Positions 1-62,971 of a DNA stretch of 62,971 nt are shown here, piece after piece. The notes under the pieces were generated by a model. The model made no database searches and had not been told where the DNA came from. It worked only from the letters and a program-made list of their open reading frames with translations. The stretch is taken from assembly GCA_017475965.1 (NCBI GenBank), contig JAFVEL010000019.1, positions 1 through 62,971 of the forward strand, read 5' to 3'. The position numbers and the translations under genes were made by a program. How positions within the stretch are numbered: position 1 is the first letter of the stretch; the number at the start of each line of letters is the position of its first letter. The DNA is from Alphaproteobacteria bacterium (GTDB lineage: Bacteria; Pseudomonadota; Alphaproteobacteria; RUG11792).

Positions 1-2
1 GT

Positions 3-1808
3 GCTAAATCAGCTGGTAGAGTACAATCAGTAGCTCTCAGACTAATCGTTGAAAGAGAACTCGAAATACAATCATTCAAAGCTGAAGAATATTGGTCACT
101 AAGTAATACATTTACAAGTAATAATGGAGAATTTGTTAGTAATTTAACACATATAGATGGTAAAAAACTAGAAAAATTAGATATAAAAAATGAAAAGGAA
201 GCAGAAGATATTAGAAAAGATTTAAGTATTCAAGAATATATAATAGAAGATATAAGTAAGAAATCAGTATCTAAAAATTCTTATGCTCCATTTACTACAT
301 CTACACTTCAACAGGATGCTTCTCACAAATTGGGATTTAGTACTAAGTATACTATGCAATTAGCACAGAAATTATATGAAGGTGTAACTATAAATGGTGC
401 TATTACTGGTCTTATTACTTATATGAGAACTGATAGTACTAACTTGTCTGATGAGGCTATAGAATCAGCTAGAAAATACGTAAAGGATGCTTTAGGAGAT
501 GATTATTTACCATCTTCTCCTAAGATATATAAAACTAAAGCGAAGAATGCCCAAGAAGCACATGAAGCAATAAGACCAACATCATGTGCTAGAACACCAG
601 ATAGTATTAAAGACTCTTTACAAGTTGATGAATTTAAACTCTATGAATTAATATGGAAGAGAACCATAGCATCACAAATGGCCAATGCAAAACTAAACCA
701 AGTATCAATAAATATAAAATCCGTAAACGATAAATACCAATTAAAATCTACTGGTTCTACACTAGTATTTGATGGTTTTCTAAAAATATATGATGATTCA
801 AGTAATGATAAGTTGAACGTAGAAAAATTACCACTATTGAAGAAATCAGATATTATAGAATTAACAGAATCAAATAAAGCACAACATTTTACTCAACCTC
901 CAGCTAGATTTACTGAAGCAGGATTAGTAAAAAAATTAGAAGAACTTGGTATAGGAAGACCATCTACATATGCTACTATTATTAATGTAATACAAGAAAG
1001 AAGATACGCAAAATTACAGAAGAAAACCTTTATACCTGAAAATATAGGTATATTTACTGTATCATTTCTTAAGAATTTCTTCGCACGATATGTAGAATAT
1101 AAATTTACAGCATCTATGGAGGAAGAATTGGATGATATTTCTAATGGTAAAATCGATTGGGAAACAGTTTTGAATAATTTTTGGGAAAAATTTAATAAAA
1201 ACATACTAAGTATGACTGATATTTCAGTAGCTAACGTTATAGACAAATTGGAAGAAGACATTCATGATTATATATTCAAAAGTATAGGAGATAATAAGAA
1301 ATGTCCAAATTGTCCTGACGGTATAATTGGATTAAAACTAAGTAAATATGGTGCATTTTTAGGATGTTCTAATTATCCAGATTGTAAAGTAATAATACAA
1401 ATAGGAGATAATAATAGTATAAACTCTTTGCCAACTAGCAATGAAAATAAAGTAGTAGCCTATGATACTAAAAATAAAGATAATATTTTATTGAAAAGTG
1501 GTAGATATGGTACTTACTTGGAATGGGAAAACACAATCGATGAAGAAAAGAAAAAGCCCAAAAGATTGTCTATACCAAAGTTTATTACTGATCCAGATGA
1601 ATTAACGAAAGATGATATATTAACATTACTTAATTTACCTAGAATATTAGGCAAAAATCCTGATGATGATAATAACGTAATATTATATTTGGGAAGATTT
1701 GGTCCATATTTATCATGTGGTAATAAGACATTTAGATTGGATAAAAGTATAGAATTTTTAAGAATAAATATTGATAAAGCATTAAGTATTATAAAATCAC
1801 AACTATAA
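3..1808 (+). CDS. topA: DNA topoisomerase I, 5' end cut by window edge
   Basis: The frame is open from base 3. The translation starts AKSAGRVQSVALRLIVERELEIQSF and continues with ITYMRTDSTNLS (active-site Tyr region). The C terminus carries Zn-ribbon-like CPNCPDG...CSNYPDC. Confidence 0.95.
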   Translation, partial: AKSAGRVQSVALRLIVERELEIQSFKAEEYWSLSNTFTSNNGEFVSNLTHIDGKKLEKLDIKNEKEAEDIRKDLSIQEYIIEDISKKSVSKNSYAPFTTSTLQQDASHKLGFSTKYTMQLAQKLYEGVTINGAITGLITYMRTDSTNLSDEAIESARKYVKDALGDDYLPSSPKIYKTKAKNAQEAHEAIRPTSCARTPDSIKDSLQVDEFKLYELIWKRTIASQMANAKLNQVSINIKSVNDKYQLKSTGSTLVFDGFLKIYDDSSNDKLNVEKLPLLKKSDIIELTESNKAQHFTQPPARFTEAGLVKKLEELGIGRPSTYATIINVIQERRYAKLQKKTFIPENIGIFTVSFLKNFFARYVEYKFTASMEEELDDISNGKIDWETVLNNFWEKFNKNILSMTDISVANVIDKLEEDIHDYIFKSIGDNKKCPNCPDGIIGLKLSKYGAFLGCSNYPDCKVIIQIGDNNSINSLPTSNENKVVAYDTKNKDNILLKSGRYGTYLEWENTIDEEKKKPKRLSIPKFITDPDELTKDDILTLLNLPRILGKNPDDDNNVILYLGRFGPYLSCGNKTFRLDKSIEFLRINIDKALSIIKSQL

Positions 1809-1893
1809 TTAATACAATTTTAATAATATTGATAATAAATACAATGTGATATATAATCAATAATATCTAGATGTAACTTATACTTAGAATGGA

Positions 1894-2847
1894 ATGGCCT
1901 ATTTCCGACGCAACAGAGATAACAGTGAATTAAATATATGGCCAGGTTTTGTGGATGCTTTATCAACTGTAGTATTAGTATTTACTTTTGTTATAGTTGG
2001 TTTTTTAGCATCCCAAATATATTTATCAAAAATGATAATGGATAAGAAATCATCAATGGATAATCTCCAATCTCAATTAAGAGAAGTTTGTTCACTATTT
2101 GATTCAGAAAAGAATAAAAACAAAGAATTAAATAGTATTAATGTTGATTTAAGAAAACAAATAGATGAATTAAACAAAGTAATAGAACAATTAAATAGTA
2201 TGTTCAGTCAAGAAACTGAAATAGCAAATCAAGAGAAATCATCATTGCGAGATAAAATAGATAAACTTAATGCTCAATTAAAAGAAGTATTAGAAGCATT
2301 AGCAGCTGAACATATGAATTCTGAAAAGAATCTAAAGGCATTAGCAGCAATAAAAGATGAGAATATCAAATTAAATAAATTAGCGAGATTCAATGCATAT
2401 AGATCAGAATTCTTTGAAAAACTAGAACAAATAGTGAAAGATAAAGAAGGTATTAAAATAGTTGGTGATAGATTTGTTTTCCAATCAGAATTATTCTTTG
2501 ATACTGGTTCTGATATTTTAAGTAAAGAAGGAAAAGCACAAGTATCTGAGCTTGCTAAGATTATTCTTGACATAGGAGAAAAAATTCCATCGAATATAAG
2601 ATGGATTCTAAGAGTTGATGGTCATACTGATTCTAAGAAAATAAGTGGAAATGGAAGATTTGCTTCTAATTGGGAGTTATCTGCTGCCAGAGCTATATCA
2701 GTTGTAAAACACTTGGTAAAGGAAGGAGTTAGTCCAAATCACCTAGTAGCAGCTGGATTTGGAGAATTCCAACCTATAGCTACTGGTAGCTCTGAAGAAG
2801 ATTTAGCTCGTAATAGACGTATAGAATTTAAATTAGATGAAAGGTAA
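1894..2847 (+). CDS. OmpA/MotB-family peptidoglycan-binding membrane protein with long coiled coil
   Basis: The N terminus has a MotB-type TM region (IWPGFVDALSTVVLVFTFVIV). The central part is heptad-rich. The C-terminal OmpA-like domain reads RVDGHTDS...NWELSAARAISVVKHL...GFGEFQP...NRRIEFKL. No motA or flagellar genes lie nearby. Confidence 0.8.
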   Translation: MAYFRRNRDNSELNIWPGFVDALSTVVLVFTFVIVGFLASQIYLSKMIMDKKSSMDNLQSQLREVCSLFDSEKNKNKELNSINVDLRKQIDELNKVIEQLNSMFSQETEIANQEKSSLRDKIDKLNAQLKEVLEALAAEHMNSEKNLKALAAIKDENIKLNKLARFNAYRSEFFEKLEQIVKDKEGIKIVGDRFVFQSELFFDTGSDILSKEGKAQVSELAKIILDIGEKIPSNIRWILRVDGHTDSKKISGNGRFASNWELSAARAISVVKHLVKEGVSPNHLVAAGFGEFQPIATGSSEEDLARNRRIEFKLDER

Positions 2848-2850
2848 AGA

Positions 2851-3444
2851 ATGAATAATTTGTTTATTATATCAGGACCATCTGGAGTTGGTAAATCTAC
2901 TTTAATAGATCATGTTCTGAGAAGTATTCCACAAGCGAAACTTAGTATATCATGTACAACTAGGTCTCCTAGGTACTATGAACATGATGGCAAAGAGTAT
3001 TATTTCATAATGGAACATAAGTTTCGGGAAATGATACAGAATGGAGAATTTCTTGAGTATACTTACTGCTTTGGTAACTATTACGGTACTCCAAAAAGTG
3101 AAATAGAGAATATTATGAAGAATAATGGAATATGTATTCTTGATATAGAATTTGCTGGAGCTGAGAATGTATTAAACAAGTATAAAAATAGCAAAGATAT
3201 AAAATGTACTAGTATATTAATTCTTCCTCCTTCAATTTTGGAATTAAAACAGAGATTAATAGCGAGAGGTGCTGATAGTGAAGAATCAATAAATTGTAGA
3301 TTATCCGAATTTAATACTGAAGAATTAGCTTACTATGAACAAATTTATGATTATATAATAACAAATAATAATCTCAAACAATCTAAAGAAGTAATATTAA
3401 ATATATTTAATAATGCTTTAAATAGCGAGAAGTATAATATATAA
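2851..3444 (+). CDS. gmk: guanylate kinase
   Basis: P-loop GPSGVGKSTL, CTTRSPR..E.DGKEYYF, and YGTPK. Confidence 0.93.
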   Translation: MNNLFIISGPSGVGKSTLIDHVLRSIPQAKLSISCTTRSPRYYEHDGKEYYFIMEHKFREMIQNGEFLEYTYCFGNYYGTPKSEIENIMKNNGICILDIEFAGAENVLNKYKNSKDIKCTSILILPPSILELKQRLIARGADSEESINCRLSEFNTEELAYYEQIYDYIITNNNLKQSKEVILNIFNNALNSEKYNI

Positions 3445-3868
3445 TATTAATTTAATATGTACTTATATATTATGAGGTAATAATTTATAGTTGCAGTAAT
3501 ATAAGTGCATTTTTATATATTTATTGTTTTTGCTCTTTAGCTTTCAATAAAATTTTATTGTAGTAACTATATAATAGAATATATAAATAATACATCTCAT
3601 TATAACACATAATATACATTCACAAACTTGTATTACAAAAATATGGATGACACAATATTACAACTTAATGGGAATGATATTTGTTTTTTGCTATGTGTTT
3701 TCCCATAATTGAACTATAAATACCATTGTGAGTGAGAACTATCTCCATCTCTGTTCAATTAATTCATCAGGTATTTTGTTGTCCAAAATTTTCTTTACTT
3801 CATCTGATATTGTTATGTATGATATATAAGAATTTCAAGTAAATATTGTTTCTCCATTTAAATATAAT

Positions 3869-4460
3869 TTAAGTATCGCACAGGCGCATGTCATTAAAAA
3901 ATAACCGCATATTAAAGCATGTTTTCTTTTTTGCAGTAATCCTGGATATAATTTCTTGACGCAATAATTTGGATAGTTCATCCTGTGTTTTTCCTGATGA
4001 AGATTCAGAATTATATCTATTTACTAAATTTTCTATTTTATTTATGATTGCAGTTTTCTCTAGATGTGTTTTGTTATCAAGTCCTGCTTTAATATATTTC
4101 ATATATTTATACTTACTTTTCTCTATATCATAATTATGAATATTTTTACATTCATTCAAAAAACCTTTTAAATGGTTTTTATATTTAATAAACTCATTAT
4201 ATTCTTGTATGAATTCAATTATGATTTGTGGATCGAGTAATAAAAACAATCACTCCAATTAAAACCATCCAGATCTGGATATATTTTGCAAACTATTTTC
4301 TTTGCTAGTAAATCTTCAGATTCTAGTAATTCTCTTTCACTAGTAGTTTATAGTGTTATTTAATGATGTGTTAGATTGCATTGCAACCACAATCGGTTGC
4401 TGTAACATATCCCACAACTACAATTAATGAGGATAATAAAATTTTTAGTTTATTATTCAT
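3869..4460 (-). pseudogene. decayed gene for a secreted orphan protein
   Basis: The ATG at 4460 opens a signal peptide (MNNKLKILLSSLIVVVGYVTATDCGCNAI) that hits a stop. Reading continues in two other frames (SERELLESEDLLAKKIVCKIYPDLDGFNWSDCFYY) before the 126-aa ORF 3869..4249, which has only a TTG start. Confidence 0.45.
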
Positions 4461-5033
4461 AATAAACATTTCTAAAAATTGCCTCGTATTATTATACTAC
4501 CGTATTATTATTAAATAATAGTTAACTCAAAAAAAAAATAAAAACAAGTCAAGTATAGTAGAATATTAAGTAGGATTTCGTATGCGTTTATACTGCTATT
4601 AATTTGGGATATAGTGTAGAATGTACTAATGGGTAATAATGTTAAAAAAGATATTAAACAACACAAACAATATAAAACATTTAGATTGTTTTTTACAATA
4701 TTGTTTATTATTTTCCAATAAATAAAAATAAATATTATTATTTGTATAATATATTGTAAACAAGTGATACAAAAAATATATTAAATTAATTTACATAACA
4801 TTAAATAAGTAATAAATATACAGTAGCATCCTAGGAATTAGTATACTCCACCACTACATAAAAAAGTATATATTACTTTCCAATTACTGATTGCCATATG
4901 ACAGTATAAGAGGTTTCTAAATTTGATTCATAAATTATGAATAAAACATTATATATTTAACAAATTTTGATTTTGTCATCTAATGTTGAATATTAAATAT
5001 TATGTGTACTAATACTGCACACCCTAATATACA

Positions 5034-5486
5034 CTACTTATCATATTTATGTAAATACTTTCCAATACCACCGAACAGTTCTTTTCTAACTCCCTTGGTA
5101 TTACCACCTGATTTAGAACTATCAGATATCATGTGTACTGGTACTTCAATATTACTTAATTTTACTGACTTAACAACATTCTTTTTATCAAAAGTTACAA
5201 TCCATAATTGTTTATTTTGTAGTGTTGGGTTGAGAAATCCAGATTTAGTTAAATTTTTTGCAGAATAATACCAACAATAATCACCATTAGAATGTACTAC
5301 AGATGATCTAACAGTTGGAGAACCAAACCTATCAAACACATCTTGTATTGTGTCCTTACCTGGCACTATTGATTTGAAATCAGCAGTAGCCACATCATAT
5401 CCCCTATTTATTACAGTGTTATTACAACCAGATAAACAACAAACGAAAACAAGCAATACGATGTAACTATAATTTTTATTTATCAT
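5034..5486 (-). CDS. bamE: outer membrane protein assembly factor BamE (SmpA/OmlA lipoprotein)
   Basis: Lipobox VCCLSGC. SmpA/OmlA-like core PGKDTIQDVFDRFGSPT...WYY. It starts 6 nt downstream of rplQ on the same strand. Confidence 0.7.
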   Translation of the reverse strand: MINKNYSYIVLLVFVCCLSGCNNTVINRGYDVATADFKSIVPGKDTIQDVFDRFGSPTVRSSVVHSNGDYCWYYSAKNLTKSGFLNPTLQNKQLWIVTFDKKNVVKSVKLSNIEVPVHMISDSSKSGGNTKGVRKELFGGIGKYLHKYDK

Positions 5487-5492
5487 GCTATT

Positions 5493-5891
5493 TTATTTTT
5501 CTTCTATAGCCTTACTGTCATTATTAATATTACTATGATTAACGAATTCTATAATAGCCATTGGTGCAGCATCTCCATACCTAAAGCCAGCTTTCAGTAT
5601 ACGTGTGTACCCACCTGGTCTATTCATAAATCTAGGTGCTATTTCTTTACATAACTTCTTGGACATAGCTTTATTATTATGCAATCTAGATAATAACAAT
5701 CTCCTGGCATGTAAAGTATCAGCTCTAGCTAATGTAACCAATTTTTCAATTATTGGTCTTAATTCCTTAGCTTTGGGCAATGTAGTTTTTATTCTTTCAT
5801 GTTCAACTAGTGAACATGCCATTGATCTAAACATAGATTTTCTATGTTCAACTGTTCTATTTAGTCTTCTTTTCGAAAAACCGTGTCTCAT
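5493..5891 (-). CDS. rplQ: 50S ribosomal protein L17
   Basis: [24 protein letters not shown] is an N terminus typical of bL17. It is the last gene of the alpha operon. Confidence 0.97.
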
Positions 5892-5913
5892 AATTATACT
5901 CCTAAATTATTAA

Positions 5914-6906
5914 TTATTTCTCTTGTATTTGCTCTGGATTCCAATCATTTATTTCCATACCAAATGATAATCCCATAGATGTTAATACTGCTTTTATTTC
6001 ATCTAGTGATTTCTTACCAAAGTTAGGTGTCTTTAGCATATCAGATTCAGATTTCTGTACTAATTCTCCAATGTATCTCAAACCTTCACTCTTTAAACAA
6101 TTAGCTGACCTAACTGATAATTCAAGATCATCTATTTTCATACTGAAATATTTACTTATAATTGAATCTTGTTCGGAACTATCAGTATCGTCTGAAGAAT
6201 TAGACTCCCTGGCATCTTTTTTAACAAACAAATTAGCATGATTTCTTAGTATTAATCCAGCTTCCGATAATGCATCTTCTGGCGATATAGAACCATCAGT
6301 ACGAATAGTTAATAATAACTTATCGTAATCTGTTTTTTGTCCAACACGTGTAGGTTCTACTCTGAAATTAACTAACTGTATTGGACTATACAGAGCATCA
6401 ATTGATATTACTCCAATTGGTCTATTACTCTCCAATTGAGTTAATGCTTGCACATATCCCTTTCCTTGTTCTATGGTTAAATCAGCATTCAATGAGGCCC
6501 CAGCATCTACTGTGCATATCAAATGATTAGGATCTAATATTTCAACATCAGATGATACTTCAATATTTCTAGCTTGAACAATAGCAGGTCCCTTCACAAT
6601 TATTTTAGCTTTCTTAGGCTGAGAAGAATGCGATTTCACTCTGCAAGATTTTAAGTTTAAGATTATGTCTGATACATCCTCCTTAATACCAGGAATAGTA
6701 GAAAACTCATGCATTACTCCATCGATTTTTATTGATGTTATTGCACTTCCTTGTATTGAAGACAGTAATATCCTACGCAAAGAATTGCCAAGAGTAGTCC
6801 CAAAACCACGTTCTAGAGGAGCAATTGAAAAAGTTGCTTCTCTCAATTGTGGATCAGAATACTGCGAATCTATTGCTTCAGGCATTATAAAATTTTTCCA
6901 AGTCAC
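5914..6906 (-). CDS. rpoA: DNA-directed RNA polymerase subunit alpha
   Basis: [20 protein letters not shown] in the N-terminal domain. The C-terminal domain reads [23 protein letters not shown]. Confidence 0.98.
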
Positions 6907-6921
6907 TTGCTATTTTCCTCA

Positions 6922-7314
6922 TTAATTACGACGAGCTTTTGGTGGTCTACATCCATTGTGTGGTAATGGTGTCTCATCGCTTATAGATGTAACTACTAAG
7001 TCAAGTTTTTGTAAAGCCCTTATGGCAGTTTCACGTCCAGCTCCAGGACCTTTAACTATGACCTTTACTTTCTTTACTCCATGTTCAACAGCTTTAGCAG
7101 CAGCATTTTCTGCAGCCAACTGAGCAGCATATGGAGTAGATTTCCTTGAACCCTTACATCCAACTAGTCCGCCAGAACCGAAAGCCAAAGTATTGCCAGC
7201 TTCGTCAGTAATTGTAACTATAGTATTATTGAATGTAGCATTGATATGCACAACTGCATTTACTACATTCTTCTTATCTCTTTTTTTTACTTTTCCTGTA
7301 GATACTTGTACCAT
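6922..7314 (-). CDS. rpsK: 30S ribosomal protein S11
   Basis: [19 protein letters not shown] and [14 protein letters not shown]. Confidence 0.98.
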
Positions 7315-7328
7315 ATAAAATCCTCTCC

Positions 7329-7712
7329 TTACTTCTTCATGGTAGCTATTTTCTTACCAGCAATAGGAATAGCTTTACCTTTTCTAGTTCTAGCATTAGT
7401 ATGAGTTCTCTGCCCTCTTACAGGTAATTTCTTACGATGTCTAAGTCCTCTATAACATCCCAAGTCAGTAACTCTTTTTATATTCATAGCTACTTCACGT
7501 CTCAAATTACCTTCAACAACATACTTAGCATCTATAACTTCTCTTATTGCTGTCACTTCTTCAGTTGTTAATTCAAAAATTTTTTTATTTTCTGGAATTT
7601 TAGCTTCTTCAACAATACATTTTGCTAAGCAGCGTCCTATTCCATAAATATATGTTAATCCGATCTCAACTTTCTTATTAGAAGGAAGATCGATACCAGC
7701 TATACGTGCCAC
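7329..7712 (-). CDS. rpsM: 30S ribosomal protein S13
   Basis: [10 protein letters not shown]...GLTYIYGIG...[23 protein letters not shown]. Confidence 0.98.
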
Positions 7713-8425
7713 TATTTACACTCCTTATTTAAAATTTCTAAAACGCAATTTTTTACATGTTCAAATTCATCATCGGCATTTACATTATACAATGTATTCG
7801 ATTTTTTATAAAAATCTATAAGTGGATATGTATTTTTATAATATTCTGTTATACGAACTTTTAATGATTCTTCATTATCATCCATTCTTCTATCAAAAAC
7901 TTTTCCACCACAAACATCACAAACACCTGAAACTTTAGTTGGTAAAAAGTAATCATTGTATATTCTACCACAATTCGAGCATTTATATCTACCTAATATT
8001 CTCTTAAATAAAACATCTTCTTTTATTTCAAAGTTAATTACGTAGTTTATAGAATTATTGAATCCTTTTGCTAATTCATCTAATGCTTCAGCTTGTTTAA
8101 TTGTTCTTGGAAATCCATCAAATATTATGTTTTGATCACTAATATTTCCAATAATGGAATTCATTTTTTCCAGTTCAAGTTTTACTACTCCTATTACAAC
8201 CTCATTTGGAAGTAATAAACCAGCTCCTATTAATTCTCCAATAGTTTTTATTTGTCCAGGAACAATAGTATCTTTATTATGCCTAAGTATTTCACCAACT
8301 GAAACTACTTTAAAATTAAAGTCAGAAGCAATTAAATACTCAGATTGAGTTCCCTTACCACAACCTGGTGCTCCTAATAATACAACCCATTTACCTCTAT
8401 TTTTATTTTCTTTTACTGCTTTCAT
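7712..8425 (-). CDS. adk: adenylate kinase (long, Cys4 lid type)
   Basis: P-loop [12 protein letters not shown]. Lid CSNCGRIYN...CDVCGG. It lies between secY and rpsM, as in many alphaproteobacteria. Confidence 0.95.
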
Positions 8426-9771
8426 TTTGTTATCAATCCTTTCATACGATTCTTTTTAAATAACTTATCATACTCTTGAGCCATCATATGAGATTGGAAC
8501 TGACTCATAGTATCTATTGAAACGTTTACAACAATTAACAAACTAGTTCCACCAAAATAAAATGGTAAAGAAACCTGTGATAAAAGTATTTCTGGAATTA
8601 AACAAATACAACACAAATAAATTGCTCCTATTAATGTTAATCTTTCCAAAATAGTTTCTATATAATCAGCAGTTGCTGCCCCTGGTCTTATTCCAGGTAT
8701 GTAACTTCCACCTTTTTTTAAATTATCAGCAGTTTCCTTTGGATTAAACATAAGAGCAGTATAAAAGAAAGCGAAGAAAATTATGGCAGCTGAAAATAAA
8801 ACCATATATAAAGGTTGACCATGACTAATAACTCTCGAAATTTTACCGAATATTGAATTTGGATCGACATTACCAAATCCAGCTATTGTCATAGGTAACA
8901 ATAAAACAGACGAAGCAAATATTGGTGGAATAACACCAGCACTGTTTAATTTCAATGGTAAATAGGAACTTTTTCCTTGAGCTGGCATATTTATTGATAC
9001 TTGTCTCTTAGGATACTGTATTGGTATTCTTCTATTTGCTTTTTCCATAAATACTATAAACAATATTATACCTATAACCATTATTAATAGGAATAACATT
9101 GCCATTACTGATATTGCACCTTGCTTTCCCATAGCAAATGTGTTGAACAACGCTGCGGGCAAGTTAGCAATAATACCAGCATATATTATTATTGATGAAC
9201 CATTTCCTAATCCCCTAGATGATATCTGTTCACCCAGCCACATTATGAATAATGTACCTCCAGTTAATGATGTCATCGTAGTAAATCTAAATAGAAAACC
9301 AGGATCTAACACAGCACTTCCAGACTGTCCTACCATACGTTCTAGCCCTATAGCGATACCATATCCTTGTGCTAATGCCAATCCTACTGCTCCATATCTA
9401 GTGTATTGGTTTATTTTCCTTCTACCTGATTCTCCTTCTTTCTTAAGAGCCTCTAGTTGTGGAGACATTGATGTTAATAATTGAACTATAATGCTTGATG
9501 AAATGTATGGCATAATGTTCAATGAAAACACAGTCATACGTCCCATAGCACCACCAGAAAACATATCTAGTATTCCAAATAATCCACTCGCATGATTTCG
9601 AGTAAATTCAGCAATTACTGCAGGATTAATATTAGGCAAAGGAATGAAAGTACCCAACCTATATACTACAAGAACACCAAGGGTAAACCAAATACGTTTC
9701 TTTAAGTCCTTTGATTTTTTTAATGATGAAAAACTAAAATTCTTTGCTAAATATTCTACCGCAGAAGCCAT
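8422..9771 (-). CDS. secY: preprotein translocase subunit SecY
   Basis: 449-aa polytopic protein with LGIMPYI-like NIMPYISSSIIVQLL and GNGSSIIIYAGI. Confidence 0.97.
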   Translation of the reverse strand: MASAVEYLAKNFSFSSLKKSKDLKKRIWFTLGVLVVYRLGTFIPLPNINPAVIAEFTRNHASGLFGILDMFSGGAMGRMTVFSLNIMPYISSSIIVQLLTSMSPQLEALKKEGESGRRKINQYTRYGAVGLALAQGYGIAIGLERMVGQSGSAVLDPGFLFRFTTMTSLTGGTLFIMWLGEQISSRGLGNGSSIIIYAGIIANLPAALFNTFAMGKQGAISVMAMLFLLIMVIGIILFIVFMEKANRRIPIQYPKRQVSINMPAQGKSSYLPLKLNSAGVIPPIFASSVLLLPMTIAGFGNVDPNSIFGKISRVISHGQPLYMVLFSAAIIFFAFFYTALMFNPKETADNLKKGGSYIPGIRPGAATADYIETILERLTLIGAIYLCCICLIPEILLSQVSLPFYFGGTSLLIVVNVSIDTMSQFQSHMMAQEYDKLFKKNRMKGLITK

Positions 9772-9782
9772 TATTTACTCCC

Positions 9783-10289
9783 CTATTCTTTTGTCTCTGA
9801 TGTAACTTCACAAGCAGTTGCTCTACATTCCTTTAATGTACTGCCTGATGCTTTTAATATTTCCTTAGCCTTATTAGTGGCTTTGCAAACACAAACATTA
9901 ATAGATTGCTCTAAAGTACCATTAGCAATTAAGTTTATATGTTTTATATATTTAGGCACATATCCTATTTTTACTAATAATTCTTTATTTATAGTTTTAT
10001 CTTCTGGAAGTAAACCATTTTTTATTATTCTATTAATTTTGTTAAAATCTAACTCATATGTTCTATTAAGATGAGCATGATTAAATCCACGCTTTGGCAT
10101 TCTTCTGTAGATTGGAGTTTGACCTCCTTCAAATCCACCTATACTAACACCAGAACGAGCAGTTTGACCTTTACCACCTCTGCCAGATGTTTTTCCTTTT
10201 CCAGAACCAATACCACGTCCAACAGTTTTACGGCAATGTCTTGCACCTTTTCTATCTCTTATTTTATTTAAAAATAATTCACTACTCAT
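9783..10289 (-). CDS. rplO: 50S ribosomal protein L15
   Basis: GRGIGSGKGKTSGRGGKGQ. I prefer the ATG at 10289, which is preceded by GGAG. The ORF track extends to a GTG at 10304 that overlaps the rpmD stop. Confidence 0.95.
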   Translation of the reverse strand: MSSELFLNKIRDRKGARHCRKTVGRGIGSGKGKTSGRGGKGQTARSGVSIGGFEGGQTPIYRRMPKRGFNHAHLNRTYELDFNKINRIIKNGLLPEDKTINKELLVKIGYVPKYIKHINLIANGTLEQSINVCVCKATNKAKEILKASGSTLKECRATACEVTSETKE

Positions 10290-10303
10290 ATTGCTATTCT
10301 CCA

Positions 10304-10486
10304 CTATATAATCTTAACCATATGTTGGACTTTCTTTATTAGCTCAAGTACTGTATTATTAGCAACAAGTTCTCTTTCAGAACCTATCCTTCTTAATCCT
10401 AAAGATTTCAAATACATTGCTTGCTTCTTATTACGTCTTATTGGACTTCCAACCTGACGTATCTTTATAGTTTTCAATTCTGTCAT
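10304..10486 (-). CDS. rpmD: 50S ribosomal protein L30
   Basis: IKIRQVGSPIRRNKKQAMYLKSLGLRRIG. Confidence 0.95.
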   Translation of the reverse strand: MTELKTIKIRQVGSPIRRNKKQAMYLKSLGLRRIGSERELVANNTVLELIKKVQHMVKII

Positions 10487-11040
10487 TTCGATTCTCCTGT
10501 ATTGCCTTTACCAGCATATCTTCTTTCAACTATATCATTAAACTTTTTACCTAGTTTAGCTGCTATGTGTTTCGGAGATACAGTCATTTTTAATGCTTCA
10601 AAGGTAGCTCTAACAACATTATGGTATGTTCTGGAACCAACTGATTTACTAACTATATCTTTTACTCCAAGAGCATCAAATATTGACCTCATAGGACCAC
10701 CTGCTATTACACCAGTACCGGCTCCAGCTGTTCTCAAGAACACATGTCCAGCACCAATTTTAGCATTTACATCGCATCTTATAGTTCTGCCATCCATAAG
10801 AGAAACTCTCATCATTGATCTTTTTGCTTTTTCACTTGCTTTTTTGACAGCATCTGGAACTTCTCTTGCTTTAGCAGAAGCATATCCTACACGACCTTTA
10901 CCATCACCCACTACAACTAATGCTGAAAAACGCATATTCTTACCGCCTTTTACAACCTTAGTTACTCGTCGAACACTAATTAATTTTTCAATTAACTGTT
11001 CTTGTACTTCCTTTTTATTATCAACAATTTCTTTTGCCAT
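10483..11040 (-). CDS. rpsE: 30S ribosomal protein S5
   Basis: VRRVTKVVKGGKNMRFSALVVVGDGKGRVG. Confidence 0.98.
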   Translation of the reverse strand: MAKEIVDNKKEVQEQLIEKLISVRRVTKVVKGGKNMRFSALVVVGDGKGRVGYASAKAREVPDAVKKASEKAKRSMMRVSLMDGRTIRCDVNAKIGAGHVFLRTAGAGTGVIAGGPMRSIFDALGVKDIVSKSVGSRTYHNVVRATFEALKMTVSPKHIAAKLGKKFNDIVERRYAGKGNTGESK

Positions 11041-11051
11041 TTTAATACCTA

Positions 11052-11414
11052 TTAAAATCTAAGACCATTTTCACGTGCACTATCAGCTAATGCCTTAACT
11101 CTTCCATGGTATAGAAATCCTGATCTATCAAATACAACTTCTTCAATATTCTTTTCTTTAGCCTTAGTCGCAACTAATTTACCTACTAAAACAGCAGCTT
11201 CCTTATTACCACCATTCTTTATACTACCTTTTATATCTTTAGATAAAGTTGAAGCTGCAACTATGGTATTAAGACTATCCTTATCAAGTATTTGAGCATA
11301 CATATTATTGTTAGTCCTATGTACAACTAAGCGGTATTTACCTTTAGATACTTGGGAAATTTTAAAACGTTGCCTTAACTTACGTTTTTCTCTAGCATTA
11401 CTATACTTTTTCAT
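11052..11414 (-). CDS. rplR: 50S ribosomal protein L18
   Basis: RLVVHRTNNNMYAQILD and FDRSGFLYHGRVKALADSARENGL. The ATG at 11414 sits 1 nt after the rplF stop. The longer ORF to 11453 would overlap rplF. Confidence 0.95.
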   Translation of the reverse strand: MKKYSNAREKRKLRQRFKISQVSKGKYRLVVHRTNNNMYAQILDKDSLNTIVAASTLSKDIKGSIKNGGNKEAAVLVGKLVATKAKEKNIEEVVFDRSGFLYHGRVKALADSARENGLRF

Positions 11415-11415
11415 A

Positions 11416-11955
11416 TTACTTCTTTTTCCCTTCTTTTCTATATATAAACTCACCTACTCTACTAATTCCCTTGCCTTTATATGGTTCAGGTTTTCTGTAA
11501 CTTCTCAGGAAAGCGGCTACATCACCAATTTGTTTCTTATCAGAACCGCTAACTACAATGGTTGTAGGATCAGGACATGATATTGATACACCTTCTGGAA
11601 TATCATAATTTACATCATGACTAAATCCCAATTGTAACGATAACTTTTTACCTTTTAATGCAGCTTTGTAACCTACTCCTGTTAATTTCAAAGTAATTTT
11701 AAAATCTTCAACAAATCCTTTGATAATATTACTCACATTTCTTTGAGTAGTACCCCAAAGTGCTTTTGTTGTACGTTCTTCATTATTAGGAGTGAACAAT
11801 ACACCATCGTCAGATATCTTAACATCCAAACAACTTGGAACAATATATTTCTTTTCCTTATTTCCTTTTACTATATTTATAGTATTAATCTCAAATGTAA
11901 CATTAACTCCATTTGGAATATTTACTGCATGTTTACCAACTCTTGACATAATCAA
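11416..11955 (-). CDS. rplF: 50S ribosomal protein L6
   Basis: MSRVGKHAVNIPNGV and YRKPEPYKGKGI. The start may be the ATG at 11949. Confidence 0.97.
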   Translation of the reverse strand: MIMSRVGKHAVNIPNGVNVTFEINTINIVKGNKEKKYIVPSCLDVKISDDGVLFTPNNEERTTKALWGTTQRNVSNIIKGFVEDFKITLKLTGVGYKAALKGKKLSLQLGFSHDVNYDIPEGVSISCPDPTTIVVSGSDKKQIGDVAAFLRSYRKPEPYKGKGISRVGEFIYRKEGKKK

Positions 11956-11961
11956 CCTCTC

Positions 11962-12357
11962 TTAGAATACGGAAAACAAAACTTCACCACCAAGAGATTG
12001 CTTTCTTGCTTCAGTATCGGACATTACTCCTTTGTTTGTTGAAAGGACATATATACCCAATCCATTCCTCATCAATGGCAATTTCTTTATAGATGAATAC
12101 ACTCTTCTACCAGGTTTAGAAATTCTCTTTATTTCACAAATGACAGGTTTATTATCGTAGTACTTCAATTCTATAGTCATGTAAGGATGACGATTTTCTT
12201 CATTCTTTACTATAGAGTATCCACTAATATAACCTTCACTTTGCAAAACTTTCAATATTCTTTCACTCATATTGGAAAGGGGAGCATCTACAGTTTTATG
12301 TTTTACCATTTGTGCATTTCTGATTCTTGTGATTAAATCACTTGTAATATCATTCAT
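11962..12357 (-). CDS. rpsH: 30S ribosomal protein S8
   Basis: DLITRIRNAQMVKH and GGEVLFSVF. Confidence 0.97.
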   Translation of the reverse strand: MNDITSDLITRIRNAQMVKHKTVDAPLSNMSERILKVLQSEGYISGYSIVKNEENRHPYMTIELKYYDNKPVICEIKRISKPGRRVYSSIKKLPLMRNGLGIYVLSTNKGVMSDTEARKQSLGGEVLFSVF

Positions 12358-12369
12358 AACATCACCTTC

Positions 12370-12675
12370 TTACCAACTTGCCTTAGTTACTCCAGGTAAC
12401 ATACCCTTAGAAGCCAAGTCTCTTAACATTATTCTAGACAACCCAAATTTTCTATAGTATCCACGAGATCTTCCAGTCAATGCGCATCTATTTCTAACTC
12501 TCACTCTAGAAGAATTTCGAGGCATTTCAGCAAGTTTAAACATTGCATTCCTCCTCTCATCTTCAGGTAATTCTTTATTCATAAAAATAGCTTTCCACTT
12601 CTCTCTAGTATCCTTTCTGCGTTGTACTAGACGACGTCTTTTTTTATCATTTTCAATAGAGCTTTTTTTTGCCAT
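12370..12675 (-). CDS. rpsN: 30S ribosomal protein S14 (long form)
   Basis: [28 protein letters not shown]...GVTKASW. Confidence 0.97.
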
Positions 12676-12687
12676 ATCTCCTCTTCA

Positions 12688-13233
12688 TTAACTCTTAAAT
12701 GGGAAACCCAAAGCTTTCAATAAAGCTAATGCTGATTTATTATCATTAGCTGTAGTACAAACATTAATATCTAGACCTCTGATTTTATCTATTTTGTCAT
12801 AATTAATTTCAAAGAATACTATTTGTTCTTTTATACCCATTGAAAAATTACCTCTACCATCAAATCCTTTAGATGACAGTCCACCAAAGTCTCTTACTCT
12901 TGGCAAAGCCATATATATAAGTCTATCAACAAACTCATACATTCTATCTCCACGAAGAGTAACTTTTACACCAATATCTGTACCTTCTCTCAATTTAAAT
13001 CCAGCTATAGATTTCTTAGCCTTTGCCACAACTGGTTTTTGTCCTGCTATTGCCATGATATCATCAAACATACATTGCAATACTTTTTTATCATGAGCAG
13101 CATCAGCTGAAGTACAATTCAAAACAATCTTCGTCAACTTAGGAATCATGAAATCATTAGTGAGTCCTAGTTCTGTTTTTAGTGAAGATCTTATTTCTGA
13201 AAAATATTTATCTTTTGTATAACTCATAATCAA
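12688..13233 (-). CDS. rplE: 50S ribosomal protein L5
   Basis: PKLTKIVLN and [20 protein letters not shown]. Confidence 0.97.
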
Positions 13234-13239
13234 TCCCTA

Positions 13240-13572
13240 CTATACTGCCTGTGGAACATTCGAACCAGTTTTTTTGAAGAATCGGATCTTCTTTCCGTTC
13301 TCATCTTTCTTAAATCCTACCTTACCAGGTTTATTAGTTTCATTATCAACCAAAGCGACATTGGATATATGTATAGGCATTTCTTTAGTTACGCTCCCTT
13401 GTGGATACCTGTAATCAGGTCTAATGTGTCTAGTTACCACATTAATACCTTCAACTATTACTTTGGATTCACTCACGAACACTTTTTTCACTAATCCACG
13501 TTGCCCTTTGGAACTACCAGTAATTACTTGTACTGTATCACCTTTTCTTATCTTTAATATTGGTCTTTTCAT
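13240..13572 (-). CDS. rplX: 50S ribosomal protein L24
   Basis: IRKGDTVQVITGSSKGQRG (KOW motif). Confidence 0.96.
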   Translation of the reverse strand: MKRPILKIRKGDTVQVITGSSKGQRGLVKKVFVSESKVIVEGINVVTRHIRPDYRYPQGSVTKEMPIHISNVALVDNETNKPGKVGFKKDENGKKIRFFKKTGSNVPQAV

Positions 13573-13940
13573 TATAGTACCTCCGGTGCCAGTGAAGTAA
13601 TCTTAGTATATCCTCTAGATTTTAGTTCCCTTGTTACAGGACCAAATATACGTGTTCCTAAAGGTACACCTTGCTTATCAATTAAAACAACAGCATTACT
13701 ATCAAATGCTATTTGCATTCCATCTGGACGTCTTAAAGGAGCTTTAGTTCTAACAACTACAGCTTTTTGTACTTCTCCTTTTTTTATTTTTCCATTAGGA
13801 ATGGCATCTTTTACAGTAACAACAACTACATCACCAATTCTTGCATATCTTCTCTTAGAACCTCCTAAGACTTTTATGCAAAGAACTTCCTTGGCTCCTG
13901 AGTTGTCGGCTACTTTCATACGAGACTCAGACTGAATCAT
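13572..13940 (-). CDS. rplN: 50S ribosomal protein L14
   Basis: [28 protein letters not shown]. Confidence 0.98.
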
Positions 13941-14185
13941 ACGCCCTCCATTACTTTTTTAGGTTCAACAACCCATTTTTTAGTTTTAGAAATAGGTCTA
14001 GACTCAATGATGCGAACTGAATCACCTTCCTTATATGAATTGGTTTCATCATGTGCTGCATATTTCTTGCGAACCTTTATATATTTCTTATATATAGGAT
14101 GCATAACACGATTTTCAACTCTCACAATTACAGTCTTATCACACTTATCACTAACAACTATACCCTGCAATACTCTACGAGGCAT
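13937..14185 (-). CDS. rpsQ: 30S ribosomal protein S17
   Basis: [19 protein letters not shown]...HDE.N..K.GD.V.I.E.RP.SK. Confidence 0.96.
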
Positions 14186-14197
14186 ACTTATATCCTC

Positions 14198-14407
14198 CTA
14201 ATTATTATCTTTTAACTGACGTAAACGAGTTTTTACTCTCGCTACGTTTTTTCTACACTCTTTTCTAGATGAAGGTTTAAATCCCTCACTTGGAGACCGC
14301 ATTGCAATTCTTAAGTTCATGCATTCTCTTTTTAAATCAGTATAAAGTTTAAGGAGATCTTCCTTACTTTTATCTTTTACTAATTCATTAAATTTTCTAC
14401 TACTCAT
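14198..14407 (-). CDS. rpmC: 50S ribosomal protein L29
   Basis: Small helical protein (LLKLYTDLKRECMNLR) in the conserved slot between rplP and rpsQ. Confidence 0.9.
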   Translation of the reverse strand: MSSRKFNELVKDKSKEDLLKLYTDLKRECMNLRIAMRSPSEGFKPSSRKECRKNVARVKTRLRQLKDNN

Positions 14408-14416
14408 TATCCTACC

Positions 14417-14827
14417 CTATACTATACGTTTTACAAATTTGGTCTTAATAGGTAATTTAGCTGCAGCATTCTCAAATGCAGTAATTGCTAAACTTTCTGA
14501 AACTCCATCTATTTCAAATAAAACCCTACCAGGATTTACTCTACAAACCCAATACTCTGGAGATCCTTTTCCACTTCCCATACGTACTTCAGCAGGTTTC
14601 TTAGATACTGGAACATCTGGGAATATACGAATCCATATACGTCCAGCCCTCTTCATACATCTGGAAATTGTTTTCCTAGCAGCTTCGATTTGTCTATCAG
14701 TAATCCTAGCTGGTTCCAAGGCTTTCAAACCATAACTTCCAAAACTGATATTAGCACCAGCAGATGTTACTCCTTTTATTCTACCCTTAAAAGCCTTCCT
14801 AAATTTTGTTTTACTGGGATATAACAT
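14417..14827 (-). CDS. rplP: 50S ribosomal protein L16
   Basis: [19 protein letters not shown] and [12 protein letters not shown]. Confidence 0.98.
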
Positions 14828-14839
14828 TTCCTATACCTC

Positions 14840-15499
14840 TTACACTTTCCTATTCTTAGATGGTTGTTCCTCAGTATTACTACCTCTGTATATCCATACT
14901 TTTATTCCACAAACACTATATGTAGTCTTTGCTTCTCCTAATGCATAATCAACATCAGACCTCAAAGTATGAAGAGGTACTCTACCTTCCCTATACCATT
15001 CCATTCTAGCTATTTCAGCACCACCTATTCTTCCAGATATGTTAATACGAATACCTAGTGCCCCGAACTTCAATGCAGCCTGCATTGCTTGTTTCATAGC
15101 TCTCTTATATGAAACACGCTTCTCTACACTTCTCGCAATATTATTTGCAACAACGGTAGCATCTATTTCTGGTTTCTTTACATGTAGTATATTAATACTC
15201 AATTCAGCGTTTTTACCTACTATTTTAGTAAGTTTTTCTTTAAGAACATTTAATTCTGCTCCACCTTTACCAATTAAAACACCCGGTAATGATGTATAAA
15301 TCTCGACATTCACTTTGTTTGCTGATCTCTTAATAACCACATTGGAAATTCCAGCAGTTACATATCTTTCTTCTATGTATTTCCTAACTTTTAAGTCAGC
15401 ATGTAAATATTCAGAGTATTTCTTATCTTCAAACCAACAAGAATTCCATGTCCTAAGAATTCCCAATCTCATTCCAATTGGATTTACTTTCTGTCCCAT
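14840..15499 (-). CDS. rpsC: 30S ribosomal protein S3
   Basis: MGQKVNPIGMRLGI and GRIGGAEIARMEWYREGRVPLHTLR. The start is taken at the ATG at 15499, just after the rplV stop. The ORF track extends to 15520. Confidence 0.97.
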   Translation of the reverse strand: MGQKVNPIGMRLGILRTWNSCWFEDKKYSEYLHADLKVRKYIEERYVTAGISNVVIKRSANKVNVEIYTSLPGVLIGKGGAELNVLKEKLTKIVGKNAELSINILHVKKPEIDATVVANNIARSVEKRVSYKRAMKQAMQAALKFGALGIRINISGRIGGAEIARMEWYREGRVPLHTLRSDVDYALGEAKTTYSVCGIKVWIYRGSNTEEQPSKNRKV

Positions 15500-15500
15500 A

Positions 15501-15854
15501 TTATACCTTTCTTTCTTCAACTACTATAGTTAAATGACTAAATGGCTTTACAATGGAACCACTACGTCCACGTCCTCTAGGACTAAAGCGACGCAACTCT
15601 ATGCTACTCCCAACAAATGATTCCTTAACATAAAGACTATCAGGATCCAATCCTTTATTATTCTGAGCATTAGCAATTGCTGACTGTAATGTTTTTCTAA
15701 CATCTATAGCTATTCTTTTTCTAGAGAATAGTAATACATCCATAGCACGTTTAGCATGCAATCCCCGAATCATAGCTGCCACTAGATTTAACTTCTGAGG
15801 ACTAACACGTATACGTTTTAATACCGCTTTAGTTTCATTATCTTGTAACATCAT
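15501..15854 (-). CDS. rplV: 50S ribosomal protein L22
   Basis: RVSPQKLNLVAAMIRG and PRGRGRSGSIVKPFSHLT. Confidence 0.97.
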   Translation of the reverse strand: MMLQDNETKAVLKRIRVSPQKLNLVAAMIRGLHAKRAMDVLLFSRKRIAIDVRKTLQSAIANAQNNKGLDPDSLYVKESFVGSSIELRRFSPRGRGRSGSIVKPFSHLTIVVEERKV

Positions 15855-15856
15855 AA

Positions 15857-16132
15857 CTATTTCTTCGCTTTCTTATCTGCACCGTGTCCATAATATGTTC
15901 TAGTTGGTGCAAATTCTCCAAATTTATGTCCTACCATATTTTCCGACACAGATACTGGTATAAACTTCCTTCCATTATGTACTCCAAAAGTTAAACCAAC
16001 AAAATTCGGAAGAATGGTTGATCTTCTCGACCAAATTTTTATTACATCTGATCTTCCAGATGCTCTTACCTTTTCAGCTTTCTTCAATAAGTAACGGTCG
16101 AAAAAAGGTCCTTTCCATACAGATCTTGGCAT
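15857..16132 (-). CDS. rpsS: 30S ribosomal protein S19
   Basis: [12 protein letters not shown] and [13 protein letters not shown]. Confidence 0.98.
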
Positions 16133-16142
16133 TTATCTCCCT

Positions 16143-16964
16143 CTACTTTCTTCTTGAAATTATGTACTTATCAGTACGCTTGTTCCTACGAGTCTTCTTA
16201 CCTTTTGTAGATAATCCCCAAGGAGTAACTGGATGTCTTCCTCCAGAAGTTTTACCTTCTCCACCTCCATGTGGGTGATCAATTGGATTCATAGCAACAC
16301 CCCGAACACATGGTCTCTTTCCTAACCAACGACTCCTACCAGCTTTACCGTATTTCCTCTTCTGATGTTCTGCATTGGAAACAACACCAATAGTTGCCAT
16401 ACATAATCCATTTACCAATCTCTGCTCACCAGAAGGTAATCTCAAAATTATGTTTTCTCCATCTCTACCAACTAATTGCACAGAAGCACCAGCAGAACGC
16501 GCCATTTGTGCTCCTCTTCCTTTTGCTAGTTCAATGTTGTGTATGAAAGAACCAACAGGTATGTTTCTTAATTGCATAGCATTACCTGGTCTTGCTTCAG
16601 CTTTATCAGCAGATATTACTTTGTCACCTGCTTTTAGACCTTCAGGAGCAATGATATATTTGTATTCATTATCTGTATACTTCACAAGAGCTATGAAAGC
16701 ACTCCTGTTTGGATCGTATTCAATCCTCTCAACAGTAGCTTCAATATCCTTCTTATCTCTTTTAAAATCTATAAAACGATAACGTTGCTTATGACCACCA
16801 CCTCTGTTCCATACAGTAATGTGACCATGTGCATTTCTACCAGCTCTGTTAACTTTATTTTTAGTTAATTTTCTTAAAGGTCTTCCCTTCCACAAAGATG
16901 ATCTATCTATATTTACTAATTGTCTTTGTGATGAAGTAGTTGCCTTATATCTTTTCAATGCCAT
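16143..16964 (-). CDS. rplB: 50S ribosomal protein L2
   Basis: [15 protein letters not shown] and [18 protein letters not shown]. Confidence 0.98.
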
Positions 16965-16969
16965 ATACT

Positions 16970-17275
16970 TTATACTCCCATACCTAAGTCTATCTTTGAA
17001 TCAGGAGCCAATCTAATTATTGCTCTCTTCTCATCTATTCTTTTACCAATTTTTCCTCGAAAGATTTTTCTTTTTCCTTTACGAATCATTGTATGAACAG
17101 ATAATACTTTTACTCCAAAGACTTTTTCAAATGCATTTTTTATTTCAGGTTTAGATGCCTTTTTATCGACAATAAATGTATATGCATTTTGCTTTTCTAA
17201 TATTCTATTTGATTCTTCTGTATTTACAGGATATCTAATAATATCAAAATCCTTACCTTTTACTAAGTCTGTCAT
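16970..17275 (-). CDS. rplW: 50S ribosomal protein L23
   Basis: [28 protein letters not shown]. Conserved slot between rplD and rplB. Confidence 0.95.
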
Positions 17276-17883
17276 GATAACCTACCTTCTAACATTTTCA
17301 TAGCTCCAGTTGATATTACTAGTTTTTTCTTTCTCACAATATCGTATACATTAGCACCAATTTGTGGGAGGAAATCACATTTCTCAACATTAGATAAAGC
17401 CCTACAGAAGTTCTCATTTTTATCAACATCTATAAACAATGCTGATTTCATATCCCCAAAACGTTTCAAGAAATCTTTTGTCTTGCAACTATCTTGATTT
17501 AAGGATTCAACTACTACTAAACTTCCATTTTTTGCCTTATCGGATAAAGCTACTTTTAATCCTAACTTACGAATCTTCTTAGGTAGGTCATAACTGTGGT
17601 CTCTTACTACAGGTCCAAAAACTATTCCACCACCTCTGAATTGAGCTGCTTTTTTTGAACCATGTCTTGCACCACCAGAACCCTTTTGTCTCACAAATTT
17701 ACGAGTAGTACCATGTACGTCGGATTTTCCTTTAACACTGTGGTTTCCACTACGTCTTTTTGCAAGTTGCCATAATACAACTCTAGAGACTATATCAGGC
17801 CTAATATCGACATTAAAGACTGCATCAGAAAATTCCATTTCTCCTGATACATTATTCTCATGATCTAATACTTGAAACTTCAT
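17272..17883 (-). CDS. rplD: 50S ribosomal protein L4
   Basis: QKGSGGARHGSKKAAQFRGGG. Confidence 0.97.
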   Translation of the reverse strand: MKFQVLDHENNVSGEMEFSDAVFNVDIRPDIVSRVVLWQLAKRRSGNHSVKGKSDVHGTTRKFVRQKGSGGARHGSKKAAQFRGGGIVFGPVVRDHSYDLPKKIRKLGLKVALSDKAKNGSLVVVESLNQDSCKTKDFLKRFGDMKSALFIDVDKNENFCRALSNVEKCDFLPQIGANVYDIVRKKKLVISTGAMKMLEGRLS

Positions 17884-17885
17884 TG

Positions 17886-18539
17886 TTAACCTACTTTTTT
17901 ATTTTCTTGCCTAATGGCATCTCTAATATAAACAATTCCATTCTTGCCACCTGGAACTGCACCATTCACATAAATTAATCCCTTCTCTGCAGAGATTAAA
18001 GTTACGGGTAAATTCAACACTGTTACTCTAGTATTTCCCATGTGTCCTGCCATTCTCTTCCCTTTAAATACACGACCAGGCTCAGTTCTATTACCTGTGG
18101 ATCCATGAGACCTATGTGATACTGAAACACCATGGGTAGCTCTCAAACCACCAAATCCATAACGCTTCATACCACCAGCAAAACCTTTACCTTTAGTAAT
18201 ACCAGTAACATCTATCAAATCACCTTGCTTAAAGTGTTCAACTGTTATAATATCTCCCACTTTATAAGCTGAAGAATCATCTACTCTAAAATCTTTCAAA
18301 ATGCGGAAATTACTCAAATTATGTTTCTTAAAGAAACCAAGTTGAGCCTTGTTAATATGCTTTCCATTTTCCTCTATTTTAGTACCTAATTGGACAGACT
18401 CAACTCCATCATGATTCTTCGTTCTAAGAGCAACAACTGTACATGGATCAACTTTTAAAATAGTGATCGCTTTTAGTACACCATTGTCGTCAAAATACTG
18501 AGTCATGCCGACCTTTTCGGCTATCAACCCTACTCTCAT
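17886..18539 (-). CDS. rplC: 50S ribosomal protein L3
   Basis: GITKGKGFAGGMKRYGFGG and GHMGNTRVTVLNL. Confidence 0.98.
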   Translation of the reverse strand: MRVGLIAEKVGMTQYFDDNGVLKAITILKVDPCTVVALRTKNHDGVESVQLGTKIEENGKHINKAQLGFFKKHNLSNFRILKDFRVDDSSAYKVGDIITVEHFKQGDLIDVTGITKGKGFAGGMKRYGFGGLRATHGVSVSHRSHGSTGNRTEPGRVFKGKRMAGHMGNTRVTVLNLPVTLISAEKGLIYVNGAVPGGKNGIVYIRDAIRQENKKVG

Positions 18540-18560
18540 AAATTATTTACCTCAATAAAT

Positions 18561-18884
18561 TTAAACTTTTACTTCTACATCCACACCAGCAGCAAGATCA
18601 AGTTTCATTAACGCATCTACTGTTTGCGGTAAGCAATCTTTAATATCGATTAATCTAGCATGAGTTCTCATCTCAAATTGTTCTCTGGATTTTTTATCAA
18701 CATGAGGAGAACGATTGACTGTAAATCTCTCTATATGTGTTGGAAGAGGAATAGGACCTCTCACTGTAGATCCTGTTCTCTCTGCCGTTTTTACTATCTC
18801 CCTTACTGATTGGTCCAACAACTTATGATCATAAGCTCTTAATCGAATACGAATACTTGTACCGTTATTTGCAACTGCACTCAT
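18561..18884 (-). CDS. rpsJ: 30S ribosomal protein S10
   Basis: [16 protein letters not shown] and GPIPLPT. Confidence 0.98.
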
Positions 18885-18910
18885 AAATATACTTCCTCTT
18901 CCACAAATGC

Positions 18911-20116
18911 TTAAGCAACTATTTCAGTAACAACACCAGCACCGATTGTTCTACCACCCTCACGGATAGCGAATTTTAATCCCTTTTCCATAGCAACTGG
19001 GCTAATTAGCTCAATTTCCATACCATCAACGTTATCTCCTGGCATTACCATTTCAACACCAGCAGGTAAGGAAATAGATCCTGTTACGTCAGTAGTTCTG
19101 AAATAAAATTGTGGTCTATAGTGTTGTCCGAAAGTAGTGTGACGTCCACCTTCTTCTTTTGTCAAAACATATACCTGAGCTTTGAATTTAGTGTGTGGAG
19201 TAACTGTTCCTGGTTTTGCTAAGACTTGTCCTCTCTCAACTTCGGTTCTATCAATACCTCTCAACAATACTCCAACGTTATCTCCTGCTTCTCCTTGATC
19301 AAGAAGTTTACGGAACATTTCAATACCGGTTACTGTTGTTTTCTTGGTTTCTCTTATTCCAACAATTTCCACTTCATCGTTTAAGTGAACAATACCACGC
19401 TCTATACGACCTGTTACAACTGTTCCACGACCGGTAATTGTGAATACATCTTCAATAGCCAAAGCAAATGGTTTATCTGTCTCTCTTACTGGGTCTGGAA
19501 TGTACTCATCTACTGCATTCATCAATTTATCAATAGAAGGAGCACCAAGTTCATTAGAACTATCTTCTGGATTTTCCAATGCTACTAATGCTGAACCTCT
19601 TACTATTGGAGTGTTTGCTCCATCGAATCCATAAGAAGATAACAAATCCCTTACTTCTTCCTCAACTAGGTCTATCATTTCAGCATCATCTACTAAATCA
19701 CACTTGTTTAAGTAAACAACTATTTTCTGGATACCAACCTGCCTAGCTAACAATATGTGCTCTCTAGTTTGAGGCATTGCACCATCAGTAGCAGCAACAA
19801 CAAGTATTGCTCCATCCATTTGAGCTGCTCCAGTAATCATGTTCTTTACATAGTCAGCGTGTCCTGGACAATCTACGTGAGCATAGTGTCTCTTTTCAGT
19901 TTCATACTCAACGTGAGCTGTGTTAATAGTTATACCTCTGGCTTTCTCCTCAGGTGCTGCATCTATTTGATCGTATCCCTTAGCTTGAGCTTTACCTTTC
20001 TTAGACAATACTGTAGTTATAGCTGCAGTCAATGTTGTCTTACCGTGATCAACGTGACCAATTGTACCTATATTACAATGTGGTTTATTTCGTATAAATT
20101 TCTCTTTTTCTGCCAT
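18911..20116 (-). CDS. tuf: elongation factor Tu
   Basis: [22 protein letters not shown] and SAL motifs. Locally higher GC than the surroundings. Confidence 0.99.
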
Positions 20117-20157
20117 TTTTTACTCCATAAAAAAAACAATAACAATCATTTATCATT

Positions 20158-22239
20158 TTATGATATTTTCTTCTTAATGTCATCAGCAATCTGTTGTGGT
20201 ACCTGATCATAGTGATCAAAAACCATAGTAAATTGAGCCCTACCTTGACTCATAGATCTCAATGAGTTAACATAACCAAACATATTTGCTAATGGAACCA
20301 TAGCTGCAATTTCCTTTGCATTACCTCTCTGATTCATTTCCGATACTTGTCCTCTCCTACTATTCAAGTCTCCAATAATATCTCCCATATAATCCTCAGG
20401 AGTTACTACATTGACTTTCATAATAGGTTCTAATAATCTAGGAGAACATTTGTTTATGCCTTCCCTAAATGCAGCCCTTGCCGCAATTTCGAAAGCTAAT
20501 ACACTTGAATCAACTGGGTGGAAAGCACCATCAATTAATGTAGCTTTAAAATCTATCATAGGGAATCCAGCTATTACACCATTTTCCTTTGCAGACTCTA
20601 GTCCTTTAAGTACTCCTGGAATATATTCTTTAGGAATAGCCCCCCCAACAATCTTATTATCAAAAATGAATCCTTCTCCAGGTTTTAATGGTTCGAATAT
20701 AATTTTTACTCTAGCAAATTGTCCAGCACCACCAGTTTGCTTCTTATGTGTATAATCTATTTCATTTTGTTTTGTAATCGTTTCACGATAAGCTACTTGG
20801 GGAGCACCAACTTTTGCTTCAACTTTATATTCTCTCTTTAATCTATCAACCATTATTTCAAGATGAAGTTCTCCCATACCTTTTATAATAGTTTGTCCTG
20901 TTTCCACATTAGAAGCTACTTTAAATGAAGGATCTTCAGTTGCTAATCTAGCCAATGCCAATCCCATTTTCTCTTGGTCTGCTTTGGTGTTTGGTTCAAT
21001 TGCTATTTCAATAACAGGTTCTGGGAATTCCATCTTTTCTAGTATAACTGGATTATTAGAATCACAAAGTGTATCACCAGTGGTTGTATTCTTTAATCCA
21101 ACAATAGCAACTATATCCCCAGCAAAAGCCTCCTTTATTTCTTCTCTCTTATTGGCATGCATTAATAACATTCTACCAATACGTTCTGGTTTGTCCTTTA
21201 CTGAGTTTAAAACTGTTGAACCAGATTCAAGTTTTCCAGAGTATATTCTAAAGAATGTTAAGTTACCAACAAATGGATCTGTCATTATCTTAAATGCTAA
21301 TCCAGATAAAGGTTCTTCTTTTACTAATTTTCTAGTAGCTTCATCCCCATTCTGTTTGGAACATTTTATTTCTCCTAAATCTTCAGGAGATGGTAGATAA
21401 TAAACAACTGCATCTAATAGTGGTTGAATACCCTTGTTTTTAAATGCCGTACCACATAATACTGGTACGAACTTATATCCTATTGTTCCTTTTCTGATAC
21501 ACTTCCTTAGTTCATCTGCTGATGGCTCATTACCTTCTAAATACTTTTCCATAACTTCATCATCAGCTTCAACAACTACTTCTACTAGTTTTTTGTGATA
21601 CTCGTCAGCTTGTTCCTTCATATCGTCAGGAATCTCAACAGTATCATAATGTGCTCCCATATCTTCTGTGTGCCAAATGTAAGCTTTCATTTCTATGAGG
21701 TCTACCACACCTTTGAAATCTGCTTCAATTCCTATTGGTAAAGTGAGTGGTACTGGTCTTGCTCCCAATCTACTAACTATCATGTCGACACATCTGAAGA
21801 AATTTGCTCCCATTCTATCCATTTTGTTTACAAAACAGATTCTAGGAACATTGTATTTATCAGCTTGTCTCCAAACAGTTTCAGACTGAGGTTCTACTCC
21901 AGCAACTCCATCAAATACAGTTACTGCACCATCTAATACTCTTAAACACCTTTCAACTTCAACTGTAAAATCAACGTGTCCTGGTGTGTCGATAATATTT
22001 ATTCTATGGTCTTTCCAGAAACAAGTAGTAGCAGCTGAAGTAATAGTTATTCCTCTCTCCTGCTCTTGTTCCATCCAGTCCATAGTTGCAGCTCCCTCAT
22101 GAACTTCACCAATCTTGTAAGATTTACCAGTATAGAATAATATACGCTCAGTAGTTGTAGTTTTACCTGCATCTATATGAGCCATTATTCCTATGTTTCT
22201 ATAGTGATTTACTGGTATTGTTCCATTATTATCAGCCAT
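20158..22239 (-). CDS. fusA: elongation factor G
   Basis: [28 protein letters not shown] and NKMD. Confidence 0.99.
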
Positions 22240-22250
22240 AATTCACCTCA

Positions 22251-22721
22251 TTACCAACTGTAATGAGCAAATGCCTTATTGGCTTCTGCCATCTTGTGAG
22301 TATCATCACGTTTTTTAACAGCACTACCCTTTCCAGATACTGCATCAAGTATTTCTGCTGCTAACTTCTCTTCCATGCTTTTTTCAGTTCTTGCACGTGC
22401 TGCGTTTATTAACCACCTTATTGCTAATGCTTGAGACCTACCAGGAGCAACTTCTGTTGGTACCTGATATGTTGCCCCACCAACACGTCTTGATCTGACT
22501 TCTAGTCTTGGTTTCACATTTTCCAATGCTTCAAAAAATAAATCCAAACATCCTTTATCATTCTTTCCTTGAATTTTATCGAATGCTGAATATACTATTT
22601 TTTCTGCTATTGCCTTTTTACCATCGTACATTAAACAATTCATAAATTTTGCGACAATAAGATCCCCATATCTTGGATCTTTCTCTATCTCTCGTTTTTG
22701 TGCCGCTCTACGCCTTGACAT
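22251..22721 (-). CDS. rpsG: 30S ribosomal protein S7
   Basis: [12 protein letters not shown]...[16 protein letters not shown]. Confidence 0.98.
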
Positions 22722-22748
22722 ATATTCTATTCACCTTTCTTAAAAATA

Positions 22749-23120
22749 CTACTTAGGTTTTTTCGCACCATATCTAGAGCGCGCTTGCTTCCTATCCTTT
22801 ACTCCTTGAGTATCTAATGTACCTCTTATTATGTGGTAGCGGACACCAGGTAAGTCTTTGACACGTCCTCCGCGAATAAGCACTACTGAGTGCTCTTGCA
22901 AGTTGTGTCCAATACCTGGAATATATCCTGTAACCTCATAACCATTAGTTAACCTAACACGTGCTACTTTACGTAAAGCTGAGTTAGGTTTTTTAGGAGT
23001 CGCTGTATAGACACGTGAACAAACTCCTCTCTTTTGAGGACAATGTTCCATTGCAGGAGTTTTACTTCTGTATACTACCTTTTTTCTTGGTTGTCGTGTC
23101 AATTGATTGACTGTAGGCAT
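22749..23120 (-). CDS. rpsL: 30S ribosomal protein S12
   Basis: [28 protein letters not shown] and [14 protein letters not shown]. Confidence 0.98.
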
Positions 23121-23616
23121 CCTTTTTCCTAGTTTAAAACACTACCTATTCAGATTAATGATACTATTATATGTGGGTTACTGTCAAATATTGATGAGAA
23201 TACACCCAGTGTTATTATAACTTATCGCTATAAAACTAAATAGTAGTTGCCATTAAATACAAAATTATTATAACATCAATATAATGGAATATGCAACATA
23301 TAAATTAAATATTAGTTAATATTTCAAAGATTTAATAATAGTAATATATATATAAATGATATCATATCTCCTATTTAAATTAATAATACCGCTATATCCA
23401 GAATGAAATCAAAAATAAAAAAATCCCATAGGAATTAACCGTACACATAGCAATGTAACCCTATATGTACTAAATTAATATATTTTATTTAGTATAAAGT
23501 ACTTTAGCACTATTAAGTAGAATATTGTTTACATATACTTGCACAATTATTTAAAATATATTTGTTAACTAATTTTTAACAAATGTTAATTTACAATTAA
23601 AATACTAAGTAATGTA

Positions 23617-25227
23617 TTGATTCATATGAACTCTCGTTTGATATTACTTCTAAGCACAATGATGTTATTAACAGCATGTGATATATTAACTGATAAAAAA
23701 TCTCTATCAGAATCAATATCTGATGATTCAGTGAAAAAATTAGCATCACCAGTAAAAGATGAAGTAATAATGAAAACAAGATCTATAATAAAAACTAAAC
23801 AAAATCAAATACAAATACCTAAAAAGTTTTATCAGAAAGTTTCATTGACAATAAACGAATCACTACCATTAAAATCAGTACTATATGAAATAGCCAAGCA
23901 ACTAAAAATAAATATACAAATAGATCCATCAATTGAATCTAAAGTAATATTTATGGCAGAAAATAAACCATTCATAGAAGTAATTGATGCAGTATGTGAT
24001 ATAGCAAATTTAAGATACACAATACAAAATGATTTCTTAAAAATAGAAAAAGATTTACCGTATTCTCAAAATTATGATGTACAATTTTTAAATTTATCAC
24101 GAGATAGTGAAAATAAAATAGCAATTGCTACTGAAGTAACTGGAAGTAAAGGCAACAATATCGTAAATAATAATGATTCATCTGTTTCAAACTCAGATAG
24201 TACTGTAACATTTAAAGCTAAAAGTGAATTCTGGAATGATTTAAGTAATGGTATACAAATTATATTATCTGCAAATAATCAAAATAAATATTCCGTTAAT
24301 AAACAATCTGGAATTATTACTGTTTATGCTAATTCGAAATACCAGAAAGATATACAATCATACATAGAGCAAATACGAGAAGCAAATAATAGTCAAGTAT
24401 TAATAGAAGCCAAAATAATAGAAGTTGTACTAAATAATGAATATAAAAGAGGAATAAATTGGAATATTGTATTACAAAATAGTAATATTACAACTAATTT
24501 TGCCAACAATGGTAATAACATGCCATCGTTTAGTTATAAGATATCTGATACGGATAACATATTAAAAGCACTAGAGCAATTCGGTTCAGTGAGAACTATT
24601 TCCAATCCTCGTATTACTGCAATGAACAACCAAGCTGCAGTAATAAAAATAGCTGAGAATCAAGTATATTTCAAATTGAATTATGATAAAGTGTATTCAA
24701 ATAAAGAATCACTCAGAGAAGATGTAAATATTTCTAGTGATATAAAAACAATACCAATAGGATTAGTAATGTTTGTTCAACCTTCAATAGATATAAAAAA
24801 TGGAATAGTTTCATTGTTTTTAAGACCAACTATTACAAAACTACAGAATACAGTTAATGATCCAGCTGTTGATATAGCAATACAATCTGCTAATAATCAA
24901 TCTAGAAATATTAGTAAAGATAAATATCCTGAATCAAAAATACCTATTACTGAAGTAAGAGAAGTAGCTTCAGTATTAAAATTACATGATGGTGAAGTGG
25001 CAGTTTTGGGAGGATTTATGGAGGTAATATCTGCTAAATCGAAATCAGGATTACCTTTAATAAAGGATATTCCACTATTTGGAGAATTATCTTCCGAATA
25101 TGATACAAAAGACAAAGTAGTGGAGCTAGTAATACTAGTGAAAGTAAAAATATCAGAACCAACTACACTACAACGTGCTGCCGATATCAGACTACAAAGA
25201 TTTGTACCTGACCCAAGACCTTTTTAA
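23617..25227 (+). CDS. secretin-family outer-membrane channel, lipoprotein (MshL/PilQ/GspD-like)
   Basis: Lipobox LLSTMMLLTAC. Secretin core QVLIEAKIIEVVLNNEYKRGINWN, FGSVRTISNPRITAMNNQAAVIKI and GEVAVLGGFM......GLPLIKDIPLFGELS......ELVILVKVKI. The start could instead be the ATG at 23626. Confidence 0.85.
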   Translation: MIHMNSRLILLLSTMMLLTACDILTDKKSLSESISDDSVKKLASPVKDEVIMKTRSIIKTKQNQIQIPKKFYQKVSLTINESLPLKSVLYEIAKQLKINIQIDPSIESKVIFMAENKPFIEVIDAVCDIANLRYTIQNDFLKIEKDLPYSQNYDVQFLNLSRDSENKIAIATEVTGSKGNNIVNNNDSSVSNSDSTVTFKAKSEFWNDLSNGIQIILSANNQNKYSVNKQSGIITVYANSKYQKDIQSYIEQIREANNSQVLIEAKIIEVVLNNEYKRGINWNIVLQNSNITTNFANNGNNMPSFSYKISDTDNILKALEQFGSVRTISNPRITAMNNQAAVIKIAENQVYFKLNYDKVYSNKESLREDVNISSDIKTIPIGLVMFVQPSIDIKNGIVSLFLRPTITKLQNTVNDPAVDIAIQSANNQSRNISKDKYPESKIPITEVREVASVLKLHDGEVAVLGGFMEVISAKSKSGLPLIKDIPLFGELSSEYDTKDKVVELVILVKVKISEPTTLQRAADIRLQRFVPDPRPF

Positions 25228-25508
25228 ACAAAAAATTAATAACAATATTGTAGTGTACAAATTAGTATAAATAAATAATGTATTAATACTAAAAAATATG
25301 ATAAACTAGTGATATTATAGATAAATATTAAGATAAATTTGTAATAATTATACACTAATAATAACTAATGTACAAAAATTAAGATAACATTGTTTGATAT
25401 TACAATCTCAAAAGTAAAAAAAAATAAACAAAGCAATGTTTTTTTTACTAATTTTTAATATATTCCAATATAACATAAACTTGGTCAATATACATATAAA
25501 GGGGTTTT

Positions 25509-26747
25509 ATGATATACAACAAATTTTTAACTGTAATAAGTACAACATTGCTAATTAATTTTAGTAATTCAAATGCATCTAGCTTTAAACAAGAATTTTT
25601 TAGTGGGGATATAGCAGATAATATACAGCATGACCAACAATATTGGAATGAGTGGTTACCAGTAATAAAATGTGATGCAAAAGAAACATTAAGAGATAGG
25701 TTTGAATATTGTACTAATTGGTTAATAAACTTATTAGAATCAAAACCATTCTATAATAAAATTATTCCGTTTAATTATGAATATGATTATGATATTAAAG
25801 ATATCAATGATGTTATCGATATTAAAAAATTAAAAGAAGAAATTGCAATACGTAAAATATTATTAGATGATATTGAACATAAATGTAAATTAAATGGTAA
25901 TGCTTGGAGTGAAATACCATTAATAATAAATGGTTATAATAAAGAACATCAAAGAAAGATAGGATCACATTTACAATGGGATTGTAGATTATTACATAAT
26001 CATTGGTCTATGAGTTTTGATAGAAATTATGATAATATTAAGCTAAACTTTTATCCATCATATGAATATCAAGAACCAGCATTTTATCTAAAAACTCTAA
26101 ATTCAGAGAAAACATTAAGTATTTGTTTAAGTGGAATAGAAATGGATTTATTAACAAGTAATAATTCCACCAGTAATACAGACTTATTCGCTAACTATTT
26201 GATTAATAGAAAAGATAATCAAGCTGCTACTGAAATAGCGAGATATCAAAAATATTTTACAAAGGAACAAAATGCATTGTTAGCGAGTCATATAATTTCA
26301 TACTATTTGTCATTTAAAAATGATAAAAAACAGAAAGTAGCTAAGTACTTACTAGAGAATTATATATTAAAAGATTTATTTAAAAGTATGAAACCAAAGC
26401 AATTCTTATCGTACGTTAAAAATGTAAAAACTGATGATTGGTACGAAGTAATTATATCAAAATATTTAGATAATGAATTTGGCACAGAGTATAATAAGAG
26501 TTACTTATCTTCCTTAAAGAAAATGACCTTACAATATAAAAAAGAGTTTGAAAATATTGTTTTACCTATGATTCGCAAATATACAACTGTAATATTTAAT
26601 AAATTAGTAACAAAACATAATAATTTAATTGCAAAACGACCAAATAATGATGATGATATTGTAAGAAATAGAATAAAAGCACTATTCGCAGCAGGCACTG
26701 GTAATGGAAGAATAATTGATAATGTAATGAGTTATGTAAAAATTTAA
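25509..26747 (+). CDS. hypothetical secreted protein (orphan)
   Basis: AAAGGGG lies upstream of the ATG. Signal peptide MIYNKFLTVISTTLLINFSNSNA. 412-aa uninterrupted frame. I recognise no family. Confidence 0.6.
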   Translation: MIYNKFLTVISTTLLINFSNSNASSFKQEFFSGDIADNIQHDQQYWNEWLPVIKCDAKETLRDRFEYCTNWLINLLESKPFYNKIIPFNYEYDYDIKDINDVIDIKKLKEEIAIRKILLDDIEHKCKLNGNAWSEIPLIINGYNKEHQRKIGSHLQWDCRLLHNHWSMSFDRNYDNIKLNFYPSYEYQEPAFYLKTLNSEKTLSICLSGIEMDLLTSNNSTSNTDLFANYLINRKDNQAATEIARYQKYFTKEQNALLASHIISYYLSFKNDKKQKVAKYLLENYILKDLFKSMKPKQFLSYVKNVKTDDWYEVIISKYLDNEFGTEYNKSYLSSLKKMTLQYKKEFENIVLPMIRKYTTVIFNKLVTKHNNLIAKRPNNDDDIVRNRIKALFAAGTGNGRIIDNVMSYVKI

Positions 26748-26909
26748 AAACTATATAGACAATGATATATATGTAGTATATATGTATTAAAACATTTTAC
26801 ATAATTTTATATATCAATGTACCAAATAATTAATTATTTGTAAAATTAGTAGTTGACTGAAGTTTGAATTGTTGGTAATATGTAATTGTAGCATATGTTA
26901 CTAGCATAT

Positions 26910-26986
<77 letters not shown>

Positions 26987-26989
26987 ATA

Positions 26990-28015
26990 ATGTCCTGGTT
27001 ACAATCATTATTAAAAAAGTATCATAAAAAAAAAACAAAACAAATACAATACAAAACACTTATTGAAACATTAACATTTGAACCACATAAGTTTTCATTA
27101 GTAAAAGCATTAGATTTATCAAATTTATATTCTGACACATTAATAATAAAAAATAGTTTAAGTTTTAGTTCAAAATATTCAACTATACAAAAAGTAGAAG
27201 GAGTAAAAGAGGGATACATAGAATTATATACTAATTTCCCTAGTATAATTGGTATAAATGGAACATTGCCAGATATATATGTTGAAAAATACTCATTATA
27301 TAATCTTTATACAAAAGAAGCAATAAGAGATTTTTTTGATATCTTTCATAGTTGTGGCATTAATGCTTTTTATAAAATATCAAAACAATATAATCCATCT
27401 TGTTCCAATAATATTTCTTATAAATCATTTATTGGAAAGATATTATTACAATTATCCGGATATAGTAGTGCAGAAGAATTTTATGAAGCAATTCATAATA
27501 CTAATATTCCAATGCAATTACCAATATCAACACACAACTTATTCTGGAATGAAAATAGATCAGCGTATGGATTGAAATTATTACTGTCAAGTTTTTTCAA
27601 TGTTAATATAGAAGTTCAAGAATTCTGTGAAAAACTAATAGAGTTACCAGTTGATGAACAAACTAGAATAGGTACTACTCATGGAAAATATAATAAACTT
27701 GGAATATCATCAATTCTAGATAGATTCAGTTGGGATACAACTTCTAGAATAATGGTAATAGTTGGACCATTACAATTTGAAAAATATATACAGTTTTTAC
27801 CTAAAATAAATAATCAAGATAGAAAATTTTCATTATTACAAAAAATGGAGGAACTAATAAAATTATATGTTCCATTTGATATTGAAGTGTATCTTAAAAT
27901 AATACTGGATACAAGTATTGTAAATGGAACATTCTTAAATAGATCAAAAGCACTCAATAAAGATTCCTTCTTATTTGGTAAAACTAAAGATATTTGTTTT
28001 GTAAAACTATTGTAG
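26990..28015 (+). CDS. tssG: type VI secretion baseplate subunit TssG-like
   Basis: Ordered blocks match the conserved TssG (ImpH/VasB) blocks. They are GINGTLPDIYVEKY, FFDIFHSCGINAFYKISKQYNP, ELPVDEQTRIG, LGISSILDRFSWDTTSRIMVIVGPLQFEKYIQFLP and LIKLYVPFDIEVYLKIIL. The first 10 codons of the ORF-track entry (26960) overlap the tRNA and are discarded. Confidence 0.82.
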   Translation: MSWLQSLLKKYHKKKTKQIQYKTLIETLTFEPHKFSLVKALDLSNLYSDTLIIKNSLSFSSKYSTIQKVEGVKEGYIELYTNFPSIIGINGTLPDIYVEKYSLYNLYTKEAIRDFFDIFHSCGINAFYKISKQYNPSCSNNISYKSFIGKILLQLSGYSSAEEFYEAIHNTNIPMQLPISTHNLFWNENRSAYGLKLLLSSFFNVNIEVQEFCEKLIELPVDEQTRIGTTHGKYNKLGISSILDRFSWDTTSRIMVIVGPLQFEKYIQFLPKINNQDRKFSLLQKMEELIKLYVPFDIEVYLKIILDTSIVNGTFLNRSKALNKDSFLFGKTKDICFVKLL

Positions 28016-28077
28016 TAATATATACTATTTTTATTTACTGTTCTTGATTGTTAAACCTGTTAAATGTGAATAATATT

Positions 28078-28571
28078 TTATTTAATTGGTTTTAACTGTT
28101 CCATTCTCTCATTAGTTATTTCGGTTAATTTTTCTATATCATTTTTTAATTTTTCTTTACGATCATTAATATCTAACATGACTTCTTTTTGTAGATAATA
28201 TTTTTCTTTGTCTGAAAATGAAGTTGCTATTACATCTTCATATACGTTTTTTACAATCTGTAATCTATCAATTTGTTTATATACATTTGTCTTGATAGTT
28301 TCACATATTAATATAACTGTATTTTGTTATTTACAGTTTCCAACTGTTTACGTTTCTCAATAATTTCATTGTTTGTTTGTTGATACTCCTCATTAATTTT
28401 TGGTATGTTGTCTAATGTTCTTGACATTTGGAAACATTTATTATTTAATGCTATGAGTTCTAATGGCGATAAATTACGAGAGATATCAATTGCATTGCTT
28501 GCAGATATTCCTATAATACTGCAAATTAATAGAGATACAAATTTTCTCATTATAAAATAATTCCTTTCCAA
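28078..28571 (-). pseudogene. frameshifted gene for a secreted coiled-coil orphan protein
   Basis: The 87-aa ORF (signal peptide MRKFVSLLICSIIGISASNA) stops at 28308. A shifted frame then stays open for 78 more codons (TVILICETIKTNVYKQIDRLQ...ERMEQLKPIK) down to the TAA at 28078. The frames switch within about 28308..28327. Confidence 0.55.
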
Positions 28572-28635
28572 TAAAATATTCTATCTAATATTAATATAAA
28601 ATTAACAAATCTTAATTGATCATAACATAATATTA

Positions 28636-29511
28636 TTATTTGATCGATATATTATTTTCCTTTATAATATTGTCAAGTTCGTGAATATTAAACATCTTTT
28701 TAATTGTATTTAATTGTTTATAAGCAATTCTTTGTTTTGTTTCAAAATTTTCAATATTTGGAAAAAGCATTTGAAAGTTTAATCCATTCATACAGACATT
28801 CCAATCGTATAATATTATTGCTAAATTTGCAATTATTTTGAATATCTCATTATTATTTAATACTTCTATTTTTTTATTAATATTGAATTTAGATTTAAAT
28901 AATATTTTTTCTACATCAAAATTATTATTCGCAGCTTTGCCATATATTTTTTCATAAATGTCAAATATAATGTTATGAAAAATATTAGTGTAATCATTGG
29001 TATTCCAATTATAATTTACGATCACATTCAAGTAATCAATTAGTTGATTATAGTATTCTTTATATTGATTAATATAAATGTTTTGATTATTTAACTGCAT
29101 TATGTAATTATGGATACTTGCCATTTTCCACAATTTTTCACTTTGTAATTTCTTATTAATTAATTTTTGTATATTATCACATTTAGTTCTTATTGTAAAT
29201 AAAATTGGATTTGCTTTGCTTCTATTACGAGTACTACTGGCTGTTATATTATATTTATTTGCTTCTAAGTTATGAGAATCTAATTTTCTTTTTTTTGTAA
29301 TGAAATCATGATTTAAAGACACATTGTCATCTGTATTGGTTTTTTCTTCCAAAATAATTTCATTCTTATTAATTTGATTGATAGCATTTGTACAAATATT
29401 TAAATTACTTTCTATTATATCATTATGTTCATTAGCGTTAAAATTATCTATTGCATGACTTACAGACACTAATGCAATACTGCATAATATTATAAATATT
29501 TTCTTTGCCAT
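28636..29511 (-). CDS. hypothetical secreted protein (orphan, Asn-rich helical)
   Basis: The ATG at 29511 is preceded by AGGAGG at a 6-nt spacing. Signal peptide MAKKIFIILCSIALVSVSHA. Contains the shared ICT...DFITKKRKLDS module. The ORF track extends to a GTG at 29550. Confidence 0.65.
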   Translation of the reverse strand: MAKKIFIILCSIALVSVSHAIDNFNANEHNDIIESNLNICTNAINQINKNEIILEEKTNTDDNVSLNHDFITKKRKLDSHNLEANKYNITASSTRNRSKANPILFTIRTKCDNIQKLINKKLQSEKLWKMASIHNYIMQLNNQNIYINQYKEYYNQLIDYLNVIVNYNWNTNDYTNIFHNIIFDIYEKIYGKAANNNFDVEKILFKSKFNINKKIEVLNNNEIFKIIANLAIILYDWNVCMNGLNFQMLFPNIENFETKQRIAYKQLNTIKKMFNIHELDNIIKENNISIK

Positions 29512-29843
29512 AAAATTCCTCCTAGTAAAATTTTTAAAATTACTTAACACATAAAATATTATTAAACAGAATAATGACTAAATGCAATCAAAAATTTCAC
29601 ATGTCCTTTAAATAAAATAACAATATAATCAGATTAAATAAATCCAAGTATATAGTTTATAATTAGATACTAATAACTTAATATTTTTAATACTTTATTG
29701 CACATATTTCAATCATTATTACAATTAATGTTTTTCTTATTTTTTTACAATTTCAAAAACTTGTATTAATATATTACACAATATTTGTGAATTTAGATTA
29801 AGATTTATTATAGAACCATTGCACCACTCCGTATCTTGTAGTG

Positions 29844-30191
29844 TTATTTGTAAATGCATTTCATGATTGCATCAAGACATGATTTTATATCACTTTGTAC
29901 TATTACTCCATTCAATGAATACATTAATTCTTCTAATATATAACATAATACATGTGCTATTTCTTTTTCCCTACCTTCTGTAACATTACGTACTTTTCCA
30001 TTATTATCATCAAATAATAAATTATATAGATCTGTATAACATTTGTCTATCCAGAATAAAAGATCGTAAATTAATGTATATCCTGGAGCTATTTGTTCAT
30101 TATACAACCAATTTCTTATGGTTTCATATTGTTCTGCTTTTTCCGGAGTAATACTATAATTGCACATCATCAAAAGACAAGTTATTATCAT
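29844..30191 (-). CDS. hypothetical protein, probably the 3' part of a decayed secreted-protein gene
   Basis: 115-aa ORF without a signal peptide. Immediately upstream (30192..30310), another frame encodes a signal-like IFTAAILLFSNSMC followed by NITLHYDVANGSTKHFVSRLSFNDNN and then a stop. Confidence 0.4.
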   Translation of the reverse strand: MIITCLLMMCNYSITPEKAEQYETIRNWLYNEQIAPGYTLIYDLLFWIDKCYTDLYNLLFDDNNGKVRNVTEGREKEIAHVLCYILEELMYSLNGVIVQSDIKSCLDAIMKCIYK

Positions 30192-30477
30192 TAAAACTTA
30201 AACGCGATACAAAGTGTTTTGTGGAACCATTTGCTACATCATAATGCAACGTGATGTTTGCATTTTGTTCACACATAGAATTACTAAACAATAAAATTGC
30301 AGCAGTGAAAATTTAATAATTAAAACCATATAATAAATATGTTCAATTTCATACTAACATATATTTCATTATTACTCAATATTATTTTATTATGATTTGC
30401 AAATACTTCCTGTATAATTATAGAAAAACTATATTATATATAAACAAATTAAGTTATATATAATACATAATTAATTG

Positions 30478-32523
30478 TTAGTCTTCATTATAAGTAGATA
30501 ATTTTATTCTATTTTTATCATCTACATCTATTATTTTTACATTAATTTTTTGTCCAACTTTTGGTCTCTCCATGTTCCTTGGGAATCTACTCCAATTCAA
30601 TAGTCCTTCTTTTACTCCTATTGATATGAAAGCACCAAAATCTGTTACTCGTGATACAATACCATTAAATATCTGTCCTATTTCAGGATTTGAACATATC
30701 ATTTTTATTTCATTTATAGCAAGATCCATTAATTTCTTATCTATTGCACAAATATTTACAATTCCACTATCTTCTATTTCTATTTTTACTTTTAATCTAT
30801 CAATTATATCTTTTATTACTTTACCACCTGGCCCTATTAAATCTCTTATTTTATCTTTATCAATTTGAATTGATGCTAATCTTGGAGCATTGACACTTAT
30901 ATCTTTTCTAGAGTTACTTATAGTATTGTTCATAATATTAAGTATATGTAATCTACCTTCTCTAGCTTGTTCTAATGCAGTTTGTATTATTTCTTGAGTA
31001 ATACTATTTACCTTTATATCCATTTGCAAAGCAGTGATACCTTTACTAGTTCCAGCTACTTTAAAATCCATATCTCCCAAATGGTCTTCATCTCCCATTA
31101 TGTCAGATAGTATTATATAAGATGATTTAGTTTTTATTAATCCCATTGCTATTCCAGCTACTGGTGCCTTAATTGGAACTCCAGATGCCATTAATGAAAG
31201 AGATGTACCACACACTGTAGCCATGGAAGAAGACCCATTAGATTCAGTTATTTCAGATACTACACGTATAGTATATGGAAAATCATTATTATTTGGTAAA
31301 ACTGCAGAAATTGCTCTACAAGCTAATTTCCCGTGTCCTATTTCTCGTCTTCCAGGAGCACCTATTCTTCCTACTTCACAAACTGCAAACGGTGGAAAAT
31401 TGTAATGTAATAAAAATGATTCTTTACTTTCTCCTGCAACTGTATCAACTATTTGTACATCATATGATGTTCCCAAAGTAGTAACAACCAACGCTTGTGT
31501 TTCTCCTCTAGTAAATAATGCACTCCCATGTACTTGAGGTAATACATCAATTTTGCAATTTATATCTCGTATTTGATTGAAACTCCTACCATCTATTCTT
31601 TTCTTAGTTTTTATTATCTTTTGTCTCATAGTATTGGATAATAATTCTTCAAATAGTGATTCTATAATTGGTTTTTGTTCATCACCAAGTTCTTCTATTA
31701 GTGATTTTTTTATTAGTTTTATTTCATTTTGTCTTTCAAGTTTAGGAATTATATTTAAAGCCTTTTTTATTTTATTTAATGTTAATTCTTGAATTTTATC
31801 ATATAATTCTAAGTATTGTTTCTTTAAAGGAGTAACTTTTATTGATTTTTTATTAATTTTACTTTTCAATTTATTAATCAAATCTATTATTGGTTGTATT
31901 GTTTTAAATCCAAAAATTACTGCATTTAGAACTATATCTTCTGGCAATTCATTTATTTCAGATTCGACCATTAATATACCATCTTTACTACCAGCTACTA
32001 CAAGATTAATATCAGTATTCTCAACAGGATTTAATATGTACTTACCATTACTATAACCTACTTTACAACCAGCAATTGGACCATCAAATGGTACTCCTGA
32101 TATTGAAATGGCAGCTGATGCTCCTATCATTGCAGCTATTTCTGGACTACATTGTGGGTCATAGCTCAATAGTGTACATACTACTTGCACTTCATTACAG
32201 AATCCATCTGGAAATAATGGTCTAATTGGTCTATCAATTAATCTAGCAATTAATGTTTCATGATCAGATGGTTTTCCTTCTCTTTTGACAAATCCTCCTG
32301 GTAATCTTCCAGAAGCATAAAATCTTTCTTGGTAGTTTACTGTTAATGGGAAAAAACCAGTTTCTTCATTTTCTTCTTTATCGTATACACAGGTACACAA
32401 TAATGTAGTCTTACCAAATGATACTAATACTGCTCCATCTGCTTGTCTGGCCATTTCTCCAGTTTCTATTGATAATTCTTTTCCATTCCAATTAATTGTT
32501 TCTTTTATTTTCTCTAATATCAT
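30478..32523 (-). CDS. pnp: polyribonucleotide nucleotidyltransferase (PNPase)
   Basis: Two RNase PH domains (GRLPGGF.KREGKPS and EITESNGSSSMATVCG), a KH domain (LIGPGGKVIKDI) and an S1 domain (GIVSRVTDFGAFISI). Confidence 0.97.
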   Translation of the reverse strand: MILEKIKETINWNGKELSIETGEMARQADGAVLVSFGKTTLLCTCVYDKEENEETGFFPLTVNYQERFYASGRLPGGFVKREGKPSDHETLIARLIDRPIRPLFPDGFCNEVQVVCTLLSYDPQCSPEIAAMIGASAAISISGVPFDGPIAGCKVGYSNGKYILNPVENTDINLVVAGSKDGILMVESEINELPEDIVLNAVIFGFKTIQPIIDLINKLKSKINKKSIKVTPLKKQYLELYDKIQELTLNKIKKALNIIPKLERQNEIKLIKKSLIEELGDEQKPIIESLFEELLSNTMRQKIIKTKKRIDGRSFNQIRDINCKIDVLPQVHGSALFTRGETQALVVTTLGTSYDVQIVDTVAGESKESFLLHYNFPPFAVCEVGRIGAPGRREIGHGKLACRAISAVLPNNNDFPYTIRVVSEITESNGSSSMATVCGTSLSLMASGVPIKAPVAGIAMGLIKTKSSYIILSDIMGDEDHLGDMDFKVAGTSKGITALQMDIKVNSITQEIIQTALEQAREGRLHILNIMNNTISNSRKDISVNAPRLASIQIDKDKIRDLIGPGGKVIKDIIDRLKVKIEIEDSGIVNICAIDKKLMDLAINEIKMICSNPEIGQIFNGIVSRVTDFGAFISIGVKEGLLNWSRFPRNMERPKVGQKINVKIIDVDDKNRIKLSTYNED

Positions 32524-32534
32524 TAAATGAATTT

Positions 32535-33100
32535 AATATTCATAACTTCATAATTATATTTTATCATAATTATATATAATTTATAGATATAGTAATAAAT
32601 GATAAGACACACTGACACAGTGTATCATTAAATAAATGTAATATTCATAACTTCATAATTATATTTTTCCACAATTATGTATAATTTATGGATGTATTAA
32701 TAAAGGATAAGACACACTAACACAGTGTATATTAAATAAACATAATATTCATAACCTCATAATTATATTTTACCATAATTATATATAATTTATAGATATA
32801 ATAGAAAAAAGACAAGACACACTGAAGCAGTATGGCATTAAATGTTATAATTAAATTTCACTATCACTATATATTAATTATGGATGTGCATAGTCAAAAG
32901 GAAGAAAAACTGATACAGATTGTTTAAATAAATTAGTTTTATTTATATTACTGTTGTTTTTTATGTCATTCAATAAACTTGATATTTATAATTTCATAAT
33001 GATATGTAACGTCATATATATTATTTATAGATAAATGTAGTAATTGATTAAACACACTTACATAGTGTATCATTACTCATAATTTCATAATTAAACTTTT
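32535..33100. repeat. tandem array of about 105 bp, 3 good plus about 2 degenerate copies, each with a palindrome
   Basis: AATATTCATAAC(T/C)TCATAATTATATTTT recurs at 32535, 32640 and 32744. Each unit carries GACACACTGACACAGTGTATC (ACACTG-ACA-CAGTGT at 32609..32623 in unit 1). Degenerate copies continue to about 33100. Confidence 0.85.
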
Positions 33101-33171
33101 CTATAACGGGCTATTATTCCAGATAAAACTATTACAACATATTACTAATGCATTACTGATATACTATAATT

Positions 33172-33516
33172 CTATGTGTAATATTGTTGTGGTACGTACT
33201 GTGTTCCACTTGTACCATATGAAGAATAACCACCGGTATTACTATCATAGTAAGATTGAGTATATCCTGGTACATTGTAATAATACCCATTTGGTGCAGA
33301 ATAATATACTGTATTGTTATTATTACTTGCTTGTCTAGTATAAATTGCACCATTATATGAAGTATAACCTACATCGTTACTATTATTTGATTGATTATTA
33401 TATGATGTATTAGGAGTACTAATAGTCCTTACATTACCAGTATTTTCTTTATTTGTGCTACACGCAGTACACAATAACATTACTAAAACTAAAGCAATAA
33501 ATATTTTATGAGACAT
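33172..33516 (-). CDS. Asn/Tyr-rich lipoprotein (orphan)
   Basis: Lipobox LVMLLCTAC. The mature part is low complexity (NTSYNNQSNNSND...NGYYYNVPGYTQSYYDS...QYVPQQYYT). Confidence 0.6.
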   Translation of the reverse strand: MSHKIFIALVLVMLLCTACSTNKENTGNVRTISTPNTSYNNQSNNSNDVGYTSYNGAIYTRQASNNNNTVYYSAPNGYYYNVPGYTQSYYDSNTGGYSSYGTSGTQYVPQQYYT

Positions 33517-33590
33517 TATTATTCTTGAATATAATACATTACATATTCAGTATAACAATGACATATTAAAATATTGTTAATATATGTTAA

Positions 33591-34070
33591 CTATACAATA
33601 CTGTTATCATGTTTAGTTTTTGGCAATCCATTATTACCATTTAATATTCGTTTATTCCTATTATTGTTTTTAGGGACTGGTGCTGCTTCTTGATTATCTT
33701 CGTTTAAAACAATAATATTACTATCTAATTTTAAATTTTTAAACGCGTCAGTTATTTCTAACTTATCAGTGTTTTCTATATTTTGTTTTGATTTATTATT
33801 ATATTTGTGAGTATCTATGTTCATCCAATTAATATGATTTCTTTTGAGAGTTTCATATAAATTTTCCTCAAACGAATTTATATTGTCGCTATTACGTTTT
33901 TTACTTATGAATGTTTTGTTATCTACCAATAACTCTTCTTTAGTGCAGATTTCATTAGTAATATTTTTGTTAATGTTGTTATTACTACAGCAAGAGGAAT
34001 TTTGTAGTGAAAAATACATAACTATTATCGAAGTAAGAACAGTTTTCAATATCATATTATTATAAATCAT
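33591..34070 (-). CDS. hypothetical secreted protein (orphan)
   Basis: Signal-like N terminus ILKTVLTSIIVMYFSLQNSSC. Carries the ICT...FISKKRNSDN module shared with two other orphans. Confidence 0.55.
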   Translation of the reverse strand: MIYNNMILKTVLTSIIVMYFSLQNSSCCSNNNINKNITNEICTKEELLVDNKTFISKKRNSDNINSFEENLYETLKRNHINWMNIDTHKYNNKSKQNIENTDKLEITDAFKNLKLDSNIIVLNEDNQEAAPVPKNNNRNKRILNGNNGLPKTKHDNSIV

Positions 34071-34125
34071 TGTCTTGTTCCCAATAATAATATTATTACA
34101 CAGTTAATGAAAAAACAAGCAATAA

Positions 34126-34440
34126 TTAGTATGGATAATAATACCCATTGTAATAATCATAATAATATGGGTAATAATAATTATTGTAATAGTAGTTATC
34201 ATAATAGTAATCATTATAATATCCATTATATGGTGGTGCATAATTATTTATTTGTGTATTATTTACTGGTGTAGGTGTTGAATGAGTCACATATGTTGTA
34301 GACCTATAACTACGAAATGGTGAAGTAACATTATCTATATAATTACTAGTTTCTGTAATAGTTTCAGTAACTGTATCACATGCACTAACCATCAACGCAA
34401 TTATTATTATAAATACATGTAAATAAGTATTACCAATCAT
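34126..34440 (-). CDS. extremely Tyr-rich lipoprotein (orphan)
   Basis: Lipobox IIIALMVSAC. The C-terminal 40 residues NNYAPPYNGYYNDYYYDNYYYNNYYYPYYYDYYNGYYYPY contain 22 Tyr. The start is uncertain, and the ORF track extends to a GTG at 34491. Confidence 0.55.
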   Translation of the reverse strand: MIGNTYLHVFIIIIALMVSACDTVTETITETSNYIDNVTSPFRSYRSTTYVTHSTPTPVNNTQINNYAPPYNGYYNDYYYDNYYYNNYYYPYYYDYYNGYYYPY

Positions 34441-34625
34441 AATATAAATAATACAGTAAATATTGCACCATTGCATAGTCAATACTATCACATGTTTATT
34501 AAATAATTATTAATACTTATACAGTGTAAAAATTATAAATAATCAATACATAGTACTAGTTTAATTACATAGAAATGTTATATACTACATAAAAATATTG
34601 ATATAAAAAACTATATACCTAAATA

Positions 34626-35108
34626 ATGCTTAAGCAGACTTTCCTAGGAATAGATCCTGGTTTGAATAATACAGGATGGGGAATAGTAGAATGCATAGAT
34701 AATGATAATTATAATTTAATTGACTATGGAATATTTAAAACTGCATTTTCTGATAGTCTAGAAATACGATTAAATTTTATTTTTGATTCAATATTTAATT
34801 TGATAAAAACGAAAAAACCTGATAGAATTTCAATGGAAAGAGTATTTGTTAATATAAATCCTGCTAGTAGTGAAAAACTAATAATGGCAAGAACAGCTTC
34901 ATTTTTAGCTATTGCTAAGTCTGGATATAGTGTAATAGAGTTTTCTCCCAATGAAGTAAAAAAAGCTATTACTAGTAATGGAAGAAGTAGTAAGGATATA
35001 GTAAAAGACAAAGTACAACAAATACTTAACATAAAAGAAAAAATAAAGAAATCAGATGTTACAGATGCGTTAGCAATAGCTATGTGTATAGGAATGATAA
35101 AAAAGTAG
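34626..35108 (+). CDS. ruvC: crossover junction endodeoxyribonuclease RuvC
   Basis: FLGIDPGLNNTGWGIVE (first catalytic Asp), ISMERVFVN, and C-terminal SDVTDALAIAMC. Confidence 0.93.
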   Translation: MLKQTFLGIDPGLNNTGWGIVECIDNDNYNLIDYGIFKTAFSDSLEIRLNFIFDSIFNLIKTKKPDRISMERVFVNINPASSEKLIMARTASFLAIAKSGYSVIEFSPNEVKKAITSNGRSSKDIVKDKVQQILNIKEKIKKSDVTDALAIAMCIGMIKK

Positions 35109-35316
35109 TATTTGTTTGTATTTATGTTTTTTATATAAACATAAATCAGATATTACAGATGCTTTAGCGACTGCTATGTATGTGGAAATAACGATATAGT
35201 AGTTTTGTGTTTTATTATGTAAAAACAAAATTAGATATTACATGGTTGCTCGGCAATAGTTATGTGTATAAGCACAATAAAATATAGTAGTTTTATACCT
35301 TTTATGTAAATACACA
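35049..35316. repeat. three tandem copies (about 94 and 85 bp spacing) of the ruvC 3' end plus downstream spacer
   Basis: Copy A (35049) is AAATCAGATGTTACAGATGCGTTAGCAATAGCTATGTGTATAGG...GTAGTATTTGTTTG. Copy B (35143) is AAATCAGATATTACAGATGCTTTAGCGACTGCTATGTATGTGG...ATAGTAGTTTTGTG. Copy C (35228) is AAATTAGATATTACATGGTTGCTCGGCAATAGTTATGTGTATAAG...ATAGTAGTTTTATA. Confidence 0.8.
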
Positions 35317-35479
35317 CTGTGTATAGAATTACCGACATTAATTGATATTGATTTTTATAAAAGTAAAATACATTAATGACATATAGTATTATATATAAAT
35401 GATAATGTTAAAGATTTCTATTTAAAAACAAAAACAAATAGTTTAGTATTTTATAGGAAAGTAAAATATTTTGTAAATA

Positions 35480-36787
35480 ATGTGGTTGCAAATGGATGTG
35501 AGTAGTAATATGAGTAATATTTTATTAGTTGGATATGGTATTTCAGGAGTGTCAGTTTTTAATTTCCTGAAATCAAAAGGAAATAATGTTTTGGTATATG
35601 ATGATTATAAAAACGATGATATACCAAATAAAGTAAATAATATAGATTGGAATAATATAGATTATGTAGTAAAAAGTCCATCTATACACATTATGTACCA
35701 TAATATACATCCAATAATACAAGAAGCAATCAATAATAATAAAACGATATATTCTACATTTGATATATTTAGATTATATAATCCAAATGCGAAGATTATT
35801 GGTATAACTGGTACTAATGGTAAGTCAACAACAACATCATTAGTGTATAGTATATTAAAAAAAGCTGGATTGTCAGTGCAAATAGGTGGCAACATAGGTA
35901 TTCCATATGGTGATTTGGAACTTTCTGAATATTATGTATTTGAAATGTCATCATATGAAATATCGAGTTCAAAATTATTACAATTTGATATAGGAGCATT
36001 ATTAAATATAGAACCAGATCATTTAGATTGGCATGGTTCATTTGAAAACTATATAGAATCCAAACAAAAACTACTAGATAATAGTAAAATAAAAATAATA
36101 TCATATGAAGATGAATATTCTGTAAATAAATATAAAGATACTTCAGTAACAATATCAATTAATAATGAATCCAAAGCTTCATATTATATAAAAGAAAGAT
36201 TATTAATGCAAAATAATAATATTATATTAGACCTATCTAATGTTAAATATTTACTTGGTACTCATAATTATCAAAACATAATGTTTGCTTATGCAATTTG
36301 TAAATCTCTAAATGTAGATGATAATGTAATAATTAATACTATAAATAATTTTGAGCCATTACCCCATAGGATTAATATAGTAAGAAAAATAGATAATATA
36401 TTATTTGTAAACGACAGTAAAGGTACAAATCCTGGTTCATCTGCTAGGGCATTAGATACATTTATGGGATATAAAATATTTTGGTTAGTTGGAGGTAGAA
36501 GTAAGAAAATAAATCCATTACCATATATTAATAAATATCTTGATAGTATTCATAAGATATATTTATTTGGAGAATCTACTCAAGAGTTTTCTCAAGTATT
36601 TAAAAATACTAAAGAGTGTGTGGTATTTAAAACAATGGATGAAGCATTAAGAAAAGCATATGAAGATGCAATTAATGAACCAGGAGCTAGTGTAGTATTG
36701 CTATCACCTATGTGTGCTAGTTTCGATCAGTTCCAGGGTTTTGAGCATCGTGGAAATATATTTGTAGAATTAGTAAAATCATTGTAA
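35480..36787 (+). CDS. murD: UDP-N-acetylmuramoylalanine--D-glutamate ligase
   Basis: VGYGISG Rossmann N terminus, GITGTNGKSTT P-loop, and NDSKGTNP. The start could be the ATG at 35510. Confidence 0.93.
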   Translation: MWLQMDVSSNMSNILLVGYGISGVSVFNFLKSKGNNVLVYDDYKNDDIPNKVNNIDWNNIDYVVKSPSIHIMYHNIHPIIQEAINNNKTIYSTFDIFRLYNPNAKIIGITGTNGKSTTTSLVYSILKKAGLSVQIGGNIGIPYGDLELSEYYVFEMSSYEISSSKLLQFDIGALLNIEPDHLDWHGSFENYIESKQKLLDNSKIKIISYEDEYSVNKYKDTSVTISINNESKASYYIKERLLMQNNNIILDLSNVKYLLGTHNYQNIMFAYAICKSLNVDDNVIINTINNFEPLPHRINIVRKIDNILFVNDSKGTNPGSSARALDTFMGYKIFWLVGGRSKKINPLPYINKYLDSIHKIYLFGESTQEFSQVFKNTKECVVFKTMDEALRKAYEDAINEPGASVVLLSPMCASFDQFQGFEHRGNIFVELVKSL

Positions 36788-36790
36788 ATA

Positions 36791-37909
36791 ATGGCTGATA
36801 TTTCTAGTATTTTTAGAAAATGGTTTGCATCAATAGACCAAGTTTTATTGTTTACTGTAATTACCATAATTGCAATAGGAATATGGGTTAGTATAGCTTC
36901 TACTCCAGCTGTGGCTTTAAAGTTAGGATTGAGTCCATTTCATTTTGCTAAGCAACATGTATTATTAGTCCCAATTGTATTACTATTGATATTGTCAATA
37001 TCGTCATTACAATCAAAACACATAAGACTACTGTCTTTACTTGGATATTGTGCATCTATTATTTTAATAATATGTACTATACTATTTGGTACTGAAATAA
37101 AAGGAGCTAGAAGATGGATAAATATTTTTGGATTCTCCCTACAACCATCTGAATTTTTAAAACCATTTACTGCAATACTTACTGCTTGGTTAATATCAGA
37201 ACAGTATAAAAATAGAAAATTCCAAGGTATTTTAATCTCCTTATCAAGTGTATGTTTAGCAGTACCACTGCTATTATTACAACCTGATGTAGGTATGACA
37301 TTAATAATTATTTCTACTTGGATGGCGCAATTATTTATATCAGGACTATCAATTACTATGATTTTAACTTTTATACTTAGTAGTCTTGGAGCTTTAACAG
37401 GTTTATACTTCATATTTCCACACTTCCAAGATCGCGTTAGTAGATTTCTCGGAAGTAATGGAGAAGATACTGATTTATATCAAGTACATAAGTCATTAGA
37501 AGCATTCACAAATGGTGGATTATTTGGTAAAGGTCCAGGAGAAGGTATTGTAAAAATGAAAGTACCGGACTCTCATTCTGATTTCATATTCTCAGTAATT
37601 GGAGAAGAATTTGGCTTATTAATATGTATTTTAATACTAACATTGTTTGCTATATTAGCTATTCGACCTCTAACTAAAGTAATGAAATCAAATAGTATGT
37701 TTTGTTATTCAGCAGTATTTGGTATTGTATTTCAAATAATAGTGCAAGTTACCATAAATATTAGTACTGCATTAAACATAATCCCTACTAAAGGTATGAC
37801 ATTACCATTCATAAGCTATGGTGGTAGTTCATTATTATCATCAGCAGTTAGTATAGGATTTTTATTAGCTTTAACAAAATATAACGCATTAGTACACGAT
37901 TCTATTTAA
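36791..37909 (+). CDS. ftsW: peptidoglycan glycosyltransferase FtsW (SEDS family)
   Basis: LQPSEFLKP, DSHSDFIFSVIGEEFG and TKGMTLPFISYGGSS. Located directly after murD. Confidence 0.93.
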   Translation: MADISSIFRKWFASIDQVLLFTVITIIAIGIWVSIASTPAVALKLGLSPFHFAKQHVLLVPIVLLLILSISSLQSKHIRLLSLLGYCASIILIICTILFGTEIKGARRWINIFGFSLQPSEFLKPFTAILTAWLISEQYKNRKFQGILISLSSVCLAVPLLLLQPDVGMTLIIISTWMAQLFISGLSITMILTFILSSLGALTGLYFIFPHFQDRVSRFLGSNGEDTDLYQVHKSLEAFTNGGLFGKGPGEGIVKMKVPDSHSDFIFSVIGEEFGLLICILILTLFAILAIRPLTKVMKSNSMFCYSAVFGIVFQIIVQVTINISTALNIIPTKGMTLPFISYGGSSLLSSAVSIGFLLALTKYNALVHDSI

Positions 37910-38284
37910 TATAAAATACACATATAATATCATCTATCATAATACTATAGGTATAAAGATTTTTATGGATTCTTTATTTGCCATGTAAATCATAAAATGT
38001 ATTTATTATATTTTTATTTAAATAATATTAAGAGACATAATATTATCCTATTTATAATTATGGATATTAAAAAGTATTGTTCCTGGAATACATAATTGTA
38101 CACCAAATGATGATATTGGCTTATCATTAAGTAGTATTTTTTGATTACATACGTATTTATAGACTAATATACAACTTCTTATTATATTAAAATTTTATTT
38201 ATCTAATTATTTTTACCATCCATTTAATAGTAATTTTATCAAAAAGCACACTATCATATTATTTATCTTAGTTTAAATACAGAA

Positions 38285-38707
38285 TTATACTCCTACAGTC
38301 TTTAATGGGATGAGTTCAATTACTTTAATATCTTGTTTCATAAAACTTGGAAATGCTGGGTGTTCTCCACCAACATAAAACCTCAAGATATCAGGTTTAT
38401 TCCCACTACCTATTAGATGTAACTTAAAATCAAGGTTTTTATGTTGAAAATTAAAAAACCACACAATGTCTTTATTCTGTGTATGTACTTTTACTACACT
38501 ATCTACAGTAAAATGTTGATTAGTTATTTCATTGATACCATTTGATAATTCCTTAACATTGATGAATTCTTTTTTAATACCATCACATTCTAATATGCAA
38601 CTCTCATCTGGATTAAAAGTAAGAGACACAGATGCATTACTATTTCTTATAAAAAATGAACACATTGTCACAGCAATACCAAAATAATCCTTAAAATTCA
38701 CTTTCAT
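38285..38707 (-). CDS. small secreted orphan protein, paralog family member 1
   Basis: Signal-like FGIAVTMCSFFIRNSNA. Shares the block NVKELSNGINEITNQHFTVDSVV with the two neighbouring ORFs. Confidence 0.55.
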   Translation of the reverse strand: MKVNFKDYFGIAVTMCSFFIRNSNASVSLTFNPDESCILECDGIKKEFINVKELSNGINEITNQHFTVDSVVKVHTQNKDIVWFFNFQHKNLDFKLHLIGSGNKPDILRFYVGGEHPAFPSFMKQDIKVIELIPLKTVGV

Positions 38708-38837
38708 TTAGATTTTTTAACCCCTGTGTTTATTTTAACAACCATATCATTATTATGTCAATCTAATTAATACAAACCTGGATACATCAGTATAATATGT
38801 ATCTAAAACACTATAGGTGTACCAATTGTTATAGAAA

Positions 38838-39560
38838 TTATAAATCAGATAATGAATTAAAACCTAATTCAACATGATAATAATCTGACGCAGTGTTAAA
38901 ACTACAACCACAAAATTGGTTCATATTATCAAAAGCATATTTTTCTTTATTGCTTTCAACTATTACGTTTGTCAGCTTATGATGTAATTTGCAAGTAACT
39001 GAAAAATTATTAAGATTATTACAAATAATTCTAGGTAAATCACATTGATAATTCATAAAATCTAATGATATATTTGGTTTACAATTATTGATACCAGCAA
39101 ATTCTAATATACATTTATTATCGTTATGAATTCCTTCGAATACTAAAGTATTATTATTAACAAAGATGTTATCAACATTCAATGTATTACAAGATATCTC
39201 TTTTAATTTCTCAGCAAATGTTGTTAAATCTAATACTTTGTCAGTATTTTTTCCAGCTACAGAGGAAAATAATAGTTCACATTCTGTATTTCCTTCATTA
39301 TCCAAAAAATTTATAGTAATTGTTGGAACACTATTTCTATCAACTAGAGACAATGTATTTTGTTTAAATAAATTAAAAGCATTTGGATTAGGATTAATAC
39401 TAAAATGCAAATCTTCATTTATATTCATATCTTCTAATGCTTCAATTTTTATTGATGTACCACTAATTAATGCAGATTCACCTTTTGGTAACATTGATGA
39501 ATACCCAATATTGCAAAACACAGTAAATATTATACTGATAAGACTACATAGTTTTTTCAT
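38838..39560 (-). CDS. secreted Cys-containing orphan protein, paralog family member 2
   Basis: Signal peptide MKKLCSLISIIFTVFCNIGYS. Contains the block FAEKLKEISCNTLNVDNIFV and CILEF. Has 9 Cys in the mature part. Confidence 0.6.
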   Translation of the reverse strand: MKKLCSLISIIFTVFCNIGYSSMLPKGESALISGTSIKIEALEDMNINEDLHFSINPNPNAFNLFKQNTLSLVDRNSVPTITINFLDNEGNTECELLFSSVAGKNTDKVLDLTTFAEKLKEISCNTLNVDNIFVNNNTLVFEGIHNDNKCILEFAGINNCKPNISLDFMNYQCDLPRIICNNLNNFSVTCKLHHKLTNVIVESNKEKYAFDNMNQFCGCSFNTASDYYHVELGFNSLSDL

Positions 39561-39767
39561 TAAAAACCCACTTAATTATTCTTTCATTGTTAGAATACCA
39601 TAAATTCCAATGCATTTAATGAAAAAAAATTATTGTGTTATATGTTTGTAAGTTGATATTTTATAACTATATGATAAAAATACAACATAATATAAACTTG
39701 CCTGTGACAAATTGCCACAGGTGTATAATTTTTTTATTCTAGTATTAAAGTTCCATTTATATTAAAT

Positions 39768-40295
39768 TTAGCATTTCTTATTAAAATTAACATTTCTGAC
39801 TGAAACTATTCCACATTGATTTACTGTTGCATTTTCATCAATTGTCAATGTATTTACTTGCAATGTATTATTACCATAATAATTTATATTAAGTGTTATA
39901 TTATGACCAACTTTGAAATTTAAAGGGATTGTTTGATTTTTACTCAAAGTAATGGTATATGTGTAATTATCAATATTTGAATTATTACTGAAGTATATGT
40001 TACATGATTTATTGTTACTACACCCATTAAATTGTATTCCATTATTTGTTTCAACAATACTGTTTACATCAATACAACCATTAGTGAATTTTAATAATCC
40101 ATTGTTCGATAATTCTTCTTCAGCATCTTCAATTAATACTCTTTGCCCATTACAATAAATATAATGTAATAGATTTGGTGTATGCTCTATTGTAATACTA
40201 TCAATTGGTGTATTTTCGGTACTATTAGATTTACTAAATATAGTACAAGATATAACTATTAAACTTAAAACTTTAAATATATACATAAAAACCAC
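39768..40295 (-). CDS. secreted Cys-containing orphan protein, paralog family member 3
   Basis: Signal-like FKVLSLIVISCTIFSKSNS. Contains the block AEEELSNNGLLKFTNGCIDVNSIV. Confidence 0.6.
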   Translation of the reverse strand: MVFMYIFKVLSLIVISCTIFSKSNSTENTPIDSITIEHTPNLLHYIYCNGQRVLIEDAEEELSNNGLLKFTNGCIDVNSIVETNNGIQFNGCSNNKSCNIYFSNNSNIDNYTYTITLSKNQTIPLNFKVGHNITLNINYYGNNTLQVNTLTIDENATVNQCGIVSVRNVNFNKKC

Positions 40296-40665
40296 TCCTA
40301 TAAAAAATATTTTATAAATCTATAACTTTAGTATTGCATTAAACCATGCAATACTATACAATATTAGTGTGTTTATTTGTGAAGGTGTTGTTTATAAACC
40401 TTCCAAATATTGTAGAAAATACATTATAACAATTTTTAAGTGAGCATAATACACCCCAAGAAATAAAACCCTCTTATATTCAGTTTCGCTTTTGCAAGTA
40501 AATAAATGAAAGTTGAAAGTTAAGTATTTTTTTTCTAATGTTTTAATCATATCATATAACCCAATTTGGTTATGATTAATATAATATATTGTCTTACAAA
40601 TTAAACATTATTTAATAATATTCATGTAGTATGTAGATATATATAAATATACTACTTGGTTAAAA

Positions 40666-41232
40666 ATGTTACATAATAAATATTATGCTATAAAAATATT
40701 AATATTGATTTGCTGTATTAATATGGATGCTATGAATCAAAATGTTGATACAAATACTAATAATGGAGTTATTATATTTTCAGAGAATAATTATCAAGGA
40801 ACAAATACTATTTTAAAACCAGGTAATTATTTAATTAGTGAATTACAAAACATAAAATCTATTACGATTCCAAATGGATTAGAAGTATTCCTTAGTAATA
40901 AAGATGATTTTGATGATGAAAGTGCTGAAAAAATATCATGTCCATCAGTAGATGAATTAAAGAATAATAATTCAACTGAGGAATACAAGTTAGATAATAT
41001 TGATACATCAAAGTATAAATACCTATATGTACTTAAAGTTGATTTAAATAATGAAGATGGAATTGCTAGTCATGATGAATATGATTCAAATACTGGTAAA
41101 TATTTTGGACGCCATGTAAGTAAAGTTAAAGAATTTAGTAGTACCGAAAAAGAAAATCTAAAAGAAATAGTAATTGATTCTAGTCCAGATTTTCAAGGAT
41201 TGCCAGATTTAACACAATACAAGAATTTGTAA
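40666..41232 (+). CDS. secreted protein with beta/gamma-crystallin-like N-domain, 5' segment of an interrupted LRR gene
   Basis: Signal peptide, then GVIIFSENNYQGTNTILKPGNYLISELQNIKSITIPNGLEVFLSNKDDFDDE (crystallin-type Greek-key pattern). It ends at a TAA that is in frame with the next ORF. Confidence 0.6.
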   Translation: MLHNKYYAIKILILICCINMDAMNQNVDTNTNNGVIIFSENNYQGTNTILKPGNYLISELQNIKSITIPNGLEVFLSNKDDFDDESAEKISCPSVDELKNNNSTEEYKLDNIDTSKYKYLYVLKVDLNNEDGIASHDEYDSNTGKYFGRHVSKVKEFSSTEKENLKEIVIDSSPDFQGLPDLTQYKNL

Positions 41233-41415
41233 AATATTAAGTTATTATTTAATGTCTTAAAAGGAAAAAGTGAAGATTTTATAAAACAAGAATTTAGTAA
41301 AATAATTAATTATATAGATAAAGTAAATCCATTAAAAATTATAGAGATACAAGGAGAATTACCAAGTTATCACACTACACAAAATAATAAATTCTTTGGT
41401 TTTAATTTAACAGAA

Positions 41416-42834
41416 TTGCCTACAATTAATAATAATATTCAAGAAATACATCTAATAAATTGTAAAGAATTATCCAGTATAGATTTTAGTAAGTACACTA
41501 GTGTAAAAAAAATATGTATGTATGGAAATACTTTGGAAAAATCCACTGAAGCCCAATGGAAAACAATGATAGAACAGCTATATACATTATCAACTAACAT
41601 TACCAAACAAGAGCAACAGAAAATAGCATTTTTTGCGATCCCTAAAACTATTACTGTGTCAGCATCATTAAAACATATTCAATTGCCTAGGACTTATACT
41701 GGAGAAATTCCAAAGAACAGTAATTCATCACAATCACAAATACAATATTTATCAGCATTGGGAGCAACATCTGTAGCTCAAGATGCGTTTAAAGACCAGC
41801 AAGCACTAACAGAACTGTATTTACCAAATGTTAGAGAAGTAAAATCTAATGCATTTTATCATTGCTTTAAAATAGAGAAAGTGTCTCTTGATAAATGTGA
41901 AGTATTAGAAGAAGGAGCATTTAGAACAAATAGAGCATTACAAAGCATGTACTTACCATTAGTAAAAAAACTTGGAAAACTATCAATAGCATATACTAGA
42001 AGTAATAAATTAAAGATAGGTGACTTAAATAATCAAGAATTTAAATCTCAAAGTGAAGCAGGATTATATTTACCATTCTGTGAAGAAATAGGAGACGGTG
42101 CATGCAGGGGAGATAATGAAGATAAAGTACAAATTGTCAATGTTAATTGTCCAGTATGTAAAACTCTAGGAGTGGAAGCATTTAGGCAATTAACAGCATT
42201 AAAAATAGTTAATATACCAGAGGTAGAAACTATTGGTCAATCTGCATTTGAAGATTGTAGTTTACTAACAAAAGTTGGAGATATTAATGATATATCAAAT
42301 AATTCAATATATCTTCCTAAAGTAAAATCAATAGCAAATTACGCATTTAAAAATGGAGATAAAGGTCAAAATATCATTATACAGTCTATTATATTACCAG
42401 AATGCGAAAGAATTGGGAGAGAAGCATTTATGAGATATAGAACAATGAAAACATTATCGATACCAAAATGTAAATCAATAGGTATTCTATCGTTCTATGA
42501 TCCATATAAGTTACAAGAACTTGAAGCTACCGAACTGGAAACAATCGGGGCAAATGCATTCCAATATGCTAGTGTACCAATACGCAGTTTTAAAACAGTA
42601 AATGGAAATAAAAAAATTGATAATGGATATTTAGAATTGCCAAATTGTAAAAAAATAGAAACAAAGGCATTCTGGGGCAGTGGTGCACATTCTATCAGAG
42701 GAACCAATGTAGTAAAATTACCAAAGTGTGAGAGTGCGGCTGATGATTCATTCCGTGCTGCATATCTAACAACTCTAGATGCATCAAAATTAAGTAATAG
42801 GGCAAAAATATTATCTACTAGTAAATCTGGTTAG
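41416..42834 (+). CDS. BspA-type leucine-rich-repeat protein, 3' segment of the interrupted gene
   Basis: Repeats of the form (I/V)..(N/D)AF..C..L..(V/I).LP.(V/C)..(I/L)G..AF occur about 10 times. Examples are SVAQDAFKDQQALTELYLPNVREVKSNAFYHC and ETIGQSAFEDCSLLTKV. The only start is a TTG, and the frame is open back to 41233. Confidence 0.7.
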   Translation: MPTINNNIQEIHLINCKELSSIDFSKYTSVKKICMYGNTLEKSTEAQWKTMIEQLYTLSTNITKQEQQKIAFFAIPKTITVSASLKHIQLPRTYTGEIPKNSNSSQSQIQYLSALGATSVAQDAFKDQQALTELYLPNVREVKSNAFYHCFKIEKVSLDKCEVLEEGAFRTNRALQSMYLPLVKKLGKLSIAYTRSNKLKIGDLNNQEFKSQSEAGLYLPFCEEIGDGACRGDNEDKVQIVNVNCPVCKTLGVEAFRQLTALKIVNIPEVETIGQSAFEDCSLLTKVGDINDISNNSIYLPKVKSIANYAFKNGDKGQNIIIQSIILPECERIGREAFMRYRTMKTLSIPKCKSIGILSFYDPYKLQELEATELETIGANAFQYASVPIRSFKTVNGNKKIDNGYLELPNCKKIETKAFWGSGAHSIRGTNVVKLPKCESAADDSFRAAYLTTLDASKLSNRAKILSTSKSG

Positions 42835-43778
42835 TAAATATTAACAGCATTAAAAATCTTATTCAGGAAAGTAAATAATAATATATTGCAATGTTTATCA
42901 TATAATTTTTTTTAGATTATAAATCACTGTATCGATATAATCTATAATATCATTTGAATATTAGATGTGAATAATTTTATAATGTGGTTATTACAGGGAC
43001 TATTAATAATGTTTGAAAATAAACATATTAATAGTAAATATTATGAATTATAATTTACTTTTGTGTAATCTCCACGATGTACCGACTTAATAAAAATAAA
43101 AAAATAAGACTTGAAGTTGTTATATTGTAAAACAACAAAAATATTTAAATTAATATATAAGTATAGCAGATAATGCATTACAAAATTCGTATTAAATCAA
43201 TAGAATCACCAAAAATAAATAATAAAACTAGATTTCGTATAATATATCACTATTAAAAATTTAAATAATCGGTTTTGCGTCAATCTATTATTAAATATTG
43301 CTTGAAGTCAGAAAACTAGATTTCATATGTAGTATAAAAACGTTATATTTTAATATTATAGAATAATTGATATGTAATAATATACTATATTGAAATATAA
43401 TCACTTGATGTGTTTTACACCATGCTTGACTAATATACTATTACTTAGTAATAGTATTATTTTAATTGTATGCATTCAATTGTATTTAAGAATGAACGAT
43501 AAGGTAAAATAAATACTAACCATATTTTTTTTAATTAGTAAAATTAATAAATATAAAAAAACATGTTATCAATTAACAGCAATATCATATGGACTTTACT
43601 ATGTATGCCCAAAAATAACATACATTTAATACACGAAGTTATTAGATAAAACAATATTGTATTAGATGATAGAACCAATTCAATAGTAAAATTACTTATA
43701 TTTATATTATTATTAATTCTTTTTTAACTTTTTCTTCCTTTACTTATTAATAAATAACGTTATTTTAGATTTACAAAC

Positions 43779-43973
43779 ATGATAAAAAAGATTTTATTAT
43801 GTACAGCGATGTTAGGTATTGCAACCTTTGGAATTATTAGCACTACTAACGCTTCAACTCATGGTACCTATGGGCTTAGACACATTATCGATGGTAATAA
43901 TAATCATTTTATACTTGATAATACTTCCGATATATTTATAAATACTGAAGGGGTAGGGAGTATTTCCAAATAA
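43779..43973 (+). CDS. small secreted peptide (orphan)
   Basis: Classical signal peptide MIKKILLCTAMLGIATFGIISTTNA, then a 39-aa mature part. No family recognised. Confidence 0.35.
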   Translation: MIKKILLCTAMLGIATFGIISTTNASTHGTYGLRHIIDGNNNHFILDNTSDIFINTEGVGSISK

Positions 43974-44358
43974 TCCAATTTTAGTAGAATTTATTGTTTA
44001 ATATAACATATAATTAATATAACTTTTTTGAGCACTAATAATAATATACAAACATAACTAATTACTCTTGTATTACAAAAAATGTAATAATGATTACTAC
44101 ACATATATTACTTATTATGTTTGTAGGAGTATTTTTTATTGAAAAATAGATTTGAAATTTGATGCATAAAATTATTTTTGAATATAATAAAAATATTTGT
44201 AAAAGCTCAGACGCAAATATTATTAGTAATAGAAAATAAAAACTAGTAATATGTAAAAAAATATCATAATAAATTATAATAAGCAAGAAATGTTGAATAG
44301 TGAAATCTTATAAAAATTATGTTTAATACAATAGAGCATTTATAAATAAAATGAATTA

Positions 44359-44937
44359 TTATTCTCTATAAACAGTGTTACTATTATACGTATTTAAAGA
44401 TTTTAACTTCAATTCTGCTTCCTTTTTACATATTAATATGTATTCCCTCAAATCTTTTATATCATCATTTTTTGATGCTTTATCAAGCCAATATATTGCT
44501 TTTCGTAATGTTTTACTGGATTTACTATACTTAAAGTAAACTGCACCAGCATTGAATTGAGCAGCACCATTTCCCATCTTTGCTGCCTTGACATAACATC
44601 TTAGAGCTTCCTTATGGTTTTTCTTTCTTATATCTCCGGAATAATATCCATCTCCTATAGAATTAATAGCTTCTGGAGAACCCATTTTCGAGGCTTTTGT
44701 TAAATAAATATCAGCATTTTTAAAATCTTTCTCAGATAAGTAAATTGTACCTAGTAAATAGCAACAATAAGCATTATGTATATTTCTTTGTAAATACTGC
44801 TTAGCTATTTTTGATTTATGAGGTAGTAGTTCAAAAATATAATTATCTATAGATTCTTTATTAGTATTATTTGTATTTGAAGCCGGCAATACATTACTAG
44901 TTATCAATAATAATATCAACAAAATTTTCAGTTTCAT
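44359..44937 (-). CDS. Sel1-repeat (TPR-like) secreted protein
   Basis: Signal peptide MKLKILLILLLITSNVLPA. Sel1-type repeats include AINSIGDGYYSGDIRKKNHKEALRCYVKAAKMGNGAAQFNAGAVY and LRKAIYWLDKASKN. Confidence 0.8.
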   Translation of the reverse strand: MKLKILLILLLITSNVLPASNTNNTNKESIDNYIFELLPHKSKIAKQYLQRNIHNAYCCYLLGTIYLSEKDFKNADIYLTKASKMGSPEAINSIGDGYYSGDIRKKNHKEALRCYVKAAKMGNGAAQFNAGAVYFKYSKSSKTLRKAIYWLDKASKNDDIKDLREYILICKKEAELKLKSLNTYNSNTVYRE

Positions 44938-45207
44938 GATATTTTCATAAAAAATACTACTTCTATTATAATTCTATAACACATTAATACATATAAAACC
45001 ATTATATTGCGTATATTAAAACTTGCAACATTATAATTTTATGAAATACAAAATTATACATATATGTATTTATTTGTTTAGCTCTTATGTTGCAAAATGT
45101 TACTATGTTAAAATAATTTGCTAATCTTATAGTCATTACTTTTAGTGTAATTATATATTATTTCTCCATACAATAAAAAATTAAGAATTGAAAATCAATA
45201 GTAATAA

Positions 45208-46008
45208 TTATATCAAACATATAAATATTAATCCTATTATTATTCTATACCACATTATTACATAAAAACCATTTTTCTCCATATATTTAATACATGGTTC
45301 TATGAAAATAATTCCTATTATTCCAGTTAGTAATACTGCAAATAATGTTTTAATATCTATAGTGTTTAACGTATTGTATTTGTACATATTGATTAATTCC
45401 AGAACTAATGAACCACTAATACTTGGTATTGCTAATAGTAATGATGTTTTTATAGCTCTTGCCCTGTCTATATTCAATATTCTACACGCTGTAATACATA
45501 TACCCGATCTACTAACACCTGGAAATATTGCTAATGATTGAAATAATCCTATTATTATGTATTGCAGTATATTACTTTTACAATTTATTCTGATATTGTA
45601 CTTATCTGTTACATGTAATATAATACCAAATGCAATCAATGTAATACCAATAATAACAGGAATATCAAAACTGTGCAGAAAATTACTGAATATAGCACCA
45701 GCAATTATTACTGGAATTGTACTGAACACCATTAAATTAAAAGCAGTATTAGATAATTTTATTTTATTAGTAAATAATCCTAAAATAATTTTCCATATAA
45801 TTTGTCTAAAATATATTAATAAAGCTAATAAACTTCCACCATGTAATGCTATTTTTAAAGATAATGATAAATCATTAAATGATAATAATTTAGATATTAA
45901 AGTAATATTCGATGAAGAACTAATAGGTAAAAATTCTCCAATACCTTGAACTGTACTTAATACCAGAATTTCAATGTAATTCATATTATCAACAAGTATA
46001 TTGAACAA
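45208..46008 (-). CDS. uppP: undecaprenyl-diphosphate phosphatase (BacA/UppP family)
   Basis: GIGEFLPISSSSN (family motif EFLP(V/I)SS.GH, here ending SN), FPGVSRSG, and 7-8 TM segments. Confidence 0.88.
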   Translation of the reverse strand: MFNILVDNMNYIEILVLSTVQGIGEFLPISSSSNITLISKLLSFNDLSLSLKIALHGGSLLALLIYFRQIIWKIILGLFTNKIKLSNTAFNLMVFSTIPVIIAGAIFSNFLHSFDIPVIIGITLIAFGIILHVTDKYNIRINCKSNILQYIIIGLFQSLAIFPGVSRSGICITACRILNIDRARAIKTSLLLAIPSISGSLVLELINMYKYNTLNTIDIKTLFAVLLTGIIGIIFIEPCIKYMEKNGFYVIMWYRIIIGLIFICLI

Positions 46009-46110
46009 TTTTAATTTTATACATATGTGAGATTTTTGTACATGGTAAGTTAACTAAAAATTAATACATAATTGTTATTCTATAAGTAGTGATTAATATT
46101 GTGGTGTATT

Positions 46111-46866
46111 ATGTTATATAAGATAATTATTATGTGTATATTGGCAACAAGTGCTGTACAAGCAAATTCTATAACAAAGAATGAAATAATAAGCAGTGAT
46201 TCATCTTCATTATTTCTACAAGAAAAACTAACTAATAACAATAGTAATTCGAGTAGTAGTATTGCCTCTACAACTTCCACTAACAGTAGTAATTCTTCCT
46301 GTACAAGTGAATACAGTGGTGACTTTCATACCAAAAGAAACAGTTATGACTCCCAAGATAATTGCATTACATTCATACCAATTAATTCAAATCTGATAAA
46401 CAATTCAAAGACATTACATAATCAAAATGATATAAAAATAAATCCTATTAATACTTATAATGAGAATAATTTAACGTTGAATAAAGAAATTAATGAATGT
46501 TTTATAAAACATCATGGAAATAAGACTTTAGATTTTAACAAAGCCAAACAATTATTATTAACATTATATAATGATTTTAATAATTTAAGTAATAATCCAA
46601 AAGATAATAAATTATCAATAGATGCAATAAATAATAGGTTCTATGTTCTTGTAAATATATCATGTAGTTTTATAAAGGTAAATAAAGAACTAAATTTGAA
46701 TAATAATATAACAGATGATGATATTAATGATGTGTCCAACTTTAGCGAATTATTATACTATGAAAGTGGATTGTTTACTAAAGATGTTATATTAAAATAC
46801 TTCCATGAAAATAAAGTATATTTCTTTGATTTATTACAACCATTGATATCAACAAACGTAGAATAA
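46111..46866 (+). CDS. hypothetical secreted protein (orphan, Ser/Asn-rich)
   Basis: The ATG at 46111 gives the signal peptide MLYKIIIMCILATSAVQA. Contains SSCTSE...DFHTKRNSYDSQDN, the module shared with the ORFs at 28.6 and 33.6 kb. The ORF track starts at a TTG at 46099. Confidence 0.6.
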   Translation: MLYKIIIMCILATSAVQANSITKNEIISSDSSSLFLQEKLTNNNSNSSSSIASTTSTNSSNSSCTSEYSGDFHTKRNSYDSQDNCITFIPINSNLINNSKTLHNQNDIKINPINTYNENNLTLNKEINECFIKHHGNKTLDFNKAKQLLLTLYNDFNNLSNNPKDNKLSIDAINNRFYVLVNISCSFIKVNKELNLNNNITDDDINDVSNFSELLYYESGLFTKDVILKYFHENKVYFFDLLQPLISTNVE

Positions 46867-46952
46867 AATATTAATTACTTTACTTTTATTTTTAATTGTA
46901 TTCATATAATTCTGTATTATTCTGTCTTTGAAATACATGTTATTGCTAATTT

Positions 46953-47324
46953 TCAGCATTCAGTAAATAATTTCCTTAAATTATTATGTCCAACAAAATT
47001 AATATTATACATTTCGTAAATTTCTCGTTCATACCAATTTGCATTTTCAAATATATCTATAATACTTCTAGTTAATTTGTTTGTTACATGAGTGTATATA
47101 CAAACATTCTCATTATTTTCATAATTTAATAAGTGATAATAAATAGTATTACTATAATTATCATTTCTAGTATTAATAGCAAAACAATCAATTAAATTGA
47201 AATTATTATTTTTGAATATTAACAAAATATCATATACATTATTATTATCAACTAATAAGTATAATAAATTATTTAATATTTCTCTCTCACAATTATATTG
47301 TTGTAATATTGTATCAATATCCAT
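46953..47324 (-). CDS. NuoC (complex I 30-kDa subunit) family fragment, likely relic
   Basis: The C terminus ENANWYEREIYEMYNINFVGHNNLRKLFTEC matches the alphaproteobacterial NuoC block ANWYEREV.DM.G..F.GHPDLRRILTDYGF. It stops before the GHPLRKDFP segment. There are no nuoB or nuoD neighbours. Confidence 0.6.
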   Translation of the reverse strand: MDIDTILQQYNCEREILNNLLYLLVDNNNVYDILLIFKNNNFNLIDCFAINTRNDNYSNTIYYHLLNYENNENVCIYTHVTNKLTRSIIDIFENANWYEREIYEMYNINFVGHNNLRKLFTEC

Positions 47325-47359
47325 TTAATATATCATTGAACTAAGGTTTTATTTCAAAT

Positions 47360-47800
47360 CTAATTTTTATGTCTAAATGCATCTAAAGATATAATTTTAT
47401 TTTGTTTTACTTCTTCTGATTCAACTTTTTCTAATTTTATATCTGCAAAGTTAGGAATGAAGTTCAAAGTAAAATCTTCAGATGGATCATTAACTGTTAT
47501 TAGTGAAGCAAATGGTACATATATGTGTTCATCTGCACTATCAAATGCTAAATTAACAGAAAAACCATAATCATCAACATATAAGTCCCAGAACTCATAT
47601 TGCAATACTATTGTTAACTCATCATCAAACTCTTCCTTTAGCACATTTGATACTTTCACATCTGGATGTTTTAAGGAAAAAGTAATGTATAAATGTTGTT
47701 CATTATTAAATCCAGTTTTAGCAACTTGCTCAAGTATTTTTTTTACTACAGAGATTGAGGCATCTCTCAATAAGTTTTCATAATTGAGTTTTTGATTCAC
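47360..47800 (-). CDS. sspB: ClpXP adaptor SspB, alphaproteobacterial type
   Basis: HLYITFSLKHPDVKV, ELTIVLQYEFWDLYVDDYGFSVNLAF, VPFASLITVNDPS, and the C-terminal ClpX-binding-like tail IISLDAFRHKN. GTG start with AAGGAG 8 nt upstream. Confidence 0.85.
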   Translation of the reverse strand: MNQKLNYENLLRDASISVVKKILEQVAKTGFNNEQHLYITFSLKHPDVKVSNVLKEEFDDELTIVLQYEFWDLYVDDYGFSVNLAFDSADEHIYVPFASLITVNDPSEDFTLNFIPNFADIKLEKVESEEVKQNKIISLDAFRHKN

Positions 47801-47814
47801 ATTAAACTCCTTTT

Positions 47815-48185
47815 AGATGGAGGGATTCTGTTGATCGGTTCCCTCCACACCGCATAACGTTACTGTTATTTTAACATAACAGCACTGCAATAGTTAAATT
47901 TGTCTTAAACAAGAACAATATTTACTATTAAGCAGCTTTCGTTTTTGCAACTTTCCTTTTCCTATTACGGTTGGCTGCTATACGAATTACGTTGCCTTTT
48001 CTATTTAAATTGGCATTTATATTGTTTTTAGCCCGATAACGACGGATACCATGCCGAGTGAAAAATAAACCTTTAATTCTTTATGTCGAACCTATTTCGT
48101 CCCCATATAATAAAAAATGGTGGAGACGCAGGGTACCGCCCCCTGGTCCATAAAGACTATTCCGTAAACCTTTTATCACTATAGT
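47815..48185 (-). ncRNA. ssrA: two-piece (circularly permuted) tmRNA
   Basis: On the minus strand the acceptor piece ends ...GGACCAGGGGGCGGTACCCTGCGTCTCCACCA (CCA at 48120..48118). A 13-nt spacer follows. The coding piece then starts GGGGACGAAATAGGTTCGAC at 48104. GGGGACG pairs with CGTCTCC, giving G3:U70. ATAAAG/CTTTAT forms the P2 helix. The tag frame is 48014..47928. The 3' hairpin GGAGGGA...TCCCTCC lies at 47819..47846. Confidence 0.88.
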
Positions 48186-49906
48186 ACCAATGTACAATAA
48201 TATTGTAACATGAATTGAAAAAATATACAATAGTAATCTATCCATATTTAATTTTTTGCATTAATGTAACACAGTATAGTTATTGTGATTATATTTATTT
48301 AATAATTATTGTTTGGCTGACGTTTACTAATCTAATATTGTTCCAATTCCTTGGTATATTGCACAGATTATACGTTTTCTTATTCATGTGTTCTTGTTTT
48401 ATTATTTTGTCAATTAATTTTATGATGAATTGTCCTCATAGGTAGTATTATTAAAATTACTCTTGCAATTGGAACCATATTCACAATTATTAAGCAAATT
48501 ATTTTAAGAAAAGTCATTATTACAACAACCAATATTATTAGAATATTTAATATTATTCCAAGTATACTTTAGACAAGGGTAATATTAATTATTTTTGCTA
48601 AGATTGTTATTAATATTATTTTAATATGTAAAATAATTAGGCACTCATTTTAATTTTAATGCTACATGTTATCATATACTGCTAATATTACCAGAATAAG
48701 TAAAAGTATTATTATTTACTCGGCGGTAATTTTTATTACTGATAAATTTATCCAGTTAGCTTCTATTTAGTTTGATGTATTATTTTCGATTTGATTATTT
48801 AATATTTGCAATTTTGTATTATCCATTGTTTAATGTTTAATTCTTTTATTGGGAAATATTTTTTTATTACAATGGTAATATTGCCAAGTTATGTATTTAA
48901 CTTATTGTACTATTACAGTTATTTTATTATATTCCACAGTTATAATAGCTTTTTTTATAATATTTTATGTTAAAAATAGTACATATGTGCCCAAATGATC
49001 GTAATCATATTTTGATATATTTTTATTAAAATGTTATTTTTATTAAAATTGGTATTATGAATTGGGAAATTATTGAAATTGTGAAAATTTACTGTGTGGT
49101 AATATTTAGTAATGTTTTGCACGATATTTATGAAGATATCTAAAGTATTTTCTGGTATAGAGATTATTATAATTATCATGAATAATGTTTCCATAGTTAA
49201 TGTTGGGTAGCGAAGAAGCATTAATGTAATACTTTCAATAGTTGCGATACTTAACATAATAAATTTTTTCTCATGTTATTATATTCCAATTTAAGTTATC
49301 TACTTGTATTGTAGATGAAGCAAATTAAGGAATTGTGGAGAAATATTGTAGATGCAATAGCATATTAGTTATAGTAAATCCATTATAACTAACATTTAAT
49401 ATCATGTAGTGTAGTAAAAATTCTATACACATATTAAATAATACAATAATTTTGTTCTATTACATATCTTCGTAATTCAAAAATTCCATTGCAATGCTGT
49501 AATATTTTCCACATAATTTGTAAGCAATCTCCAATATTTGAGTCCCTCCTTCATACTATTCATGATGCTTCACGTCATCAACGAAATATTTTCATAAATA
49601 CGCAACTATATCTTTTGTATATAAATCCTGTTGTTCATTACTAAAATGAGAAGTAATACTATTTACAGCTACATTTTTATTGCACTTCAATAATTATTCA
49701 CTAGCATTTACCATATAATGTCCTATTGTTGTAAATATTAAACTTATCATTAATTAATAACTTTAAATTACTAATATAAATAAAATACTTCCTATTATTA
49801 TACTAATACATATCAAAAAAAAACAAGAGGAAAAATAATATTTACTTATATTTTTTGTATTATAATAATATCTTATCTCATATTTTCTAGGTATTTATTT
49901 AAATAT

Positions 49907-51895
49907 TTAATTTTCTTTATGCAATTTTTTATATATTATTTCATCATCACATTTCGGACAGTATTCATGTTCTCCAGCTAAGTATCCATGTTTAGGACAT
50001 ATGGAAAATGTTGGTGTTACTGTAATATATGGTATTTTATATTTGCTTAAAACTTTTCTAACTAGATTCTTACATGCTGTGCCACTGGACATTCTTTCTC
50101 CCATGTACAAATGCACTACTGTTCCTCCAGTGTATTTTCTCTGCAATTCCTCTTGATGATCTAACGCCTCGAATAAATCATCAGTATATCCAACTGGTAA
50201 TTGTGAAGAATTAGTATAATAATGAGAATTATTAGCAACGTTATTTCCAGCTTGTATTATGTCGGGATATCTCTTTTTGTCTTCTCTAGCAAATCTATAC
50301 ATACAGCCTTCAGCTGGTGTTGCTTCTAGATTATATAAATGTCCAGTTTGGACTTGAAATTTAACTAGTTTAGCTCTAATAAAATCTAACACTTTTATTG
50401 CTAATTCTTTGCCTTCGTGGTCAGATATGTCATGTTTATCATTAGTGAAATTCCTTACCATTTCATTAATTCCATTAACACCAATGGTCGAAAAGTGATT
50501 CTTAAATGTTCCTAAGTATCTCTTAGTATATGGATATAATCCTTTATTCATTAATTCAACTACAGTATTTCTTTTGGTTTCTAAACAAGATTTAGATAAT
50601 TCCAATAATTCTTCTAAATGATTATATAATAATTGTAAGTTACCTTTATGTAAATATCCCAATCTAGCACAATTTATAGTTACAACTCCTACTGAACCAG
50701 TTTGTTCAGCTGATCCGAATAATCCATTTCCCCTCTTAAGTAATTCTCTTAAATCTAATTGCAATCTACAACACATTGATCTTATCATATTTGGAGATAA
50801 ATCAGAATTAACAAAATTCTGAAAGTAAGGAATACCATACTTAGCTGTCATTTCAAATAGTAAATCGGTATTTTCTCCATCCCAGTTGAAATCCTTAGTT
50901 ATATTATATGTAGGTATTGGGAAAGTAAATATACGTCCTTTTGCATCTCCATCAATCATAGTTTGTATAAATGCCTTGTTTATAATGTCCATTTCTTTTT
51001 GAAGATCACCATAAGTAAAATCAACTTCTGTACCACCTATTATTGGATGTTCATCTCTCAATCCTTCTGGACAAGTCCAATCTAAAGTAACATTACTAAA
51101 TGGTGTCTGAGTCCCCCAACGTGTTGGGACATTCATATTAAATATAAACGATTGTATACAATGATATACCTCATCATAAGACATATTATCTATTTTAACA
51201 AAAGGGGCTAAATAAGTATCAAAACTACTAAATGCTTGTGCTCCTGCCCATTCATTTTGTAATGTACCAAGGAAATTAACCATTTGCCCAAGAGCAGTAG
51301 ATAAATGCTTCGGAGGAGTGGATTCTATTTTTCCAACTACTCCATTAAAACCTTCAGTTAAAAGCATTTTGAGTGACCACCCAGCACAGTATCCACTTAA
51401 CATATCCAAGTCATGAATATGCAAAAATCCTTCCACATGAGCTGCTGATACTTTGGGGTGATATACATTATTTAACCAATAATTTGCTATTACTTTACCA
51501 GAGAGATTTAATATTAGTCCACCTAACGAATAACCTAAATTAGCATTAGCATGAACTCTCCAATCTATATTATCTATATATTCTCTTACTGCATATCCGG
51601 CATTTATATTACCACCAGTACTATTTTTATTGGCATGAACATTTGCGTTATTATTAGTTTTTGCATTATTATTAATTAATGCTAATGTCTCTGCTATTAC
51701 TGAACTTATACTTTCTGCTTTTACTTTTATATCAGATGCAGTATCTTCAAGTTTTGATATTACTAAATTAGTTAATCCATTTATTTCCAATGGATTTGTT
51801 TTAGTAGCTTTGTGTATTGTATTAATAATTTTCTCTTTATTAAAATTTTCAATTAAACCATTTCGTTTTATTACATAAGATATATTTTGTTTCAT
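49907..51895 (-). CDS. nrdD: anaerobic (class III) ribonucleoside-triphosphate reductase NrdD-like, C-terminally short
   Basis: ATP-cone YVIKRNGLIENFNKEKI, then FLHIHDLD, RSMCCRL, GSVGVVTINCARL, LYNLEATPAE, YYTNSS, and Zn ribbon CPKHGYLAGEHEYCPKC. The ORF stops 15 aa after the last Cys with no R..GY motif. Confidence 0.85.
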   Translation of the reverse strand: MKQNISYVIKRNGLIENFNKEKIINTIHKATKTNPLEINGLTNLVISKLEDTASDIKVKAESISSVIAETLALINNNAKTNNNANVHANKNSTGGNINAGYAVREYIDNIDWRVHANANLGYSLGGLILNLSGKVIANYWLNNVYHPKVSAAHVEGFLHIHDLDMLSGYCAGWSLKMLLTEGFNGVVGKIESTPPKHLSTALGQMVNFLGTLQNEWAGAQAFSSFDTYLAPFVKIDNMSYDEVYHCIQSFIFNMNVPTRWGTQTPFSNVTLDWTCPEGLRDEHPIIGGTEVDFTYGDLQKEMDIINKAFIQTMIDGDAKGRIFTFPIPTYNITKDFNWDGENTDLLFEMTAKYGIPYFQNFVNSDLSPNMIRSMCCRLQLDLRELLKRGNGLFGSAEQTGSVGVVTINCARLGYLHKGNLQLLYNHLEELLELSKSCLETKRNTVVELMNKGLYPYTKRYLGTFKNHFSTIGVNGINEMVRNFTNDKHDISDHEGKELAIKVLDFIRAKLVKFQVQTGHLYNLEATPAEGCMYRFAREDKKRYPDIIQAGNNVANNSHYYTNSSQLPVGYTDDLFEALDHQEELQRKYTGGTVVHLYMGERMSSGTACKNLVRKVLSKYKIPYITVTPTFSICPKHGYLAGEHEYCPKCDDEIIYKKLHKEN

Positions 51896-51896
51896 A

Positions 51897-53486
51897 TTAC
51901 TGCACCTTTCCTAATTTACTACTAATTAAATTTATAGTATTTTCGATACCATATAATGATATAAATGATCCCATTCTTGGGCCATTATCTGCTCCAAATA
52001 ATATTCGATACAATGATTGGAACCATGCTTTTAGATTATCTTGATAATATTTCTTACCTATTTCGAAAACAACATTTTGCAATACATCACTATTAGTATT
52101 ACTATCAATATTACTAAGTGATTCTTTCAAATCCAATAATGCTTTTAATTGCGTTTCGTTGGGAGATTCAAATTTTCTGGTACTAGACACAAAATCATTG
52201 TAATACACAATTGCATATCTAGCTAATTTTTTCATAAATTCCAGTGTTTCTTCTGATGGATTATTTAAATATTTAGATATAAATTGCATTAGTGTATTTT
52301 CATCTGATGTATTACATGCTTGTACTAAATTTAGTAATAATGAAAACTTTAAAGCACCATTATATTGTGGAATATTACCATTATGTATGTGATACACTGT
52401 AGTATCTAATTCATTTTTTGTATTATTATAATTATTTATTTCATCTATATAACTATCCATAGCTGATGGTATAACATCGAAATAGAGTTTTTTAGCTCTC
52501 TTTGGTGCCTGATACATGTAATATGCTAAACTTTCTTCTGGAGCATATTTTAGCCACTCGTCTATCGATAATCCATTACCTTTAGATTTGGAAATTTTTT
52601 TACCTTCTTCATCCAGGAATAGTTCGTAAGTTAGATTTTCAGGAGGTATACCACCTATTGTTTTACAGATTTTTGACGATAATTTAAATGAATCAATTAA
52701 ATCTTTACCATTCATTTCATAGTCAATACCTAATGCTACCCATCTCATGCCCCAATCAGCTTTCCATTGAAGTTTACAATTACCATCTAATACTGACACT
52801 TCTTCTTTCTTATTAGTATCTGGATCAGTATATATTACTGAATAATTATTTAGATTTATTTCTTCTATATGAACTTGTAATACTTTGTGTGAAGTGGGAC
52901 TAATTGGCAATATTGGACTATATGTTTTCTGCCGTTCTTCCCTCAATGACGGAAGCATTATATTCATAATTTTACCAAAATTTTCCAAAACTTTTTTTAA
53001 ACAATTATTAAACAAGCCATTTTTATACATCTCAGTTGAGCTCTTAAATTCATATTCAAAATTAAATGAATCCAAGAATCTTCTCAACATAGCATTATTA
53101 TGATGGGCAAAACTCTCATATTTTCCAAATGGATCTGGAACGGAAGTAAGTGGCATTTCTAAATAATTTTGTAGCATTTCTTGATTAGGAACGTTAGTTG
53201 GTACTTTTCTAAATCCATCAGAATCATCTGAGAATACATACAATTTAGCTTTTATATTTGGCATCATTTTTCTAAAAGCATTCATTACTAAAGTAGTTCT
53301 TAAAACTTCTCCGAATGTTCCTATATGAGGCAGTCCAGATGGTCCATAACCTGTCTCTAGTACTATTTCGTGCTTATTTAACTTATTAACTCTGGAGACT
53401 AGTTTCCTAGCCTCCTCAAAGGGCCATGATTTAGCATTAATATAGGTATCATTCATAATTATATTGATTTCGGATAAAGCTAACAT
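51897..53486 (-). CDS. lysK: lysine--tRNA ligase, class I
   Basis: SWPFEEARKLV, GYGPSGLPHIGTFGE (HIGH-type) and KISKSKGNG (KMSKS-type). Its stop lies 1 nt before the nrdD start. The start may be the ATG at 53456. Confidence 0.93.
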   Translation of the reverse strand: MLALSEINIIMNDTYINAKSWPFEEARKLVSRVNKLNKHEIVLETGYGPSGLPHIGTFGEVLRTTLVMNAFRKMMPNIKAKLYVFSDDSDGFRKVPTNVPNQEMLQNYLEMPLTSVPDPFGKYESFAHHNNAMLRRFLDSFNFEYEFKSSTEMYKNGLFNNCLKKVLENFGKIMNIMLPSLREERQKTYSPILPISPTSHKVLQVHIEEINLNNYSVIYTDPDTNKKEEVSVLDGNCKLQWKADWGMRWVALGIDYEMNGKDLIDSFKLSSKICKTIGGIPPENLTYELFLDEEGKKISKSKGNGLSIDEWLKYAPEESLAYYMYQAPKRAKKLYFDVIPSAMDSYIDEINNYNNTKNELDTTVYHIHNGNIPQYNGALKFSLLLNLVQACNTSDENTLMQFISKYLNNPSEETLEFMKKLARYAIVYYNDFVSSTRKFESPNETQLKALLDLKESLSNIDSNTNSDVLQNVVFEIGKKYYQDNLKAWFQSLYRILFGADNGPRMGSFISLYGIENTINLISSKLGKVQ

Positions 53487-53780
53487 GATAATTCTATCAT
53501 GTGAATTTTCTATTATAAAGACTTGATATAATTCTTATTACATGATACAATTGAAATAGGATATGGGGGATTAGGGTGTGTTTTATTTCATCAAAAAATT
53601 ATTATGTGAATATTGTACCACAAGCAGTGTATTTCATTTAAATATAGACTAATATTGTAACAATAATATTGTAGATAAGTTTGTACATTTTTTATAAAGT
53701 GTATTATTATAGATATAAGGTTAAGATTTGATAAAGTAGATATACTCTCTACCATATACAAATCTATTTTATATTATATA

Positions 53781-56750
53781 TTATTCTTGGTTGTTCTTTA
53801 ATTTGTTTATCTTATATTGTATTACATCAAGAAATAGTTTTTTTACAGGACCTTTTTCATAATTTTTTATGTCTTTTGTACACTCATACAGTTGTTCAAT
53901 AATTTTCTTAAAAAATTTAACATCTTCTGACTCGTTGTTTATTTGATTATTAGTAAAAGGCATATCAATATTGAAATTTTTATTTCTTTTGAACTCACAA
54001 TCCAGAAATTTGTTAGAATTGTCAATTGCGAATTTCATCGCATCATACTGTAATTTAAATAATATCTTTGAATTTTCATCATTCGAATTACGCTTATTTA
54101 TTACGTAATCAAGTGTGGAAATTAATGTATTTTCAAAATGCTGAGCCATTGTATCATAATATATTGTAATTTCTGGATTGTTTTCATTACAATAATATAA
54201 TGTATTTGCGTCTAAAAATCTAGCTACAAAATTCCTAATAAATGGTGTTTTATTTATTGTTTTTAGGAACTTGTTATTATTATATACTATTGATTCATAA
54301 TACTCATTAATATTTGAAAATATTTGACTGTTAATATTATTTTGAAATTTTTTCAATGCTGTATTGGTGTCATTTGATAGTGTTATTTCATTTTCAATAC
54401 TTCTTGAGGTACAATTGATTATAAGATTTTGCCATGATGTATTATAATTTTTTTGTAAGCATGTATCGATTATATTATTAATATCGGGATTGTTTTTTAT
54501 CTTTGGTAGTTGTAATGCTTGCAACTGCCATTGTTTGTTTTGTTGAATTTTATTGTTTAATTTCTGAACTTCTATAATGTAATAAATAGTATCTAATATC
54601 TTTTTAATATCTGTATAATTAACATCTTGTTCATTTCCAGGTGTTGATCCATTATTTTGTTTTATATTGTTATTAAATTGTTTTACAATATTATTATTCC
54701 AATAATTTAGCAATTTTAATAATACGTAGTTATTATGTAAATTAGTACCATTAATATTATTACTATCTGTGAATCGTATATTATTTAATAGTGTTGTTTT
54801 ATCTAACAAAATATTATCTCTTTCTTTCTGTGTATTAATTGCATTTTGCTTATTGATTTCATCGGAAATTTTCTCAAATATGTCATCGAATTTCTCGTTA
54901 GAAATTGTCATATTACCGTTCTTATTCTTCTTATTTTTCTTTTTATTATGAAATTTTTTATCTTTATTATCTAAGATATTTAACTTTTGATTTTGTATTG
55001 TATTATTATTTATTTTGTTATTTTCTTCTTGTGTGTTGTGTTCAGGTTCGGGAACATACAGTTGCTCTTCTTTAGAATAAACCAATTTACCGAAATTCAA
55101 TGCGTTGTGATTATTATTTGTCTTTATTTCCTTTTCCTCTTCTGTTGTATCTTCATTTGCATGTTCTTTCATATAATTGTTATTGGTATTAAGCATAGTT
55201 TGTTCAAGTTTCTCTCTAGTTTCTGAATTTATACATATATCATTATTAAATATTTGTTTGGGATTTATTGTTTCATTATTTTCAATATTTTTTATATTAT
55301 TTAAACTTACGTCTTTTGTAATGTCATTTGGTGTATTAATTAAATTTATTGCTGTTTTATATTCATTATTTATATTGTCATATATTACTTCAGGTTCATT
55401 TTGCTGCACTTCATCTTTAACATAAATTGTTTTTCCATTTTTTTGTACTACTGTTCTAAATTCATACTCATTTTCACTGCTATTGTTTAGTGGAATTCTA
55501 CTACTATTATTATTAATATTTACTGTATTTTTATAGTTATTTTTTTTGTAATATTGATTGCTTTTATCGGATTTATTTGTTTTGTTATATTTATAATGTT
55601 GTTTCTTGTTGTATTTATTCCTTTTAGATTTTATTTTTTGTTCTGAAAGCATTATATTGTCGTTTTTTTCTTGCTCTTCTTCTACAGATTTTGAATTTAA
55701 TAATTCCGCTAGATTCTTTGGTTTTTGTTGTATTTTATTTGGTTTAGTTTTATTGTCCATACTGTTTTGTGTTAATATTGTATTTTCGTTTTCAATTTGA
55801 TTAGTTTTCATTTGATCTATTCCTATACTTTGAAGTACATATTTTGTTCCATCTTTTGTATTATTAATATCAAAATTATTACTTGCACTTTGATTAATAT
55901 TGTTTTCAATTGTGTTATTGTTAAACAATTGATTTATTTGCATACTCAGCATATTACACATTAATTCATTACACTGTGCTAACGATCTCATTATATTAAG
56001 TTGTTGATTATATAAATATATGTTCTGTTGCGAATTATGTGCGATTTGGTGAAGCTGACCAATTGTATTACAATTCGAGGATATTTTATTTATTAATAAA
56101 TCTATATTCGTTGTGTTGTTTTGATAAGTATAATTATTTGATATGTCTAACAACATTTGATTTTTTGGAATATATGGTTTTGCATCTAGATTCTTTTTTA
56201 CATGATTAAAATCGGTTCTTTGCTGTACTTTCCAATTTAAATTATTATTATTGTTTTTCCAGTTTGTATCTTCTATTTCAAAGTAGTGTTTATTATCTAT
56301 ATTGGGATAGTGTTTATTATTTTTATGCATTTTATATTTATTAAATTTTATTTTATTATTTTTATATGTATTGTTTTTTAATTTTGGATATTCTGTTGTT
56401 TCTGTAATGGTTTCGATTACATTATGAAATGCATCATTATTATTTTTGAATTCACCACCAGGTGTTTCTTTATTTCCTTCTTCATCGCTACTACTTATAT
56501 CCTCATATATATTTTTTAAACTATATTCTGCTTTATTATTACTATTTATTACATTACTGTATTGGGCAATATTCCTATTGTATGTTGTATTAAAACCCAA
56601 ATCTAAATTAAAGTTTGTGGTATTAATAATGGCATTAGGATCTAATTGTAAATCATTATTGTTATATGTGCTTGCATCCATTCCAATTGCTTGGTAATTA
56701 TTCACTATTATAGCTATTGGCAAGAGTTTTAATAAATTTTTTATACTCAT
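53781..56750 (-). CDS. giant Asn/Lys-rich secreted orphan protein (989 aa)
   Basis: Signal-like MSIKNLLKLLPIAIIVNNYQAIG. 989 uninterrupted codons in a stop-rich AT context. The middle is low complexity and the C-terminal third is more complex. No family recognised. Confidence 0.65.
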   Translation of the reverse strand: MSIKNLLKLLPIAIIVNNYQAIGMDASTYNNNDLQLDPNAIINTTNFNLDLGFNTTYNRNIAQYSNVINSNNKAEYSLKNIYEDISSSDEEGNKETPGGEFKNNNDAFHNVIETITETTEYPKLKNNTYKNNKIKFNKYKMHKNNKHYPNIDNKHYFEIEDTNWKNNNNNLNWKVQQRTDFNHVKKNLDAKPYIPKNQMLLDISNNYTYQNNTTNIDLLINKISSNCNTIGQLHQIAHNSQQNIYLYNQQLNIMRSLAQCNELMCNMLSMQINQLFNNNTIENNINQSASNNFDINNTKDGTKYVLQSIGIDQMKTNQIENENTILTQNSMDNKTKPNKIQQKPKNLAELLNSKSVEEEQEKNDNIMLSEQKIKSKRNKYNKKQHYKYNKTNKSDKSNQYYKKNNYKNTVNINNNSSRIPLNNSSENEYEFRTVVQKNGKTIYVKDEVQQNEPEVIYDNINNEYKTAINLINTPNDITKDVSLNNIKNIENNETINPKQIFNNDICINSETREKLEQTMLNTNNNYMKEHANEDTTEEEKEIKTNNNHNALNFGKLVYSKEEQLYVPEPEHNTQEENNKINNNTIQNQKLNILDNKDKKFHNKKKNKKNKNGNMTISNEKFDDIFEKISDEINKQNAINTQKERDNILLDKTTLLNNIRFTDSNNINGTNLHNNYVLLKLLNYWNNNIVKQFNNNIKQNNGSTPGNEQDVNYTDIKKILDTIYYIIEVQKLNNKIQQNKQWQLQALQLPKIKNNPDINNIIDTCLQKNYNTSWQNLIINCTSRSIENEITLSNDTNTALKKFQNNINSQIFSNINEYYESIVYNNNKFLKTINKTPFIRNFVARFLDANTLYYCNENNPEITIYYDTMAQHFENTLISTLDYVINKRNSNDENSKILFKLQYDAMKFAIDNSNKFLDCEFKRNKNFNIDMPFTNNQINNESEDVKFFKKIIEQLYECTKDIKNYEKGPVKKLFLDVIQYKINKLKNNQE

Positions 56751-56944
56751 ATATTGTCACTTCAAAGGTAAATGGTTGTTTAATCCATAATCATTTTATA
56801 ATACGAAATACAATATACTCAAGCATAAAATATTAAATAATCTTAAAATTTTATACAAATAATATAGGTAAGTTATTTCTGTAAAGTATGGTTTACGTGA
56901 TACAATACAAAATATAATTATAATATATTGTCATTTTTATAAAA

Positions 56945-58060
56945 TTGTCAAATAAATTTTACATAATAATTATTATAATACTATGTAATACAATTGTAGG
57001 ATGCAAGAATAAAAAAAATATAAATATTAATACTATAATATCTAGTAATTTAATTCAAGATATAATAAACGAAGTAAAAGAAAATTATGTAGAAATCATT
57101 AGTAATGAAACATTAGAAATAAATGCTATTAATGGAATAATTAATTCATTAGATGAATATTCTAGATATATTACTAAAGAAGAATTTGATTTTATAAATA
57201 AATCTACTAGAGGAGTATTTCTAGGTATAGGTATTGAAATTAATAAATTAAAAGATGGTATAGAAATTAAATCTGTACTAAAAAATAGTCCAGCATCCAA
57301 TATAGGATTAAAAAAGGGAGACATAATTATCTCAATAGATAATACAAATATAAATCATCTTTCAATGAAACACATAATAAATATATTGAATAATAATAGT
57401 AAATTACAGTATAAACTGACAATATTGCGTGATAAAGCAAATACAATAGAACTAGTGCTAAAGAAAGACATAATAAAATTAAATAGTATCAATACTCACA
57501 TAATAGACAATATATTAATGTTGAATATTTCATTTTTCAATGAAGATACAGTACGTGAAACAATAGAACAAATAAATAAATTACGCTACAAAAACATCAA
57601 AGGAATAATAATAGATTTAAGAAATAACCCAGGTGGATGTATTAATGATGCCATTGATTTTTGTGATTTATTCTTGTGTAATAAAACAATTACCATTATA
57701 AAACACAGAAAAAATAACAAATCTGAAATAATACAATCAAATAATAATGACATTACAAATGATATACCAATAGTAATATTAATTAATTCTCAAACTGCTT
57801 CTTGTGCAGAATTAGTAGCAGCTGCATTAGCAGATAACAAACGAGCTATACTAATAGGAGAAAAAACATATGGTAAAGGAGCAATCCAATCCATTATACC
57901 TATTCCAGGAAGAGGAGCATTACAACTAACTACTGCTTATTTCTACTCTCCAAATGGAAAGGAAATTAATAAAAATGGAGTAGAACCCAATATAAATATC
58001 ATTCAATCTAATGATAATGATCAAATGTTGATAAAATCAATAGAAATATTAACTAAATAA
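56945..58060 (+). CDS. ctpA: carboxy-terminal processing peptidase (S41, Ctp/Prc family), lipoprotein
   Basis: TTG start and lipobox ILCNTIVGC. PDZ domain GIGIEI..LKDGIEIKSVLKNSPASNIGLKKGDIIISID. S41 motifs IIIDLRNNPGG, NSQTASCAELVAAAL and GEKTYGKG. Confidence 0.88.
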   Translation: MSNKFYIIIIIILCNTIVGCKNKKNININTIISSNLIQDIINEVKENYVEIISNETLEINAINGIINSLDEYSRYITKEEFDFINKSTRGVFLGIGIEINKLKDGIEIKSVLKNSPASNIGLKKGDIIISIDNTNINHLSMKHIINILNNNSKLQYKLTILRDKANTIELVLKKDIIKLNSINTHIIDNILMLNISFFNEDTVRETIEQINKLRYKNIKGIIIDLRNNPGGCINDAIDFCDLFLCNKTITIIKHRKNNKSEIIQSNNNDITNDIPIVILINSQTASCAELVAAALADNKRAILIGEKTYGKGAIQSIIPIPGRGALQLTTAYFYSPNGKEINKNGVEPNINIIQSNDNDQMLIKSIEILTK

Positions 58061-58291
58061 TAACGATACAATTTCAAATTATAACTTGCAATGTTTGGCA
58101 ATACTTAATATGTATTATATAGACATTTTATTAAATAAAATAGTTAATGGATTTTTAAATTTGTATAAATAAAATTTTAATTTAATTAATAATTATAGAT
58201 GTTTTATAATTATTTTATATTTATTTAATTTGATTTTTTTTATAAACAGTGATAACATTTTAATGTAGTCATTAAAAAAAATTGAAGAATA

Positions 58292-59149
58292 TTGAATTAC
58301 ATAAGACATAGAATATTAAGTATATTATTACTCATTAGTGTTGGTTTTGGCCAAGATATAGATGATAAACATTTTGATTCATATATATCAATTAAATATA
58401 ATACTATAAAAGCATTATCTGAAAATATAGAATTTAATCCAGTAACATTATTAAATATTACAACCAGTGTTCCAAATTTTAATAATGTAAAAATACTTCC
58501 AATATCTCCAAATAATATATTAAATAATACGCCAATAATTCCCAGTAATATATATAATACTAAAAATGAAAATACACTTTTAGATAACAAATTATTAGCA
58601 CCAGTACATGATGAAAAGCCAGTAAAATCACAATTAAAACAAGTAAAACACAAGATTGATAAATCACATTTAAAAATAAAGCAGAAACAAACTACTAAAA
58701 AATATCCTGTGAAAAATTCATCAATAAAAGGATTAATAGCACAAGCAGAATCAAAAAAGAATATCCCATCTGGATTACTAAAGGCAATAGGACTGGTTGA
58801 GTCTAAATTGCAACCATACGTAATTAACTATCATGGTAGAGGATATTCATTTAGAAACAAAAGTGAAGCTACAAACTTTGCTAATAATCTAATTAGACAA
58901 GGAAAAACGAATTTTTCAGTAGGATGTTTTCAATTACATTACCAATCTCATGCAAAACAATTTAAATCTGTAAGTGCAATGTTAGAACCGTCTAAAAATA
59001 TAGAATATGCTTCTAAATTATTAAAGCAATTATATAAAAATAATGGTTATAAATGGTCAAATGCAGTAAAAAGATATCATTCTAATATAGATTCTCGCAA
59101 TAATATATATTATGCTAAAGTTACAAATAAATTAGGTAGATACGTATAA
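58292..59149 (+). CDS. lytic transglycosylase (SLT domain, IagB/VirB1-like)
   Basis: The C-terminal domain reads IPSGLLKAIGLVESKLQPYVIN...GKTNFSVGCFQLHYQSH...IEYASKLLKQLY. It shows a catalytic E-S and a G..Q pattern. TTG start and signal-like N terminus. Confidence 0.7.
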   Translation: MNYIRHRILSILLLISVGFGQDIDDKHFDSYISIKYNTIKALSENIEFNPVTLLNITTSVPNFNNVKILPISPNNILNNTPIIPSNIYNTKNENTLLDNKLLAPVHDEKPVKSQLKQVKHKIDKSHLKIKQKQTTKKYPVKNSSIKGLIAQAESKKNIPSGLLKAIGLVESKLQPYVINYHGRGYSFRNKSEATNFANNLIRQGKTNFSVGCFQLHYQSHAKQFKSVSAMLEPSKNIEYASKLLKQLYKNNGYKWSNAVKRYHSNIDSRNNIYYAKVTNKLGRYV

Positions 59150-59243
59150 TAAATTAATTTATTTATTACTAAGTATAACAAAGTAATGAAAGTATAATGA
59201 ATCTATATTATATATAATAGAGAGAATATTAAACTGTAATTAA

Positions 59244-60086
59244 ATGTTTAGGAAAATTATATTATATGCAAAGGTAGCAAGAATACAGGCTCTATTAATG
59301 TCTGTCTTACCTTGTATATTATCATATGTTTATTGTACAAGGTACTATAATAATACCAATCTGAATTTAATTGCATTTGTTTTTACTTGCATATCATTTA
59401 CTTTATTTAATCTTGCTGTTAATACTATTTCAGAATATAGAGATTGTATTAAGGGAATAGACAATCCTAATTCTCCAGGAACAAAATATAGACTAGTAAC
59501 TGGTATTGTTCCAAAAAAGAATGTGTTAAGAATCGGAATAGTAGCATTTATAATTGCTAGCATATGTGGTATTTTTGCATTATATTATTCCTCATTTCAT
59601 TTATTAATACCAGGAATAATGGGAGCTAGTATTGCACTATTTTATAGTGAATTTCCATTTAAATTGAAATACAGAGCATTAGGAGAAGTATGTGTATTTA
59701 TATGTTATGGATTACTATTAGGATTTTCAACTGTATTTGCATTAACTAACAATTGTAATGTAGTAGATATAATTACCTTTATACCAGGAGGATTATTAAT
59801 TACATGTGTTATACTTGCAAATAATATAAGAGACTACTATTTTGATTTAAGAAAAACAAATACAATAGTAACAAAACTTGGATTAAAAAAATCATATGTT
59901 ATTTTGTATACACTAGCTAGTTTATCCTTTGTAATAAATTGTATATTAGGATACTATGTTGTATTATTATCATATCCAATATTACTAATATCTTTGAAAT
60001 TCAAAGGACATCCAAAATTCATAAACTTTTTTGGTGTTTTGTTTTTTATAAGTGAAATGCTTATTATTTCTTATTTATTAATATAA
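59244..60086 (+). CDS. menA: 1,4-dihydroxy-2-naphthoate polyprenyltransferase (UbiA family, MenA-like)
   Basis: NTISEYRDCIKGIDN matches the MenA pattern N.Y.D..KG.D. ANNIRDYYFDLRKTNTIVTKLG matches NN.RD...D...GK.TL...LG. It has 8-9 TM segments. Confidence 0.78.
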   Translation: MFRKIILYAKVARIQALLMSVLPCILSYVYCTRYYNNTNLNLIAFVFTCISFTLFNLAVNTISEYRDCIKGIDNPNSPGTKYRLVTGIVPKKNVLRIGIVAFIIASICGIFALYYSSFHLLIPGIMGASIALFYSEFPFKLKYRALGEVCVFICYGLLLGFSTVFALTNNCNVVDIITFIPGGLLITCVILANNIRDYYFDLRKTNTIVTKLGLKKSYVILYTLASLSFVINCILGYYVVLLSYPILLISLKFKGHPKFINFFGVLFFISEMLIISYLLI

Positions 60087-60466
60087 ATATTGCTCCTGAA
60101 ATATTCTGAATAATTATATATAGTAAAAATAATATTAAAACTAATATTTTGTTTTTGATTATTAATGGTCAAATTTTCAATATGACAATCTTTTATTCTT
60201 GGTTCATGTAACATAATACATTGTTTTATATTATCAGATAATTGTTCTAATTTATCCATTTTATTGATATTATCAAAAGCTAATAAATCTAATATTCCAT
60301 AGTTAAATGGATTATTTTTAGTTCCTTTAAAATCTTTTATATTGATTGGTAATCTTAATCTAGTAGATAATATATTATATATTTCCGAAATTATAGATTT
60401 ACCAAATTCATTTACATCTTTTAAATATGTACTATTATTGAATTTATCAAAAAATGACCTATCCAA
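60071..60466 (-). CDS. tssE: type VI secretion baseplate subunit TssE-like (gp25 family)
   Basis: SFFDKF N terminus, IISEIYNILSTRLRL, NYGILDLLAF, IKQCIMLHEPRIKDCHIENL and ISFNIIFTI. These match the order and spacing of TssE/gp25 blocks (SL.eRL; I...L..LLNTR.G; YGLPDl; I...I..fEPRL..v.V; L.F.I.a.l). Confidence 0.75.
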   Translation of the reverse strand: MDRSFFDKFNNSTYLKDVNEFGKSIISEIYNILSTRLRLPINIKDFKGTKNNPFNYGILDLLAFDNINKMDKLEQLSDNIKQCIMLHEPRIKDCHIENLTINNQKQNISFNIIFTIYNYSEYFRSNIYINK

Positions 60467-60668
60467 ATTGGAGTTATTTTGAAAGTATTATTATATAATA
60501 TATTATATTATAATATTGTTTTTTTATAAACAAAAGTGATAATAAAATTATCACAATGTAAGTTTGTATTCTGTAATTTTTAAGGTGAATTTATTTTACA
60601 AATTTATATTATATAAAAGATAATATTAAGATAATCTATAAAATATTGTAGATGTGATATACTGTCTA

Positions 60669-61175
60669 TCACAATTTATTTTCATTATAGTTTGTATATA
60701 AATACAAAGTAATAGATAGACTATGCATCCAAAATATAAATGACGATACAATAAAACTAAATAATGTCATGGATATGCCAAATATTTTAAAATTAACAGT
60801 ATCACAAGGTGGTCTTGTATTTTTTATTAGTTGTGTTGTACTCTGTAGTTCTTGAAGAGTAGGTAGTATTGTTTTACATTTTTCTGGAGCAAACCACCAA
60901 TGATTTTCAACTCCTAAGTGATAAAAACTAAAAATTAATACAAAAATTATCGAAATTAGTGGTAAAAATACAACATTTTTTTTATCAATATAATATAAAG
61001 TAAAAATGCAACCTATACTAACAATTAAAAATCCATAACGTGTGAATAAACACAATAAACATGGAATTTTATCAAACAATACTTGTGATACTAATGATGA
61101 AATGAAACAAAATAATGATATTAATAAAATAAATCTTAAGTTATTTTTATAATTTATTAACTTAATTATCCACAT
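60669..61175 (-). CDS. dsbB: disulfide bond formation protein B (DsbB family)
   Basis: 4 TM segments. First loop IPCLLCLFTRYG (C..C...R). LGVENHWWF. Second Cys pair EKC...RPPCD. Confidence 0.78.
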   Translation of the reverse strand: MWIIKLINYKNNLRFILLISLFCFISSLVSQVLFDKIPCLLCLFTRYGFLIVSIGCIFTLYYIDKKNVVFLPLISIIFVLIFSFYHLGVENHWWFAPEKCKTILPTLQELQSTTQLIKNTRPPCDTVNFKIFGISMTLFSFIVSSFIFWMHSLSITLYLYTNYNENKL

Positions 61176-61839
61176 GTATAAAACCCACCCTGAAATTCTT
61201 GTACCTCATGATAATATAAAACATTTTTTTTAAGAATTAGTTAATATTAACTATTGCATCTTAACAATCCATGCTACACTGAACATGAGGACATAAGAAA
61301 CTCACTAAAAAAAAATACAAACTCTGCCTATTCCAATTAAGGGGTTTTTAGAGAACTTGGAATAGGCCAATGAATAAAATGTCTTCTATAATTAGAACCA
61401 CTATTAATACACTAAGGGGTTTTTAGAATGTGCAAATTTAAATAAGTTCTAATATTTATATGATTTCGTCAAACAGATGTAGACTATTAATATCAACTCT
61501 GTTTCATCAAAATCACTTTTATTTTAACACTTTGTTAATAAACAATGCAAGCATTTTTTTTAAGAAAGTAAAAAATTTTTTATTTGTAATGAAATTAACT
61601 CTGAATAGTAGCAAAATAATGCTTATAAAAATTTAGTTCCATATTGAAGATATAAAGATTATTCACCACAACACCAATATATTATTGGAGGAGAATAGCT
61701 TTATTTTACACTAAATAAATAAAAATACATCTGTATCTTATTGGAACAAATATGAAATTATAATAAGTAAACAATATATTGTAATGATATGTATTATATG
61801 TTACAAGATATGTAGGGGGAGTTAATTTATTTAATCAAA

Positions 61840-62556
61840 ATGAAGAATACTTCATGTAAAATTGTTTTGTCTTTTATTTTTTTACTACAAATTATTAATG
61901 TTAATTATGGTTATAGTAGTAATTATGAAATGATACATGGCGAATATTGCACATTACATGTTAATTATAATAATTACAAAGATGAGATACAAAATAATAA
62001 TCCATCATGGTTGGATAGTATGAATACTTGTAATAATAGTTATAATGAATATTTTAAAGAACAACGTAATACTAAATACATTGAATCACTCATTAAAGAT
62101 ATTGGGAAAAATTCATTACCTGAGATTGAAGTTATTAATACAAGTACACAAACTATTGCTGATATTGTTAAAGATGAAATACAAACAATTGAGTTTAATA
62201 AACTCACTATAGATACTGATTGGTATACAAAACCAGGAGGTGGTAATAGTCAGAATACATTCGAATCAAAATGTAATATAACGTACGATGGTGGCACTTG
62301 CTGTAGCGTTAATATCAGTAAAAAATCCTGTTGTGATTTCTTTACCAATATGTTTAATAAAATAAAATCATTTATACTTCCCAAAAGAAAACGAGTTGAA
62401 TTAAAGAATTTATATGATTCTGAATATTTAACTGCTGAGTTAAAGAAGAATGTAGATGAAATAATTAATGATTCTAAAAAACAACTGGAGCAGTTTGTTA
62501 AAAATTATTATACCAAGATACCAAATACATTATCAGAAAAAGAAAAACAACAATAA
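61840..62556 (+). CDS. secreted Cys-rich orphan protein
   Basis: Signal peptide MKNTSCKIVLSFIFLLQIINVNYG. Cys cluster KCNITYDGGTCCSVNISKKSCCDFF, then a charged helical tail. Confidence 0.6.
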   Translation: MKNTSCKIVLSFIFLLQIINVNYGYSSNYEMIHGEYCTLHVNYNNYKDEIQNNNPSWLDSMNTCNNSYNEYFKEQRNTKYIESLIKDIGKNSLPEIEVINTSTQTIADIVKDEIQTIEFNKLTIDTDWYTKPGGGNSQNTFESKCNITYDGGTCCSVNISKKSCCDFFTNMFNKIKSFILPKRKRVELKNLYDSEYLTAELKKNVDEIINDSKKQLEQFVKNYYTKIPNTLSEKEKQQ

Positions 62557-62971
62557 TTGTTTTTTATGAAAATCACTTGTGACATAATTAATTATTAAGT
62601 GAATTTGATATTATCATTCATAGTGCTTTAATTTCTTTTGTAAAAAAAATAGTAGTATTAATCTCCAATTTATATATGAATATTATTACAATGTATTTGG
62701 ATTTTTTATGGGATTTTTTATTTCTCCCACATTCTCGTATGGATATAGTATAATAGAATATATAAAATATAGAATGTAATATAGATGTAAAATGACAGAA
62801 GAAAGTAAATTATATAAGTTAACACCAACTATGGATTTTGTATGTATATTTGTTATATAAAATAACAAAACAAATACATCTTATTTGTGATATAAATTTA
62901 ATTTTACATGGTATATCACTCACAAAATCAAATGATAATATATTTAACAATGTAGATTTTGTGTAGGTCAA

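What the first reader, a model, noticed from the sequence alone, without database searches (positions are those of the whole stretch)
26990..28015. Stand-alone TssG-like T6SS baseplate gene abutting tRNA-fMet
Seen: the ATG at 26990, 3 nt after the tRNA CCA end, opens a 341-aa frame. In correct order it carries GINGTLPDIYVEKY, FFDIFHSCGINAFYKISKQYNP, GLKLLLSSFFNVNIEVQEF..ELPVDEQTRIG, LGISSILDRFSWDTTSRIMVIVGPLQFEKYIQFLP and LIKLYVPFDIEVYLKIIL. These align with the conserved TssG (ImpH/VasB) blocks G.nGpLP..yTE, FlDiFhHR...lfYRAW...P, LG....LG.r.WD.q..f.i.lGPL....y..FLP. Established: TssG is the core of the T6SS baseplate wedge and is normally encoded as tssE-tssF-tssG inside a compact cluster of about 13 genes. 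Here neither flank has a recognisable T6SS gene. Upstream are a secretin, an orphan and a tRNA, and downstream are decayed secreted orphans. Inference: either this reduced genome runs a T6SS from scattered loci, or a baseplate wedge protein has been retained or repurposed without a canonical cluster.
Basis: partly seen in the sequence, partly recalled or inferred. Interest (0 to 1): 0.7.

Follow-up and report, generated by a model that had tools for sequence, protein, structure and literature searches.

The report
Lone T6SS baseplate gene behind tRNA-fMet
This is a genuine, intact type VI secretion baseplate gene (tssG) in a tiny AT-rich Holosporales-like gut or rumen symbiont whose secretion-system genes are scattered around the genome, a layout already known for this group; the one new detail is that tssG sits directly behind the initiator tRNA gene and is almost certainly transcribed from its promoter.

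Summary
The ORF at 26990-28015 (341 aa) starts 3 nt after a tRNA-Met(CAT) gene and is a full-length TssG: Pfam PF06996 E=7.6e-37, and solved TssG chains are the only significant PDB sequence and fold hits. It is under purifying selection (dN/dS about 0.18). The same arrangement recurs in independent assemblies.

No other T6SS gene lies in the window. However, tssB-tssC sit on another 25-30% GC contig of the same assembly, between housekeeping genes.

Two details appear to be new:
- tssG is separated even from tssF in every relative examined.
- An almost invariant initiator-type tRNA with a conserved promoter lies 3-72 nt upstream of tssG in three deep branches of the clade. This implies a tRNA-tssG co-transcript (inferred, not shown).

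tssF and the remaining core genes could not be located with the capped searches.

Verdict: a new member of a known kind, of modest interest.

The parts
26853..26881 (+). Sigma-70-type promoter-like site TTGACT-N17-TAATAT (with TG before the -10), about 28 nt upstream of the tRNA. It is the presumed promoter of the tRNA-tssG transcript.
   Evidence: Found by the scan. A single match is not significant in this AT-rich DNA (44 sites found against 36 expected). However, a TTGAC[TAG] -35 box occupies the same alignment columns upstream of the tRNA in five of the six other lineages aligned (in L026 it is displaced by 4 nt), and in the four window-clade sequences it is followed 17 nt later by TAA[TCA]AT, while the surrounding sequence has diverged.
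26910..26986 (+). tRNA-Met(CAT), initiator (fMet) type, with CCA encoded. The window copy has A instead of C at position 3 (26912), which gives an A3.G70 mismatch.
   Evidence: ARAGORN; Rfam RF00005, 54.9 bits. C1xA72 and A11:U24 are read from the sequence. The tRNA is nearly invariant across 7 lineages. Position 3 is C in three other contigs of the same species.
26990..28015 (+). tssG: the T6SS baseplate wedge subunit TssG, 341 aa, intact, with no Shine-Dalgarno sequence and a 3-nt spacer after the tRNA.
   Evidence: PF06996 E=7.6e-37 over the full length. TIGR03347 E=7.5e-35, 120.5 bits, below its 143.3 cut-off. PDB profile hits only to TssG. Foldseek top hits 6giy_C at 5.8e-5 and 6n38_G at 3.1e-4. 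dN/dS 0.16-0.20. 3218 family members found by the profile.
25509..26747 (+). Conserved 412-aa signal-peptide protein of unknown function, syntenic with tRNA-tssG in the closest species. A context gene; no link to the T6SS has been shown.
   Evidence: No Pfam or NCBIfam hit. 48-51% identical orthologues lie directly upstream of the tRNA in L006, L017 and L029. dN/dS about 0.33.
23617..25227 (+). Secretin (MshL/GspD-like). A context gene of a reduced T2SS/type IV pilus system, not a T6SS part.
   Evidence: PF00263 E=6.4e-25; TIGR02519 MshL E=2e-50, below cut-off. The order secretin-orphan-tRNA-tssG is kept in L029. A reduced T2SS/T4P is reported in small Holosporaceae (10.1101/719211).

Best explanation
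The ORF encodes a functional TssG, the subunit that ties two TssF copies to TssK trimers in each wedge of the type VI secretion baseplate. The host is a strongly reduced alphaproteobacterium with about 25% GC, of the Holosporales type, found in ruminant gut metagenomes.

Its T6SS genes are not clustered. tssG stands alone here, and tssB-tssC stand alone at another locus. The remaining core genes are presumed to lie at further loci, as published for other Holosporales.

tssG has no room for a promoter of its own. It lies 3 nt after the CCA of an initiator tRNA gene that carries a conserved sigma-70-type promoter. It is therefore most likely made as the distal part of a tRNA-fMet-tssG precursor. 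RNase P and 3'-end processing would release the tRNA and leave a tssG mRNA with almost no leader and no Shine-Dalgarno sequence. That fits a protein needed in few copies (six per baseplate, from general knowledge of the structure).

Shown here: gene identity, intactness, purifying selection, stand-alone position in all relatives, sheath genes elsewhere in the same assembly, and conservation of the tRNA-tssG junction. Inferred: co-transcription and processing, presence of the other core genes, and activity of the machine.
For: - **Identity:**
- **Selection:** dN/dS is 0.16-0.20 against relatives of 72-78% identity, and 0.20 for a 96% identical pair. 58 residues are invariant across 11 sequences down to 41% identity.
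- **Sheath genes:** tssB and tssC are in the same assembly and the same sequencing run, in a housekeeping context, on a contig of matching GC content. A second species shows the same co-occurrence: tssG P0004 and tssC P0070 are both in ERZ1029110.
- **Stand-alone position:** tssG is alone in all 13 distinct relatives' contexts examined.
- **tRNA linkage:** tRNA-Met lies directly upstream, with spacers of 3, 13, 15, about 17, 24, 26 and 72 nt, in the window, L018, L023/L026, L022, L029, L006/L017 and L028. These fall in three deep branches of a TssG tree. No terminator-like site was found in 25200-28700.
- **Literature:** Holosporales T6SS genes sit at four or more loci and are transcribed in Ca. 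Bodocaedibacter (PMC8163844). The T6SS is retained in genomes of about 600 kb, together with a reduced T2SS/T4P and LRR proteins, both of which are also present in this window (10.1101/719211). The T6SS is conserved in almost all Holosporineae (PMC11909080).
- **Precedent for a tRNA-fMet plus mRNA operon:** metY-nusA-infB (PMC6511841).
Against: - tssF, the obligate partner of TssG, was not found. It is absent next to any tssG of the clade and from about 94 kb of this organism's DNA (window, L013, L031, L034).
- No vgrG, tssK, tssL, tssM, tssA, tssE or hcp was seen either. Only a small part of the genome could be read, so this is absence of data rather than absence of genes.
- Assigning the tssBC contig to the same genome rests on shared samples and base composition, not on a closed genome.
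- The AlphaFold model is poor (pLDDT 57.7, TM 0.23 to TssG), so the fold match is only qualitative.
- The NCBIfam equivalog cut-off is not reached.
- About half of the window's non-ribosomal genes also lack a Shine-Dalgarno sequence, so its absence at tssG is not a special signal.
- Two sub-lineages (L005; L009/L019/L020) have tssG without the tRNA, so the linkage is not obligatory.
Confidence: 0.78

Rival explanations
1. Relic or repurposed gene: the T6SS has been lost and tssG survives alone, either on its way to decay or doing another job.
For: No partner baseplate gene was seen in the window or beside any orthologue. The neighbourhood does show ongoing gene decay: glpF-glpK is intact in L029, split in L006, L007 and L017, and gone in the window.
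Against: The ORF is intact in all 23 clade members found, and 58 residues are invariant across the 11 aligned. dN/dS is about 0.18. tssB-tssC are intact in the same assembly and highly conserved, 72% identical to a termite-gut Holosporales copy. The T6SS is retained in nearly all sequenced Holosporineae (PMC11909080).
Confidence: 0.07
2. Remnant of a genomic island: a T6SS island integrated at the 3' end of the tRNA-fMet gene and then eroded, leaving only tssG. On this view the tRNA adjacency records an integration event and is not an expression unit.
For: From general knowledge, tRNA 3' ends are common integration sites. In the window clade the DNA downstream of tssG is variable and rich in orphans.
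Against: There is no integrase and no repeat of the tRNA 3' end anywhere in the window. GC content matches the flanks. The same orientation and short spacer are kept in lineages whose TssG is only 36-44% identical and whose other neighbours are all different. That fits a long-maintained unit better than a decaying island.
Confidence: 0.05
3. Neutral compaction: tssG is a normal T6SS gene, but its position behind the tRNA has no regulatory meaning. It is read-through by accident of genome shrinkage, or it is transcribed from a promoter inside or upstream of the tRNA that was not recognised.
For: Spacer length varies from 3 to 72 nt, and two sub-lineages lack the tRNA. Promoter-like hexamers are everywhere in this AT-rich DNA, 44 found against 36 expected.
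Against: With a 3-nt spacer, any transcript covering the start codon must begin in or before the tRNA. The linkage persists in three deep branches while every other neighbour changes.
Confidence: 0.1
4. Artefact: a chimeric contig or mis-binned fragment from another T6SS-bearing bacterium.
For: The source is a metagenome assembly.
Against: The same junctions occur in four independent assemblies and in related species. Base composition is uniform. The amino-acid composition of the protein is as AT-biased as the rest of the genome.
Confidence: 0.01

Closest known systems
Dispersed T6SS of Holosporales endosymbionts (Ca. Bodocaedibacter vickermanii, Paracaedibacteraceae, Caedimonadaceae; Ca. Cytomitobacter and Ca. 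Nesciobacter)
   Same: The host is an alphaproteobacterial, host-associated, reduced genome. T6SS core genes are split over several loci among housekeeping genes. There is no recognisable hcp next to tssC. A reduced T2SS/T4P secretin and LRR proteins are present in the same genome (PMC8163844, 10.1101/719211, PMC11909080).
   Different: The published conserved units are [tssG-tssF] and [tssB-tssC-hcp]. Here tssG has no tssF beside it in any of the 13 distinct relatives' contexts, and tssC is followed by an HtrA-like protease. The tRNA-fMet gene directly upstream of tssG is not mentioned in those papers. The habitat is the anaerobic ruminant gut, and the window encodes NrdD.
TssG of the solved TssK-TssF-TssG(-TssE) baseplate wedge (PDB 6N38, 6GIY/6GJ1)
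   Same: These are the only significant PDB matches by sequence profile and by fold. The match is over the full Pfam length, and the conserved G-x-G-x-LP...Y and DF(F/L)DIF(H/S) blocks align.
   Different: Identity is only about 15-16%. The profile E-value against the PDB chains is weak (about 2e-3) and covers only residues 75-135. The model is of low confidence, so the TssK-binding 'foot' loops cannot be compared. The gene context is not tssE-tssF-tssG.
E. coli metY-rimP-nusA-infB operon (and the tRNA-tufB operon, from memory)
   Same: An initiator tRNA gene heads a transcription unit that continues into protein-coding genes. The tRNA is cut out of the precursor, and that cleavage affects the downstream mRNA (PMC6511841, citing Regnier and Grunberg-Manago 1989).
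   Different: In E. coli there are terminators, an internal promoter and a long spacer between the tRNA and the first ORF, and the downstream genes serve translation. Here the spacer is 3-72 nt, no internal promoter is possible in the window, and the cargo is a secretion-system gene. Co-transcription has not been shown here.

Membership tests
TssG (Pfam PF06996 / NCBIfam TIGR03347) | Significant, full-length match to the family profile above the curated Pfam cut-off | tested here: met
   127.6 bits against a cut-off of 24.6, E=7.6e-37, covering profile positions 4-296 of 304.
TssG (Pfam PF06996 / NCBIfam TIGR03347) | Score above the NCBIfam equivalog cut-off | tested here: not met
   120.5 bits against a cut-off of 143.3, although E=7.5e-35. 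The protein is divergent and compositionally biased. NCBI nevertheless names the 72% and 40% identical relatives TssG.
TssG (Pfam PF06996 / NCBIfam TIGR03347) | Fold like solved TssG | tested here: inconclusive
   The two top Foldseek hits are TssG chains (E=5.8e-5 and 3.1e-4, probability 0.99-1.00). However, TM is 0.23 and the model pLDDT is 57.7.
TssG (Pfam PF06996 / NCBIfam TIGR03347) | Partner TssF (and TssK, TssE) encoded in the same genome | not testable with these tools
   None was found in about 94 kb of this organism or beside any orthologue.
TssG (Pfam PF06996 / NCBIfam TIGR03347) | Co-occurrence with the contractile sheath genes tssB and tssC | tested here: met
   VipA and VipB genes lie on contig k141_822640 of the same assembly and in the same Logan run, at 25-30% GC. 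Assignment to the same genome is inferred.
Holosporales-type dispersed T6SS | T6SS core genes at several separate loci among housekeeping genes | tested here: met
   tssG lies between a tRNA and pnp. tssBC lies between plsY and an htrA-like gene on another contig.
Holosporales-type dispersed T6SS | Conserved unit [tssG-tssF] | tested here: not met
   No tssF and no ORF of about 600 aa with a TssF hit lies next to tssG in the window or in the 13 distinct relatives' contexts.
Holosporales-type dispersed T6SS | Conserved unit [tssB-tssC-hcp] | tested here: not met
   tssC is followed by a PDZ/trypsin-like protease in L012, L013, L015 and L005. This is consistent with the reported lack of Hcp in reduced Holosporaceae (10.1101/719211).
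Holosporales-type dispersed T6SS | The host belongs to Holosporales | tested here: inconclusive
   Alphaproteobacterial permuted tmRNA (RF01849). Public record titles of relatives read 'uncultured Holosporaceae bacterium' (75% identical TssG) and 'Holosporales bacterium'. No phylogenomic placement was done here.
Bacterial initiator tRNA (tRNA-fMet) | C1xA72 mismatch, A11:U24 and a CAU anticodon | tested here: met
   Read from the sequence; determinants as listed in PMC3017606.
Bacterial initiator tRNA (tRNA-fMet) | Three consecutive G-C pairs, 29-31:39-41 | tested here: not met
   A29-U41, G30-C40, G31-C39 in all seven lineages. This is a two-GC variant, as described for some mycoplasmas (PMC3017606).
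tRNA-led operon (metY-nusA-infB type) | tRNA and ORF on the same strand with no promoter or terminator between them | tested here: met
   The spacer is 3 nt, and no terminator-like site was found in 25200-28700.
tRNA-led operon (metY-nusA-infB type) | A single precursor transcript demonstrated | not testable with these tools
   No transcriptome data were available.
tRNA-integrated genomic island | Integrase and a direct repeat of the tRNA 3' end | tested here: not met
   No integrase Pfam hit in the flanks. The 25-nt tRNA 3' end occurs only once in the window, allowing 3 mismatches. No relevant direct repeats were found.

The most novel reading that the evidence does not exclude
The tRNA-fMet-tssG pair may be an ancient, selectively maintained expression unit. 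On this reading, supply of a T6SS baseplate subunit is tied to transcription and processing of the initiator tRNA in a whole clade of anaerobic gut-protist symbionts. A further possibility is a baseplate reorganised so that tssG no longer needs to be made together with tssF, perhaps working with the unannotated ~100-aa 'LIHRxLQ' protein that accompanies tssG in five of the relatives' lineages.
Probability: 0.12. Interest if true: 0.55.

Novelty: new member of a known kind. Interest (0 to 1): 0.3.

Why it matters
- **Lineage extension.** It extends the Holosporales-type dispersed, Hcp-less T6SS to an undescribed lineage of very AT-rich ruminant-gut bacteria. These are likely symbionts of anaerobic protists, but the host has not been identified.
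- **Degree of dispersal.** It shows that operon break-up of a multi-protein machine can go as far as single genes while each gene stays under purifying selection.
- **Practical consequence.** Cluster-based T6SS detectors will miss or under-call such systems. A recent survey of rumen ciliate symbionts reported no complete T6SS by direct homology search (10.1101/2025.07.29.667580).
- **A testable case.** The conserved tRNA-fMet-tssG junction is a small example of a structural gene hitch-hiking on a tRNA promoter in a reduced genome.

Tried and rejected
- **tssF and other core genes.**
  - Pfam scans of all window ORFs of 90 aa or more, and of unknown ORFs in related loci, gave no T6SS family other than TssG.
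  - The genome contigs and metagenome-contig scans with the TssG alignment returned only 8 loci and 1 locus, all with stand-alone tssG.
  - The last contig look-up, on an outgroup TssG (P0158), hit a 1.2-kb contig and showed nothing useful.
  - Reading beyond the window ends (L031, L034) found an rRNA operon, dnaG, rpoD and lon, but no T6SS gene.
- **Large orphans as hidden T6SS parts.** The 989-aa window ORF, the 987-aa ORF in L009 and the 604, 620, 648 and 708-aa ORFs near tssG or tssBC were tested. They are unrelated to each other apart from the 620- and 648-aa ORFs of L006 and L017, which are 93% identical orthologues, are low-complexity, and have no Pfam hit.
- **Small tssG-linked protein.** A weak hit of the 'LIHRxLQ' family to window 28081-28326(-) had E=2.7 and was dropped. 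It disappeared with a better profile.
- **Special Shine-Dalgarno-less initiation signal.** Rejected, because many housekeeping genes in the window also lack a Shine-Dalgarno sequence.
- **RNA fold of the junction.** The minimum-free-energy fold did not even recover the cloverleaf and was not used.
- **Plasmid search with TssC.** This gave only canonical clusters at 60% identity or less (Azospirillum), too distant to serve as queries.
Full report
**Observation.** The window is uniformly AT-rich, at about 22-27% GC outside the ribosomal-protein operon. ARAGORN finds a 77-nt tRNA-Met(CAT) at 26910-26986 on the plus strand, and Rfam confirms it. The sequence reads ...GCAACCA ATA ATG. The ATG at 26990 is therefore 3 nt after the encoded CCA and opens a 341-codon frame ending at 28015. 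The longer TTG-initiated ORF from 26960 would start inside the tRNA. Gene callers on four independent assemblies chose the 341-aa product. The N-terminus MSW(L/F)KSLF is conserved in relatives, one of which uses GTG at the same place.

**Identity.**
- Pfam T6SS_TssG (PF06996) matches residues 34-321 to profile positions 4-296 of 304, at E=7.6e-37 and 127.6 bits.
- NCBIfam TIGR03347 gives E=7.5e-35, but its 120.5 bits fall below the equivalog cut-off of 143.3.
- A profile of 11 clade members hits only two distinct PDB sequences, both TssG: 6n38_G and 6giy_C/6gj1. The hits are weak (E about 2e-3) and cover only the GxGxLP...DFxDIF block.
- The AlphaFold model from this shallow alignment is poor (pLDDT 57.7, pTM 0.40). 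Its two top Foldseek hits in the PDB are nevertheless the same TssG chains, at E=5.8e-5 and 3.1e-4 with probability 0.99-1.00. The following hits are phage or diffocin baseplate proteins at non-significant E-values, and TM-scores are low at 0.23.
- A full HMMER scan of 1.84 billion representative proteins finds 3218 family members at E<=1e-3. Scores drop sharply after about 15 clade members (above 180 bits) to the general TssG family (152 bits or less).

The protein is a true but divergent TssG belonging to a small, isolated clade. The word-indexed search of 5.8 billion proteins found only 23 members.

**Is the gene alive?** Codon-based comparison with orthologues of 72-78% amino-acid identity gives dN/dS of 0.16-0.20. 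A 96% identical pair gives 0.20. Synonymous sites are close to saturation for the distant pairs, so these values are approximate. Every clade member has an intact ORF of about 303-357 aa, and 58 residues are invariant across 11 sequences down to 41% identity. This is purifying selection, not decay.

**Organism and reality of the locus.**
- The identical protein is encoded on contigs from ENA assemblies ERZ27256839 (69 kb), ERZ28654847 and ERZ27256837, and from Logan run SRR12529325.
- The window differs from the 69-kb contig at 6 of 21026 aligned positions.
- Sample names (XIEF21, STEW18, RUG isolates) point to ruminant gastrointestinal metagenomes.
- The window carries a permuted alphaproteobacterial tmRNA (RF01849, 161.5 bits), a class I lysyl-tRNA synthetase and an anaerobic ribonucleotide reductase, NrdD.
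- Record titles of relatives in GTDB representative genomes read 'uncultured Holosporaceae bacterium' (75% identical TssG) and 'Holosporales bacterium' (41%).
- I did not run a phylogenomic placement, so the Holosporales assignment relies on those titles and on gene content.

**Surroundings.**
- Upstream lie the str/S10/spc/alpha ribosomal operons on the minus strand. Next come a secretin (PF00263; best NCBIfam match MshL, below cut-off) and a 412-aa signal-peptide protein without family hits, followed by the tRNA and tssG.
- Downstream are minus-strand ORFs of 87, 304 and 115 aa without hits, two of them starting with signal-peptide-like segments, and then pnp.
- No ORF of 90 aa or more in the 63-kb window has another T6SS Pfam hit, even at lenient thresholds for the small unknown ORFs.

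**Is there a T6SS elsewhere in the genome?**
- I used the TssC of a termite-gut Holosporales MAG as query. That MAG has tssB-tssC 4 kb from its own stand-alone tssG. The search recovered a group of 487-aa, AT-biased TssC proteins.
- One of them, P0071, is encoded next to tssB on a 32-kb contig of the same assembly as the window (ERZ27256839, k141_822640) and in the same Logan run (SRR12529325). The context is plsY-tssB-tssC-htrA-like protease among housekeeping genes (ExbBD, OmpH, SurA-like, ssb, dapB). The contig is 24-30% GC.
- A second species shows the same pairing of samples: tssG P0004 and tssC P0070 both occur in ERZ1029110.
- The sheath genes therefore exist, are intact and highly conserved, and lie at a different, non-clustered locus.
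- I could not find tssF, tssK, tssE, tssA, tssL, tssM, vgrG or hcp.

**What is already known.**
[quoted passage not shown] It also reports that they are transcribed.
- The preprint 10.1101/719211 reports that Holosporaceae with genomes of about 600 kb keep most T6SS components but lack Hcp and TssJ. It also reports a reduced T2SS/T4P and LRR proteins in those genomes. The window likewise has a secretin and a BspA-type LRR protein.
- The review PMC11909080 calls the T6SS conserved in almost all Holosporineae genomes, including the smallest.

**What differs from the published pattern.** In the 13 distinct contexts of clade members that I could read, tssG is never followed or preceded by tssF or by any ORF with a TssF hit. 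This covers TssG identities from 36% to 80%. Its neighbours are housekeeping genes that differ from lineage to lineage. Likewise, tssC is followed by a protease rather than hcp.

**The tRNA junction.**
- The tRNA has the initiator hallmarks C1xA72 and A11:U24, and is very close to my recollection of E. coli tRNAfMet. It has only two of the three anticodon-stem G-C pairs, because 29:41 is A-U (determinants from PMC3017606).
- The same, almost invariant tRNA lies directly upstream of tssG, on the same strand, in seven lineages:

| Locus | TssG identity to the window | Spacer (nt) |
|---|---|---|
| window | 100% | 3 |
| L018 | 75% | 13 |
| L029 | 74% | 24 |
| L006 / L017 | 72-73% | 26 |
| L022 | 44% | about 17 |
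| L023 / L026 | 36-37% | 15 |
| L028 | 39% | 72 |

- In a midpoint-rooted neighbour-joining tree of TssG, these fall in three deep branches. The two groups without the tRNA are nested among them: L005, and L009/L019/L020, where a NUDIX gene overlaps the tssG start. The linkage is therefore probably ancestral and was lost twice (this is a rough tree).
- A TTGAC[TAG] -35 box occupies the same alignment columns upstream of the tRNA in five of the six other lineages (in L026 it is shifted by 4 nt), and within the window clade it is followed 17 nt later by TAA[TCA]AT. A single such match would mean nothing in this AT-rich DNA, where 44 sites were found against 36 expected.
- No terminator-like site was found between 25200 and 28700.
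- With 3 nt between the CCA and the ATG, any tssG transcript in the window must start in or before the tRNA. I therefore infer a tRNA-fMet-tssG precursor, with the tRNA released by RNase P and 3' processing. That would leave an mRNA with almost no leader.
- There is no Shine-Dalgarno sequence; the upstream sequence is CCUCCGCAACCAAUA. Roughly half of the non-ribosomal genes in the window lack one too, so I attach no special meaning to this.
- The nearest precedent is the E. coli metY-nusA-infB operon. There the initiator tRNA heads the transcript and is excised, and the cleavage initiates decay of the downstream mRNA (PMC6511841).
- No att-like repeat of the tRNA 3' end and no integrase were found, so an eroded tRNA-integrated island is unlikely.

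**Local evolution.** In the 74% identical species (L029) the order is rpsL operon, secretin, orphan, tRNA, tssG, then glpF-glpK on the opposite strand. In L006, L007, L008 and L017, glpK is split into fragments. In the window both genes are gone, and orphan ORFs occupy the space. The 412-aa orphan has 48-51% identical orthologues in the same position in L006, L017 and L029.

**Verdict.**
- The gene is a working part, under selection, of a Holosporales-type dispersed T6SS, not an orphan curiosity. That organisation is already published for the order.
- The extra fragmentation (tssG without tssF) and the conserved tRNA-fMet-tssG unit are new details of moderate interest.
- The main open point is the unverified presence of tssF and the other core genes. 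It can be settled by scanning the public MAGs named in the next steps.

Noticed in passing
L005:9597-9932(-), L009:6444-6749, L019:6437-6745, L020:6559-6870, L022:6865-7188, L029:13453-13800 (alignment A2): A family of ~100-115-aa proteins with the invariant core LIHRxLQ lies immediately next to tssG in five lineages, and 2.4 kb away, behind glpF-glpK, in L029. It has no Pfam, NCBIfam or PDB sequence match. No copy was found in the window by a six-frame HMM search. It may be an unrecognised T6SS accessory or baseplate partner.
   Followed up: partly
window 26912: The window's tRNA-fMet has A at position 3, where three other contigs of the same species and all relatives have C. This creates an A3.G70 mismatch in a base pair (3:70) that contributes to formylation. 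It is either a strain SNP or a consensus error.
   Followed up: yes
window 26937-26951 and the same tRNA in L006, L018, L022, L026, L028, L029: The initiator tRNA of the whole clade has A29-U41 instead of the first of the three conserved anticodon-stem G-C pairs. This deviation has so far been discussed mainly for mycoplasmas (PMC3017606).
   Followed up: partly
window 61840-62556 (+); L033:3661-4377; L034:56-772: A 238-aa ORF without Pfam hits occurs on 12 contigs, mostly very short ones, next to different neighbours. In L034 it is followed by a PDDEXK_2 transposase-like ORF. It is probably a multi-copy mobile or repeat element that breaks the assemblies.
   Followed up: partly
window 28016-30477, compared with L029:11077-13320 and L006/L007/L017: Stepwise loss of glpF-glpK downstream of tssG. 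The genes are intact in L029, glpK is split into several ORFs in L006, L007, L008 and L017, and both are absent in the window, where signal-peptide orphans of 87, 304 and 115 aa take their place.
   Followed up: yes
window 46953-47324 (-): A 123-aa ORF matches only part of the complex I 30-kDa subunit (NuoC, PF00329). It stands alone between sspB and an unknown ORF. It is likely a remnant of a lost NADH dehydrogenase operon, in a genome that also encodes the anaerobic reductase NrdD (49907-51895).
   Followed up: no
window 41416-42834 (+), 44359-44937 (-), 53781-56750 (-): Candidate host-interaction proteins: a BspA-type LRR protein (PF13306, E=1.6e-26), a Sel1/TPR protein, and a 989-aa asparagine-rich orphan with no family hit and no similarity to a 987-aa orphan near tssG in L009.
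   Followed up: partly
L031:1-4353 (contig k141_819549, about 3-7 kb upstream of window position 1): An rRNA operon (partial 16S, three tRNAs, 23S, 5S) lies just upstream of the window start. Its 16S fragment could be used to place the organism phylogenetically.
   Followed up: no
L012/L013:9394-12931; L015:9391-12817; L005:2959-6332(-): plsY-tssB-tssC is followed by an HtrA-like PDZ/trypsin protease in the rumen clade. tssB-tssC-protease is also kept in the termite-gut Holosporales MAG. This is a conserved linkage of the sheath genes to a periplasmic protease in place of hcp.
   Followed up: partly

Follow-up and report, generated by a model that had tools for sequence, protein, structure and literature searches.

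The open reading frame (ORF) studied here probably encodes a functional TssE, belonging to a chromosome-scattered T6SS in a small, AT-rich, Holosporales-like alphaproteobacterial symbiont of bovine gut/rumen metagenomes; the window, i.e. the whole stretch of DNA that was analysed, comprises 62,971 nucleotides. The evidence consists of the family membership and fold of the protein, the purifying selection acting on its gene, a conserved adjacency to dsbB and the presence of tssG in the same contig (Table 1). Within such a system, TssE would be the gp25-like wedge on the TssF/TssG/TssK baseplate that starts the polymerisation of the TssB/C sheath. The gene would lie, throughout the clade, outside any T6SS operon, being carried behind dsbB as a two-gene unit, the two genes overlapping or standing 35–40 nt apart in relatives; in the present lineage, a local duplication of ~118 nt would have widened the dsbB–tssE gap to 202 nt, with tssE starting from a TTG codon and having its 3′ end packed against menA. 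The genes for the sheath, tube, spike and membrane complex would be located elsewhere in this genome, tssE would be co-transcribed with dsbB, and the T6SS would act on a eukaryotic host, probably a protist.

Table 1. Features of the window discussed in the text
Feature	Positions	Strand	Description
tssG	26960–28015	+	PF06996 (T6SS_TssG), E 8.2e-37, profile positions 4–296 of 304
ctpA	56945–58060		S41/PDZ Ctp protease; neighbour of tssE
SLT gene	58292–59149	opposite to tssE	SLT-domain protein; generic SLT domain match only, E 5.6e-11
menA	59244–60086	+	UbiA/MenA-type prenyltransferase; convergent with tssE
tssE–menA overlap	60071–60086		3′–3′, 16 nt, convergent
tssE	60071–60466	-	131-aa protein of the gp25 family; baseplate wedge and sheath initiator of the T6SS; TTG start, TAA stop
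dsbB–tssE spacer	60467–60668	-	202 nt; enlarged by an imperfect tandem duplication of ~118 nt
dsbB	60669–61175	-	PF02600, E 8e-20; upstream of tssE on the same strand

Family assignment and sequence features

In the preliminary description the 131-aa ORF had been read as TssE/gp25-like from the blocks SFFDKF, IISEIYNILSTRLRL, NYGILDLLAF, IKQCIMLHEPRIKDCHIENL and ISFNIIFTI, all of which are present, and the searches with the GPW_gp25 and TssE profiles proposed there both gave a match. Against Pfam GPW_gp25 (PF04965), the product scores 36.0 bits (gathering cut-off 27.2; E 6e-9), the match spanning profile positions 5–92 of 96, and the assignment to the gp25 family is far beyond chance. The sole NCBIfam match is TssE (TIGR03357), with an E of 3.3e-11 and a score of 42.9 bits that is below the equivalog cut-off of 53.2; the same model is matched at E ≤ 1e-3 by all 43 members of the subfamily, with a best E of 7.7e-35. 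When broadened, the subfamily profile merges into more than 3000 TssE-family proteins, those bearing a name being TssE or ImpF. The best sequence match in the PDB is the TssE 6gj1_D (E 8e-7), in whose HMM alignment EPR pairs with EPR, while Afp9 and Pvc9 follow at 3e-3, and no phage gp25 or baseplate match was obtained when PHROG was searched with the product. By these comparisons, the window TssE is closer to T6SS TssE than to the gp25 homologues of phages or extracellular contractile injection systems (eCIS).

The subfamily is small—41 representatives at E ≤ 1e-3 among the 1.8 billion searched, most of them 116–139 aa long—and retains the hallmark motifs NILSxR, YG(I/L)xD and EPR; in the alignment of its 43 sequences, conservation reaches at least 90% for E88 and P89 and is complete for R90 and G57. 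When the TssE proteins of the relatives were re-scanned against Pfam, two were sub-threshold or without a match. No relative, down to ~26% identity, has a disrupted reading frame. The TTG start codon, preceded by no Shine-Dalgarno sequence, is common to the lineage with 78% identity.

The AlphaFold (AF2) model of the protein (pLDDT 84.3, pTM 0.76) has as its top Foldseek matches in the PDB the T4 gp25 structures 5iv5_BD (E 2.6e-6) and 5iw9_A (E 4.3e-6), with TM values of 0.58–0.63, both labelled as ‘sheath polymerization initiator’; the list of fold matches also includes IraD (6od1_B, E 0.011). The window protein thus shares with canonical TssE (EAEC Sci-1 TssE, PDB 6GJ1; TIGR03357) and T4 gp25 (5IW9) a single-domain gp25 fold at a TM of ~0.6, the motif order NxLxTR, YGxxD and EPR and, as its expected role, that of a wedge subunit seeding sheath polymerisation. 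It differs from canonical TssE in being shorter (131 versus ~145–170 aa), in having an identity of only ~20–30% to it, and in being encoded next to neither tssF/tssG nor tssBC–hcp.

Genomic neighbourhood and selection

The surroundings of tssE had been described as envelope genes, and the S41/PDZ Ctp protease, the SLT-domain protein, menA and DsbB were all recognised there; the reported convergent overlap of 16 nt with menA was likewise found at its exact positions. In relatives, the distance between tssE and menA amounts to -4, +5, +188 and +192 nt, and neither TssE nor MenA is extended at its C-terminus. Since both proteins end at homologous positions, the overlap represents a lost spacer; it is specific to this lineage, and a regulatory role of the overlap was rejected because it is not conserved in the relatives.

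The suggestion that the SLT protein is a dedicated peptidoglycan-opening enzyme of the T6SS finds no support in family match, linkage or rate of evolution. Its scores against VirB1 (17.7 bits, cut-off 212) and IagB (15.5 bits, cut-off 208) are negligible, and its gene is separated from tssE, to which it is opposite in strand, by menA. The SLT–menA–tssE linkage is kept solely where the relatives are close, with identities of 62% or higher; farther away, no SLT gene was seen near tssE in four lineages whose flanks extend over several kb, nor in a fifth one with flanks of ~1–2 kb. With a dN/dS of 0.29–0.57, the SLT gene is moreover the fastest-evolving of the five genes compared. The corresponding values are 0.15–0.39 for tssE, 0.17–0.34 for dsbB and 0.11–0.22 for menA, and the amino-acid identity of tssE among the compared relatives (64–76%) is similar to that of its neighbours. 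The tssE gene is under purifying selection and is not a relic.

The tssG gene and the rest of the T6SS

The tssG-like gene claimed to lie 32 kb away was confirmed at a distance of 32,056 nt from tssE, and the two genes together support the earlier proposal of a dispersed set of T6SS baseplate genes in a reduced, AT-rich genome of symbiont type. Each of them sits among housekeeping genes. The ORFs flanking tssG gave no T6SS match in Pfam, no tssF (PF05947) being found beside it. Pfam matches to TssF, TssB/C, Hcp, VgrG and TssK/L/M were absent from the scanned ORFs of at least 110 aa, a set covering the window up to 5.5 kb and from 23 kb onwards; at 5.5–12.8 kb, the gene calls on a matching contig are those of ribosomal proteins, RNA polymerase alpha, adenylate kinase and SecY. 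Extending the contig by 7.2 kb past the start of the window added an operon of rRNA genes (positions 1–4353 of the longer contig) together with two orphan genes, and no T6SS gene, so that in ~70 kb of contig inspected no T6SS gene besides tssE and tssG was detected. The genome may contain a highly divergent or relocated tssF. The orphan ORFs lying by tssE in relatives (159 aa and 314 aa in one of them, others in three more) were considered as hidden Hcp or TssB, and this was dismissed as the scans gave no match.

Host organism and published dispersed systems

The DNA of the host organism is very AT-rich (~22–28% GC) and its tmRNA is permuted. A locus with 62% identity comes from a metagenome-assembled genome labelled ‘uncultured Holosporaceae bacterium’, another one from a rumen ‘uncultured proteobacterium’, and a cluster member is named ‘Alphaproteobacteria bacterium’. 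The sequence is present in bovine gut sequencing runs. The only run put forward as possible RNA was set aside because its flat depth of ~7–8 and contig breaks shared with the DNA runs make it look like a DNA metagenome. The alignment scan of metagenome contigs yielded no relatives.

To our knowledge, nobody has demonstrated experimentally how the T6SS of Holosporales works. Its genes are spread over at least four loci in these bacteria (Midha et al. 2021; PMC8163844), and in the complete genome of Ca. Bodocaedibacter vickermanii a solitary and transcribed tssE (CPBP_00258; PMC8163844, Suppl. Table 3) lies apart from tssFG, tssBC–hcp, tssKLMA and vgrG, being the only annotated TssE of that organism (PMC8163844). 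The T6SS is conserved in nearly all Holosporineae, including those with the smallest genomes; among the devices by which Holosporales symbionts may interact with their hosts, it is regarded as the most credible (review PMC11909080). The premise of the preliminary description that tssE is normally adjacent to tssF and tssG thus fails for this group, where the loci are scattered and the tssE of Ca. Bodocaedibacter is solitary (PMC8163844), and the layout seen here is therefore expected rather than odd. As far as can be compared from the two T6SS genes seen here (tssE and tssG), the organism resembles the Holosporales endosymbionts—Ca. Bodocaedibacter vickermanii, Paracaedibacteraceae and Caedimonadaceae—in having T6SS core genes split over several loci in a small, host-dependent genome. 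It differs from Ca. Bodocaedibacter in GC content (22–28% versus 40.7%) and from the Holosporales with a tssG–tssF block in that no tssF follows tssG, the published block being therefore also broken or lost here.

The dsbB–tssE pair

That tssE is isolated, as had been stated, holds with regard to tssF and tssG, neither of which adjoins it; it does not hold with regard to dsbB, listed earlier merely as one of the envelope neighbours. The latter gene precedes tssE directly and on the same strand in eight of the ten lineages sampled, down to a TssE identity of ~26%, and is thus a conserved partner, so that tssE is not truly an orphan. No T6SS gene was found beside tssE in any of the ten. The spacing of the pair varies across lineages from +40 nt to an overlap of 41 nt, overlaps of 4–41 nt being frequent, and an ancestral dsbB–tssE transcription unit probably began with dsbB. 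The CxxC motif of DsbB and its second Cys pair are kept in all orthologues. No description of the pair was found in the literature, and it is absent from the papers dealing with the dispersed T6SS of Holosporales (PMC8163844 and PMC11909080).

The spacer in the present lineage contains direct repeats with a period of 118 nt, the two units being 64% identical, and an equally high score was reached by 7 of 300 shuffles. It also carries two copies of the palindrome GTGATA-N7-TATCAC, at 60536–60554 and 60654–60672, the sole two matches in 63 kb (0.23 expected). Their interpretation as a conserved operator was rejected, as they are copies arising from the lineage-specific duplication and are absent from the spacers of relatives. 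No intrinsic terminator was predicted in the spacer and promoter-like sites were not enriched over shuffles, a scan that is uninformative because the DNA is so AT-rich; the Rfam search of positions 59000–62971 returned no matches.

TssE is a cytoplasmic protein and not a Dsb substrate, and the product of menA makes the quinone by which DsbB is reoxidised under anaerobic conditions. A functional tie of the DsbA/DsbB pathway to the T6SS is known from Serratia marcescens, where TssM, in its periplasmic part, is stabilised by disulfides that depend on DsbA and that favour the assembly of an active T6SS (Mariano et al. 2018; PMC5792426); this offers a reason why dsbB might be co-expressed with a gene of the T6SS. 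The tie in Serratia is biochemical and not genomic, no dsbB–tssE operon having been described there, whereas in the present case gene order would suggest the link. It is conceivable, albeit doubtful, that the pair is a selected functional unit rather than an accident of packing, with translational coupling tying the supply of TssE to the disulfide-forming capacity of the envelope across a broad Holosporales-like clade. The TssE identities in that clade go down to ~26% and its GC content ranges over 22–40%; menA adjoins the pair in this lineage. If true, the coupling would represent an undescribed gating of T6SS assembly by the redox state of the envelope, acting in organisms whose dedicated T6SS regulators have been lost.

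Alternative explanations

The short, dsbB-linked subfamily might be a co-opted paralogue with another cytoplasmic role, comparable to that of E. coli IraD in RssB regulation and maybe tied to Dsb or the redox state of the envelope. Its small size and divergence, the short length of its members, the score under the TssE equivalog cut-off, the IraD fold match, and the lack of T6SS genes beside tssE where dsbB nearly always precedes it would all agree with such a role, and IraD itself is a small gp25-fold protein encoded apart from any contractile machine. Unlike IraD, however, the window protein retains the TssE motifs, as does the entire subfamily, and matches TssE rather than IraD models; all the members match TssE and one alone matches IraD models. 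With an intact tssG in the same contig, a T6SS requiring a TssE, and the only annotated TssE of Ca. Bodocaedibacter being likewise solitary, the co-option of this protein is unlikely. An origin from an eCIS (Afp/PVC-like) or a T6SS-iv, instead of a canonical T6SS, can be considered because the gp25 fold is common to all contractile systems, because Afp9, Pvc9 and a Streptomyces CIS baseplate occur among the weak matches, and because eCIS are present in other rumen protist symbionts (bioRxiv 10.1101/2025.07.29.667580). The TssE models and the TssE structure nevertheless match best, by ~3 orders of magnitude over Afp9 and Pvc9, the match of the other baseplate gene is to TssG, a family specific to the T6SS, and ~70 kb of contig contain no Afp-type genes, making this origin extremely improbable.

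Whether tssE could be a remnant without function, left by a degraded T6SS or prophage tail and stranded in a shrinking genome, is a question raised by the missing T6SS neighbours, the TTG start without a Shine-Dalgarno sequence and a tssG lacking tssF beside it. The present data speak strongly against it: the frame is intact in all relatives and the functional motifs are invariant, the dN/dS of tssE is comparable to that of dsbB and ctpA, the TTG start recurs in the lineage with 78% identity, and the searches revealed neither phage genes nor PHROG matches. A relic is accordingly very improbable. The reading of the ORF as a functional TssE has its own points against it, namely the ~70 kb without a further T6SS gene, no tssF beside tssG and the TIGR03357 score below the cut-off, as well as the TTG start without Shine-Dalgarno sequence and the co-option of the gp25 fold for other roles, with IraD among the fold matches.

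Significance

The scattered layout of the T6SS in Holosporales is known already, the fresh detail being the position of tssE behind dsbB. The order dsbB and then tssE provides a reproducible genomic marker for finding and annotating the short and divergent TssE proteins of this clade. Apart from this marker and the retained selection, the gene is an expected piece of the published arrangement. A very reduced, AT-rich, rumen-associated lineage still retains tssE under purifying selection, and the T6SS machine is therefore probably in use in it.

Assignment of the tssE product and constraint on its gene

The 131-aa ORF that the preliminary description had presented as a TssE/gp25-like baseplate gene is real, with all the sequence blocks quoted for it present, and the profile HMMs bore out the family assignment. 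The Pfam model GPW_gp25 scored 36.0 bits (gathering cut-off 27.2), and the sole NCBIfam match was the TssE equivalog TIGR03357 (E 3.3e-11; 42.9 bits, under the curated cut-off of 53.2). The subfamily is small and divergent: of 1.8 billion representatives covered by an exhaustive profile search, 41 reached E≤1e-3, most of them 116–139 aa long. TIGR03357 is matched by 43 of 43 aligned subfamily members (best E 7.7e-35), and a broadened profile reaches more than 3000 TssE-family proteins, those with names being TssE or ImpF. Conservation in the 43-sequence alignment is complete at R90 and G57 and reaches 90% or more at E88 and P89. The AlphaFold2 model built from this alignment is confident (pLDDT 84.3, pTM 0.76); in a fold search of the PDB it comes closest to T4 gp25 (5iv5 and 5iw9, with E about 3e-6 and TM about 0.6), described as the "sheath polymerization initiator", and then to a Geobacter gp25-like protein, IraD and Afp9. 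Among solved structures, the T6SS TssE 6gj1_D matches best at the sequence level (E 8e-7), the matches to Afp9 and Pvc9 being about three orders of magnitude weaker, and none of the phage baseplate PHROGs matches the product. The Pfam, NCBIfam, motif, fold and PDB sequence matches thus identify a short, divergent TssE-type homologue of gp25 and a true member of the family.

Many metagenome assemblies from gut and rumen contain orthologues at 62–82% identity, and the TTG start is also used in a 78%-identical lineage. Concerning selection, the pairwise Nei–Gojobori dN/dS values (Table) place tssE in the range of its neighbours dsbB and ctpA; dS is probably underestimated under the extreme AT bias, the gene-to-gene comparison nevertheless being valid. 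Since the constraint on tssE is about equal in strength to that on these housekeeping neighbours, the possibility that it is a relic was rejected. Among the sequencing runs containing tssE there is no clear RNA run, and one ambiguous run behaves like DNA.

Gene neighbourhood in the window

The neighbours named beforehand—ctpA, an SLT-domain gene, menA and dsbB—were all found, as was the 16-nt convergent overlap, tssE and the menA-type gene having 60071–60086 in common. In relatives the corresponding distance is −4, +5, +188 or +192 nt, and neither protein has a lengthened C-terminus; the overlap is specific to the window lineage and incidental. The order dsbB–tssE–menA is kept in relatives with at least 62% identity; in distant lineages menA is not adjacent to tssE. 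DsbB and MenA are functionally related, since DsbB hands electrons to menaquinone, by which it is reoxidised, under anaerobic conditions.

Features of the window and of the matching ENA contig L022 (dN/dS, pairwise Nei–Gojobori)
Feature	Position	Strand	Remarks	dN/dS
tssG	26960-28015	+	PF06996, E 8e-37; 32 kb from tssE	
412-aa orphan	25509-26747		flanks tssG; no Pfam match	
304-aa orphan	28636-29550		flanks tssG; no Pfam match	
BspA-type leucine-rich-repeat protein	41416-42834		PF13306, E 1.6e-26	
Sel1/TPR repeat protein	44359-44937			
tmRNA	47837-48210		permuted (two-piece), ARAGORN; tag unusually long, very basic: ANLNRKGNVIRIAANRNRKRKVAKTKAA	
Class III (anaerobic) ribonucleotide reductase	49907-51895			
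989-aa orphan ORF	53781-56750		extremely Asn/Lys-rich; no Pfam match; adjoins ctpA	
ctpA (S41/PDZ Ctp protease)	56945-58060		Pfam scan	0.15-0.26
SLT-domain protein	58292-59149		generic SLT domain, E 5.6e-11	0.29-0.57
menA (UbiA/MenA-type prenyltransferase)	59244-60086	+	PF01040, E 9e-20; best NCBIfam, 1,4-dihydroxy-2-naphthoate polyprenyltransferases	0.11-0.22
tssE	60071-60466	-	131 aa; TTG start, TAA stop	0.15-0.39
Tandem duplication	60467-60712		imperfect; two units of about 118 nt	
GTGATA-N7-TATCAC	60536-60554; 60654-60672		one per unit	
dsbB	60669-61175	-	Pfam scan	0.17-0.34
Window end	62584-62971		raised word depth; no Rfam match	
rRNA operon	L022:1-4353		16S (cut at contig end), three spacer tRNAs, 23S, 5S	

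The SLT protein had also been proposed as an IagB/VirB1-like transglycosylase dedicated to the T6SS, a suggestion that found no backing, nothing tying the gene to this system. Its scores against the VirB1 and IagB models are negligible (17.7 bits with a cut-off of 212 and 15.5 bits with a cut-off of 208, respectively), it lies on the strand opposite to tssE with menA in between, and it is the fastest-evolving of the five genes compared. Four distant lineages with several kb of flanking sequence lack it near tssE, as does a fifth, L021, whose flanks measure just 1–2 kb. Moreover, murD, ftsW and uppP in the window indicate a peptidoglycan-containing cell, so a lytic transglycosylase would be needed regardless of a T6SS.

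The 989-aa orphan adjoining ctpA has the appearance of a large, rapidly evolving protein specific to its lineage, since the orphans at that position in relatives differ in length (913 aa in L006, 454 aa in L008). In three bovine-gut runs, the final ~390 nt of the window show a contig word depth raised by a factor of 10 to 40 (from 33 to 430–1595 in one of them, X2), and all assemblies break at about 61785–61814 and 62772. This stretch is therefore either repetitive or also present in other organisms, and is possibly an assembly join.

Organism and the probable dispersed T6SS

The related loci belong to two MAGs, one from rumen (RUG11792, "uncultured proteobacterium") and one labelled "uncultured Holosporaceae bacterium"; a sequence-cluster member carries the name "GPW/gp25 family protein [Alphaproteobacteria bacterium]", and bovine gut metagenomes contain the window sequence. 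The idea of a dispersed baseplate gene set is supported by the distance between tssE and the strongly confirmed tssG, such an arrangement being already known for Holosporales. In Ca. Bodocaedibacter, tssE (CPBP_00258) is solitary and transcribed, far from tssF/G (00125/126), vgrG (00353/355), tssKLMA (00934-937) and tssBC-hcp (00985-987) (PMC8163844, Supplementary Table 3). A lone tssE is thus what the literature would lead one to expect, and the gene is probably a functional tssE of a scattered, Holosporales-type T6SS.

Among the scanned window ORFs of at least 110 aa and in a further 7.2 kb of the matching ENA contig (L022, k141_819549), which extends past window position 1, tssG and tssE were the only T6SS genes found, the additional 7.2 kb consisting of the rRNA operon and two orphan genes. 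The three spacer tRNAs of this operon exceed the usual Ile and Ala pair. Whereas published Holosporales have a [tssG–tssF] block, Pfam reveals no tssF beside tssG here. As neither flanking orphan has a Pfam match, either the fragmentation has advanced further in this lineage, breaking the block, or a highly diverged tssF escapes Pfam, or the gene has been lost. The BspA-type leucine-rich-repeat and Sel1/TPR proteins are candidate secreted effectors, since such repeats are common in proteins interacting with eukaryotic hosts.

The conserved dsbB–tssE pair

The gene context of tssE was sampled in ever more distant subfamily members. The gap from dsbB to tssE is 35 nt in L004 (TssE identity to the window 62%) and 40 nt in L011, L013 and L014 (63%); the two genes overlap by 14 nt in L015 (40%) and L018 (37%), by 4 nt in L016 and L017 (36%) and L020 (37%), and by 41 nt in L021 (about 26%). 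Counting the window and leaving out L008, whose sequence ends 146 nt upstream of tssE, dsbB lies directly upstream on the same strand in 8 of the 10 informative lineages. The exceptions are L006 and L007, with dsbB on the opposite strand, 2.2 kb upstream and separated from tssE by two orphan genes, and L019, with no dsbB near tssE. In the distant lineages every flanking gene except dsbB varies, and GC spans 22%–40%; the DsbB proteins keep both the CxxC motif and the second cysteine pair. In none of the sampled contexts does tssE adjoin another T6SS gene.

The gap of 202 nt in the window, versus at most 40 nt elsewhere, reflects an imperfect tandem duplication taking in the 3′ end of dsbB. Its two units are 64% identical, 7 of 300 shuffles scoring equally high, and each contains the palindrome GTGATA-N7-TATCAC, matched just these two times in 63 kb, against a chance expectation of 0.23. 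A conserved operator was rejected, the palindromes being absent from relatives and the duplication being recent and local.

A possible rationale for the adjacency comes from Serratia, where DsbA-dependent disulfides stabilise TssM and promote active T6SS assembly (PMC5792426). It should be pointed out, however, that a true functional coupling of dsbB and tssE appears unlikely; an equally possible reason for the two genes staying together is mechanical, as overlapping genes are difficult to separate, and tssE would then simply be driven by the dsbB promoter. No published description of the pair was found in a literature search. The conserved dsbB–tssE pairing is therefore a modest new element, the remaining layout being already known for the group.
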